Below, one piece after another: positions 1 to 48,312 of a DNA stretch of 48,312 nt. Under the pieces are notes generated by a model. It saw nothing but the letters and a program-made list of their open reading frames with translations. It was not told where the DNA came from and ran no database searches. Numbering within the stretch: the first letter of the stretch is position 1; every line of letters begins with the position of its first letter. A program made the translations under genes and the position numbers. Source of the stretch: Coleofasciculus chthonoplastes F2-STO-03 (lineage in GTDB: Bacteria > Cyanobacteriota > Cyanobacteriia > Cyanobacteriales > Coleofasciculaceae); the NCBI GenBank assembly GCA_040222015.1, contig JAVJWO010000023.1, positions 1-48,312 of the forward strand, given 5' to 3'.

Positions 1-1
1 G

Positions 2-205
2 GGAATCATCCGCGAACTGCTCGATGAAAATGACAAGTTAACGACATATCACAGTTCGCAAATTGAATTCCATAACAACCGACTCAAACAGCTAAGCAAT
101 AGAAAGGCAAGGCTGGAACGTCTTTATGCCGAGTTGCAAACTAAGAGTGGTAGAAACCTTGATGATGAAGACAAGGTTGGCGATGAGGAAGGAGAGAATG
201 ACTAA
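2..205 (+). CDS. 3' end of a hypothetical coiled-coil protein (partial, runs off window start)
   Basis: Frame 2 is open from the window edge: GIIRELLDENDKLTTY...RLERLYAELQ...DEEGEND, TAA at 203-205. Confidence 0.6.
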   Translation, partial: GIIRELLDENDKLTTYHSSQIEFHNNRLKQLSNRKARLERLYAELQTKSGRNLDDEDKVGDEEGEND

Positions 206-319
206 CAAGCGCAGCAACTGAGTTAATGATTAGAGGGTGATTTACACGATTAGACAGCTTTTCTCCACCCAATCCGATACAATAACTCAATCAGTATCCG
301 GTAATTGCTACTAGAAACG

Positions 320-1498
320 ATGACCCAGCCAGAACGCCTACGCCGTTGGCGACTTCTCTTAGGGGGTGGAGACGCCGATGGTATTTGTCAGGAGAATGGT
401 GAGGGAGAAGCCGCAGATTCCTTTACCCTTAATCCAACGGATCAAGCCATTGATAATGCCCTCAGCGCCCTCTACGATTCTGACCGCCGTGGTGGACTTG
501 GGAGTTCTTCTCCCAATATTGCCCGTTGGTTAGGCGACATTCGCACCTATTTCCCCTCATCAGTCGTGCAGGTGATGCAAAAAGATGCAATGGCACGCCT
601 TAACCTGCAACAGATGCTGCTGGAACCGGAACTGCTAGAAGCCGTTGAACCGGATGTTCATCTCGTGGCAAATCTACTATCCCTTAGTAGCATTCTGCCC
701 AGCAAAACCCAAGAAACCGCCCGCCGTGTGGTGCGTCAAGTCGTTGAACAATTGCAGCGTAAATTAACCAACCCCACCCGCCAAGCCATAATCGGTAGCC
801 TCAACCGTGCCATTCGCAACCGCCGTCCCCGCCATAATGAAATCGACTGGAACCGCACTATCCGCGCTAACCTCAAACATTATCAACCTAAATACGGCAC
901 AATTATCCCCGAAACCCGAATCGGCTACGGACGCAAACGCAGTTCTTTACACGATATTATCCTCTGCATCGACCAAAGTGGTTCCATGGCAACGTCTGTC
1001 GTCTATGCCGGAATCTTTGGGGCGGTGCTAGCCTCTCTCAGGGCAGTGCAAACCCGAATTGTCGTATTTGATACGTCGGTTGTAGACTTAACCGACGCAG
1101 CGCCAGATCCCGTAGACTTACTCTTTGGTACTCAACTGGGAGGCGGAACCGATATTAACCGCGCCCTCACCTACTGCCAAGGACTGGTGCGTCGTCCTCA
1201 GGACACTATTTTAGTGTTAATTAGTGACCTATATGAAGGGGGAAACCGGGAAGAAATGCTTAAGCGCGTGGCGGCATTGGTGGGATTAGGAGTTCAGTTG
1301 ATCACGCTGCTTGCCCTCAATGATGAAGGTGCGCCCATGTATGATCATTGGATAGCCGAAAAACTTGCCGGATTGGGTATCCCAGCCATGGCTTGCACGC
1401 CTGACCAGTTTCCTGATTTAATGGCAGCTGCAATTCAGCGTCAAGATATTGCACAATGGGCGGCTGCACAGGGTATGGTGCTTAGTGTTGAGTGTTGA
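320..1498 (+). CDS. VWA domain protein (CoxE/YehP-like)
   Basis: RRWRLLLG N-terminus, IDWNRTIRANL, MIDAS motif DQSGSM, GGGTDI, LISDLYEG; ATG at 320 preferred over TTG at 305. Confidence 0.85.
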   Translation: MTQPERLRRWRLLLGGGDADGICQENGEGEAADSFTLNPTDQAIDNALSALYDSDRRGGLGSSSPNIARWLGDIRTYFPSSVVQVMQKDAMARLNLQQMLLEPELLEAVEPDVHLVANLLSLSSILPSKTQETARRVVRQVVEQLQRKLTNPTRQAIIGSLNRAIRNRRPRHNEIDWNRTIRANLKHYQPKYGTIIPETRIGYGRKRSSLHDIILCIDQSGSMATSVVYAGIFGAVLASLRAVQTRIVVFDTSVVDLTDAAPDPVDLLFGTQLGGGTDINRALTYCQGLVRRPQDTILVLISDLYEGGNREEMLKRVAALVGLGVQLITLLALNDEGAPMYDHWIAEKLAGLGIPAMACTPDQFPDLMAAAIQRQDIAQWAAAQGMVLSVEC

Positions 1499-1910
1499 GT
1501 GTTGAGTTGGAAAAGCTGATCAAGATGGTGTGATAAACAAGCGAATTTGCCAACCAACAATTATGACGGCAAAAGGACAGTTACGCCTTTGCCGTCACAA
1601 TTTGTTATAATTTTTGCCAGGACTAGAAAACTCAATTAGTCAGGCGTTGCTGAATTAACGGCTTAATTCAGTGGCGCTTTTTCTTGAATCTTCATTACCG
1701 AAGTTTTCGTGAGAATGTCCACGAAAATTGCCGGAATTCACCTAAATTTTAGGGCAGAGCCTAAATTTGTCAAGATTTTGCTTAGAGCAAAGCGCTAGTT
1801 ACACCCGATAACTCGATTATTCTCCAATTGGTCGCCGTTATTTTTAAGATAGTGGGCAATTGTGAAATTAAAGTGAAAACAGAGAACGAATTTTCTCTAA
1901 GGAAGGACAG

Positions 1911-2594
1911 ATGATTGAAACAGATACGTCTTATATTTTTCTCGCCGGCGCTAGTCGCGGGGTGGGTCGAGAAATCGCCAAATGCCTGGTTGAGCAAAAC
2001 CAGAAGGTTAAAGCCTTGTTGCGTTCCCCGGACTCTCGCGCCGAGTTAGAAGCGATGGGGATTCAGGTGGTAATGGGAGATGCTCTAGATGCGGCAACGG
2101 TTGAACAAGTGATGCTGGGAGATGAACCGATTCAGGCGGTGATTAGTACGATAGGCGGCTTACCCAAAGAGGGTCAACGAGCGGATTTTTTGGGCAATAA
2201 GCATTTAATTGATGCGGCTATCAAGGCTAAGGTACAAAAGTTTATCTTGATTTCCTCGATTGGTAGTGGTGAGAGTGCGATCGCCTTACCCCCCCAAGCG
2301 TTGACCACGTTGAAGCCTGTACTCATTGAAAAAGAACAAGCGGAGAACTATTTGAAGGATAGCGGACTGACATATACTGTGATTCGACCCGGTGGGTTGA
2401 AGTCAGAACCTGCAACCGGAAATGGTGTGGTGACAGAAAATCAAAAGGTGGCGGGAACAATTCATCGCGCTGATGTCGCCCAGTTAGTTTGTCAATGTCT
2501 GTTCTCAGAGGCGGCGAATAATAAAGTCCTGGCGGCGATTGATCGGGCGCAGATGTATGGGTATCCGGAGTTTGAGGAACTCAGTTTGACGTGA
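1911..2594 (+). CDS. NAD(P)-binding atypical SDR/NmrA-like oxidoreductase
   Basis: Rossmann motif AGASRGVG, YTVIRPGGL, IHRADVA; AAGGAAGGA RBS upstream. Confidence 0.85.
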   Translation: MIETDTSYIFLAGASRGVGREIAKCLVEQNQKVKALLRSPDSRAELEAMGIQVVMGDALDAATVEQVMLGDEPIQAVISTIGGLPKEGQRADFLGNKHLIDAAIKAKVQKFILISSIGSGESAIALPPQALTTLKPVLIEKEQAENYLKDSGLTYTVIRPGGLKSEPATGNGVVTENQKVAGTIHRADVAQLVCQCLFSEAANNKVLAAIDRAQMYGYPEFEELSLT

Positions 2595-3039
2595 AGGGTT
2601 TGACCCAAAGGCGCTGAATTGCCCAATCGAGGGTAAAACCTGCGATCGCAAATTCGATGAGACTCTCGATGACTAAGATACCCCAAACCCAAAAGGTATC
2701 GGTGATATCCGGCTGTCCCTCTATTACTGCCAAACCCCGCACCAAACCAAACGCTAACACGACTCCTGCTTTCAGTTGGGGATTTTGGTCATCCCGGATG
2801 GCGTAGCGGTAGGTGACGCCAAACAAAAAGCCGGACAAAAACGCGATCGCGACTTTGATCAATAGGGTTATATTAGCCGGGACATCCAGTAAGCTGAAGG
2901 CAGGGGACGGGGTGGGTAGAAGCAGCGAGTGCAACAGCGCGATCGCACAATAGGTTAAAGCTAGGGATAATCCCCCCAGGATAGCCGCTTTCAGGGATTC
3001 GATCCGTTCAGCGTCAGTTGGGTCAAAGGAAGAGTTCAC
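2581..3039 (-). CDS. cyanobacterial membrane protein of unknown function
   Basis: 152 aa ORF with several hydrophobic helices; ERIESLKA and LFGVTYRY motifs. Confidence 0.7.
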   Translation of the reverse strand: MNSSFDPTDAERIESLKAAILGGLSLALTYCAIALLHSLLLPTPSPAFSLLDVPANITLLIKVAIAFLSGFLFGVTYRYAIRDDQNPQLKAGVVLAFGLVRGLAVIEGQPDITDTFWVWGILVIESLIEFAIAGFTLDWAIQRLWVKPFTSN

Positions 3040-3126
3040 GACTTTCGCTCCTGGTGGTCAAAGACGGTTCAAATTGAATTATCATAAACCTTGGAGTCAT
3101 TTCTTAATCACTACTCATAAAGCACG

Positions 3127-3216
3127 ATGGATATTTTGTCATTAGGCTGGGTCGCCACTCTGGTTCTGTTCACTTGGTCGATTGCGATGGTAGTCTGGGC
3201 TCGTAACGGGTTCTAG
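3127..3216 (+). CDS. petN: cytochrome b6f complex subunit PetN
   Basis: Manual translation [29 protein letters not shown] (29 aa) matches the PetN consensus; too short for the ORF track. Confidence 0.95.
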
Positions 3217-3223
3217 AGAGATT

Positions 3224-3358
3224 GTGGAAGGTTCTGTTTTTACCGTCATATTTTTAGCCGCGGCTGGACTATTAGTCCTGGTGACTGGGGGCGTCGTTTA
3301 CTTAACCGCCGCCGAATGGCGCGATCGCCGTCGCCGCGATCGGGATAAGAAACTATAA
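3224..3358 (+). CDS. small single-TM protein (44 aa) downstream of petN
   Basis: GTG start 7 nt after the petN stop; MEGSVFTVIFLAAAGLLVLVTGGVVYLTAAEWRDRRRRDRDKKL: hydrophobic helix plus basic tail. Confidence 0.75.
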   Translation: MEGSVFTVIFLAAAGLLVLVTGGVVYLTAAEWRDRRRRDRDKKL

Positions 3359-3427
3359 GTCCAATACTGTAAGGGATAGGGGAGCTGGGGGAGCTAGGGA
3401 AGATGAGGGAGAAAAAATCCCCATATA

Positions 3428-3455
3428 GTAGGGACACGGCAGTGCCGTGCCCCTA
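3428..3455. repeat. REP-like palindromic repeat GTAGGGACACG...CGTGCCCCTA
   Basis: Near-perfect palindrome; related copies at 4238-4265 and 37090-37117. Confidence 0.7.
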
Positions 3456-3592
3456 TAAGTATTGCCCATGCCACCAAGAACGTGTAAGTCCTAGACAGGA
3501 CAATGATGAGTCATATTCGATGTTGAAAGCAGCTAGGTTTAGCGCTATAAGAAGATAACTGTACCTTCTGAATGCGCTCACATCTTTAGATT

Positions 3593-4084
3593 ATGGCTTC
3601 AACCTATTCATTTGATATCGTCAGTGATTTTGACCGACAAGAGTTGGTGAATGCCTTAGACCAAACAAATCGCGAAATCAGCAACCGTTATGACTTGAAA
3701 GACACCAAGACAACCGTTGACTTGGGTGATGAGACAATTACCGTGAACACCGATAGCGAATTCACCCTAGATACTGTACACAACATTCTGCTGACCAAAG
3801 CCACCAAACGTAACCTCTCCCCGAAAATTTTCGACTACGGCAAAGTTGAATCAGCGAGTGGCAATCGAGTACGCCAAGAAATTAAACTGCAAAAAGGAAT
3901 TAGCCAAGATATCGGCAAAAAAATCGCCAAACTGATTCGGGATGAATTCAAAAAAGTACAAGCCTCGATTCAAGGCGATGCGGTTAGAGTGTCAAGTAAA
4001 TCCAAAGATGATTTACAACAAATTATCCAGCACTTGAAACAAGAGGAATTGCCCGTGGCGCTGCAATTTACGAATTATCGATAG
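3593..4084 (+). CDS. yajQ: YajQ family nucleotide/c-di-GMP-binding protein
   Basis: SFDIVS...NRYDLK...[12 protein letters not shown]...LQFTNYR signature. Confidence 0.93.
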
Positions 4085-4293
4085 AATCGCCAAGTTGGCG
4101 TAAAGATGTAGGGGCGGGTTTAGGAATTAAATCAGGAAACCCACCTCAAACCAAACAACGAAACCCGCCCTAATCCCAACCTAAATTTATCGATTAACTC
4201 CTGTTTGGGTTTACCGTTGAACGACCAACGACCATCTGTAGGGACACGACATGTCGTGTCCCTACCCCAAGCTTATGGCAAACTAACTTATCC

Positions 4294-5595
4294 CTAGATA
4301 CTCGACATAACCTCCCGCGCTGCTTCTAGCGTGCGGTCAATATCCTCATCGGTGTGTGCCAAAGAGGTAAACCCTGCCTCAAACTGGGACGGTGCCAGAT
4401 AAATTCCCCGTTCCAACATGCCACGATGGAAACGGCTAAACTTGGCTAAATCTGATTTTTTGGCATCGTCGTAATTACGCACTGGACCTACGGTGAAGAA
4501 CATGCCAAACATAGCACTAATTTGTCCACCGCAGGCAGGATGTCCGGTTTCTTTGGCAATCTCTAATAACCCGTTGGACAGTTTTTTGGTGATTTTATCA
4601 AGCTGTTCGTAAGTTCCGGGCTTTTGCAATAACTCCAGGGTTTTAATCCCAGCCGTCATCGCCAGGGGATTACCGGAAAGGGTGCCGGCTTGGTACATCG
4701 GACCGGCAGGTGCAACCATGGACATAATATCTTGACGTCCACCATAAGCACCCACGGGTAAACCTCCACCAATCACTTTACCCAATGTGGTTAAATCAGG
4801 AGTCACGCCAAATTTTTCTTGAGCGCCGCCGTAGGCAATCCGGAAACCCGTCATCACTTCATCAAAGACTAACAGGGCACCATGTTCCTGAGTAATCAGG
4901 CGTAAGCCTTCCAGAAATCCAGCATCAGGGGGAACAAAACCAGAGTTACCAACTACGGGTTCAAGAATCACCCCAGAAATACTATCTGGATTGGCTGCAA
5001 AGAGAGATTTGACCGATTCCAAATCGTTATAAATGGCAGTCAGGGTACTGGCTGTCGCCGATTTAGGGACACCGGGAGAGTCAGGTAAGCCGAGGGTAGC
5101 AACCCCAGAACCGGCTTGCACAAGCAGCATATCGGCGTGACCATGGTAACAGCCAGAGAATTTGATAATTTTATCTCTGCCTGTAAAGGCACGCATCAGG
5201 CGAATGACTGCCATACAAGCTTCCGTACCGGAATTGACAAACCGCACCATTTCGATACTGGGAACGGCTTCAATCACCATGGAGGCTAAAACGTTCTCTA
5301 GCACGGAAGGAGCGCCGAAGCTTGTGCCTTTTTCCAGGGCGTCGTGCAGGGCGGAAATAACCTCTGGGTGGGCATGACCGCAAATGGCGGGTCCCCAAGT
5401 GCCAACATAGTCAATGTACTGATTGCCATCGACATCCCAGATGTAGGCACCCTTAACCCGGTCAAATACAATGGGTTGTCCGCCAACAGACTTAAATGCC
5501 CGAACCGGTGAACTGACACCTCCCGGCATCAGGTTTTGGGCAGTTTGGAAAATTTCTTCTGATTTCGTAGTTGTCCAGGACGAGGTGGTAACCAA
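4294..5595 (-). CDS. hemL: glutamate-1-semialdehyde 2,1-aminomutase
   Basis: [40 protein letters not shown] (PLP lysine), [10 protein letters not shown]. Confidence 0.97.
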
Positions 5596-5713
5596 AACTG
5601 TCTCCTGTTATTCGATGCTTATCTCTATCAGGATAAAGTTTAGTGGTGATTCGGGGAATAGGGTAGACATTAAACTCCTCGGTTATACCCGTATTTATCC
5701 CGGATATGAGAAA

Positions 5714-5928
5714 TAAGCTGTTCGACATTTAGATTGGGATACCTAAAGTCCAAGACAGGCAGACTTCGGTGTGAGCGCGGACCCCTGAGCCTGTCGAAGT
5801 TCAGTCGAACGCAGGCAACAGAGAATAAGCTGTTCGGCATTTAAACCATAATGCTAGGAACTGCGAAATCCTTGTGGTGCAACCATCTTGGTCACTACCC
5901 ATTTCCAATTTAAATGCATAACAGCTTA
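5714..5928. repeat. MITE-like element with TAAGCTGTT...AACAGCTTA inverted ends at the left edge of the eCIS locus
   Basis: TAAGCTGTTCG(A/G)CATTTA at 5714 and again at 5826; inverted partner TAAATGCATAACAGCTTA ending at 5928. Confidence 0.55.
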
Positions 5929-5950
5929 CACCGTTTAAATGCATTTTAGC

Positions 5951-7621
5951 TTATGACCATTGCACATATAAAACGTTATTCATCCACGGTAGTTTTATGA
6001 TGTTGATGTTCCAGGGAAGTTGTTCCAATAAAACATCATAGGTTTCTGGTTCGACTTGTAACAGCCAGTTCCCATCGCGAATTCTCAAGATGCCTTTTCG
6101 TTGTAGAAAAGCTTGCCTGAATCCGGCAATGGATGTATTTTTCAAGATTGACCAATTTTGGATGACAGCAGTGAGTAGGGTTTCACCTTCTAATTGCTCT
6201 TGTTCTGTGATGTCTAAGGTTGTCTCTACGGGTTCTAATACATCGATTCCACAAAGAACTTTATTCAAGGGCAAACTAGGCTCAGAGAGTTCGGTTACAG
6301 CTTCCACTAAATATTGGATTAATAGCACGGCTCGTTCCGCCGCATCGGAATTAATAAAGGATTTTTTTTGAACCAGTCCGATTGTTTGAAAAAAATGATT
6401 GAGAAAGGGATGCAATAAAACTAATCCCCCGTTATTAATGTATATTTCATTGGTATTGTTAAAATTTTGAATAGTTTCTGAAGAAATTGGCAAGTCTAAT
6501 TCTCTAACACTATTTTCTTTAACCAGAGTTTCTCTGGATGAAGATGCTACTAGTTCTGCGATAATTTCTGGGAGTTCACTTTTGCCGCTTTTCCCTTCTC
6601 GTTTCAGAGAGTCTACCGTTTTCACCATCTGATTCACAAAGTCAAAATAATTAAGCTGAAAACGGGTGGCGAGATACTCTAAGCTTTTTTGGGTTATTTG
6701 GCGCTTTTCTGGGGTGACAGTTTTATCAAAAGGCAGACTGAGAAATATCCCGCGCCATTGTTCTAACCGGATTAAATTTTGGGGGATAACTTTAATGAAG
6801 TCATTTCTTTTGAAAATGCCAAAAATATCACTATTGTAATCGGCAATAAAATCCGATAAACTTGGGACAAATAAGTTGGCTATTTTAAGTAAAAGTTCAT
6901 CATTGAATTGATAAATTAGTCGCTTGAGTTGTCTTTCCTGTTGAAAAACTTGCCAGAAAATTGGCTTAATTAGATTGGGGGAGGTGGTGATAACGCGATC
7001 GCAAGATTCTGCTAATGCCTTTTTGCTTAAGATTTCTGACCACCACGGGAGTGTACCCGTTTGCAGGAAATAACTAATCCGTTCAAGGTCCGTGGTTTGG
7101 GGACTCAGGGGAACGTTTTCAGGACGAGGAGGAATTGGTTGACGAGATTGAGATGCATGGGTGTATGTCAACTTCGTAGGTTGGGTTGAGGAACGAAACC
7201 CAACTCCCTTAGTTCCCTTGAACGTTTTGTGCAAACCTGACATACTCCCAGATGCATTGCCTGCTTCTCGATGTTCTACTAAAACATTTGTACCCGTTTC
7301 TCCAGTTTCTCGATCCATTGCCATACTCATACCAGATGGCTGAATAATTTCAGTCAATTGCTGTTTAATTTCAGCTTCTATTTTGGTGATATACTCTTGC
7401 TCAAAATCATCAATATCGATAGTTCCCAGATTAATCTCTAACGTCTCAATGCGATGAATTGTCCGAGAATCGCTCAACTGATCACACAACTTTTCAATCA
7501 GCGGAACCACTTTGCTGTAATAGAGTTGAGTCACCGTCTTTTGCAGTTCCAACGCATCTTGTTGTCCGCTTAACTGAAGTTCGATAATCTGTGTTTTAAT
7601 TTGATGTCGTTGATCGCTCAC
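5951..7621 (-). CDS. eCIS tape measure protein (Afp14/CIS_TMP-like)
   Basis: N-terminal HQIK..IE..RIETLEINLG, YFLQTGTLPWW, C-terminal IYINNGGLVLLHPFL...FLQRKG...LPW..IIKLPWM; last gene of the operon. Confidence 0.85.
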   Translation of the reverse strand: MSDQRHQIKTQIIELQLSGQQDALELQKTVTQLYYSKVVPLIEKLCDQLSDSRTIHRIETLEINLGTIDIDDFEQEYITKIEAEIKQQLTEIIQPSGMSMAMDRETGETGTNVLVEHREAGNASGSMSGLHKTFKGTKGVGFRSSTQPTKLTYTHASQSRQPIPPRPENVPLSPQTTDLERISYFLQTGTLPWWSEILSKKALAESCDRVITTSPNLIKPIFWQVFQQERQLKRLIYQFNDELLLKIANLFVPSLSDFIADYNSDIFGIFKRNDFIKVIPQNLIRLEQWRGIFLSLPFDKTVTPEKRQITQKSLEYLATRFQLNYFDFVNQMVKTVDSLKREGKSGKSELPEIIAELVASSSRETLVKENSVRELDLPISSETIQNFNNTNEIYINNGGLVLLHPFLNHFFQTIGLVQKKSFINSDAAERAVLLIQYLVEAVTELSEPSLPLNKVLCGIDVLEPVETTLDITEQEQLEGETLLTAVIQNWSILKNTSIAGFRQAFLQRKGILRIRDGNWLLQVEPETYDVLLEQLPWNINIIKLPWMNNVLYVQWS

Positions 7622-7631
7622 AACTCTAGTA

Positions 7632-10055
7632 TTAAATTACAGTAAAAACAGTATTTTCATTACCCTCAATCACCATATATCCGATAACTTTAGGAATTTG
7701 ATCGGACACAAATTCTGCTGAACCAATGTTCAATAATTCTAGAAGTTCATTTACACTTGCCTGAAGACCAGCTGGGGAAGCTCCTTCATCTGCCATGAGT
7801 TCTAACCATTGATGGTAAGCCGCTTCAAATTTCCGCATCTTCTCTTGACTGAACCAATGACAGTATACCGTAATATGGGCTGGTATTTCTGAGATTAAAA
7901 GTTCCTGAACGAGTTGTCTAAAGGTGGGCTGCTGAAAACGCGGTAACCAATCGGGGAAAACACAACTAATTTGAAACGAATACGGGTCCCGGTGTTGATT
8001 AACGCTGACCCATTTTCCACTATCTTGTTCAACAAACGCGCTAGGGATATCAAACGTTTCCGGTTGAACATTCGTCACCGAATAACTGCCATTGTAATCA
8101 CCCGCATCAAAGATTTGAATTTCATCACCATCCTTGAGTCCATGATTAGCAGAGGAACAGGTGACGTGTTCAGTTTGATTGGCTTGGTTTGAGCGAGCAA
8201 ATTGTGAAATAGAACGCGCAAAAGTTAACCCTTGAGCGGTATCACTGGAACCACTACGGCTAGTGGGACGCAGTAAAATATGTTCGATTAGATGAAACCC
8301 TTCAATACCATTAGAGCCAGCCAGAGTTTGGCGAGTGTGAGGAATTCCCAGAAATCGACTAATCCGCCGCTTGAGTCCGGATACATTATCAGTATCCCAA
8401 ATTTGATTGGCATCTGTATAGTTGAAAGCTTGACCCCGTTGGGAACTAATTTGGGGATAGTCTTGCAGAAAAGCAACCTTGTCCTGAATCAGTTTTTCTT
8501 CCAGGATAGATTCATAGAGGAGTAAGGAATAGTCGGTGAACTTTTCGCCGTATTGAGCAATTAAATGATCCAGAAACCGATTTCGCCGCTCTAAATCAAT
8601 CTCTTGGTCGGCTGGAGAGGGTTGAGGATATTGGGTTAAGATATCTGCGGCTCCAGGAAAATCGGTAATATTCTGGGAAACGTAAGTTTTAGGGTCGAGT
8701 TTGTGGTAAGAAAATAAGTCTTTAACATGGTCAAGTTGGGCAAAATAGTTAGCCAGTAGTTGGTCGAAGAACATCAGATAAGCTTGCAATTGTTTTGCCT
8801 GTGCTTGTCGCTGCTCAGATACCGAAGCGGGCAATCCTGACTCCCCAATTCCGTAATTGCCAGGGAATTCATTTTGAATGGATTCATACTCAGACAAATC
8901 CCGGTATTGACCTAGAGGAATCGACAGGTCTTTATTTTCCGTGACTGATGGCGTTTTCTGGCGCTCTTGCTGTAATCGTTTTAGTTTTTCTTGGACTTTT
9001 TCTAGGTTAATCGTGCAAGCAATTTGTCCTTTATAGAAGATGATATCATTAATCGTCTCACTAATTTCTTTAAGTTTAGGTGCTGTATTAATGCCTAAGT
9101 CTAATGCCCAGGCTTCGGGTTCCGGTAACTGGTCGCTGGCAATAGTAATACTACGGATGGTTTTCGTCCCTTCTATATCTAGAATAATATGAATTAGGTC
9201 AGAGGTATGAAGTTCATCTCGTCTGCCAAAACGCTGGAGTTCTTCATCATCAATAAAGCCATGGTTGAGGGGAACTCCGTCAAAAATTTCTTCGGTCTTT
9301 TTGCCTTGTTCGAGTCGTTGCTTTAAGGTAGAAAAATGGATGGAAGGCGAGATAAACTTGTCCAGTTCAAAATAGATTTTTGCCATCAACTCATTGAGGT
9401 CAAATCCTGCTTCAACTTCAATTTCGGCATTGACGGTTATTTCTTCAACGGGGAGTATTTCAATTTGGGCAAAATCCTCGCATAGATTTCGGTGTTGGTG
9501 GAGTTTGGACTTAACATCCTGTTTTACGAAAAAACTATTTTGTTGGGGTTCGGCTTCAATGAGGACGCGATAAAGTCCATTCATTTTGACTTGTTCGCTA
9601 TAGGATTTGACAAATTCGGGGAGGTCAGGCGATTCAAAGGTTAAGGAAGAGCGAGCTGGATTAAAATAGAGGATGGGTGATGGCTCTTGGATGGGTTCTA
9701 GCCAAGCGTTTTTGACCCCATCAATATCAATTAACAGTTTGCGATAGTCATTAATGGTTAGAGGATTAACCGTGAGAATTTCTCTGGCGGTGAAAAACGG
9801 TTGCTGATTGCCTTGGGAATGGGTGGGAGCAGGGGCGAGTAAATCTGCTATGGGAAAGGAAAGCCGATAACTTAAATCCGTAATCCCATAGCAGAGGGCT
9901 TCCAGGATAGTAATACCTGGATCATGGGTATTATAATCTGTCCAGATTGTCCCAGCGAGGCGTTCAATGTGCTTGATGCCTTCTTGACGCAACAAGGCGA
10001 AATTCATGCCGGGATAGGCTGGGGGTTCGCTGGAAATGGTTAGGGGTTCAGTCAT
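7632..10055 (-). CDS. eCIS baseplate wedge protein (Afp12-like)
   Basis: WTDYNTHDPGITILE, DYRKLLID..GVKNAW, HRNLCEDF, EGFHLIEHILLRP, DPYSFQ, EIPAH; start taken at MTEP (10055) rather than 10136. Confidence 0.88.
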   Translation of the reverse strand: MTEPLTISSEPPAYPGMNFALLRQEGIKHIERLAGTIWTDYNTHDPGITILEALCYGITDLSYRLSFPIADLLAPAPTHSQGNQQPFFTAREILTVNPLTINDYRKLLIDIDGVKNAWLEPIQEPSPILYFNPARSSLTFESPDLPEFVKSYSEQVKMNGLYRVLIEAEPQQNSFFVKQDVKSKLHQHRNLCEDFAQIEILPVEEITVNAEIEVEAGFDLNELMAKIYFELDKFISPSIHFSTLKQRLEQGKKTEEIFDGVPLNHGFIDDEELQRFGRRDELHTSDLIHIILDIEGTKTIRSITIASDQLPEPEAWALDLGINTAPKLKEISETINDIIFYKGQIACTINLEKVQEKLKRLQQERQKTPSVTENKDLSIPLGQYRDLSEYESIQNEFPGNYGIGESGLPASVSEQRQAQAKQLQAYLMFFDQLLANYFAQLDHVKDLFSYHKLDPKTYVSQNITDFPGAADILTQYPQPSPADQEIDLERRNRFLDHLIAQYGEKFTDYSLLLYESILEEKLIQDKVAFLQDYPQISSQRGQAFNYTDANQIWDTDNVSGLKRRISRFLGIPHTRQTLAGSNGIEGFHLIEHILLRPTSRSGSSDTAQGLTFARSISQFARSNQANQTEHVTCSSANHGLKDGDEIQIFDAGDYNGSYSVTNVQPETFDIPSAFVEQDSGKWVSVNQHRDPYSFQISCVFPDWLPRFQQPTFRQLVQELLISEIPAHITVYCHWFSQEKMRKFEAAYHQWLELMADEGASPAGLQASVNELLELLNIGSAEFVSDQIPKVIGYMVIEGNENTVFTVI

Positions 10056-10110
10056 AGCGATGCAGAATTGGGGCTTGCTGAAAATGACTCCGTGTTTAGA
10101 GGTAAAGGAG

Positions 10111-10302
10111 TTAAAGAGCTGGTTCTGATGAGTCATCCTGATTTTTGGCTAACTCTTCTTCTAATACCTGAATGGCTCCATGAAGGCGCAATAAGGTATA
10201 TTGTACTTCTTTTTGTTGGGCTTCTAACTCAGTCAAAAGTTTTTGACCCGATGCAAATTCACGCTTAAGTTGTTCAAGGCGTTCTTCAATCTGCTTTCTC
10301 AT
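10111..10302 (-). CDS. small coiled-coil protein within the eCIS operon
   Basis: 63 aa heptad-rich MRKQIEERLEQLKREFASGQK...LLRLHGAIQVLEE; co-oriented between the fibre and baseplate genes. Confidence 0.7.
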   Translation of the reverse strand: MRKQIEERLEQLKREFASGQKLLTELEAQQKEVQYTLLRLHGAIQVLEEELAKNQDDSSEPAL

Positions 10303-10405
10303 CGATTTATTCCCAAAAGGATGGGATTGTTTTAGTTGGATTGAGCGTTATAAAAAAGATTTTTCGGCTCTCCCGGACTTGTAGTGATAACCAAATCTTA
10401 TATTT

Positions 10406-10477
10406 CGTAGGGTGGGTTAGGCGCGGGTAGGATTTGTAGGAAAAACCCATAACTTTTCATCCGCGCCGTAACCCACC
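10406..10477. repeat. GTAGGGTGGG-type palindromic dispersed repeat
   Basis: GGTGGGTTAGGCGCGG ... CCGCGCCGTAACCCACC inverted arms in an intergenic gap. Confidence 0.6.
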
Positions 10478-10497
10478 GGCTAGTATTTTGTAGCTCG

Positions 10498-11469
10498 TTA
10501 CACATTTTTCCCCACAATGTCGGGAGAGCCGACAGCCACTCGTTCCTGCTTCAGCATTTTTACTTCTTTTTGCAATTGCGAGATGGTTGCCTGTTGTTCT
10601 TTGATCGCCTCAATTAATACGGGAGCAAACTTGTCGTACTGAACCAGTTTGGAATTGCCATCAGGATTCATTATCAGTTCGGGAAAGACTTGTTCAACCT
10701 CCTGGGCGATAACGCCAAGTTCTCTATCTTCTCCCATAGTTTTGTCCTGCCAATGAAAGGATATGCCTCGCAAGCTTAATACTTTTGATAAAGCCTGGTT
10801 AATTGGAGTAATTTGTTCTTTCAAGTTTATATCTGAAACTTGACTACTAGTACACCATACAGATTGATCAGCACCGATATTACGGATGCAGAAATTTCTA
10901 TCATTCTGTAGTATAGCTATAAACCGACCATCTCGGGAAACAAGCTGATGTTTGAATGATGCATCAACATAGGTTTTCACTGCTTGCTCTGTGGGAACAG
11001 CATTATTGCTATTATCACTCAGCGTCCCATCCGTCGAAAATTCATTTATCTTCGCGCCGTGGATCAGCTTAAAAGATCCATTTACTTCCAGCTTTGCCGT
11101 CGGCTGCACGGTGCCAATCCCAACATTCCCGGTAGTTTTTTCAATAAACAGTCTACTCCCTTCCTCCGTCGATAGATTAAACCCTGGATTCGCTTCACTA
11201 GGGTTCTGGCTGATACTCCACGTCTTTGTATCACCCGCATAAAAATCGACTAATTTCTCATCCGTCTCGAAGGCGGTAATTTTCAGCGGACCCCTTGCCT
11301 TTGCTAACAGCGTTTCTAAATTAATGCTATTGCTAGCTTCTAAGAGTTGGGCAATATCATCGTCGCGGAGATTGAGTGCGGATTCAATGAAATCCTTAAA
11401 ATCATCTCCGGTTGGCTTGGCGCCTTGTTTGAACAACTCTTGCAGTTCTACTCTACTTCGTTGTGCCAT
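10498..11469 (-). CDS. eCIS tail fibre (Afp13-like) with C-terminal peptidase S74 intramolecular chaperone
   Basis: N-terminal LQELFKQGAKPTGDDFKDFIES attachment motif, GNVGIGT fibre repeat, SDINLKEQI...GVIAQEVEQVFPELI...LIEAIKEQQ S74 signature; start MAQR at 11469 after GGAG. Confidence 0.85.
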   Translation of the reverse strand: MAQRSRVELQELFKQGAKPTGDDFKDFIESALNLRDDDIAQLLEASNSINLETLLAKARGPLKITAFETDEKLVDFYAGDTKTWSISQNPSEANPGFNLSTEEGSRLFIEKTTGNVGIGTVQPTAKLEVNGSFKLIHGAKINEFSTDGTLSDNSNNAVPTEQAVKTYVDASFKHQLVSRDGRFIAILQNDRNFCIRNIGADQSVWCTSSQVSDINLKEQITPINQALSKVLSLRGISFHWQDKTMGEDRELGVIAQEVEQVFPELIMNPDGNSKLVQYDKFAPVLIEAIKEQQATISQLQKEVKMLKQERVAVGSPDIVGKNV

Positions 11470-11482
11470 AATTATTTCTCCA

Positions 11483-14400
11483 TTAACTAACAACAAAATC
11501 TGTACCGATAATCATATAACCAATGCCCTCGAAATCTAAATCTTGATATTTTTCGGTGGTAATCAGATTGATCAGATGTTCGGTGGCGGAAACTAAGATT
11601 GAGTCAGGGTGTTGCACCTGAGCTAAGTTGGATTCATTAATCCGAAATTCTAGGGGGGAATCCCCTTGAGCCTCGGCTTCAACGTCAATTTGTTCCAGTA
11701 AGCTGAGATTAGCAACATAATCAACATAAGGTCTTTTTTCAATAAAATGGATAACTAATGAACCGTGAATCGAACTGCCAAACGTGATGTCAACTTGACC
11801 TTCATAAGCCCAAGGGGACAAAAAGCGCTTGATATCTTCATTGAGTTGTTTGAGATAATACCCTTGTTCATAGCCGGGACGCAACCGAATATTGACTCTA
11901 TATTTAATCCGCTCATACCGGGGATTTTTGACCACTAAATTGACAAAGGGTGAGGTATGTGCTTTGAGGTAAGCCTCAATTTCTTTGAGCAAATATAACG
12001 GTGCTTTGGGTTCCAGGGGAAAGAAGGGTGCGGTATTGGCAATATCAGGAACCACGACAACGGTTACCTTCGCCGCACTGGGATTATCAGAACCAATGGT
12101 TGATGTAATACATTTGACTTTATAGATTTCTGGGAAGCGTTCGAGTACCAAACGTTCATAATCCCAAGGGGTTAAGGCACGTTGTTTATGGCGCAGTCTT
12201 TCACTGACTCGGATATTAAACCGAGGCGTATTCTCCTTCATTTTGCCTTGAAAGGAGGTGTAGGGTTGCTTGATAGCTTTGACGGCAGCATCTCGCGTGA
12301 CTAATCCTTGAATCGAATCGGCGGCTAAGGGTTGACTTAAATGCTCGGTAGCATTGCCTTGATTGACAAAGGTAGCACTTACTGCTTGCGCTTTGATATC
12401 TAGGGTATCTGGTATTGCTGCTGCGTTGTTTTGAACCGTTGCTCGCAGCCAATGTAACCCCTTGGGGAGGCGGTGGTTTTCTGCGGTTGCGGCTGCTGGG
12501 ATACTCAAACGAATAATACCCGAATCAACTAATCCATTCGTCGTATCTGAGAGGATTTGGATATCTTGGAAATCCTGCCAGCGATCGCGACTGAGATAAC
12601 TCCAGTGAATATCCGGCTTGGTTAGTTCGACATTAGCACTTCCTGGCACCAGTTGAAAGAGTAGGGAGAGATCTTGGGGGGGGTGTAGATTGCGGATACC
12701 CAGGAATAAAGCACCTGCTTCATCGTATTGCGGGAGTAAATAGTCTTCAGGGTAGGGAGAGTCTTCGCTATTAAACCCACCGAGTTGCACATAACCAAAG
12801 GGGTTGAGCTGAAAGACACGGCTGGCTGTTTGAGCCACAGTCAAATCAATCTCGACGGAGGCGGTATAGTCGAGCGATAGGGCTTTAATTTCGGGTGTGT
12901 AGGGTTGATAAACGGTGAGAGATTTGATGGCATTATCCGTAGATAACGCTACTTTTGTCATCACCAAGGGATAAATCTCATGTCCAAAATTCGGGCTTTC
13001 TAGTTCGAGTTTGAAATATCGGGTTTGCTCAAAAGGATCATCTGTCTCGGTTTCTAGTGCTGAAGGGTTGAAGGTATAAGCGTCAATCGTTAAACTGGGA
13101 TAATCAAGCTGAAGCGTCGAACTCAATGCGCTACCATTTTGGCTAAAAATGGGCTGAGATGAGCCAATTAGGTACTGATTTCGATTGTTGAAAACCTTGC
13201 AACTAACTTTAAAACTATTATTCGCGATCGCGGGATTGACTAACCCCACCTGAGTATACGCCTGGTAATGGCTGGCAAAATCCTCTGGAAGTCCCATCCA
13301 GGTGATATTCAGCGCCAGACGATCTAATTTTTTACTACTAATTTCTGAGTTGGCAATGTAAAAACCAGAGCCAACTTTTGGATTACTGCCAAAGGGTTTA
13401 AACGGACTTTTGGGATTCAGGAGGGAATTATCGTTGCGGAGTTGCAAATCCTGTATTGTCTCCACTTCAACCTGGAGGTTTACCTTGTCTAAACGAATGG
13501 ATTTCAGGAGTTCATAGTCGCTCACGATTTCTGCCGCTGTATCCCCTTTGACCCGATTTTTTAACACCAGTTTAATCACGGGATAGGGGGTATCAAGACT
13601 AACCGTTGACGCATCGGGTTGAGGCGGTAGGATAGCAGGTAATGTAGAATCAACGGTTAGCTGAAAGTGTAAACTGTCCAGGTAAACCGCAGCAGCAGAA
13701 TACAGATTAATCCGAGTAGCCGTATGGTTTGGCATCAAACCGATGGCTTCCACCGTGGCTTCGCGATCGCTGATTCGTTCTATAATTTTAAAGGTGCGAC
13801 CATCGTCAAAAACCACAACGCTCTCCCCGCCATTTTCGGGAGGCAAAGTCGCACGGGAAAGGGTAATACGAGTCAAATTATCCCCGTCAGCGGTAGGTGT
13901 ATTTAGAGTAATTTGTTTAGTGGTATAAGATTTTAGCGGTTCTTCCAGAATCAAATCACTGATTTGTAATGTAATTGATGACGGTGTGATCCATTCTTGA
14001 TCCGTACTCAGGTAAATCTCAAACGGGTTTGTGTCTTGGATAATCTTTTCTAGTTCCTCTCGGTTTAAGGTATTCGCTTTACAGGCGAAGAGTAGGGTAA
14101 TTTTTCTTGTTCCTTCCTTGAGGATTAAAAGAGGAGAGGTAATTGCAAAACCGAGAGAGGTTGTCTGAGGTTGAGTCACCGTGGTAAACGGAGAAAACCG
14201 TTGTAACTCCGTTTCAGCTTCGGCGGCTGATTCCAGAATAGGCGTTGCCTCAATCCTTTTAATTTCTTGCTTCCCAATCGCTGGATACGTGAAATTTTGT
14301 TTCTTGGCTTGCGCCTTTTCTAGGAGGCGGTAAACTTCTTGCCAAGCCGAGTCATCAATGTCCGTTGCATTTCCTTTGATTTCCATAATCTTACGGAAAT

Positions 14401-15598
14401 CTTCGACACTCATATACAGTTGTTCTTTGACATAGCGAACCACAAACAAATCGGGATTCAATTCATCCAGATTACTCCGTATCTGCTCCAGATTATCATA
14501 GCCACTGGGCATTTCGGGTAGGGGATCACTCGGATTAGGAGTACCCAAAGCCAATCGAATCATACTATCAAAACCAGCGTTTTGATGGGTTGATTTGAGA
14601 ACTTGACGTCGTTTGCGGTTAATTTTTTTGCGATAGGCTTTTTCAATTAGGGAATAAACCTGCTCCCACTCTGACTCTAACGGAGGTTTGCTCTGTGACG
14701 TTCCGGTGCTGTTTTGTCTGACGTTAATTTCTAAGCAGTATTTAAAATCGTCAATTGTAGCAAAAAAGAGTTGCTCAAGAATATAGTTTTTTTGATTATC
14801 AGCGATTTGTTCGATGGGTTGATCGTTGATGGTTTGGTAAAGAGTATTGAGAACATTAATATCAACAGGAGTCGTACCCAAATCAGGAAGGGAGTCGCCT
14901 TGATTGGGATCACCTACCGCCCATTTCAGCATCTGTTCAAAACTATTGTTGTCTTGATTCCCCTGCTGATGAATACTCCTGAGATCAGTATAGGTTTTTA
15001 CCGCCGACAAGGTTTTAATACTGGCAACTTGAGCTTGATTGAGAACGACTTCTTCATCAATGGCATAATTGAGATCGATTCCCTGACTATCTTGACCAGC
15101 TTTGAGCAATGTGCCAGGTTGGAGTCGATAGACGGTTTGATCAGCCGCTAATTCAAAAATTGTATGTATTTTATCAGGAATTTCATCTTTTTCAGTTAAT
15201 TTTAATACCTCTTTATAGTAAAACTCTAGATGTCTTTGGGTGAGCTGATTAAACTGCTGTTGGGGATAGCGTAATAACCGTAAAAATGCGAATAATAGGA
15301 CGAGATGAGGTTGGGACAATTTCCGCCGTACTGATTCATCATCGTCAAAGCTTTCCGGGTTTTTTATATAGGCTACCATGTTCTGAATATCACCCGCAAA
15401 AAAGGAAGACCAATTTCCTTGGGGATGATTCAATTCGTCGTAGTAGTTCAGTGTCGCCGCATACTTTTGGATAAAGGTGAGTAAATCTGCCTCAGAACGT
15501 TCATCAACAGAAACATAGTCGGGTTCTAGAGTTCTGAGTAATCGATTGCGCTGACTGATGCCATCTCGGAATAGGTTAGTTTGTTTATTCATTATCAT
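11483..15598 (-). CDS. eCIS baseplate J-like protein (Afp11-like), unusually long
   Basis: DGISQRNR, PHLVL..FLRLL, RHLEFYYKEVL, PFGSNP, RVSERLRHKQRALTPWDYERLVLERFP, FLSPWA. Confidence 0.9.
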   Translation of the reverse strand: MIMNKQTNLFRDGISQRNRLLRTLEPDYVSVDERSEADLLTFIQKYAATLNYYDELNHPQGNWSSFFAGDIQNMVAYIKNPESFDDDESVRRKLSQPHLVLLFAFLRLLRYPQQQFNQLTQRHLEFYYKEVLKLTEKDEIPDKIHTIFELAADQTVYRLQPGTLLKAGQDSQGIDLNYAIDEEVVLNQAQVASIKTLSAVKTYTDLRSIHQQGNQDNNSFEQMLKWAVGDPNQGDSLPDLGTTPVDINVLNTLYQTINDQPIEQIADNQKNYILEQLFFATIDDFKYCLEINVRQNSTGTSQSKPPLESEWEQVYSLIEKAYRKKINRKRRQVLKSTHQNAGFDSMIRLALGTPNPSDPLPEMPSGYDNLEQIRSNLDELNPDLFVVRYVKEQLYMSVEDFRKIMEIKGNATDIDDSAWQEVYRLLEKAQAKKQNFTYPAIGKQEIKRIEATPILESAAEAETELQRFSPFTTVTQPQTTSLGFAITSPLLILKEGTRKITLLFACKANTLNREELEKIIQDTNPFEIYLSTDQEWITPSSITLQISDLILEEPLKSYTTKQITLNTPTADGDNLTRITLSRATLPPENGGESVVVFDDGRTFKIIERISDREATVEAIGLMPNHTATRINLYSAAAVYLDSLHFQLTVDSTLPAILPPQPDASTVSLDTPYPVIKLVLKNRVKGDTAAEIVSDYELLKSIRLDKVNLQVEVETIQDLQLRNDNSLLNPKSPFKPFGSNPKVGSGFYIANSEISSKKLDRLALNITWMGLPEDFASHYQAYTQVGLVNPAIANNSFKVSCKVFNNRNQYLIGSSQPIFSQNGSALSSTLQLDYPSLTIDAYTFNPSALETETDDPFEQTRYFKLELESPNFGHEIYPLVMTKVALSTDNAIKSLTVYQPYTPEIKALSLDYTASVEIDLTVAQTASRVFQLNPFGYVQLGGFNSEDSPYPEDYLLPQYDEAGALFLGIRNLHPPQDLSLLFQLVPGSANVELTKPDIHWSYLSRDRWQDFQDIQILSDTTNGLVDSGIIRLSIPAAATAENHRLPKGLHWLRATVQNNAAAIPDTLDIKAQAVSATFVNQGNATEHLSQPLAADSIQGLVTRDAAVKAIKQPYTSFQGKMKENTPRFNIRVSERLRHKQRALTPWDYERLVLERFPEIYKVKCITSTIGSDNPSAAKVTVVVVPDIANTAPFFPLEPKAPLYLLKEIEAYLKAHTSPFVNLVVKNPRYERIKYRVNIRLRPGYEQGYYLKQLNEDIKRFLSPWAYEGQVDITFGSSIHGSLVIHFIEKRPYVDYVANLSLLEQIDVEAEAQGDSPLEFRINESNLAQVQHPDSILVSATEHLINLITTEKYQDLDFEGIGYMIIGTDFVVS

Positions 15599-15760
15599 TG
15601 GTTAAAACACTGATTTCACTGATTTATTGGAGAGATTTGGGTAGGGAGGTGAGAGCTTATTCATACACTGATTACACCGATAAGTTTGTTCTCTATCAAG
15701 ATAATTTGTCCTTTGTCAAGAAAACTCTATTGCCTATTGCCTATTGACTCCTGCCTTAAT

Positions 15761-16186
15761 TTAGGTTCCTCGCCATTTGGTGTTCGTGGTAATAAAACTG
15801 CCAATTCCTGAATATTGAGGAACAGCGTCAGGAACTGAAATTGGAGGCGGAGTAAACGCTGGGGTTTGTACCTCAAATTTAGCAATAAAGGTGCTTCCTT
15901 TCAAAATCATTGGCGTGCCAACGCTATTGGTTTTCTGGGCAATTTGGTCATCTCCTAAGACATCAATTTTTAGCGTCCCTATTCCTGGAAGTGAGTAAAT
16001 CGGTGTGATATAAATACATCCCGGCACAGACACAGAGGTTTCATCGCCAACAATACAAACCTTTTTTCCCTGTAAGCTAGAGTTACCACTTCCTTTAATT
16101 TCACCCAGTCTCACCACGACAGTAGCCAAGCCAAAGCTGGGATTAAATTCTGCTTGATCACCATCGACAATGATTAAATCAGACAT
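15761..16186 (-). CDS. eCIS spike tip protein (Afp10/PAAR-like)
   Basis: 141 aa, IIVDGD...GKKVCIVGDE..V..PGCIY..; lies between gp25 and the baseplate. Confidence 0.7.
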   Translation of the reverse strand: MSDLIIVDGDQAEFNPSFGLATVVVRLGEIKGSGNSSLQGKKVCIVGDETSVSVPGCIYITPIYSLPGIGTLKIDVLGDDQIAQKTNSVGTPMILKGSTFIAKFEVQTPAFTPPPISVPDAVPQYSGIGSFITTNTKWRGT

Positions 16187-16227
16187 GGGCTTTGTGAATA
16201 AAAGGTTACGGTTTCAATCTATGAAAA

Positions 16228-16647
16228 TTAAGCATTAAGTAAATTCGTGGTTTCCTGTAAATAAAAAGGATAGACTAAATTGAATCGAGAGTTCGTGGTG
16301 CGAAGCAGATAGTTAATACTGATAAACAATAATCCCGGCTGATCCGCACTCTCGGAAATATCGATCGCCTCCAGGTCTACTCGCGGTTCATGATATAAGA
16401 TAGCATCGGCAATAATCCCTTTAATTCCCGTGATTAATCCCTGAGTAATTTCCTCAAACAGAAACTGATTCAGTTCACAGCCAAAGTCAGGATGCATGAT
16501 TCGTTCTCCCGGTTGAGTGGATAAAATAATTTCCAGGCTTTGCCGAACATCTTCTGCGTCAGATACCAGTTCAACGGCGGCTGTCTCCTGATTAAATGTG
16601 GGTGGAAAGCTCCATCCTGTGCCTAAGAAAGAAGTGTTGAGTTCCAT
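16228..16647 (-). CDS. GPW/gp25 family sheath initiator (Afp9-like)
   Basis: FLGTGWSFPP, ILSTQPGERIMHPDFGC, HEPRV, NSRFNLVYPFYL. Confidence 0.93.
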   Translation of the reverse strand: MELNTSFLGTGWSFPPTFNQETAAVELVSDAEDVRQSLEIILSTQPGERIMHPDFGCELNQFLFEEITQGLITGIKGIIADAILYHEPRVDLEAIDISESADQPGLLFISINYLLRTTNSRFNLVYPFYLQETTNLLNA

Positions 16648-18282
16648 TTAATTGACATCTACTTTTGAGCCTTTTATGGTAACCGTTTTACCTTCAATAA
16701 TAATATCTTGATCGGATTTAATTTTAAACCCCTTATCATCAATGGTTATTGTATTTCCATTTTCATCTTCTAAATAAATTCCTTTATCCTGATCCGACAA
16801 TCGCAATAAATTACCATTAGGTGTACTAATTTCGATAAATTTATCTTCATCATCAAAGATAATTTGTAATGATTCCTTAGTGACAATACCTTTCCGATAA
16901 TTTTCCTGATTGACCTCCAATCCTGATGGCAATTCGTTTTTTTCACTATGCATTGCACCCAGGATAACCGCTTGTCTGGGGTCATCATTAACAAAGCCAA
17001 GAATCACTTCATCTCCTTCCTCCGGTCTAAAAAAGATGCCGCGTTCATTACCCGCATCTAGAGACGCTAATCTTGCCCAAATAACGCCATCAGTTTCAAT
17101 AGATGGAACTTTTACTTTAACCCGAAACTGTTTATCCGGATCATCTTCGTACTTATCCACAACGCCAATTTGTAAACCGTTGATGGCGGGAATTAGTCCA
17201 GCGACTGGCGGCTCAATAATATCTTCATTTTGGGAAAACCAGTCAGCAGATAAGCCAAATTGAATATTGGTTTGCCATCCCCCTAATGTTACTTGATGAC
17301 GGATAGCGGTGACTAAGGTTTTGCCATTAAAGCGTTTACCAATTCCAGCGACTTCGATGATGTCACCCAGTTTAATCTTAGCCAAGCCAGGAACCGTCAG
17401 CCGACCTTTCAACAAAGAGAGGCGACTTTTGACCATTTTCGCCTTTGCCCACGCTTCTACTTCTTGTTCATCTAATTGACCAGAAAATAGTAATTGACAG
17501 GTGTCAGCATCAATGGCTTGAGCTAATTCCCCCGGATTTAAGTTACCTTGACTCAGGGAAAATTCGGGAGCGGTTTTGGCTTGAAATAAGTCTTGATTTT
17601 TGACATCCCAAGCCGTACTTTCTACAGATTCATACTGAAAACGACTATCCGCTTCCATTTCAAAGTCATAAATCTCGCTAATTCCATATTCAAATTTATG
17701 TTCAGCCGCCCCCTGGAGATTGGGTTCAATAACCGTTACTTTGCCATCATCAACTAATACCCAATGACCATTCACATCGGCACGGGAGACAATAAAATCC
17801 CAGTCAGTACAGCCAAATTGCACCATTTCCTTATGCTGAGGTTGGGTTGTTGCCACGGATTCAATCTGTAACCCTGCTGATTGGACAATTTTTTCAATAA
17901 TGTCCTTGTCGGTCATATCCCGAAAAACGGCACTTTTGCGCTTGGGGATGAGTTTAAATGCGGCGTCTTTTGACTCAATAGTGAGTAGGGAGCGATTTTG
18001 ATCGGCTTGTAGGCTGTGTCTGAGAATAATTCCTTTAAAAACAGTAGCTTCCTCTTTAGCGTTGTCTTCATACCGCAGCTTAATTTCCAGTTCTTTCCCC
18101 GGTTTGAAAAACTCAGTATCGCTAATTTTAAATTCCTGTTTGGCGGCGTCCCCATCCAACAGAATCAGTTGAGCGCTGGGAATTTTATTCACCGCTTTGA
18201 TAATATCAATGGACATGAGGTGATACTCCGAGTCCATTTCGTTCCCATCACTCAAAATTGTTGCTGTGATCACGCCATTCAT
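16648..18282 (-). CDS. VgrG-like central spike (Afp8-like)
   Basis: VNKIPSAQL, QFGCTDWDFIVSRA, OB-fold WARLASLDAG..RG.FFRPEEGDEV..GF..DDPR; start likely MNGV at 18282. Confidence 0.92.
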   Translation of the reverse strand: MNGVITATILSDGNEMDSEYHLMSIDIIKAVNKIPSAQLILLDGDAAKQEFKISDTEFFKPGKELEIKLRYEDNAKEEATVFKGIILRHSLQADQNRSLLTIESKDAAFKLIPKRKSAVFRDMTDKDIIEKIVQSAGLQIESVATTQPQHKEMVQFGCTDWDFIVSRADVNGHWVLVDDGKVTVIEPNLQGAAEHKFEYGISEIYDFEMEADSRFQYESVESTAWDVKNQDLFQAKTAPEFSLSQGNLNPGELAQAIDADTCQLLFSGQLDEQEVEAWAKAKMVKSRLSLLKGRLTVPGLAKIKLGDIIEVAGIGKRFNGKTLVTAIRHQVTLGGWQTNIQFGLSADWFSQNEDIIEPPVAGLIPAINGLQIGVVDKYEDDPDKQFRVKVKVPSIETDGVIWARLASLDAGNERGIFFRPEEGDEVILGFVNDDPRQAVILGAMHSEKNELPSGLEVNQENYRKGIVTKESLQIIFDDEDKFIEISTPNGNLLRLSDQDKGIYLEDENGNTITIDDKGFKIKSDQDIIIEGKTVTIKGSKVDVN

Positions 18283-18289
18283 GATTGGT

Positions 18290-18964
18290 TCACTTGGTTG
18301 TCGGCGGCAGACTGATTGAAGTGCCAACGTTTAATTTGCGGAAATTATTCAAGTTGTTGGCAGCGGCAAGCTGGATGTAGTAAGCGGGATCACCATAGAT
18401 TTGATTTGCCATAAGCGGTAAATTATCTCCGGCTTTGATAATTCGTTTGTGGGTTAAATCTGGGGAATTCTTATTTTCTTGTTTAACTCGCTTGGAATCT
18501 TCAATATCCCCAGAAAATTCGGTTTGTAACTCGGCTCTCAGGGGTTGTCCGCTGCGGTTGAACAAGGTATATTTAATGTCAACTGAACCCAACCGACAAT
18601 TAAAAATCAGGTCGCCCCATTCAATTTTCAGAGATTTTGGCTCGTGAGTCTCCCCATCCATGTGCGTGGTTAAAGTTAGGAAGCGATTCACTTCTTTATA
18701 TACATCCTTCCGTCCGCCAGGGGTAACACCCGTTCCATCTAAAATTAAGGTTAAAGTGAGACGGGTTGGTTTACTCAGGGCGTATTTTAAGGATGACCCA
18801 CTGGTATTCATCCCTTGATGCTCTTGATATTTATTCTCATATTTCAAGGAATAGGATTCTGGGTTAAACATGACCTCAAAGGTATCTTGAGGTACGCCAA
18901 TTTGTTTCTTGTCTTTATAGACATAGATTTTGAGCTTTTCTAACTTGAAGAGGTTTTTGAGCAT
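18290..18964 (-). CDS. eCIS tube initiator with C-terminal LysM-like domain (Afp7-like)
   Basis: LEKLKI, FNPESYS, LF..SGQPLRA, SPDLTH, GDNLP...IYGDP..Y.QLA..NNL. Confidence 0.88.
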   Translation of the reverse strand: MLKNLFKLEKLKIYVYKDKKQIGVPQDTFEVMFNPESYSLKYENKYQEHQGMNTSGSSLKYALSKPTRLTLTLILDGTGVTPGGRKDVYKEVNRFLTLTTHMDGETHEPKSLKIEWGDLIFNCRLGSVDIKYTLFNRSGQPLRAELQTEFSGDIEDSKRVKQENKNSPDLTHKRIIKAGDNLPLMANQIYGDPAYYIQLAAANNLNNFRKLNVGTSISLPPTTK

Positions 18965-18973
18965 GGTTTCCCC

Positions 18974-19138
18974 TTATCGTTCTTTTTTTCGTTCTAATAT
19001 TTTCAAGACTTGTTCCACACAAGCCGTCACAATGGCGTCTGTTTCCTGAGCACCTGCTCCCTTGGGGGAGAGGGAATGCGTCGGATTTGACTCAACAATC
19101 GTGGCGCGAACAATTAATTCTTTAATTTCTACAGGCAT
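18974..19138 (-). CDS. small eCIS protein (Afp6/DUF5908-like)
   Basis: Manual translation MPVEIKELIVRATIVES...IVTACVEQVLKILERKKER (54 aa); fills the gap between tube and Afp7; missed by the ORF track. Confidence 0.85.
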   Translation of the reverse strand: MPVEIKELIVRATIVESNPTHSLSPKGAGAQETDAIVTACVEQVLKILERKKER

Positions 19139-19140
19139 GG

Positions 19141-19623
19141 TTAAAGTCTCAGATTTTGAAAGCGTGTATAGGCTAATTCCATGGTGTCGATAACCACTGC
19201 ATTTTTAGTGGCATCCAGGTCAGATACTGTCCAAGTTACTGGATAGGCATTCTTAAATAACCAACTGGCATGGGGATTACTTTTTTCATTGAGAAGCATC
19301 ACCAAAACATTACTGGGTGACAACTTCATTAAATCCATAGCCAGTCCGAATTCGATATTTAGGGGAGAACCAGAGACCATTCCTCGTTTGAGAACTAAGT
19401 TCTGATACGTGACCCGTTTCGGCAGGCGATGTGTAAACAGATTTTCACCGCCTTCTGTTACCTGTTCAGTCTCAATGGTAGAAGAAATTCCGGACACCGT
19501 TTGAAAGCGAATATCCAAAGGATTCGGCACAACTCCCGCGATGAAAAAGACAACCATAAAGTGACTCCCGATGGGCGGAATTTGGTCATTCGGAAGTTCT
19601 GGGATAGTTGGAGGATCAGGCAT
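19141..19623 (-). CDS. T4 gp19-like tail tube protein (Afp5-like)
   Basis: FQTVSGI, EGGEN.F.HRLP, NLVLKRG, AYPV.W.VSDLDA. Confidence 0.92.
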   Translation of the reverse strand: MPDPPTIPELPNDQIPPIGSHFMVVFFIAGVVPNPLDIRFQTVSGISSTIETEQVTEGGENLFTHRLPKRVTYQNLVLKRGMVSGSPLNIEFGLAMDLMKLSPSNVLVMLLNEKSNPHASWLFKNAYPVTWTVSDLDATKNAVVIDTMELAYTRFQNLRL

Positions 19624-19639
19624 ATCGTAATTCTATTGC

Positions 19640-20101
19640 TTATCCGGGATAATCTATTTTCAGACTACTTGCTATAAGTCCCAACGTTTCAATGGCAACT
19701 TCATTATGTGTGGCATTGAATGTGGGCGCATCAAGTTGATGGGGAAAAGCATCCGTCACTGTCCAAGAGACAACCGCTTCACCCGTCTCATCTAACAAGT
19801 CCACCCTCAAATCGCGCTTTTCTACCGTATTTAATTGAACGGTACTAATCCACTTAAAGAAATAATTGTCTCGTCTGACAACACCTTTGCTGAGGGTTAG
19901 GGTAACGTCAGCGGGCATTCCTGGCATTAGCTTAGATCCATCGCGATAGCTCATCCCATCGCGATAACTGATGGTTTCGTAGTTAATGTTTAACCCAGAT
20001 ACCTCGGAAAAGGCGACCGAATCTTCTCCCGCGATTGTAACTCGGTAATAGAATACTGGAATTGGATATTTATCTTTGATATCTTGGATGGACGTTGCCA
20101 T
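19640..20101 (-). CDS. T4 gp19-like tail tube protein (Afp1-like)
   Basis: YPIPVFYYRV, FSEVSGL, YRDG, LDAPTFNA..NEVAIE; AAGGAG RBS. Confidence 0.92.
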   Translation of the reverse strand: MATSIQDIKDKYPIPVFYYRVTIAGEDSVAFSEVSGLNINYETISYRDGMSYRDGSKLMPGMPADVTLTLSKGVVRRDNYFFKWISTVQLNTVEKRDLRVDLLDETGEAVVSWTVTDAFPHQLDAPTFNATHNEVAIETLGLIASSLKIDYPG

Positions 20102-20125
20102 AACAGTTGTAACTCCTTATTGTAC

Positions 20126-20161
20126 GGACAAATGACAAATGACGAATGACAAAGGACAAAT
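20126..20161. repeat. STRR heptamer tandem repeat ((T/G)GAC(A/G)AA)n
   Basis: GGACAAA TGACAAA TGACGAA TGACAAA GGACAAA; same family reversed at ~26275-26310 and ~29650-29707. Confidence 0.8.
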
Positions 20162-20164
20162 AAC

Positions 20165-21565
20165 TTACGCTTCTTGCAATTTATGGGAGAATCGCAAAAT
20201 AATAAACTCAGCCGGACGAACAGCGGCAATACCAATTTCCACAATTAGGCGACCTTCTAAAATGTCCTGGGTGGTCATACTTTTACCCAAGCCGACATTC
20301 ACAAAAAATGCTTTTTCCGGTGTAGCTCCAGCTAATGCCCCCTGACGCCACAACCCCTCTAAATAGGTTTCAACCATGGTTTTGACTTTCAACCAGGTAA
20401 TGGCGTTGTTCGACTCAAACACGACAAAGGACGTGGATTTCTGAATTGATTCTTCAATCAGATTGAACAAGCGGCGAACTGGGATATAACGCCATTCATT
20501 GTCATTTCCGGCTAAGGTTCTTGCTCCCCAGACTAAGGTTCCTTTCCCAGTAAAACTACGAATCGCGTTGATGGATTTACCACTGGTGGGTTCAATATTC
20601 AGATTTTCCTGTTCCTGGTTATTAATCTTCAGCGTCGGACCAATAACCGAGGCTAAACTAACATTAGCCGGGGCTTTCCAAACACCGCGATCGCGGTCTA
20701 CACTAGCATACACTCCCGCCACCCCTGCACTGGGAGGTAAGACGACTCGTTTTTTCGCCAGTTCTGCCTTAACTCGGTTATAGAATTCAGTTTTTCCTTT
20801 ATTCTCTGTCAGCGTTTTACTATCTGCCATAGTCACGGAATCATCCGTGTAATAGTAATTAATCGAGGTTTGCAAATAGGGATAGTAAGCCGCACCGTAT
20901 TTCAAATCTTCAGTACCGATATTATCTCTGAATGCCTGGACTTCTTCAGCAATTTTTAGGGTTTCTACGCCACCCGCAGGCTCCAAACTATGTTTAACGT
21001 CAAAAATCGCAAACCGATCCTTCAACTCATTACATTGAGCCAACGCCGCTTGACAAAGGTCGTGATAATCCTGCACGGTGGGTAAATTCACCGCATCTGT
21101 GAACAGAATTAAGGTCGGTTCATCTTCTTTTTTTAATGCCTCCAATCCTTTGATAAAATCATCCTTATTTTTCGTCGCCGAATCGCTGTAACTTCCCACA
21201 GAGACGATGTAACAACTTCCCCCCCCATTATCAAAATAGAGGCGCAAGGCATAGTACATGAAATAGTTAACATCAGGGGGATTGAAGGGGGGAATTGGCT
21301 CAGGGGTACTATCAGCAGGAGGAGTATCGGGAGGGGAATCGACCGGAATCGTCAACGGGGTGGCTTCTGCTTTGCCGAACAGCGTTTCATAGTCCAACAT
21401 GGAACTAATCCGAGTCGGCTTATTCGTCAGATCGCCTGGAGTAACGCGATCGGCTTTTTCGGTGTAGCCGATAAACGCGGGAATTGCGGTTGAGACTTCA
21501 GCAACGGAAGGTGGAAAGGTGCTGATTTCTTCAACATATACAGCGGGGGTTTTATAGCTTGTCAT
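20165..21565 (-). CDS. contractile tail sheath protein (Afp2/3/4-like)
   Basis: YKTPAVYVEEI, TAIPAFIGYT, YGAAYYP, RGVWKAPAN, VWGARTL, WRYIPVRR, AAVRPAEFI. Confidence 0.96.
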   Translation of the reverse strand: MTSYKTPAVYVEEISTFPPSVAEVSTAIPAFIGYTEKADRVTPGDLTNKPTRISSMLDYETLFGKAEATPLTIPVDSPPDTPPADSTPEPIPPFNPPDVNYFMYYALRLYFDNGGGSCYIVSVGSYSDSATKNKDDFIKGLEALKKEDEPTLILFTDAVNLPTVQDYHDLCQAALAQCNELKDRFAIFDVKHSLEPAGGVETLKIAEEVQAFRDNIGTEDLKYGAAYYPYLQTSINYYYTDDSVTMADSKTLTENKGKTEFYNRVKAELAKKRVVLPPSAGVAGVYASVDRDRGVWKAPANVSLASVIGPTLKINNQEQENLNIEPTSGKSINAIRSFTGKGTLVWGARTLAGNDNEWRYIPVRRLFNLIEESIQKSTSFVVFESNNAITWLKVKTMVETYLEGLWRQGALAGATPEKAFFVNVGLGKSMTTQDILEGRLIVEIGIAAVRPAEFIILRFSHKLQEA

Positions 21566-21584
21566 TGCTTTATTTTTTCAGAAC

Positions 21585-22457
21585 TTATACGAATTTGAGG
21601 GCATTAATCACTTGAATCCCCGTCCGATTCGGCGGGTTGGGTAAATGGTCAATCCATACAGTAGGCTTGCCTTTTCCATTTTTCTTTTGTTTCAACAGTT
21701 TAATGTTTTTTCGTCCTTTTTCCTGGCAGGTAATTTCTGTTTCTGAACTAAATAAATATAACTGCTTTCCGGAAAATCGCTCAGTAAATACATGATACAA
21801 TTGATCCTGATCTGATTGATTGATTTGATTTTTTGTAAACTTGATTTTTTCGGCTCTGGTATCTGCGGCATCTTCAATCAAAAAAACATCACCATTTGTT
21901 TCGGGTTCAGTGATCAGATAAAAATACCAATGTTGCCGCTTGGATTTCCAGTAAATTTGGTATTCACTGGTCTGAGTTGAACCCTTCTGCACGAATTCTT
22001 TCGGTAAGGATGAATTATTGTAAATGGTGATCACTCCCAAATTATTCCGATCTTGAGGTGGCAGCTTCGGTTCAGTCGTTTTGGGGTCGTATAACGTACT
22101 CTCTAAGGCTGACACACCGATTCCGGTAATCGTTTGATTGCTAAACCAATAAATGTAACGCTCATTCGGTGCTCTAGTAAATTTAGCATTAATATGAGTA
22201 AAGTCAAGAAAGCTAGAATTTTTGATTTTTAAGAGGAAGGTAAATACCAAATCATCGGTCAATTCCAGCCAGGGTTTACCCGTCTCAGTCACGGGGACGA
22301 TAACCTGAATCCCATTCACTTTATTTTTCACCAGCAGGCGATGACTCGCGAGGATTTGACGACATTCTGGAGTCGGCTCAATATTGAGGTCAGGGCAAAC
22401 CTTCTTCTGGTAATAGTCGTGAATAATACTCAATTCAAACAGTCCTTGGTAATTCAT
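21585..22457 (-). CDS. eCIS-associated protein between cap and sheath (putative cap adaptor)
   Basis: LFELSIIHDYY...PT.EC...L N-terminus and HLPNP C-terminus; function inferred from position. Confidence 0.6.
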   Translation of the reverse strand: MNYQGLFELSIIHDYYQKKVCPDLNIEPTPECRQILASHRLLVKNKVNGIQVIVPVTETGKPWLELTDDLVFTFLLKIKNSSFLDFTHINAKFTRAPNERYIYWFSNQTITGIGVSALESTLYDPKTTEPKLPPQDRNNLGVITIYNNSSLPKEFVQKGSTQTSEYQIYWKSKRQHWYFYLITEPETNGDVFLIEDAADTRAEKIKFTKNQINQSDQDQLYHVFTERFSGKQLYLFSSETEITCQEKGRKNIKLLKQKKNGKGKPTVWIDHLPNPPNRTGIQVINALKFV

Positions 22458-22495
22458 TGAAATTATCCATTTATTCGTCGATGTTCACCCCTAAA

Positions 22496-23074
22496 TCACA
22501 TTGAAGCCGGAAATACATCAATATTCGTTATATCAGCGCCAACGTCTAAAGAGTCGATATCCTCAAAGACAATCATCCGAACTTTATAAAGAACAGAAGG
22601 CACATAAGGATTGCCCAAAAGACTCCAAATATCTTTCTCTTCTTCAAAGGGAAGATTAACGAGTTCAAGGGTCAATTTTTGAATATCGGAATTGAGCGCT
22701 GGAGAATTTTGAGATTCAAAGATCCGATGACTGTGAAAAAAGGAAATAACCAGAGATAAAAGCTTTAAACACTGACTGTAGTCGGTAAAGTTGGCGATGA
22801 ACAGGACATAAAGATTCAAATACAACAGATGGGGGAGCAGAGTCTTAGTCGGTAGGGCAGTGATGTCCCGTTGATGTTGATAAGCAGCTCCAGAGCGAAA
22901 GGTTCGCTCTTCTTCGATATTTACCAGTACAGCCGAGAGTGCTTCTTTCGGCAAGGTAATCTCTCTGGGCGTCCTTTCCTGCACAAAGACAACCTCGAAG
23001 CCTTCCACCCCAGTTTTGACTTTGAGGTAGCTATTGAGTTGATCTTTAAGGAAGGTGAAAACATGATCAATCAT
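22496..23074 (-). CDS. DUF4255/Afp16-like tail terminator (cap)
   Basis: LVNIEEE, LNLYVLF.ANF.DY, IWS.LG..Y.PSVLYKVR; first gene of the operon. Confidence 0.88.
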   Translation of the reverse strand: MIDHVFTFLKDQLNSYLKVKTGVEGFEVVFVQERTPREITLPKEALSAVLVNIEEERTFRSGAAYQHQRDITALPTKTLLPHLLYLNLYVLFIANFTDYSQCLKLLSLVISFFHSHRIFESQNSPALNSDIQKLTLELVNLPFEEEKDIWSLLGNPYVPSVLYKVRMIVFEDIDSLDVGADITNIDVFPASM

Positions 23075-23145
23075 TGAAATACTGTCTCAGTAAACGTTTC
23101 TCTTTCGGAGTCGTGTTGCTGAATCAGCTGTGTTATATACAAGTA

Positions 23146-23203
23146 CCGAAACCCAACGCCATCGCCAGCTTGTTGGGTTTCGCTGTCGCTCTACCCAACC
23201 TAC
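23146..23203. repeat. GTAGGTTGGG-type dispersed repeat upstream of the eCIS operon
   Basis: CGAAACCCAAC...GTTGGGTTTCG...CCCAACCTAC; half-copy at 7175-7204. Confidence 0.7.
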
Positions 23204-23619
23204 AATAATATGTGTGCCAAACTGACATACTCCTCTTGATCTACCCCTGCTAATCGCTGATATTTTCCAAAAAATATCGGGTGCGCCCAAAAGCTTTTGA
23301 GTTTTAAACGGATTAAAAATAGAATGACATAAACAAGGAGAAAATAAAACCATTTTCACAAAACTTAATTTATAAATTCTGTCCAAATCAGTTGTGAAAT
23401 GGCAATCCTTGCTGGATAAGCTTTTCGGACTCATTTTTGTTCACAAATCATTTAGACTGCCGAGAATCTCAAACTACAACCAACTGCTTATAGAAACTTT
23501 TCAGTGCGATCGCGCTGTTGTTTCTGGCTTTTCATAAGTTGCTGAATTTGTCAAGATGGTGGTGATAGTAATTTTCCGGTTCCGGGGTGGCACAGTATCA
23601 AGTGCCAACTGTGTGAGAT

Positions 23620-24768
23620 TTGCCCAAGGAGAAAGTGAAAACCGACACCATTTTTTATAGCCTGTTTAAAGGGTTTCCCAGTATCTTCTTTGAACTAATT
23701 AACCAGCCCAGAGAACAAGCCGAAACCTATGAATTCACATCTCGTGAAATCAAGCAACTGGCGTTTCGACTAGATGGGTTATTTTTTCCCAAGGATGAAA
23801 CAAGAGAACAACCGTTCTATGTTGTCGAGGTTCAGTTCCAACCTGACGAGGATTTATACTATCGTTTATTCGCTGAACTCTTTCTCTACTTGAGACAGGA
23901 TAAACCCTCTTGTCCTTGGCGGGTTGTGGTTATTTATCCGACTCGCCGGATTGAGAGAGAACAACCGTTACAATTTCGGGAACTGTTCACCAGATTGCAA
24001 CGGGTATACTTGGATGAGTTAGGAGATGATGCATCAGATTCCCTGGGGGTTAATGTTGTTAAGCTAGTGATTGAGAATGAACAGACAGCCCCAGAACGGG
24101 CAAGGCGCTTGATTGAACAAGCCCAAGCTCAGCTAGTTGATCAGAAAACTAAACGTGGACTGATTGATTTAATAGAAACCATCATTGTTTACAAATTACC
24201 GCAAAAAAGTAGGAAGGAGATAGAAGCGATGTTAGGGTTAAGTGAACTTAAACAAACTAAGGTTTATCAAGAAGCGAAGCAAGAAGGTTTACAGGAAGGC
24301 AGACAAGAAGGTTTACAGGAAGGCAAACAGAAAGGTCAACTCAAAGCCAAGTTAGAAGCGATACCTCGCATGATGCAGTTAGGTTTGAGTTGGGAGATGA
24401 TTGCGGAGGGATTGGATTTACCTGGGGAAGTGGTTCAACAAGCTATGCAGTCCTTCTCTGGACAGAATGTTCTGGCTTTTATTGAACTTTTACAGGAGCA
24501 ACGAGAGCTTTTTTCGGCTCAAGATTTGGTGGATTTGGCTGAGTTAATTAAAGCGTTACCGGATCAGGTGGAAGACTTATCGAATGCGATCGCACTATGG
24601 TGTAAGCAGGATGGACATTCCCCACAGCGTCAGGCTTGGCGTGATGTTGTATCGGGTAAGGTGGCGGCTACTGTGGAGGAATGGTTGGCGACGAATCTTG
24701 CATCCCTGGAAACTGTTGAGTCTTCTGTTCATAAAGCGACGCTGCAACAGGCGATTGAGCATTGGTGA
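23620..24768 (+). CDS. Rpn family recombination-promoting nuclease / DUF2887 PD-(D/E)XK protein
   Basis: KTDTIFY.LF, EIKQLAFRLDG.F.P, VEVQFQPD, LKQTKVYQEA and QEG repeats; start may be GTG at 23635. Confidence 0.88.
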   Translation: MPKEKVKTDTIFYSLFKGFPSIFFELINQPREQAETYEFTSREIKQLAFRLDGLFFPKDETREQPFYVVEVQFQPDEDLYYRLFAELFLYLRQDKPSCPWRVVVIYPTRRIEREQPLQFRELFTRLQRVYLDELGDDASDSLGVNVVKLVIENEQTAPERARRLIEQAQAQLVDQKTKRGLIDLIETIIVYKLPQKSRKEIEAMLGLSELKQTKVYQEAKQEGLQEGRQEGLQEGKQKGQLKAKLEAIPRMMQLGLSWEMIAEGLDLPGEVVQQAMQSFSGQNVLAFIELLQEQRELFSAQDLVDLAELIKALPDQVEDLSNAIALWCKQDGHSPQRQAWRDVVSGKVAATVEEWLATNLASLETVESSVHKATLQQAIEHW

Positions 24769-25079
24769 CAAGTTAAGGCTGTGTGCCAATAGTCAAGGGG
24801 GTGCGATCGCATTACTTCGTCCTAATTCTGAGGCGGCGCGAGTTGTGTCTATGCTTGAGGGGAAACCATCTCAGGGTCATCAAAGTGTTAGCGCCAGTCT
24901 CTGTGAGATGATTAGGATTGCGGATGAGGAAGAACTGGAAACCGCTATGCTGCTTTCTTGTCCGTCGTATGGAGAGGGCATCAAACAGAGGTTGAACGGG
25001 TTAAATCGACTTTTTGACTCCCGAACAGCGGGTTACATCTGAATTAAAATGACTGGAAAGTAGGAGGACAAGCAAGCCG

Positions 25080-25325
25080 ATGAGTTTAGTTATTTCTGAT
25101 GAAATTATTAGAGCAAGTGGATTATCTGAACCTGATTTCCTCTTAGAAATTGTTCTGCTGCTATTTAAGCAGAAAAAAATCAGTCTGGCTAAGGCAAGTC
25201 ATTTGCTAGGGATGTCCCGGATTCGGTTTCAGCACGAATTAGCGTCTCGTCAGATTCCGATTCACTATGATGTGGAGGATTTTGAGACAGATTTAAGCAA
25301 TTTACGAGCAGCCGGACGATTGTGA
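25080..25325 (+). CDS. UPF0175 family HTH putative antitoxin
   Basis: KISLAKASHLLGMSRIRFQHELASRQIPIHYDVEDFETD; AGGAGG RBS. Confidence 0.85.
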   Translation: MSLVISDEIIRASGLSEPDFLLEIVLLLFKQKKISLAKASHLLGMSRIRFQHELASRQIPIHYDVEDFETDLSNLRAAGRL

Positions 25326-25387
25326 TTGTTATTAGTGATACGTCTCCTATTACTAATCTGGCGGCTGTCGGACATTTGTCTTTATAG
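25322..25387 (+). pseudogene. truncated DUF3368-like PIN toxin
   Basis: GTGA overlap with the UPF0175 stop; MIVISDTSPITNLAAVGHLSL then TAG after 21 codons. Confidence 0.75.
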
Positions 25388-25517
25388 CAAGAAATATTCT
25401 GATTTTGGCGGTAGGGCATTCCGTCAGCAGTAAAGCTTACCGAGTAACCGAGGCGTTAGCTGGTGTTGGTAAGAAGCCCGTGTTGTTCCGTTAGGGCAAC
25501 GTCGGGAGTATGTCACA
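25387..25517 (+). mobile_element. IS200/IS605 (TnpB) 3'-end remnant
   Basis: Reads ARNILILAVGHSV (TnpB C-terminal pattern), followed by GAAGCCCGTGTTG...CAACGTCGGGAGTATGTCA, a hairpin like cyanobacterial IS605 right ends. Confidence 0.6.
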
Positions 25518-25529
25518 AATACGGGTAGT

Positions 25530-26240
25530 TCACGTCCATCCTCTCGTTTCTTCATCACTCAGCAATCGCTTTAACTTGAAACATTCCCGTTGCGCCCCTT
25601 GCAGCAAATGTTTCATCATCACGGATTCATTGGCATCAGCCGCTATAAATGCCGCATTTAGGGCAATATTGCGGATGTTGCCTCCGGGAAGATTGAGTTG
25701 TCCCAGTTTCTGGTAATCTAGCCCTTGAGTCGGAGTCTGTGGGGGAAAAATACGCCGCCAAATCTCGCTGCGGGAGGCGGCATCGGGGAGGGGAAACTGC
25801 ACCACAAACCGAATCCGGCGCATAAAGGCAGTATCAATATCTTCTTTCCGGTTGGAGGTGAGGATGGCAAGTCCCTGATAGGCTTCCATCCGTTGTAACA
25901 AATAACTAATCTCCACATTCGCGTAGCGGTCATGGCTATCTTTGACCTCGGTGCGTTTGCCAAAAATTGCATCCGCTTCATCGAAGAGTAAAATTGCCCC
26001 GCCGGTTTCAGCGGCATCAAAGATACGCTGTAGGTTTTTTTCAGTCTCGCCAATATATTTACTCACCACTGCCGAGAGGTCAATGCGGTAGAGGTCAAGA
26101 TGAAAGAGATTAGCTAGGACTTCTGCTGCCATGGTTTTCCCCGTGCCGCTTTGACCGTAAAATAGGGCGCTGATCCCTAAGCCACGACTTCCTTTACCCG
26201 CAAAACCCCACTCTTGGTAAACTTTGGCACGGTGTTTCAG
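25530..26240 (-). pseudogene. 5'-truncated duplicate of the AAA+ ATPase at 27657-29609
   Basis: Near-identical DNA to ~27660-28368; in-frame stop just upstream of the duplicated segment; first ATG lies after Walker A. Confidence 0.8.
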
Positions 26241-26678
26241 ATCGGTGGTAACAATTAACGTGAACGGTGGAGATCGTCATTTGTCATTTGTCATTTGTCA
26301 TTCGTCATTCATCCTTTGTAAGGGTTTGAGGCTTGTTTACAAAACAAGCGTGGGCGTGTTGTTTTCTTTTGTCCGACTACTTAATCGTGCTGTCCGTCTG
26401 AACTTAATACATTTTCCTGTTGCCTATCTCGTTGGAGCGCTTTGGCGAATACGGGAAAATTGGAGCAAAATTTACGTTTCCTTTTTAAAAAGACCGTTTT
26501 CCATGAAGATTATGTAAAATCACTATAGTTCATCTTGCGTCCCCTTGTGTTGGTCTGCTTTAGTAGTAAGTGTAGAAACTGAGATTCCGATTTCTGCATT
26601 GATGATGAGCACCTCATCAGCAGAGCGATCGCCATCCACGTAACTTGCTGTCTACCTTACCGAAAGAAGGATTTCACA

Positions 26679-27335
26679 ATGACAAAAGCTAAACTTTTCC
26701 TCGCAGTCTCCTTAGTCAGCGCATCCCTGAGCGCATCTCCCGCCTCTGCCAACCTCATCTTGGACGTGGGGCCAGGAGGAGTGCCATTACCCTGTAATAA
26801 CTGCGGTAACATTAGCGGTCAAACATTCGGCTGGTCCTTTGAAGTAACCAGCCCCATCAAGGTCGATGGGATTGGAGCCTGGGACTTCGGTGCAGATGGA
26901 ATTGGCCCCGCTCTCGAAGCTGGACTCTGGGATGACAGTGGGTCGTTACTGGGGTCTGCAACGATCTCCGACGCTAGCTCGCCCGAACCTTCTAATGGTA
27001 ATGGTGAATGGCTATTTGAGGATATTACTATGCAAACGCTCCTGCCGGGGATTTATTTTACCGGCCTCACGTTTTTCGATTCAACACCCTTGGCTCAGTT
27101 TGGCACAGCGTTCACGACTATCCCTGAAGTGACCTATCTTAATGCCACCGTAAGTAATGCAGGTCCTAACTCAGGTCTCGTTGTCCCAGACAGTCCTTTC
27201 AACACCGACGGAGTTTTTGGGTCAACTCTCCGCGTTGCTCAAGTCTCCGTACCTGAACCCGCTTCTGTACTCAGTCTCCTCACCCTCGGCACCCTCGGCG
27301 CAGTCTCAACCCTCAAACGCCAACTGAAAAAGTAG
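26679..27335 (+). CDS. PEP-CTERM sorting domain surface protein
   Basis: Signal peptide ending ASPASA; C-terminal VPEPASVLSLLTLGTLGAVSTLKRQLKK. Confidence 0.9.
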   Translation: MTKAKLFLAVSLVSASLSASPASANLILDVGPGGVPLPCNNCGNISGQTFGWSFEVTSPIKVDGIGAWDFGADGIGPALEAGLWDDSGSLLGSATISDASSPEPSNGNGEWLFEDITMQTLLPGIYFTGLTFFDSTPLAQFGTAFTTIPEVTYLNATVSNAGPNSGLVVPDSPFNTDGVFGSTLRVAQVSVPEPASVLSLLTLGTLGAVSTLKRQLKK

Positions 27336-27656
27336 TTTCCTCGACTGCCCGTAACCGTGTAGACTGAACTTGTAGAAACTTATGGGTTCAGTCTTTCAAC
27401 TCGTCTCCCCAAATAGGCTGATTGCTTATAGGGAGCCTCTAAGTCTAAGGCTGATGTTTTTGAAGTATAACTTTCCTCTTGAATGACTACCTTGATGCCT
27501 ATTAATTCACACTTATAGGTAATCTGGTCGATTAACTTAGCATGAGGAATATTCACAAACTTTTGATTATGACCTTTGCCCAGATTAACCTCTTGTTTCC
27601 AGCCTTCATTTACAATTTTCTACAATTTTGCCCGCAACAGTTCAAAACCCTTCAGC

Positions 27657-29609
27657 TTAAGTCCATCCTCTGGTTTCTTCATCACTCAGCAATCGCTTTA
27701 ACTTGAAACATTCCCGTTGCGCCCCTTGCAGCAGATGTTTCATCATCACGGATTCGTTCCCATCAGCCGCTAGAAACGCCGCATTCAGGGCAATATTGCG
27801 GATGTTGCCTCCGGGAAGATTGAGTTGTCCAAGTTTCTGGTAATCTAGCCCCTGGGTCGGAGTTTGTGGGGGGAAGATACGCCGCCAAATCTCGCTGCGG
27901 GAGGCGGCATCGGGGAGGGGAAACTGCACCACAAACCGAATCCGGCGCATAAAGGCAGTATCGATATCTTCTTTCCGGTTGGAGGTAAGGATGGCAAGTC
28001 CCTGATAGGCTTCCATCCGTTGTAACAAATAACTAATCTCCACATTCGCGTAGCGGTCATGGCTATCTTTAACCTCGGTGCGTTTGCCAAAAATCGCATC
28101 CGCTTCATCAAAGAGTAAAATTGCCCCTCCAGTTTCAGCAGCATCAAAGATACGCTGTAGGTTTTTTTCCGTCTCGCCAATATATTTACTCACCACTGCC
28201 GAGAGGTCAATGCGGTAGAGGTCAAGATGAAAGAGATTAGCTAGGACTTCTGCTGCCATGGTTTTCCCCGTGCCGCTTTGACCGTAAAATAGGGCACTGA
28301 TCCCTAAGCCGCGACTCCCTTTACCCGCAAAACCCCAATCTTGGTAAACTTTTGCCCGGTGTTTCAGGTGGGTGGCGATATCCGCCAGAATCTGGCGCTG
28401 TTGTTCAGGAATCACTAAATCGTCCCAGACGGCAGTAGAGTTGAGGCGTTGAGCTAAGTCATCTAGGCGAGGGCGGGCTTGGCGACGGCAGTAATCCCAT
28501 AATAGGTTCGGGTTTGCAGGGGTTTGCCCATTTTCCGCGACTGAGGCGGCAATTTTATAGCGATCGCTGGCAGCTTGAATGGAGGATGAGCTGAGGTTAA
28601 ACTGAGAGGCAAGCTGATCTAGATGTCCGTTGAGGTGGTTGCTGTAAGCACCCAGATGAGTTGACCAGATCACCCGCTGTTCTTGTGAACTGAGGGGGGG
28701 AACATCAAAGCAGTGAACTGGATAGAGTTTAGTTTTGATCCGTTCTCTGCCACTCAATAGAACTGGAGTCCGCAGATTTTCCACAAATGTAGACACAGAT
28801 GAGGAATCATTGTCCGAGAGATGATCACAATCGAGCAGCAGAAAGCTATCGGTTAGCCAAGCTTCTCGTTCCCAGCGTTGTTTGATAGTCAGCAGTTCCT
28901 GGGTTTGGCAGGGAAGGGAATCCGCCGACATGACGTGTAAGCTATAGCCTAAGCGAGTGGCAATTTCTAACGCCATGCGATAGTTGGCGGACAATTCCCC
29001 ACCTGAGAGTTGCAACACAGAAGTGTCGGGGGAGGATTCTGAGATGCTGGCGACTAATTGCTCGACAATCTGTTCTTGAGCGGGAGAGAGAACCAGAGTC
29101 GCTATACCAGTCGGTACTGTACTGACGATACCTGCCAATTTCTGATCATCGGCGTCTTCGCCTAAGAGATAACAGAGAATGCGCTGATCTAGAGCAATGC
29201 GAGACAGAGAAGCTGGATAACTGGCAGATAATTCAATTAATTGCCAGGAATGTAAGGGGGAAAGAGGCGACAAGACTGACCAACTGGCTTCTGGTAACGA
29301 GGAAAGACAAAACGCCAGCGTGGGATAATTTTTTTGAGCATCGCCATGAACTTTGGCAAATAATTCGGCAAAAGAAGGCTCGATTTCAAATCCCAGACAC
29401 AGAAGCAGGACATCCCGTTCAAATGAGGAGAGCGCGAAGCGTTGACACAGTACATCTAGGGTATAGGATGGTGAAAAAGGTTTGGGTTCGAGTGGGGGCT
29501 GCTCTGTGCCTTCAAGGGTATTTTCTAGATATTGACGGATACGCTCAAGGTCATGGAGCAGATTGTTAAAGTTTTCCAGTCGCCAGAGTGACATTAGGGA
29601 TGTTTCCAT
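27657..29609 (-). CDS. AAA+ ATPase (Afp15-like, eCIS-associated)
   Basis: WDDLVIP, Walker A GQSGTGKT, SKYIGETEKNL, Walker B LLFDEADAIFGKR, DRYAN.E.SYLLQRME. Confidence 0.9.
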   Translation of the reverse strand: METSLMSLWRLENFNNLLHDLERIRQYLENTLEGTEQPPLEPKPFSPSYTLDVLCQRFALSSFERDVLLLCLGFEIEPSFAELFAKVHGDAQKNYPTLAFCLSSLPEASWSVLSPLSPLHSWQLIELSASYPASLSRIALDQRILCYLLGEDADDQKLAGIVSTVPTGIATLVLSPAQEQIVEQLVASISESSPDTSVLQLSGGELSANYRMALEIATRLGYSLHVMSADSLPCQTQELLTIKQRWEREAWLTDSFLLLDCDHLSDNDSSSVSTFVENLRTPVLLSGRERIKTKLYPVHCFDVPPLSSQEQRVIWSTHLGAYSNHLNGHLDQLASQFNLSSSSIQAASDRYKIAASVAENGQTPANPNLLWDYCRRQARPRLDDLAQRLNSTAVWDDLVIPEQQRQILADIATHLKHRAKVYQDWGFAGKGSRGLGISALFYGQSGTGKTMAAEVLANLFHLDLYRIDLSAVVSKYIGETEKNLQRIFDAAETGGAILLFDEADAIFGKRTEVKDSHDRYANVEISYLLQRMEAYQGLAILTSNRKEDIDTAFMRRIRFVVQFPLPDAASRSEIWRRIFPPQTPTQGLDYQKLGQLNLPGGNIRNIALNAAFLAADGNESVMMKHLLQGAQRECFKLKRLLSDEETRGWT

Positions 29610-29788
29610 AGATAAGTAGGTGGGAACAATTAAAGTGAATGGTGGGGATCGTCATTCGTCATTCGTCATTCGTCATTCGTCATTTGTCATTCGTCATTCG
29701 TCATTCATAATACTCGTTTAGCGAGAAGCAGGCTACGTCCTTGGTAAAGATTTGAGGAGTGTTGAGAACATTTAACTTCGTCGAGTTT

Positions 29789-29891
29789 ATAGCGTTTTCA
29801 TTTGAGTTGTGAACCCCACCCCTGCCCTCCCCTTAGCAAGGGGAGGGTTTGGGAGGGGTAAGATTTTCACTTTTCACTTGGAAATGCTATA
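29789..29891. repeat. MITE-like element (ATAGC...GCTAT ends) enclosing a C/G-rich hairpin repeat
   Basis: ATAGCGTTTTCA...GGAAATGCTAT ends; internal CCCTCCCCTT-AGC-AAGGGGAGGG; related hairpin at ~48090-48143. Confidence 0.55.
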
Positions 29892-29922
29892 TTTCCACCA
29901 AATTACTTAAGGTAGATGATAC

Positions 29923-30573
29923 ATGAACAGAATAAGTGAGCCAAGAAGCATTGATCAACCTACGGATAAATTAAGTGTCTTCACTCGTTTTGGGTTACTT
30001 GTCGTCAAGAATTTTTTTGATCCTGAACTATGCCGGAGAATTCGAGAGCAAGTCCGCTCAACGAGTGATTGGCAATCAGGAGAGGTTCGTGATGATGAAA
30101 ATTGGGTCGTCGATGAGACAGTCCGAAAAACTGAGTATGCTGGAGTTTCAGAATCGACAGAATTGTTGGTCAAACGTCGTTTAATGGCGCTTAAGCCCAG
30201 ATTGGAAAGTCATTTCTCTGTAGAACTCACTGCCTGTGAAGGAGTAAATTTCTTGTTTTACAGTCACGGTGGTTTTTATTTACCCCACCAGGATAGTAAC
30301 ATGGCAACGGATGCACCCGAGCTGTTACAAAAGCGTCGGGTGTCTGTTGTTATATTTCTTAATCAAGAAGCCGAGGAACCTCACCCCGATTGCTATGGTG
30401 GGGGGGCGTTAGTCTTCTATGGTTTGCTGAAAGATCCACGTTGGGCAGAGTGGGGTTTTCCGATAAGCAGTGAAACGGGTTTATTGATTGCTTTTCCCTC
30501 TCATCTTATGCATGAGGTTGAACCAGTTACCCATGGCGAAAGATATACGATTGTGAGCTGGTTTTTGCTATAA
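29923..30573 (+). CDS. 2OG-Fe(II) oxygenase (prolyl-4-hydroxylase-like)
   Basis: HQD iron ligands, GG.L.F, HEVEPVTHGERY (distal His and 2OG-binding Arg). Confidence 0.88.
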   Translation: MNRISEPRSIDQPTDKLSVFTRFGLLVVKNFFDPELCRRIREQVRSTSDWQSGEVRDDENWVVDETVRKTEYAGVSESTELLVKRRLMALKPRLESHFSVELTACEGVNFLFYSHGGFYLPHQDSNMATDAPELLQKRRVSVVIFLNQEAEEPHPDCYGGGALVFYGLLKDPRWAEWGFPISSETGLLIAFPSHLMHEVEPVTHGERYTIVSWFLL

Positions 30574-30715
30574 ACTGGAGTTTAGACTAGGAGTAAGGAT
30601 TGAGGTCTGTGTTGAGTTTATTAATTATCCTGGTTGCGCTCGCCTTTCAAAAGTATAGCGCTTCGCGCTGACTTCTGACTCTTGTGGTATCTTAGTAGAA
30701 AATGGGTTTTATCCT

Positions 30716-31348
30716 ATGGTTACGACAATAACGCTAGCCGAGCAGAGAACCTTGCTTTTTAATATCAGTTGGCAAACCTTTAAAATAATGCTGACTGAAA
30801 TGGGTTCTGAGCGATTAACCCGATTAGCATATAACTCTGGAATGGTCGAAATAATGACTCCACTAATGGCTCATGAAAATTCGAACCGATTCATTGAAGG
30901 CTTAGTTATTGTACTTTGCGAAGAGTTGGGCTTGGAGGTTAAACGAACGGGTTCATTAACGTTGACACGAGATGATTTGGAATGTGGAGGCGAACCAGAC
31001 AGCAGCTACTACATTGAAAATGAGTTCTTGGTACGGGATAAACAAGAAATTGACTTAGCTTCTGATCCACCTCCAGACTTGGTATTAGAGGTAGAATACT
31101 CTCGATCTAAGGTTAATAAGCTTCAACTTTATGCAGCGATGGGGATTCCTGAATTTTGGCGTTATAACGGGAGCGTGTTGCGAATCTATAGACTTGAATC
31201 CGGAGAATATTTAGAGTCAAGTCATAGCCCTGTTTTTTCCCCTGTTGCTGTTAGGGAAATCCCCCGGTTTATCCAACAGAGTCGCAACGTTGGGGAAATA
31301 ACCTGCACTCGTAATTTTCGTAGCTGGGTGAAGCAGCAATTGCAGTGA
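30716..31348 (+). CDS. Uma2 family endonuclease
   Basis: ISWQTF, EPDSSYYI, PPPDLVLEVE, YAAMGIPEFWRY. Confidence 0.92.
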   Translation: MVTTITLAEQRTLLFNISWQTFKIMLTEMGSERLTRLAYNSGMVEIMTPLMAHENSNRFIEGLVIVLCEELGLEVKRTGSLTLTRDDLECGGEPDSSYYIENEFLVRDKQEIDLASDPPPDLVLEVEYSRSKVNKLQLYAAMGIPEFWRYNGSVLRIYRLESGEYLESSHSPVFSPVAVREIPRFIQQSRNVGEITCTRNFRSWVKQQLQ

Positions 31349-31585
31349 CGCTAACTAGAACTTGCTGCACAAAGCAGAAAATCTTAGCCATCAATGCTTT
31401 GAGATATAGCTTTGAGATATATTGACAGTTGCTTTTCTTATAGCGATCACTCTCAACATTGGTGTTTTTAGTCTAATTCTATGAAAGTGCAGAATAGCCA
31501 GCTTTCAGAAAATTGATAGCATGACTTCATCCCTTAGAGCAGCAACGCCAAGTTTGCGTTGCCAGGGTTTCCTTGTTCAGCTCTT

Positions 31586-31927
31586 TTATGAACAACATTC
31601 TTTGACCTTTGCCTCCAAGTTAGAGATCCTTTGAGTACTGCTCCCTACCTGTAAATCCCCCTCCTTGCCCGGATTTGAAAAGGGAGTACCACCTGCTTTA
31701 CCTGCGGGTAAGCGCTGTATTGATCGTGTGTTTTGCCTTTTTTGCAGAGTTTTGGAGACATTACCAATCATGGAACTAAGGCCACGCAGAGAACTACCAG
31801 AATCAGAAGAGGTAGAGTCTGATTTGGCTGGGGTTGACGCTGAACTGGTCGAACTGCTGCCCTTGCTACTCTCTTGGCGACTGGTTTTCCTTGAGTTTCC
31901 TTTCGATCTTGATGCCCGTGATTTCAT
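31586..31927 (-). CDS. Ser-rich leader-type small protein (candidate eCIS cargo), copy A
   Basis: GGAGG RBS; MKSRASRSK... paralogous to 33592-33855 and to the N-terminus of 32254-32997. Confidence 0.65.
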   Translation of the reverse strand: MKSRASRSKGNSRKTSRQESSKGSSSTSSASTPAKSDSTSSDSGSSLRGLSSMIGNVSKTLQKRQNTRSIQRLPAGKAGGTPFSNPGKEGDLQVGSSTQRISNLEAKVKECCS

Positions 31928-32243
31928 TCTTATCCTCCAGGGTGTTACTAAGATACTTTGCTACTTACAGTTCAATAGTTAATAGGAATAAGCTTAAGGG
32001 AATTTTCTGATTTGTGCAAGTCTTTGGTTGTATGACTTTACAAAAATTAAAACACTTCAGATGACTATCAGATCTGCCTGAATTTATTCCTGTATGATGA
32101 GCAAAAAAGGTACTATAGCCAGATGCCATGCCCGAGTTTTTTGTCCAGTCAACCCACCTAATTAGAAGACGAAGGAAGCGGGAAAATTTGTATAAATGAT
32201 TTGTGAAAATAAATGGGGTTAAAACCCTTACCCTGTAAGAATT
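31800..32243. repeat. diverged direct repeat copy A (upstream region plus 5' of leader gene); copy B at ~33731-34172
   Basis: Colinear shared blocks such as GTGTTACTAAGATACTTTGCTACTTACAGTT, TGATTTGTGCAAGTCTTTGGTTGTAT, GTATAAATGATTTGTGAAAATAAATGGGG. Confidence 0.9.
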
Positions 32244-32253
32244 CTGAAACTCT

Positions 32254-32997
32254 TTAGCCCGTTTGTTGTATGACATGGGTTAACTCGTGAGCAAGCAAAT
32301 GTTTTCCGTCTGTACTACTCGGATTGTAGGCTCCCTGGTTAAAGAAAATATCTTGCTCAGTAGTAAACGCCTCCGCTTCTATGGCGTCGTTCAACGCTTG
32401 GGCATTACTGTCTGTATGAATTCGCACATGGCTAAAATCTACTCCAAAAGCTTCCTCCATCGGCTCGCGAATATTTGATTGTAGGGGCATTCCTTTTCCG
32501 CTTTCCTGATCGATAGCTACTTCTACTTCTGGAGACGCTTCCATTCCCCCATCATCAGTAGACTGTCTGTGTAAGGCTGATTCTCGTCGTATCGGTTGTA
32601 TGTTTTCCGCGCTCACCTGTTCTAAGTTCGTTCCCATTTCAGGTTGTACCGACTCAGGAGATTCAATCTGTTGAATCACTTTTTCTGCCATAGCTTCGGC
32701 TTCTTGTTCATCCTGATCTTGCGGTTGACTAATCTGCATTTGTGGGTGAATGCGAGTTCCTTTAGTGCGGGTGGCTGATCGGCTATTTTGTTGGAGGGTA
32801 CGGGACACATTATCGACCAAGGAACCAGGACGATAGAAAACTCCACCGTAATCAGAACTATAATCGGAAGACGTGGATTCTGTTTGGGCTGTCATGGTAG
32901 AAGCACTGGAAGAATCCTTGCTGCTGTTCTTCTCTTGGCGTGTTACGTTTCTTGAGTCATTTTTTGAGCGGTGTGCCTTCATCGTTTGATTTACCAT
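32254..32997 (-). CDS. DUF4157 (eCIS core domain) protein without a C-terminal effector domain
   Basis: ISQPQDQDEQEAEAMA, MEEAFGVDFSHVRIHTD, AEAFT...IFF, LLAHELTHVIQQ; stop two codons later; alternative start MKAH at 32982. Confidence 0.9.
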   Translation of the reverse strand: MVNQTMKAHRSKNDSRNVTRQEKNSSKDSSSASTMTAQTESTSSDYSSDYGGVFYRPGSLVDNVSRTLQQNSRSATRTKGTRIHPQMQISQPQDQDEQEAEAMAEKVIQQIESPESVQPEMGTNLEQVSAENIQPIRRESALHRQSTDDGGMEASPEVEVAIDQESGKGMPLQSNIREPMEEAFGVDFSHVRIHTDSNAQALNDAIEAEAFTTEQDIFFNQGAYNPSSTDGKHLLAHELTHVIQQTG

Positions 32998-33338
32998 TAA
33001 TTTGCGATCGGTGCGCCTCTAGTCATTAAATCAATGGACAAAAGTTGACGGCGGGTGGTAAGCGCATCTCGGATGGCGAAGCCCCTATGAGTTAATTCGG
33101 CTGCCCATACCACCACATTGCTTTTGAGGACGGCAATCCCTGTGACTTTCGCTCCTGGGTCAATTTTTAATCTGTATTCTGAGACTTGAGAGTCCTTCAC
33201 TTGTGTGTCATGCAAAATGATGGTGAATGGAAAGCGACGAAGCACTGACGCTCTGCCAGTACGAAGCAACTTTCTTGCGCGTGCTGGGTGAGTAGGAGCG
33301 AGGGGTTTTTTATTTTTGTCCAGTACAAACACAAACAT
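32997..33338 (-). pseudogene. iscB: truncated IscB (RRXRR/PLMP + RuvC-I) of an IS200/IS605-family element
   Basis: VFVLDKNKKPLAPTHPARARKLL, FPFTIIL, LKIDPGAKVTGIA, AAELTHRG; similarity stops at RRQL, so HNH and RuvC-II/III are missing. Confidence 0.85.
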
Positions 33339-33344
33339 AAGTTT

Positions 33345-33557
33345 CAATCTCGGATTGCTCCGGTAACGTGTTCCTCGACAAAGTTAAAGAGGCTTGTTCG
33401 GTCAAAGACACTGGTTTAGCTCAATAAACCTGTTTAATCCTTGACGACAGGGCTACAAACTGGAAAGCATTCGTAGGTGTCTTGACCTCTTTAACGTAGG
33501 CTTTCAAGCCTCAGTCTGGCTATCTTGTCCACAATTGTCCTGTGTTGAGCGGATAGC
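33345..33557 (-). ncRNA. omegaRNA / HEARO-type RNA upstream of iscB
   Basis: Minus strand GCTATC...GATAGCCAGACTGAGGCTTGAAAGCCTACGTT...ACACCTACGAATGCTTTCCAGTTTGTAG...TTGTCGAGG; multi-stem pattern directly 5' of iscB; ends approximate. Confidence 0.75.
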
Positions 33558-33591
33558 ACGCCGCGTACAACAGCGTGCGAGACACAGAAGA

Positions 33592-33855
33592 TTACGGTTT
33601 GGGTGGAACCAATCGATCAATTCGCGCTGTCGCGATTCGTCGGTCTAAGGAAGCCCCTTGGTTCGCTTTTTGTTGGAGTGTATGAGAGACATTATCGGTC
33701 ATGGAGCCTGGGCTATGCATAGAACCACTGGACTCTGAAGGAGTGGAGTCTGATTTGGCTGAGGTAGACGCTGAATTGGTCGCACTACTGCTCTTGCTGC
33801 TCTCTTGGCGACTGGTTTTCCTTGAATCTTTCGATCTTGATGCCCGTGATTTCAT
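33592..33855 (-). CDS. Ser-rich leader-type small protein (candidate eCIS cargo), copy B; possibly truncated
   Basis: GGAG RBS; MKSRASRSKDSRKTSRQESS...PGSMTDNVSHTLQQ. Confidence 0.6.
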   Translation of the reverse strand: MKSRASRSKDSRKTSRQESSKSSSATNSASTSAKSDSTPSESSGSMHSPGSMTDNVSHTLQQKANQGASLDRRIATARIDRLVPPKP

Positions 33856-34226
33856 TTGTATTCTCCACAGTGTTACTAAGATACTTTGCTACTTACAGTT
33901 AAATAGTTAATAGGGATAAGGCTACGGGAATTGTTTGATTTGTGCAAGTCTTTGGTTGTATAACTTTACAAAAATTGAAACACTTCTGATAATTATCGGA
34001 GCTGCCGGAATTTCTTCCTGTATGATAATCAGGAAAGGCATTGTAGGCAGATGCCATGCCCAACTTTTTTGTCCAGTCAACCGACCTAATTAGGAAGCGA
34101 AGGAAGCGGGGACAGTTGTATAAATGATTTGTGAAAATAAATGGGGCTAAAACCCTGACCCCGTAAGAATTGCTAGTTCACAACTAATTTAGACACCCCA
34201 GAATTTAGCGTTGATCAGCCATTGTC

Positions 34227-36077
34227 ATGTGTGGATTTGCCGGATTTATTGATTTCCAAGATGACCAACACCCCCAACACTATTGGGCATATTTGACCCA
34301 AATGGGGCAACCCTTGCGACGCCGTGGTCCCGATGACGAGCAAGTGGTGAACTCACCACCGCTTTGGTTGATTTATCGCCGACTCTCGATTATTGATGTT
34401 CCTGGAGGGGGACAACCGATTTGGAATGAAAACCAAACGATGTGCGTAGTCGTCAATGGGGAAATTTACAACCACATTGAGTTACGCTCTCAATTACGAG
34501 AACACCATGACTTTCGGACTCAATCGGATGCCGAAATTGTGCTGCATTTATATGAAGAACGCGGTTTTGAAGCCCTCACCGCCCTAAACGGGATGTTCGC
34601 GATCGCGCTGTGGGACAAGCAACGACAACAATTATTTCTGGCACGCGATCGCTTGGGCATTAAACCCTTATATTACACTCAAGTCGGTTCACAACTGATC
34701 TTCGCCTCCACCCTCGCCTCCCTGCTGGCTCACCCCAATACCCCTTGGCATCCTCAGTTCCAAGACTTAACCAATCTCAGTGCCACCACATCCTACGTTC
34801 GAGGCATTCATCGTTTAGCTGGGGGACATTACCTGTTGTTCGATGCCCATACTCAAACCGTAACCCCTGAATGTTACTGGAACCTAGCCGATTACTTAGT
34901 TACCGAACCCATCCCTGACAGCCGCACTCCCAGCGATTATATTCAGGACTATCGGGAGTTATTTGTCGATAGTGTCACCAAGCGGCTAATGAGTGATGTA
35001 CCTGTAGCAGCCAGTTTGAGTGGTGGACTCGATTCTGGAGTCATTGTCGCCATTTCCCGTCAGATTCAACCTGATTTACACTGCTTCAGTATTAGCGATG
35101 ATGACACACGGCAAAATGGAGATATTGACGCCGCCGAACAGCTTTGCCAACAGTTGCATCTGCCCTTTCATCCCCTGTGGTTTGATACCGAAACGTTCTT
35201 AGAGCAACTCGATTTTTCATTAGAGACATTTGAATATTTTATTGGGTTAATTGATGCACCTAAATTGCACCTAGAATGGATTTATAAGCACGAACTCTAT
35301 CGCTATGCGAAAACCCTGATGCCCGATCTCAAGGTAATGCTACTGGGACAGGGGGCAGATGAATTTGCCGGAGGTTACTCAAAAGCCGAGGATAAAACCA
35401 CTCAAACCTGGCAAGACTATACATCGGAATTAATCCAAAAAGAACAGCAAAATTTACAACTCAAAGAGCCAACTGGACTCGATGACGGTTCATTTATATT
35501 CGACTACACACTCAAATCTTATCCTTCTGGTTGCACTCCCTTTCAAAAAGAAATGTTGATGGGTATCTATTCCCTACAAGACTATAACCTGTGGCATGAA
35601 GACCGCAGTTCCATGAGCCAAAGTATCGAAGCTCGTGTCCCGTTTTTAGATCATCGTTTGGTCGAATATCTTGCCGCCATTCCGCCCCAGCATCACCCAA
35701 CCCTATTTTGGAATAAAACGATTATCCGCCAAATGGCTCAAGCCTGGTTGCCCCACAGTTTCATCCATCGCCAAAAATCTCACGCCACAGAACCTAAACT
35801 CTACAACTCGATGAAGCATAAAATCGTACAGCGAATTTTTCCAGCGTTTAAGCAAAAATATCTGGATAATCCGGGTCAGCTCTTGATTGATATCGAGCCA
35901 GAAACCCTGCTAGAGTGGTTCGAGCAATCCTCACACCAGCAAACTTATAGTATCGCCTGTGAGCAGTTATTAACTGGGATGAAAATGGCTGTTTTTAAAC
36001 AGATTTGCTCCCAGCGGAATTCTCCGGTAACTGGAGAGTACTTGTATCGGCGATCACCGTTATATTTCACAGGTTAA
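34227..36077 (+). CDS. asparagine synthetase B-like glutamine amidotransferase
   Basis: N-terminal MCG, RRGPD, RRLSIID, NGEIYN, ARDRLGIKPLYY, SLSGGLDS, GQGADE, EARVPFLD. Confidence 0.9.
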   Translation: MCGFAGFIDFQDDQHPQHYWAYLTQMGQPLRRRGPDDEQVVNSPPLWLIYRRLSIIDVPGGGQPIWNENQTMCVVVNGEIYNHIELRSQLREHHDFRTQSDAEIVLHLYEERGFEALTALNGMFAIALWDKQRQQLFLARDRLGIKPLYYTQVGSQLIFASTLASLLAHPNTPWHPQFQDLTNLSATTSYVRGIHRLAGGHYLLFDAHTQTVTPECYWNLADYLVTEPIPDSRTPSDYIQDYRELFVDSVTKRLMSDVPVAASLSGGLDSGVIVAISRQIQPDLHCFSISDDDTRQNGDIDAAEQLCQQLHLPFHPLWFDTETFLEQLDFSLETFEYFIGLIDAPKLHLEWIYKHELYRYAKTLMPDLKVMLLGQGADEFAGGYSKAEDKTTQTWQDYTSELIQKEQQNLQLKEPTGLDDGSFIFDYTLKSYPSGCTPFQKEMLMGIYSLQDYNLWHEDRSSMSQSIEARVPFLDHRLVEYLAAIPPQHHPTLFWNKTIIRQMAQAWLPHSFIHRQKSHATEPKLYNSMKHKIVQRIFPAFKQKYLDNPGQLLIDIEPETLLEWFEQSSHQQTYSIACEQLLTGMKMAVFKQICSQRNSPVTGEYLYRRSPLYFTG

Positions 36078-36136
36078 ACGTCACATCAATTTCAGCCTAT
36101 CAACAACTTTAAACAATCCTCAAAACCCGAACAGCC

Positions 36137-37024
36137 ATGACTAACTATTTTGTGATCAAGAGCAAACTTAATAACTTAGTTCTTCAAGTTGACGACACCA
36201 ATCGTATTGCTACAGATTTCGGCATTCAATCCCAGCATATCTGGGTGGTAACCGCTCAAGAAACCCAAGCAGATAACCAACTGTGGATGCTGAATCCGCA
36301 AGGACAAATTCAGAGTAAGTTTAACGGTTTAGTTCTGGATATCGGAACAGAAAATTTACTGACTCTTTCTCATAAATATCACCAATACTTAAACTATCTC
36401 AGTAGTCAAGGTCTAGTTTATCCTCCCCTTTTAGTGACCTCTCCTCAAGATGATCAGCTCACTCAGCAATGGACAATAGAATGGAAACAGAATGCCTTTG
36501 CGATTAAAAGTAACCAAGATGGTAAGGTATTAGACATTTTTGGCGCTTTACCTTCAGAGTTTGTGCCAATTACCCTGGCTTCATTCTCTCCCAGTGCGCT
36601 CAATCAACAATGGGAAATTATGACTCCTGCGTCACCTTCAGCTTCAGGAACACGGGACACCTTGAATTCTGGTGAAATTCTCAAACCGGGTGAATGTCTA
36701 ACATCAGCGAACGGAGTTTACTCCTTCTGCTATCTGACAAATTCCAATCTCGTACATTATGAGAATAAAGACAAGCCAAATATGAGGGTTTTGTGGCAAG
36801 CCAACAGCCATTTATATCCTCCTGCTTACCAATGCCATTTGCAACAATCAGATGGAAAGTTAGTCGTCTTCAATGTACCAGGTCATGCTACTTGGTCTAG
36901 TCAGAAATTTGGTTCACAGTACCCACCAAGTCAACTGATTGTGCAGGATAACGGTCATGTCGTTATTTATGATAAGAAGGGTGCGCCCTATTGGGATTCG
37001 CTAGAAGAGACGAATGGGTCTTAG
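36137..37024 (+). CDS. lectin protein: ricin-B beta-trefoil-like plus bulb-type (B-)lectin domain
   Basis: QxW repeats (NQLW, QQW, NQQW) with VLDI; C-terminal DTLNSGE.L..GE.LTS.NG, QSDGKLV, VQDNGHVVIY...W. Confidence 0.75.
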   Translation: MTNYFVIKSKLNNLVLQVDDTNRIATDFGIQSQHIWVVTAQETQADNQLWMLNPQGQIQSKFNGLVLDIGTENLLTLSHKYHQYLNYLSSQGLVYPPLLVTSPQDDQLTQQWTIEWKQNAFAIKSNQDGKVLDIFGALPSEFVPITLASFSPSALNQQWEIMTPASPSASGTRDTLNSGEILKPGECLTSANGVYSFCYLTNSNLVHYENKDKPNMRVLWQANSHLYPPAYQCHLQQSDGKLVVFNVPGHATWSSQKFGSQYPPSQLIVQDNGHVVIYDKKGAPYWDSLEETNGS

Positions 37025-37051
37025 ATTACCGTAGCTGCAACTGTAGCTTTT

Positions 37052-37157
37052 TATAGCAACCGCCATGGCTGTTAGGACACATCATTTATGTAGAGACGCG
37101 CCATGGCGCGTCTCTACAATGGTGCCGAACGTCCTAATCGATGTGTCTATTGCTATA
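37052..37157. repeat. MITE-like element TATAGCA...TGCTATA with internal perfect palindrome
   Basis: 7-bp terminal inverted repeats; GTAGAGACGCGCCATGGCGCGTCTCTAC inside. Confidence 0.65.
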
Positions 37158-37304
37158 ACACCTGGAACAGATACATTTAACCCGGAAAAATCTAATAGGT
37201 GTTCCGAGGGAACTATGAATTGCATCGGCAGCAGGGACACCCTCGCTGAAAATTAGGATTGGCAAGGGTTATGGCTTAACTTGTCACCAATGCCCTGCGC
37301 CAAG

Positions 37305-38084
37305 TTAGGGACAATCGCGATTAGAAATAGTTCTATCGGGTAGAGTAGTATGACAAAATACTGCACCAGTTAAATCAGCATCTTGTAAATTAGCGCGACT
37401 CAGGTCAACATCCCAAAGGTTCGCTTCGCGCAAATCAGCATTGGTTAAGAAGCTATTACTCAAATCAGCACCTCTGAGGTAAGCGCCATTTAAATTCGCG
37501 TTATTAAGTCTGGCATTACTCAGGTTCGCTTCTCTAAGATTAGCGGCTTTCAGATTAGCACCATTGAGTCTAGCTTTATCTAGATTGGCACGTCTGAGAT
37601 CAGCGCCTCTGAGTTCCGCTAGAGTGAGAATCGATTGAGACAGATTGGCTTCACTCAAGTTGGCTAAACTTAACTGCGTTTGGGTTAAGTTAGCACCAAT
37701 GAGACTAGCATTACTTAGGTTAGCCGCTTTGAAGTTAGCTTCTCTGAGATCCGCACCCCTGAGATCTGCACCACCGAGAAAGGCGCGAGTTAGATCAGCA
37801 TTTTTTAAGTCAGCGTTGCTGAGGTTGGCATTAATCAGGTCAGCATATTTGAGGTTAGCATCACTGAGAATCGCTTGAGTGAGATTGGCTTGACTCAAAT
37901 CGGCATAAGTCAAGATACTGTGACTCAGGTTAGTATTACTCAAATTGGCATTGGTTAAGTCACAGGTAGAACATTCGCCAGTGTCTTGTAACTGTTTCAG
38001 ATGGTCAGGATTTTCCGCGTTTAGAGGAGTGGCTGACCAAAAGGGCGTTAGAAGTAAGAGGATAGCCAGAATATTAAGTTTCAT
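37305..38084 (-). CDS. exported pentapeptide repeat protein
   Basis: Signal peptide, CSTCDL cap, long A(D/N)Lxx repeats. Confidence 0.93.
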   Translation of the reverse strand: MKLNILAILLLLTPFWSATPLNAENPDHLKQLQDTGECSTCDLTNANLSNTNLSHSILTYADLSQANLTQAILSDANLKYADLINANLSNADLKNADLTRAFLGGADLRGADLREANFKAANLSNASLIGANLTQTQLSLANLSEANLSQSILTLAELRGADLRRANLDKARLNGANLKAANLREANLSNARLNNANLNGAYLRGADLSNSFLTNADLREANLWDVDLSRANLQDADLTGAVFCHTTLPDRTISNRDCP

Positions 38085-38528
38085 ATAGTGATTGGTGATT
38101 AGGGATTAGTGACTGGGGAATTCTTCGCAACCCGCCCCGACTCCTCCATCTCTCCCATCCTCCATAACACAACGAGAAGCCCAAGCCCTTATGTACTTCT
38201 CGGTAATCTGGGCAGAAGCGATCGCGAAAATTCCGCAATTTCACTGATTCTAACTCCTAGAGTAAGGAACTATGCTTAAAAAGCAAGGACAAGGAAGCAA
38301 ACTCTCAGTTGTAGATGCAGTTCCCTGGTAGCTATCTCTCGCTGCCAGGATTTTTCTTTCGATTGCCTAACTTTTGAGACGCCTTGGTTACGTGAGATCG
38401 CGTAATTCTCTTCCTTTGAGGCATTATCCCGGCTCAAAAATCCGTGTGAAGACTGAGGCGATTGCTAATTGTTATCAGTCAAAATAAAAATTACTGAGAA
38501 TTCAAAGTTTGTCTACCCCTCTAGACTT

Positions 38529-38777
38529 ATGCCTGAAGATACCTACCAACAATTACTCCAAGCTGCTACCACCAGATATCACGCTTTATTATATCAAAGC
38601 TATAGTCAACTTAGTTTGGATGACAAAATATTTATCGAGAATTTCCGCTATTACAAACAAATGTCTTTGAATCAGATGGTTCAAGGGTTAGATGATCATT
38701 TGAGACAGATTCAAGGTAAGGATTATTGGAGTACCTGTGAAGATGCTACATTATTTAATGTGAGTATCGATCGATAA
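38529..38777 (+). CDS. hypothetical protein
   Basis: 82 aa ORF from ATG 38529 (track start TTG 38469); no recognised motif. Confidence 0.45.
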   Translation: MPEDTYQQLLQAATTRYHALLYQSYSQLSLDDKIFIENFRYYKQMSLNQMVQGLDDHLRQIQGKDYWSTCEDATLFNVSIDR

Positions 38778-39117
38778 ACTCTTCAGAAAAACTCTTCTTT
38801 GACCCAGGGTTGGGAGAAAGGGCGACCCAAGTAAACGGAATGGACTGGTGTTGTTAATTAGGCTAAGCGGGTCGCCCCTACAAGGTGTTTTTTTATTGCA
38901 TCATCGATGCTCGCCTCCGTGGGAGGATCTCAAGAAAACTGCCATTCGTCATAAAAGGAATGGTTTTGTAGCTTGTGTTACATTTTTGAGAAAGTCTAGC
39001 ATCGATTTCAATTACTGGACTCGTATTTTAGACCGGAAAAGGTAAAAATTCCTGTTATTTGATGATATTTCCGCAGAAGATGATTTAAAATGTAGTCAGT
39101 ACCAAGCTAGAGTAGAA

Positions 39118-42100
39118 ATGGCGAGAAATTGTTTGCGGATTAATCATCAAGGTGATTCGATTCAACTTTCCTGGCAACGCGGACAATCTAATCCTCGCCC
39201 TGCGCCATCAGTAACGTTTACACATCCCTTTGACAAGCAAGCTTTAGCTGACTTGCGCTGGTATCTGGAAGAGTATTTGCGTTTTCCCTATGGCATTTAT
39301 CCAGATCATGCCGCCAAGATTGAGCAAAAGTTTCAAGACTGGGGAGAGCAGTTGTTTGAATTAGTCTTTCGCAGTAGTGAGCAAGCGCGGCAATTTTTTC
39401 AGGCGGCGACTTACGAAGGGTTAAATCAGTGCGAACTGGTGATTACATCCGATAGTCCAGAGGTGCTGAATTTACCTTGGGAGTTATTGTACTCGCCGAG
39501 CGATCGCCAATTTCTCGCCCCGTCTTTGGCAGGGATGTCTCGTAGCCTCAGCGATTATGCGGTGCGGGCAGAAATGGGGCAGTTAACCCAGGATAAGCTG
39601 AATATTTTGCTGGTGATTGCTCGTCCTTATGGCGAGAGGGATATTGGGCTGAGAACCATTGCCCGTCCGTTGCTGGAAGCCATATCAAATATTCGCAAAA
39701 AAGTCAACCTCAAAGTGTTGCGTCCGCCCAGCTTTGAGCAGTTTGAGCGGGAACTGAATGCCAATCGCGGGTTTTATCACATCGTTCATTTTGATGGACA
39801 TGGGGATTTTGATCCCAACAGCACAGGATTTCAGCATACCTTGGGTGCTGCGGGGCAGGGATTGTTGGTGTTTGAAAAGAATGATGGTTCGCCCGATATT
39901 GTTACCGCCGCACAGATTGCTCAGAATTTGGCAGATTGCCGGGTGCCGATTTTTGTGTTGAATGCTTGTAAATCGGGGCAGGAGGGAGAGGAAAAGTTTT
40001 CTTCAGTAGCGACGCGCTTGGTGTCCTTGGGGGCTAAGGGTGTCGTGGCAATGGCTTATTCTGTTTATGCGGAAGCCGCTAAACATTTCATGGGGCGGTT
40101 GTATGGGGAGTTGGCGGCGGGTGCGACTCTCGACAGTGCAATGGCGGCGGGGCGAAAGGACGTTTTGAATAAGCCGCAGCGCCCTAGTCCCAAGGGTGAT
40201 AAGCCTCTGCAAGATTGGCTGGTGCCGGTGCTATATCAGCAGGAATCCTACACGCCGTTTATTCCCACAACTACAGATGCAGATATTCTGGATATTGAGG
40301 ATTTCCTAGAGCCAACGGTTAGCAATTTGGTGGGTTTCCCAGAGGAGGGGGCTTACGGCTTTGTTGGGCGAGACTACGATATTTTGCGGTTAGAGCGGGC
40401 GTTTCGCCAAAACAATATTGTGCTGTTGCAAGGCATGGCTGGTGTGGGCAAAACTGAGTTAGCTTGTGGTTTTGGGCGGTGGTTAGAGGAGACTCAGGGA
40501 CGTACTGGCAAGATATTCTTTATGTCGTTTGAGCATGGGGCGACGCTGAGTAATGTTGTGAATCAAGTGGGCAGGGAAGTGTGGGGTGACAAGTTTTCCC
40601 AGTATCCGGCAGAGCAACAACAGCAAGCTGTACTGAAATATCTGAAAACTCAGCCAAGTCTGTTGATTTGGGACAACTTTGAGCCTGTGGCGGGGTTTCC
40701 GGCGGGGAATGAGCCGTTGCTGAATGCGAGTGAGCGAGACAGTTTGCAGCGGTTTCTCAAAGAGTTGCGTAGCGGGAAGTCTTGGGTGTTGATTACCAGT
40801 TGGCGGGAGGAGCGTTGGCTGGATTGTGGTTACAGGTTACTGGATTTGCGGGGACTGCGCGAGCAGGATGTGGAGGAGTTGGCGGCGAAGATTCTGCAAA
40901 CTGCGGGGGTAGATAGGGCGAAACTTCCCAAGGAGTATTTGGATTTGTTGAAACTCTTGGGAGGACATCCGCTATCTTTGCGAGTGGTGTTGCCGCACCT
41001 TAAGACGCAGAGTCCAGTGCAATTGATTGAGGCTTTGCGGCAGGGGTTGGATACTTTTCAGGGGGCAGAGGAGGAAGGTAGAGATAAATCTCTTACTGTT
41101 TCGCTGGATTATTCCTTTGCTAAATTGTCTGAACGCGCTCGTCAGCATTTGCCCTTTTTAGCCCTATTCTCTGAGCGAGTTAATGCTGATTTGCTCGATG
41201 CTGTTTCTGGAACTGCCGATAGTGACATAGGGCAGGCATATCAGGCTGTCTTTGGGGAGAACTTGCAAAAAGCTGATTGGCTGAAGCTAGTCAACGAAGC
41301 AATAGAAGCAGGTATCCTAGAACATCTCGATCTAACCATCTACAAAATTCATCCCGCCCTTCCCTGGTATCTGCGTCAACGGCTATCTGAGCAACACGCT
41401 GCCCAGGAGGTCAGCGAACTGGAAAAAAAGTTGCTGGTTTTCTACGCATATTTCGCGGATAAATACTATAGAGAACTAATCAGCAATGCTGAACTTGCAA
41501 GCTTTGTGCTGCGAGTCGAAGAGCCAAATTTGTTGCAAAACTTGCGGCTGGCAGAACAACAGCAGAGCTGGGAATATGCTCAAGCAATTCTACAAGCTTT
41601 GGACGAAGTGTATGAGCGGATAGCTCGCAAACCCGAATTGAGGGCACTGCGACAACGGGCACTGGGTCAAATTGGCATCCATTTGTCAGAAGCAAAGGCG
41701 AAGGGGCAAAATGCCTCCAACTTCTGGATGTATCTGCGGGGAGTAGATGCTAACGAGGCTCTAATTGTTGGTGATTTGGAAGGAGCAAGAGCAATTTATC
41801 AAGAAATCCTTGATGAGCTGACCTCCTTAAATGACCCCTCTGTGAATGGCAACATTGCTGTTGCGTATCATCTATTGGGCGTGGTAGCACAGAAGCAACG
41901 GCACTTTGAGGAGGCGATTGCTTTCTACCAACAAGCCCTGCAAATTTATAAAGACGCGGAAGATTGGTCTAAGGCTGCAACTATCTATCACCAACTGGGG
42001 AGGGTAGCAGAAGATCAATGGTATTGGGATGAGGCGATTGCTTTCTACCACAATGCCCGGAAAATTTTTGAAGATGCAGGAGATTGGTACTCTTGTGCTA

Positions 42101-42720
42101 AGGTCTATTACCAACTAGGCAATGTAGCTTATTTGCAACAGCATTGGGATGAAGCAAAACTCTTTTACTACAAATCCCTGAAAATAAAAGAAAATGCTGG
42201 GGATTGGTATTCTGCTGCTAATGACTATTACCAACTAGGGTTAGTAGCACAGAAGAAACGACGCTGGGATGAAGCAAAAGACTTTTACCACAAAGCTTTG
42301 AAGATAAAAGAAGACGCTGGAGATACTTACAACGCTTCATACCAGTATTACGGATTGGGAGAGATTGCCAAAGAGCAAGGAGATTTTGATAGCGCAGTTG
42401 CCTATTTTCAAAAAGCGTTCGCAGCTAGAAGTGCAGCGAACGATTTGCACAGAGCATTCTTAACTCTGGTCGTATGGGGTCGAACCCTGGAAACACAGGA
42501 AAAATGGATAAAGGCGGTAATAATTTACATTCAAGCTTTAGCAATTAGCATAAAGCATCATCAAGAATTCGTCGGCGTGTCTGTCCGAAATTTAGGACGA
42601 ATGTATAAGGTTATGGGAAAATCCCAATTTGAGGCAGTTTGGCGAGAAGTGACAGGTGAGGAGTGCCCGGAAGAGATACGTTCAGAAATTCAGGCAGCAA
42701 GTGAAGAAAACGAGGAATGA
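39118..42720 (+). CDS. CHAT (caspase-like) protease - STAND NTPase - TPR protein
   Basis: LPWELL, catalytic HFDGHG and LNACKS; Walker A GMAGVGKT, Walker B LLIWDNFE, GGHPL; ~40-aa TPR-like repeats at the C-terminus. Confidence 0.9.
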   Translation: MARNCLRINHQGDSIQLSWQRGQSNPRPAPSVTFTHPFDKQALADLRWYLEEYLRFPYGIYPDHAAKIEQKFQDWGEQLFELVFRSSEQARQFFQAATYEGLNQCELVITSDSPEVLNLPWELLYSPSDRQFLAPSLAGMSRSLSDYAVRAEMGQLTQDKLNILLVIARPYGERDIGLRTIARPLLEAISNIRKKVNLKVLRPPSFEQFERELNANRGFYHIVHFDGHGDFDPNSTGFQHTLGAAGQGLLVFEKNDGSPDIVTAAQIAQNLADCRVPIFVLNACKSGQEGEEKFSSVATRLVSLGAKGVVAMAYSVYAEAAKHFMGRLYGELAAGATLDSAMAAGRKDVLNKPQRPSPKGDKPLQDWLVPVLYQQESYTPFIPTTTDADILDIEDFLEPTVSNLVGFPEEGAYGFVGRDYDILRLERAFRQNNIVLLQGMAGVGKTELACGFGRWLEETQGRTGKIFFMSFEHGATLSNVVNQVGREVWGDKFSQYPAEQQQQAVLKYLKTQPSLLIWDNFEPVAGFPAGNEPLLNASERDSLQRFLKELRSGKSWVLITSWREERWLDCGYRLLDLRGLREQDVEELAAKILQTAGVDRAKLPKEYLDLLKLLGGHPLSLRVVLPHLKTQSPVQLIEALRQGLDTFQGAEEEGRDKSLTVSLDYSFAKLSERARQHLPFLALFSERVNADLLDAVSGTADSDIGQAYQAVFGENLQKADWLKLVNEAIEAGILEHLDLTIYKIHPALPWYLRQRLSEQHAAQEVSELEKKLLVFYAYFADKYYRELISNAELASFVLRVEEPNLLQNLRLAEQQQSWEYAQAILQALDEVYERIARKPELRALRQRALGQIGIHLSEAKAKGQNASNFWMYLRGVDANEALIVGDLEGARAIYQEILDELTSLNDPSVNGNIAVAYHLLGVVAQKQRHFEEAIAFYQQALQIYKDAEDWSKAATIYHQLGRVAEDQWYWDEAIAFYHNARKIFEDAGDWYSCAKVYYQLGNVAYLQQHWDEAKLFYYKSLKIKENAGDWYSAANDYYQLGLVAQKKRRWDEAKDFYHKALKIKEDAGDTYNASYQYYGLGEIAKEQGDFDSAVAYFQKAFAARSAANDLHRAFLTLVVWGRTLETQEKWIKAVIIYIQALAISIKHHQEFVGVSVRNLGRMYKVMGKSQFEAVWREVTGEECPEEIRSEIQAASEENEE

Positions 42721-43041
42721 TTATGTATTCTTTAGTCCGTTTTAACGGACTTGCGCTATGAGCCTTGAAATTGATTTCAAGGCGGTGTGGCAGCGTGGCG
42801 ATAAATTCAATCAATATGTTAGCGTGGTGGAAATTTATTTAAAATGGTGTAACAGCATGGCAATAAATTAAATCAAGATGTTATCATTGGTGGAAATTTA
42901 TTCCCGGTTATGGATTAGGGTGAGCAATTTATTTTCCAGTGATGTGATGGTGTAATCCGCTCATCCGCCTGGCACGGTAATCCCATCCTGGGAACGAGAT
43001 AATAACGAAGATGATGCTCCAACATTCCGACGAGGTATACC

Positions 43042-43473
43042 ATGGAACCCAAATTAAACTCAGATGAAATCAACGCCAAACAGCAGCTATTACAGGAGTA
43101 CGAACCCGCGCAAGAAGCATTTGCCACTCTAGAAAAAAATCAGGGCAGACTTGACGCCAGTTTTGATGAACTGTGGGCGGAAAAAAATGAGCCGCAAATG
43201 TTTGAAAAAGATCCCAGTAAGCGCAAATCCCTCTGGAACGTAATGCTGGGTGAAATCCGCAAAGAACTCTGCGGTGATGATGGCTTTCGTGGTAAAGTCA
43301 AGGAATATACCAAGAAACCAGATAGTGCGCCTTTGCTCACTGGGTTGATTGTCTCCCTCGTCGGCATTGCTGGGGCACACGGATTACCCATTGATCCTGC
43401 GATCGCAACAATTATTGTCTTGTATATTGTCAAAATTGGACTGAATACTTTTTGTGAATACACTGAACCTTAA
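43042..43473 (+). CDS. hypothetical protein downstream of the CHAT-STAND-TPR gene
   Basis: GAGG RBS; 143 aa with a hydrophobic C-terminal hairpin ending IGLNTFCEY. Confidence 0.8.
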   Translation: MEPKLNSDEINAKQQLLQEYEPAQEAFATLEKNQGRLDASFDELWAEKNEPQMFEKDPSKRKSLWNVMLGEIRKELCGDDGFRGKVKEYTKKPDSAPLLTGLIVSLVGIAGAHGLPIDPAIATIIVLYIVKIGLNTFCEYTEP

Positions 43474-43585
43474 ACTGGATGTCACTAACTTAAGGGTTTG
43501 TAGTGGGTAATACCAGCGTTGATGGCGCTGAATCGCAACTACAAACTAGCTTATGTCAGTGACATTTATTGATTTCTACGCTCAA

Positions 43586-44305
43586 TTAAACTAAAGCTTT
43601 TGCCGCTGAGAACTTTGATTTAGGAATGTCATAAGGGCGATAGTATATATCAACAATTTTAGCTAAATCCGCTAAGGTATAATTCGTGTCAAATAACGAT
43701 AATTTTAGGCAATGAAAAAAAGCAATATCCATCGTCAATCCCAATTGCTGACAAAAGTTTTCTGAGAGTCTACTTCCATTACGTTTATGCCGCAGATGCC
43801 GAGCGACAAACAGTTGTCTTAAAACAATGAGTTTTTGGAACACAACCTCGATAATCCGGGCGGGCGACTGCAACCCCGTCATCTCTCGTGTTGGACTCGG
43901 CGTATTCTGTTCAAATCTAAAGTGAGCGTCTTTGAGTTGAAAGATTAAACACAGTTGCTGTACGACTTGTACTTGGAACAAATGTTCTAGTTGTTCAACT
44001 CGCAACGCTCCTTGCTGTTTCAGATACAATCCCAAAGGTTGATCTTCTGGACACAACTGAGCCAGTTTCGTGACAACACGGTTACTCACCCACTCGTATT
44101 GCTGAATCAGCGAGAGTAACCCTTGATCATTCAATTGGTTGGCGGCAGTGATAACATTGCCATTCTCTACCCAAATATAATAAGACGACACATCTCTTGA
44201 CTCCGATCGCGATCGCAGCATCAGTACGCCGCTTTTGTTTCCCTGATCGATAAATCGAAAAATTTCCGACAGAGAAAAATCTGAAAGAAACCCTGTAATG
44301 GACAT
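43586..44305 (-). CDS. DUF4388 (PatA N-terminal-like) domain protein
   Basis: MSITGFLSDFSLSEIFRFIDQGNKSGVL...F.LKDAHF.F. Confidence 0.85.
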   Translation of the reverse strand: MSITGFLSDFSLSEIFRFIDQGNKSGVLMLRSRSESRDVSSYYIWVENGNVITAANQLNDQGLLSLIQQYEWVSNRVVTKLAQLCPEDQPLGLYLKQQGALRVEQLEHLFQVQVVQQLCLIFQLKDAHFRFEQNTPSPTREMTGLQSPARIIEVVFQKLIVLRQLFVARHLRHKRNGSRLSENFCQQLGLTMDIAFFHCLKLSLFDTNYTLADLAKIVDIYYRPYDIPKSKFSAAKALV

Positions 44306-44427
44306 GGCTGGTGAATTGAACCCCTACAACTATTATCTCGATTAACGGTTGAACTCAATCGCGATCGCCAGATCCGGTCAGATCGCGATTTATAATGAGT
44401 GGGTGTTGTTGTTGGCGATCTTGCTCT

Positions 44428-45687
44428 GTGACCCAAACTCCCCTTCCTAATTCCCGCTCCTCTACCGATGTAGTAAACGAACAACCGGATGCCTTAGGGC
44501 GTTTTGGCAAATTTGGCGGCAAGTATGTGCCGGAAACTCTAATGCCAGCGCTGTTCGAGTTAGAGCAGTCGTTTAAACAGTACCGCAACCACCCCGATTT
44601 TCAGCAGGAATTACAACAGTTATTACGCGATTATGTCGGGCGTCCTAGTCCTCTATATTTTGCGGAACGGTTAACCGCCCACTATGCCAGACCCGATGGC
44701 GGTGGAGCGCAAATCTATTTGAAACGGGAAGACTTAAATCATACTGGCGCTCATAAGATTAATAATGCCTTAGCCCAAGTCCTATTAGCCAAGCGGATGG
44801 GCAAAAAGCGGATTATAGCAGAAACTGGGGCAGGTCAACATGGTGTGGCAACGGCAACAGTTTGTGCGCGGTTCGGCTTGGAATGCATTATCTATATGGG
44901 TGTTCAGGATATGGAACGCCAATCCCTGAACGTGTTTCGGATGCGGCTCATGGGTGCAAAAGTTCAACCCGTTGCGGCGGGAACGGGTACGCTCAAAGAT
45001 GCCACCTCGGAAGCGATTCGCGACTGGGTAACGAATGTGGAAACCACTCATTACATCCTCGGTTCAGTCGCCGGTCCCCATCCCTATCCCTTGCTCGTGC
45101 GTGACTTTCAGGCAATTATTGGTCAAGAAACCCGCACCCAATGTCAAGAGAAATGGGGTGGCTTACCGGATATCTTGTTAGCTTGTGTCGGTGGCGGTTC
45201 CAATGCAATGGGACTCTTCCACGAATTTGTTAACGAATCCAGGGTGCGGTTAATTGGTGTTGAAGCGGCTGGGGAAGGTGTCACCTCTACCAAGCACGCT
45301 GCTACCCTAACCTTAGGGCGTCCAGGTGTGCTGCATGGGGCGATGAGCTATTTACTCCAAGATACCGATGGTCAAGTCGTGGAAGCCCACTCTATAAGTG
45401 CGGGACTCGATTATCCGGGTGTTGGACCTGAACACAGTTATTTGAAAGATAGCGGTCGAGCAGAATACTATAGCGTCAGCGACCAAGAGGCGATCGCAGC
45501 GTTTCGCCAGTTATCGGAACTCGAAGGGATTATTCCCGCCCTAGAAACTGCCCACGCGATCGCGTATCTAGAAACCCTCTGCCCTCAACTTCAGGGTAGT
45601 CCTAAAATTGTGATTAACTGTTCCGGTCGCGGTGATAAAGATGTACAAACAGTTGGTAAGTTTATTCAGTTAGACTCCCAGGATTAA
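44428..45687 (+). CDS. trpB: tryptophan synthase beta chain
   Basis: [59 protein letters not shown]; start uncertain (GTG 44428 or ATG 44395). Confidence 0.96.
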
Positions 45688-45690
45688 ACG

Positions 45691-46230
45691 GTGCGGTCAA
45701 GATCTGTTTTTGTGATGAGTGGATTCCTGCTACTAAAGTTAGGACTCAGTAGTTGTGATTTGGCGTTGAGTGTCAATCAAACCCCGGTGAGTCAATCCGA
45801 ATCTCCTGCAACTGTGTCTCCACAGTCCAATGATGGTGAATTCACCAATTGGGAAGGGTTGGTGCATCAACAGATTAATCAATATCGGCGTTCCCAAAAC
45901 CTGCCCCCATTAACCGTAGACGCGAGCATGAGCAAGGAAGCCAGACGCCACAGTCAGGCAATGGCAACCGGGCGTGTTCCGTTCGGTCATGGGGGATTTG
46001 AACAACGAGTCCGGGCGATCGCCCAATCCATGTCCTATCGCCAAGCGGCGGAAAATGTCGCCTATAATCAGGGCTATTCTGATCCAGCGACACAGGCGGT
46101 GCAAGGCTGGTTAAAAAGCCCAGGACATCGAAAAAATATTGAAGGGGATTTTGATGTCACCGGGATTGGCGTGAGTAAAAATGCCAAGGGAGACTATTAT
46201 TTTACCCAGATTTTCATCAAGCGGCAGTAG
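45691..46230 (+). CDS. CAP/SCP domain protein, probable lipoprotein
   Basis: LGLSSC lipobox-like, INQYR, HSQAMA, AENVA, WLKSPGHRKNI, YFTQIF. Confidence 0.9.
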   Translation: MRSRSVFVMSGFLLLKLGLSSCDLALSVNQTPVSQSESPATVSPQSNDGEFTNWEGLVHQQINQYRRSQNLPPLTVDASMSKEARRHSQAMATGRVPFGHGGFEQRVRAIAQSMSYRQAAENVAYNQGYSDPATQAVQGWLKSPGHRKNIEGDFDVTGIGVSKNAKGDYYFTQIFIKRQ

Positions 46231-46274
46231 TTTGTTATTTGTTCATTATTGATAATTCCTAATCGAGATATCTG

Positions 46275-46925
46275 ATGACTCATCCACCCATCGAGAAAGA
46301 CGTGGCAGAATTTCAAGTGTGCGATCGCGACCTTCCCGACGCCCTGCTGAAGACCTATCTAAACGCCGAAGCGATAGCCGTTGATACGGAAACCATGGGG
46401 CTAATCTATCAGCGCGATCGCTTGTGTCTGGTGCAACTGTGTGACCCCCAAGACCGAGTTACGGTGATCCGCATTGATAAAAAACAAACCGAAGCCCCTA
46501 ACCTGAAGCAGTTGCTGGAAGCCCAAACTGTCTTAAAAGTCTTTCACTTTGCCCGTTTCGATCTCGCCATCTTACGCCAAAATCTGGACATCTATGTCCA
46601 ACCTGTATTTTGTACAAAAATTGCCAGTAAACTTGCCCGTACCTATACCAACCGTCATGGGCTGAAGGATTTAGTCATGGATCTCGAACAGGTGGAACTG
46701 GATAAAAGTTCCCAGAGTTCAGATTGGGGGAATCCTAATAACCTGTCGGATGAACAACTTCGCTATGCAGCAAATGATGTCCGTTATTTGTTGTCTGTGC
46801 GGCAGAAACTGATTACCATGTTGCAACGAGAAGATCGCTGGCAACTTGCCCAAGAGTGCTTTGAGGCGTTATCCGTGATGGTGTCTTTGGATTTACTCCT
46901 CTATCGAGATATCTTTGAGCATTAA
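46275..46925 (+). CDS. ribonuclease D-like 3'-5' exonuclease
   Basis: AVDTETMGL, LCLVQL, KVFHFARFD, QSSDW, YAANDV (DEDDy motifs). Confidence 0.9.
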   Translation: MTHPPIEKDVAEFQVCDRDLPDALLKTYLNAEAIAVDTETMGLIYQRDRLCLVQLCDPQDRVTVIRIDKKQTEAPNLKQLLEAQTVLKVFHFARFDLAILRQNLDIYVQPVFCTKIASKLARTYTNRHGLKDLVMDLEQVELDKSSQSSDWGNPNNLSDEQLRYAANDVRYLLSVRQKLITMLQREDRWQLAQECFEALSVMVSLDLLLYRDIFEH

Positions 46926-47106
46926 ACTGACTGGTATGCTGGTGGGCCCTTGCGAAGCCGAAACCCACCCTACAATATATCTTTGACATTAATCCTAAAG
47001 AGTGGCTGTGGCTCAAAGGTGGATGAACCGAATTCCACCCAGAGTGATAACTGCTAGGATAAAAAAAATGAAGTGTCAATAAGATTGCTGGATTTAGAAG
47101 TTTCCC

Positions 47107-47679
47107 ATGCCCATGACTGCTCAAGTTATTGTCGAAAAGAAAAAACTAGACAACCCGCCGCTAGAGATTCACTATCTGGGCGATCGCGTTCTACGTCAAC
47201 CAGCGAAACGGGTGGCTAAAGTAGACCAAAGCATCCGACAGTTAGCGCATCAGATGCTGCAAACCATGTATAGCGCAGATGGTATCGGCTTGGCAGCACC
47301 ACAGGTTGGGGTAAATAAACAAATCATTGTCATCGACTGCGAACCGGATAACCCAGAAAATCCCCCCTTGATTCTGATCAACCCCACGATTAAACGTTTT
47401 GGTCAGAGTATATGTGATGCTCAAGAAGGGTGTTTAAGTGTTCCTGGCGTTTACTTAGATGTCAAACGTCCGGTAGAGGTGGAAGTTGCCTACAAAGATG
47501 AGAATGGACGCCCGAAACGATTAAAGGCAGATGGTTTACTATCTCGCGCCATTCAACATGAAATGGATCACCTGACTGGGGTTATGTTTGTGGATCGGGT
47601 GGACAATGGATTGGTTTTGGCAGAAGAACTGCAAAAGTATGGCTTTTCTACCCAAGCGGTTAAACCATTTAATTCTTAG
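47107..47679 (+). CDS. def: peptide deformylase
   Basis: GIGLAAPQVG, EGCLS, QHEMDHL. Confidence 0.97.
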   Translation: MPMTAQVIVEKKKLDNPPLEIHYLGDRVLRQPAKRVAKVDQSIRQLAHQMLQTMYSADGIGLAAPQVGVNKQIIVIDCEPDNPENPPLILINPTIKRFGQSICDAQEGCLSVPGVYLDVKRPVEVEVAYKDENGRPKRLKADGLLSRAIQHEMDHLTGVMFVDRVDNGLVLAEELQKYGFSTQAVKPFNS

Positions 47680-47780
47680 GCAGTCTCAGCCTAACCGTGC
47701 CAATGTTTTGTCCATGGAGCAATCCATGGACATTTTACAACTGGCTCGGTTTTTTTGTATTTTTCGTTAGGTTTAATTGA

Positions 47781-47975
47781 ATGACACCAAAAAGTGGTTT
47801 ATTTTTGATGGGGTCCTGTATTACCGCGATTGCGGCTGTGGGTTCAATTTTTGAACTCTCCTCAGGAACACCCCAGTTGGGTGCATCCGTCACAGAAATT
47901 ATCCTGGCGGGTAGTATTCCCTTGAGTGGCTTTTTGTTCTATGCGGCTGTTCGTGATGCGAGAGCAAATCAGTAG
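47781..47975 (+). CDS. small two-TM membrane protein
   Basis: 64 aa, IAAVGSIFELSSG.P.LG motif, two hydrophobic helices. Confidence 0.75.
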   Translation: MTPKSGLFLMGSCITAIAAVGSIFELSSGTPQLGASVTEIILAGSIPLSGFLFYAAVRDARANQ

Positions 47976-48089
47976 AATTATTTCTCCCTGGGGTTTGGCG
48001 TCCGTTTTCTGTTGTCCTTTAGAATTTAATTGTAGGGGTACGGCACAGAACATTGGTGTCAACTTAAGCTCAACCCCTCACCCACGCCA

Positions 48090-48143
48090 GCCCTCACCCC
48101 CAGCCCCTCTCCCAAGCTTGGGAGAGGGGCTGGGGGTGAGGGT
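48090..48143. repeat. C/G-rich palindromic dispersed repeat
   Basis: CCCTCACCCCCAGCCCCTCTCCCAAG-CTTGGGAGAGGGGCTGGGGGTGAGGG perfect inverted repeat. Confidence 0.75.
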
Positions 48144-48312
48144 TTCTCGATGTGATGCCAGAAGCTTCTTTATTCCCCTTCTCCAATGAAACAAAAGCGA
48201 AGCATCCTCTGTCATCCCCCCTCGCCAAAAAAGCGAAGCATCCTTAGTCCTCCCCCCTCTTGTAGGGGGGAATGAGGGGGGTAGGGGGGAACGAGGGGGG
48301 TGGGAGAAGGGG

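Follow-up and report, generated by a model that had tools for sequence, protein, structure and literature searches.

We analyzed a 48,312-nucleotide window of the genome of Coleofasciculus chthonoplastes F2-STO-03 (G000), in which a contractile injection system (CIS) lies beside three small genes, designated A, B, and C. The AlgoCIS/tCIS-like structural cluster (5951..23074, minus strand), identified by domain search and structure matches, encodes Pvc16, a sheath, two tubes, an Afp7-like protein, VgrG, gp25, a spike tip, baseplates, a tape measure, and a fiber with an S74 chaperone. The sheath (best matches, 7adz with an E value of 1e-141 and 7b5h with 5e-136) and the baseplate belong with the AlgoCIS/tCIS group; the fiber gene gave no match to tCIS chains. 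An Afp15/Pvc15-type AAA+ ATPase (WHD and AAA domains by domain search; 27657..29609, minus strand), a candidate loader, is encoded 1,977 bp from gene A, consistent with the ~2 kb given in the initial annotation. It shares 93% identity with its counterpart in a closely related genome (G001), 72% with that in a genome from another order (G594), and 48 to 50% with three paralogues in the window's own genome; best matches in the remaining 50 family genomes were at most 45%, and its clade has 100/100 support (6 rows). The island also carries, on the plus strand, genes for a 2OG-Fe(II) oxygenase (29923..30573; PF13640), an AsnB-like glutamine amidotransferase that keeps the N-terminal Cys and is divergent from C (34227..36077), and a protein with Ricin-B and mannose-binding lectin domains (36137..37024; domain search). 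The AsnB-like protein scored 360 bits against TIGR01536 (cutoff, 267) and 181 bits against the lasso cyclase model NF033535 (cutoff, 525).

Genes A (31586..31927), B (32254..32982), and C (33592..33855) are all present as minus-strand ORFs with a common leader of ~62 residues, a "60-residue address tag" in the sense that the same N terminus stands on differing tails of three small genes beside a CIS. The co-oriented genes with a shared Ser-rich leader that had been described earlier are thus confirmed: profile A6, built without any B-type row, detected B (E = 5.8e-12) and the B gene of G594 (E = 4.4e-13), and a leader HMM retrieved only A, B, and C below an E value of 0.8 among the 76,982 six-frame ORFs of the genome. 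A broader leader model applied to 18,009 N termini of this genome added no member, and a search of a plasmid collection yielded no match. Alignment of the leaders revealed an amphipathic helix near residue 55 with an invariant NVSxT core that is kept across orders: LSSMIGNVSKTLQ in A (31742..31780), PGSLVDNVSRTLQ in B (32791..32829), and PGSMTDNVSHTLQ in C (33673..33711; residues 49 to 61), all on the minus strand. In the initial annotation, two of the genes had been given the wrong combination of motif and tail; PGSLVD belongs to the DUF4157 gene and PGSMTD to the short basic tail. The motif Asn falls at residues 54 to 58 in 15 of the 17 listed proteins, and the hydrophobic moment of the helix is 1.7 to 2.2.

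The leader is a disordered, hydrophilic, basic, and Ser/Thr-rich N terminus, as is characteristic of eCIS loading sequences. Residues 1 to 83 of B mostly have a pLDDT below 55 in the AF2 model, the Kyte-Doolittle sum over residues 1 to 35 is -56 to -60, and the net charge over residues 6 to 21 is +2 to +4; the same hydropathy and charge traits are described for eCIS signals by Danov 2024 (PMC11297309). Aromatic residues, a feature of the score in that study and a statistical trend rather than a strict rule, are absent from the first 8 positions of A, B, and C, a point against the loading reading. The complete divergence after the leader that had been claimed is borne out by the tails, whose A-C, A-B, and C-B matches were reached by 912, 2856, and 1790 of 5000 shuffles, respectively. 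Genes A and C, together with ~300 bp of upstream sequence, belong to a recent 516-bp DNA duplication (84.7% identity), which accounts for part of their leader likeness and was also counted against loading. The copy of the region upstream of C (33880-34171) stands in front of A in the window's strain (31952..32243, minus strand; DNA comparison); the contig of run X12 has ~106 other letters instead, and G001 has a shorter, unrelated spacer.

Several features of the locus were missed in the initial annotation, namely, a payload-free B, a conserved C, an exchanged slot A, and an IscB/HEARO insertion. C (87 amino acids [aa]) is a conserved slot consisting of the leader and a 25-aa tail with an (L/V)VPPKP end, LVPPKP in the window; the shortness of this tail was counted against a cargo-loading reading. 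The G594 orthologue (94 aa) ends in VVPPKP, its tail match was reached by 26 of 5000 shuffles, and VPPKP is the sole portion of the tail conserved between the orders. The dN/dS of C is 0.38, and that of its tail is 0.18, on 3 changes. An Atlas search with C returned just one match, at 0.78. Between C and B lies an internally deleted, strain-specific IS200/IS605 IscB element (33011..33580, minus strand) with a HEARO RNA (33363-33557) and a truncated RRXRR/IscB gene (33347-32997), of which a longer copy occurs elsewhere (C12:28014-29558). The element is missing in G001 and in contigs of runs X12 and X20, where 33010 is joined to 33581. Truncation by the insertion sequence as the origin of the short C tail was rejected, since the stop is in the identical position where the element is absent (G001 and the run contigs).

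B (242 aa) comprises the leader, a linker, a D-x-x-E-x-E-A helix (residues 90 to 107), and a DUF4157 domain with an HELTH motif, as read from the ORF, a domain search, and the AF2 model. Its start was set at 32982, since the ATG farther upstream does not share the reading frame in G001. For 4 of the 10 members of its cluster, gene callers had removed the leader and predicted 213 aa. The earlier assignment of DUF4157 to one of the three genes holds (eCIS_core, PF13699, residues 166 to 241; E = 1.2e-32), and A and C are without this domain. B terminates 6 residues past HExxH, with no C-terminal payload, and the same end is found in all intact orthologues (L041, P0012-P0021, P0022, P0025, and G594); B as a nonsense-truncated effector was rejected, given the identical end in other genera. 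Both His residues of HELTH (232 to 236) are invariant in 71 of 71 rows, and the Glu is found in 70. The best structural match of the B model was the VgrG2b effector domain (6h56; Z = 7.4, rmsd = 3.6, 99 residues aligned), and a Foldseek search with B returned nothing under an E value of 0.001. D89, E92, and E94 are invariant on a confidently predicted helix and are candidates for the third zinc ligand.

We know of no function for DUF4157. The four other DUF4157 genes of the window's genome have different N termini, and three of them adjoin their own ATPase paralogue; 15 of 16 DUF4157 N termini of G001 and G594, a few starting at an inner Met, received no score with the leader profile. Profile A5 is dominated by DUF4157 and was therefore used solely to collect DUF4157 proteins, among which 0 of 120 long ones carried the core leader. 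Short tails after DUF4157 were found in 9 of 164 proteins, all B-type, a count biased by the prefiltering of 120 proteins to at least 549 aa. A weak search of B residues 1 to 165 against long proteins matched 0 of 371 candidates.

A (113 aa) is the variable slot, with the leader, IQR, and a 50-aa tail in which a Gly-rich linker precedes a heptad-like helix ending in CCS (C-terminal end, ECCS). The helix and the CC end are retained in orthologues P0006 and P0007; slot A is exchanged between strains, with differing tails elsewhere, and the slot A genes of G594 have payload-like regions of 190 to 240 residues. The tails of the window's genes did not match any known toxin family. The interchangeable payloads proposed in the initial annotation are therefore supported in part, in that the core leader occurs with six types of tail; against them, no hit had the core leader fused to a recognizable toxin or was a complete NTD-DUF4157-toxin protein with this leader (0 of 120 long DUF4157 proteins). 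A sigma-70 scan gave no minus-strand site (2 found versus 3.4 expected). Contigs from two RNA-library runs of one study span C, B, and A of a related strain, plus tube and sheath genes, which is not proof of transcription; the AsnB and ATPase bins were uncovered by these contigs and covered by DNA runs, a gap that proves nothing.

Among the sampled cyanobacterial genomes, only G000, G001, and G594 contain the leader, each adjoining one Afp15-type ATPase clade. True matches were found in 2 of 52 family genomes, in 2 of 401 order genomes (with 3 further weak matches containing internal stops), and, among 401 class genomes, in G000 and G594 (with 1 weak match containing stops). The leader is not lineage specific as had been supposed, being present in another order (G594) and in an Okeania record (P0022). 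The G594 island has the same order (lectin, AsnB-like amidotransferase, C, B, variable genes, 2OG oxygenase, ATPase, and CIS cluster), with every CIS cluster gene syntenic at 40 to 77% identity, the oxygenase orthologue at 64%, and the lectin orthologue at 42%. In G001 (99% complete), C, A', and the ATPase are intact, and B, AsnB, and the lectin gene are broken; orthologues of the CIS sheath and spike were not found (best VgrG match, 27%; best sheath match, 48%). This state fits decay, yet it also means that the leader persists in G001 without the window's syringe, which counts against the loading reading. Proximity to both a CIS cluster and an Afp15-type ATPase holds for G000 and G594; in G001 the ATPase is adjacent, and the structural orthologues were not found. 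Genomic context comes from only three genomes, of which two are closely related, and the co-occurrence therefore represents one island rather than independent events.

We know of no consensus for CIS loading signals. The most probable explanation of these observations, in our view, is that the leader is the system-specific loading sequence of the window's CIS. The principle is already established for PVC and AlgoCIS; according to Ericson 2026 (10.64898/2026.05.27.728243), loading requires the disordered NTD and not DUF4157 or the CTD, and NTD likeness is confined within a system. The leader is likewise shared among the putative cargo of one system and absent from the tested N termini of other systems; it recurs on many tails and is inherited along with a single ATPase clade and a single syringe cluster. 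Leader sharing also occurs within another Coleofasciculus cargo family, so sharing by itself is ordinary. The leader has a weak likeness to the helix of a second family, and its possible tie to the "ANVMRSL" helix, which is more widespread among full-length cargo, is a lead only: 1 of 200 column shuffles matched the profile score of 16.1, the HH probability was 3% (three sequences), and 10 of 158 N termini scored above all 100 shuffles.

In the proposed mechanism, the adjacent AAA+ ATPase would recognize the leader and thread the proteins into the tube, as do Pvc15 and Alg15; a complex prediction of the ATPase with leader residues 30 to 87 (score, 0.00) weighs for neither side. The cargo set would be a split form of the usual NTD-DUF4157-payload protein, in which B may act as an in-trans chaperone or a processing zincin, C may be a constant short peptide, and slot A may accept interchangeable payloads that follow an [IVL]QR junction, possibly swapped by recombination inside the shared leader DNA. 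A chaperone role for DUF4157, in cis or in trans, is proposed by Danov 2024 (PMC11297309). In AlgoCIS, Cgo1 and Cgo2 did not interact, and Cgo1 toxicity was independent of the HExxH of DUF4157 (Xu 2022, PMC8894135), results that weaken an in-trans role for B.

Compatible with loading is a RiPP-like maturation of the cargo, in which C would be a precursor, the oxygenase would hydroxylate its Pro-rich C terminus, the AsnB-like enzyme would amidate that end, the zincin domain of B would cut near IQR/IDR, and the leader would serve enzyme recognition, loading, or both. The two enzymes flank the trio in both G000 and G594, the AsnB orthologue (72%) is limited to G594 among 301 genomes, and the retention of VPPKP alone from the C tail fits a modified end. 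All 6 other oxygenase matches in 201 genomes (39 to 51%) adjoin lasso-cyclase-like genes, which raises this reading; at these 6 loci, 2 cyclases and 2 B2 genes were over the cutoff, and lasso-type precursors were present in 5. CanE is a known lasso-tailoring 2OG hydroxylase (PMC10373908). The island itself has no lasso cyclase, B1/B2, or transporter: none of the 39 window ORFs scanned (at least 87 aa) belonged to the B1/B2 family, and the lasso precursor motif YxxPxL...G...T, present in 5 of 6 control loci, was absent from window positions 27001-38000 and L083. Moreover, G001 keeps C though AsnB is lost, and the G594 island contains four further enzyme genes, so that synthesis of a small molecule is another possible role for the enzymes. 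We regard such maturation as unlikely, and slightly less likely still its extension to a CIS that delivers posttranslationally modified micropeptides, in which a common leader would bring a constant Pro-rich peptide, exchangeable small payloads, and a payload-free DUF4157 zincin to one tube after tailoring by a lasso-recruited oxygenase and an amidotransferase. If true, that extension would link RiPP chemistry with injection, and DUF4157 would gain a function in trans.

A, B, and C might instead assist the ATPase or the syringe in a structural or regulatory role (plug-like protein, adaptor, tube filler, or inhibitor), the leader helix being a binding motif with no payload delivery. B is payload free and C has so short a tail, yet both are conserved across orders, and general annotation of the CIS cluster revealed no plug-like Cis6/Alg6 gene; the free variation of slot A and its payload-like regions in G594 fit cargo, and the leader bears the known cargo signature, leaving this role improbable. 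That the genes are functionless debris, duplicated and truncated pieces of one DUF4157 effector gene, would accommodate the insertion sequence remnant, the DNA duplication, and the partial ATPase duplicate in the window's strain and the broken alleles in G001. Purifying selection on the leaders (dN/dS, 0.23 to 0.41) and on B (0.35) and the GGAG ribosome-binding sequence retained in A and C oppose it, and the B and C stops conserved across genera and orders, with the G594 synteny, largely refute it, making debris highly improbable.

Under the loading reading, the locus separates the parts naturally into a near-leader-only C, a leader plus DUF4157 in B, and a leader plus payload in A. With an alignable leader, questions about the loading signal and DUF4157 become directly testable with proteins of 87 to 242 aa, and the leader profile reveals small cargo overlooked by DUF4157-based searches. 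Literature searches returned nothing on contractile injection in Coleofasciculus and nothing joining CIS with asparagine synthase, oxygenase, and DUF4157, and the other papers listed were not on this subject by title or abstract start. In the available texts of Geller 2021 (PMC8213781) and Danov 2024 (PMC11297309), DUF4157 in a gene adjoining a toxin is described, and the latter detected no conserved signal sequence; a leader shared by a DUF4157-only gene and its neighbors, found here, is unreported in those texts.

The closest known systems share parts of this arrangement. AlgoCIS Cgo1/Cgo2 and Alg15 resemble it in a disordered NTD within one system, DUF4157, a neighboring AAA+ ATPase, and a closely related sheath and baseplate; however, Cgo1 and Cgo2 are NTD-DUF4157-CTD proteins of 498 and 1,228 aa, whereas the island has DUF4157 alone and payloads without DUF4157, down to 25 to 70 residues. 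The Anabaena tCIS is a cyanobacterial CIS of the same group whose DUF4157 proteins, Alr3311 and Alr3312, adjoin the cluster and were detected in particles by mass spectrometry; the available text of that study (Weiss 2022, PMC8894136) defines no leader, and the island's likeness lies in the sheath and baseplate genes. PVC signal peptides and Pvc15 share low-pLDDT N-terminal signals in sequence groups and ATPase-dependent loading (Evans and Waterfield 2024, PMC11495950) but belong to Lineage Ia, without DUF4157. Cyanobacterial lasso clusters with a 2OG oxygenase (L125-L130) and CanE have the oxygenase family (39 to 51%) in common with the island, in each case next to a short precursor and an enzyme with the AsnB fold; they contrast with the island, which differs in an AsnB-like enzyme that retains the catalytic Cys and scores below the cyclase cutoff, in having no B1/B2, kinase, or exporter, and in a C whose leader, without the lasso motif, is the one it shares with A and B.

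Three minus-strand genes of the window, C (33855-33592; 87 aa), B (32982-32254; 242 aa), and A (31927-31586; 113 aa), encode proteins beginning with a common leader of about 62 residues. All three leader-bearing ORFs were present as the initial annotation described, except that it had exchanged the pairing of motif and tail for two of them, and the common leader that it claimed is upheld by profile and HMM comparisons (leader identity, 70% for A versus C and 44% for A versus B). A profile containing no B-type row recovered B at an E value of 5.8e-12, and the genome-wide HMM search proposed in that annotation returned C, B, and A as the sole matches among 76,982 six-frame ORFs; the likeness is therefore not due to Ser-rich composition. 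The tails are mutually unrelated, and none of those in the window matched a toxin family. Pairwise dN/dS, from small counts, was 0.23 to 0.41 for the leaders and 0.35 for B. The A-type tails (window 31586-31640 and the related proteins P0006 and P0007) keep a heptad-like helix and a terminal CC plus one residue, with a variable middle; the CC end may form a disulfide knot or be lipidated. In one study, two RNA-library runs gave contigs that cover C, B, and A (one contig, of 2,206 nt, has an end at 33890), although contigs do not show transcription.

The shortness of these genes is not explained by insertion or duplication. A HEARO RNA and an RRXRR fragment (longer copy on contig C12) lie between C and B and are absent from G001, a close relative in the same family, and from contigs of sequencing runs X12 and X20; the 290 bp upstream of A are a copy of the C upstream region. 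Both events are ruled out as causes by conserved stops: that of C has the same position in G001, and that of B lies six residues past HELTH in locus L041, in the 90% cluster of B, in the related proteins P0022 (an Okeania record) and P0025, and in G594, a cyanobacterium of another order. Close relatives of B carry the name Coleofasciculus. In modeling, the domain of B takes a zincin-like fold (Z 7.4 against VgrG2b). The helix spanning residues 90-107, where D89, E92, and E94 are invariant, is modeled confidently though disorder flanks it; this helix could supply the third metal ligand. Two B orthologs (L083:12666-13586, from G594, and P0025) carry a second, degenerate AHETxH stretch ahead of a full DUF4157 domain.

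These genes belong to an island that also comprises a lectin, an AsnB-like amidotransferase, a 2OG oxygenase, an Afp15-type ATPase (27657-29609), and a complete contractile injection system (CIS) cluster (5951-23074), whose sheath is nearest to those of AlgoCIS and Anabaena tCIS. A 1,200-aa CHAT-NTPase-TPR protein is encoded 2 kb past the lectin gene (39118-42720). Positions 25530-26252 are a 97.5% duplicate of the C-terminal 240 residues of the ATPase (in G001, similarity matching this segment arises only via its single ATPase copy). An intergenic repeat (70 to 90 bp; 74 to 77% identity) at 34118-34195 and 23380-23457, also found on contigs C17, C207, and C216, forms the upstream boundary of the duplication that involves C and A. 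A short 7-bp tandem repeat array occupies the ATPase-oxygenase gap (29649-29718), and arrays of this kind recur near 20130 and 26280.

The island has the same gene order in G594: lectin, four extra genes, AsnB-like enzyme (71%), a C gene whose product ends VVPPKP, a B gene with DUF4157 alone, a pair of A-slot genes (271 and 301 aa), 2OG oxygenase (64%), the ATPase, a gene of 230 aa, and a full CIS cluster. The extra genes (L083:5631-10101) encode a polyprenyl synthase, an SCP2-like protein, and two proteins without a Pfam match. The leader-HMM score of the 230-aa gene beats 100 of 100 shuffles, and a GRLKLNF stretch is common to its product and to the tail of the related protein P0008. Both A-slot genes encode a divergent leader with a helix at the same position, then IQR and a payload without DUF4157; because 6 of 100 shuffles matched the leader-HMM score of the 301-aa gene and the 271-aa gene fell outside the top 22, their family membership rests on position. 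The payload (residues 84-271) of the A-slot gene at L083:13676-14491 gave language-model feature matches of 0.85 to 0.89 to animal cystine-knot cytokines (i.e., Spaetzle, NGF, and IL-17), with TM <0.5; host-signal mimicry is a lead only.

Searching 1.84 billion representatives yielded 11 matches, of which 10 belong to the family and the other is a nematode repeat protein of 2,518 aa. Real leader copies occur in 2 of 52 family genomes, in 2 of 401 order genomes (three weak matches with stops set aside), and, in a class sample of 401 genomes, in the window genome and G594 (one such match set aside); these samples overlap. The ATPases of the window genome, G001 (93% identity), and G594 (72%) form one clade, apart from three paralogs in the window genome, each adjoining a DUF4157 gene with a different N terminus; the remaining family genomes reach at most 45%. 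Both 52-genome tallies, for the leader and for the ATPase, count the unpublished family genome G063 as a noncarrier; nothing else here depends on that genome. The core leader carries six tail types (those of C, B, and CC-ended A; helical, in P0002 and P0005; P0008/P0027; and P0024).

By analogy with known systems, the leader probably directs ATPase-dependent loading into the CIS. The usual protein of N-terminal domain (NTD), DUF4157, and payload would be split here, with B acting in trans. The tie to eCIS loci in the initial annotation holds for G594, with its full CIS cluster, but less well for G001, which retains C, its own A-slot gene, and the ATPase; the VgrG and sheath of the window CIS were not found there (best matches, 27% and 48%), and the genes for B, AsnB, and the lectin are disrupted in that genome. 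Leader sharing is also not special, since six Coleofasciculaceae cargo proteins have a common MYKP-type N terminus and unrelated C termini, and three genomes with one island are not independent evidence. In Xu 2022 (PMC8894135), interaction between the AlgoCIS cargos Cgo1 and Cgo2 was not found, and HExxH was not needed for toxicity. In this second leader family (MYKP...ANVMRSL; loci L009, L026, L085, L103, L113, and L115), whose cargo is full-length DUF4157 protein, the helix has the same position as in the window leader (54-58).

In the island, a conserved Pro-rich peptide is accompanied by an amidotransferase and by an oxygenase of a RiPP-associated kind, as RiPP-like modified cargo would have it. 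The AsnB ortholog was found only in G594 among 301 genomes, and the oxygenase had 8 matches in 201 genomes (the window genome, G001, and six relatives at 39 to 51%). Lasso-cyclase-like genes adjoin all six relatives (two cyclases exceed the curated cutoff), five have lasso-type precursors, and no leader or CIS genes lie near them within the fetched stretches. These six loci, L125 to L130, are lasso-peptide-like clusters of cyanobacteria that include a 2OG oxygenase (L128 has five tandem precursors), and a review (PMC10373908) describes a 2OG hydroxylase whose substrate is a lasso precursor. The island itself is not a lasso cluster, a candidate that we rejected, and we consider cargo modification of this kind unlikely.

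Leader-directed loading, the reading that we favor, follows a principle that is already known (also Evans and Waterfield 2024, PMC11495950; Weiss 2022, PMC8894136). The literature searched had no report of this leader family, of a B without payload, of C as a constant peptide, or of the pairing with these enzymes; subscription papers and supplements may include the genes in lists of predicted effectors. Toxin-adjacent DUF4157 genes have been noted (Geller 2021, PMC8213781), and DUF4157 acting in trans has been proposed as a possibility (Danov 2024, PMC11297309). In AlgoCIS, a disordered NTD and the ATPase Alg15 are required for loading, DUF4157 and the C-terminal domain are dispensable, and NTD likeness is confined to a single system (Ericson 2026, bioRxiv, 10.64898/2026.05.27.728243). 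The window leader bears the marks of this AlgoCIS loading NTD.
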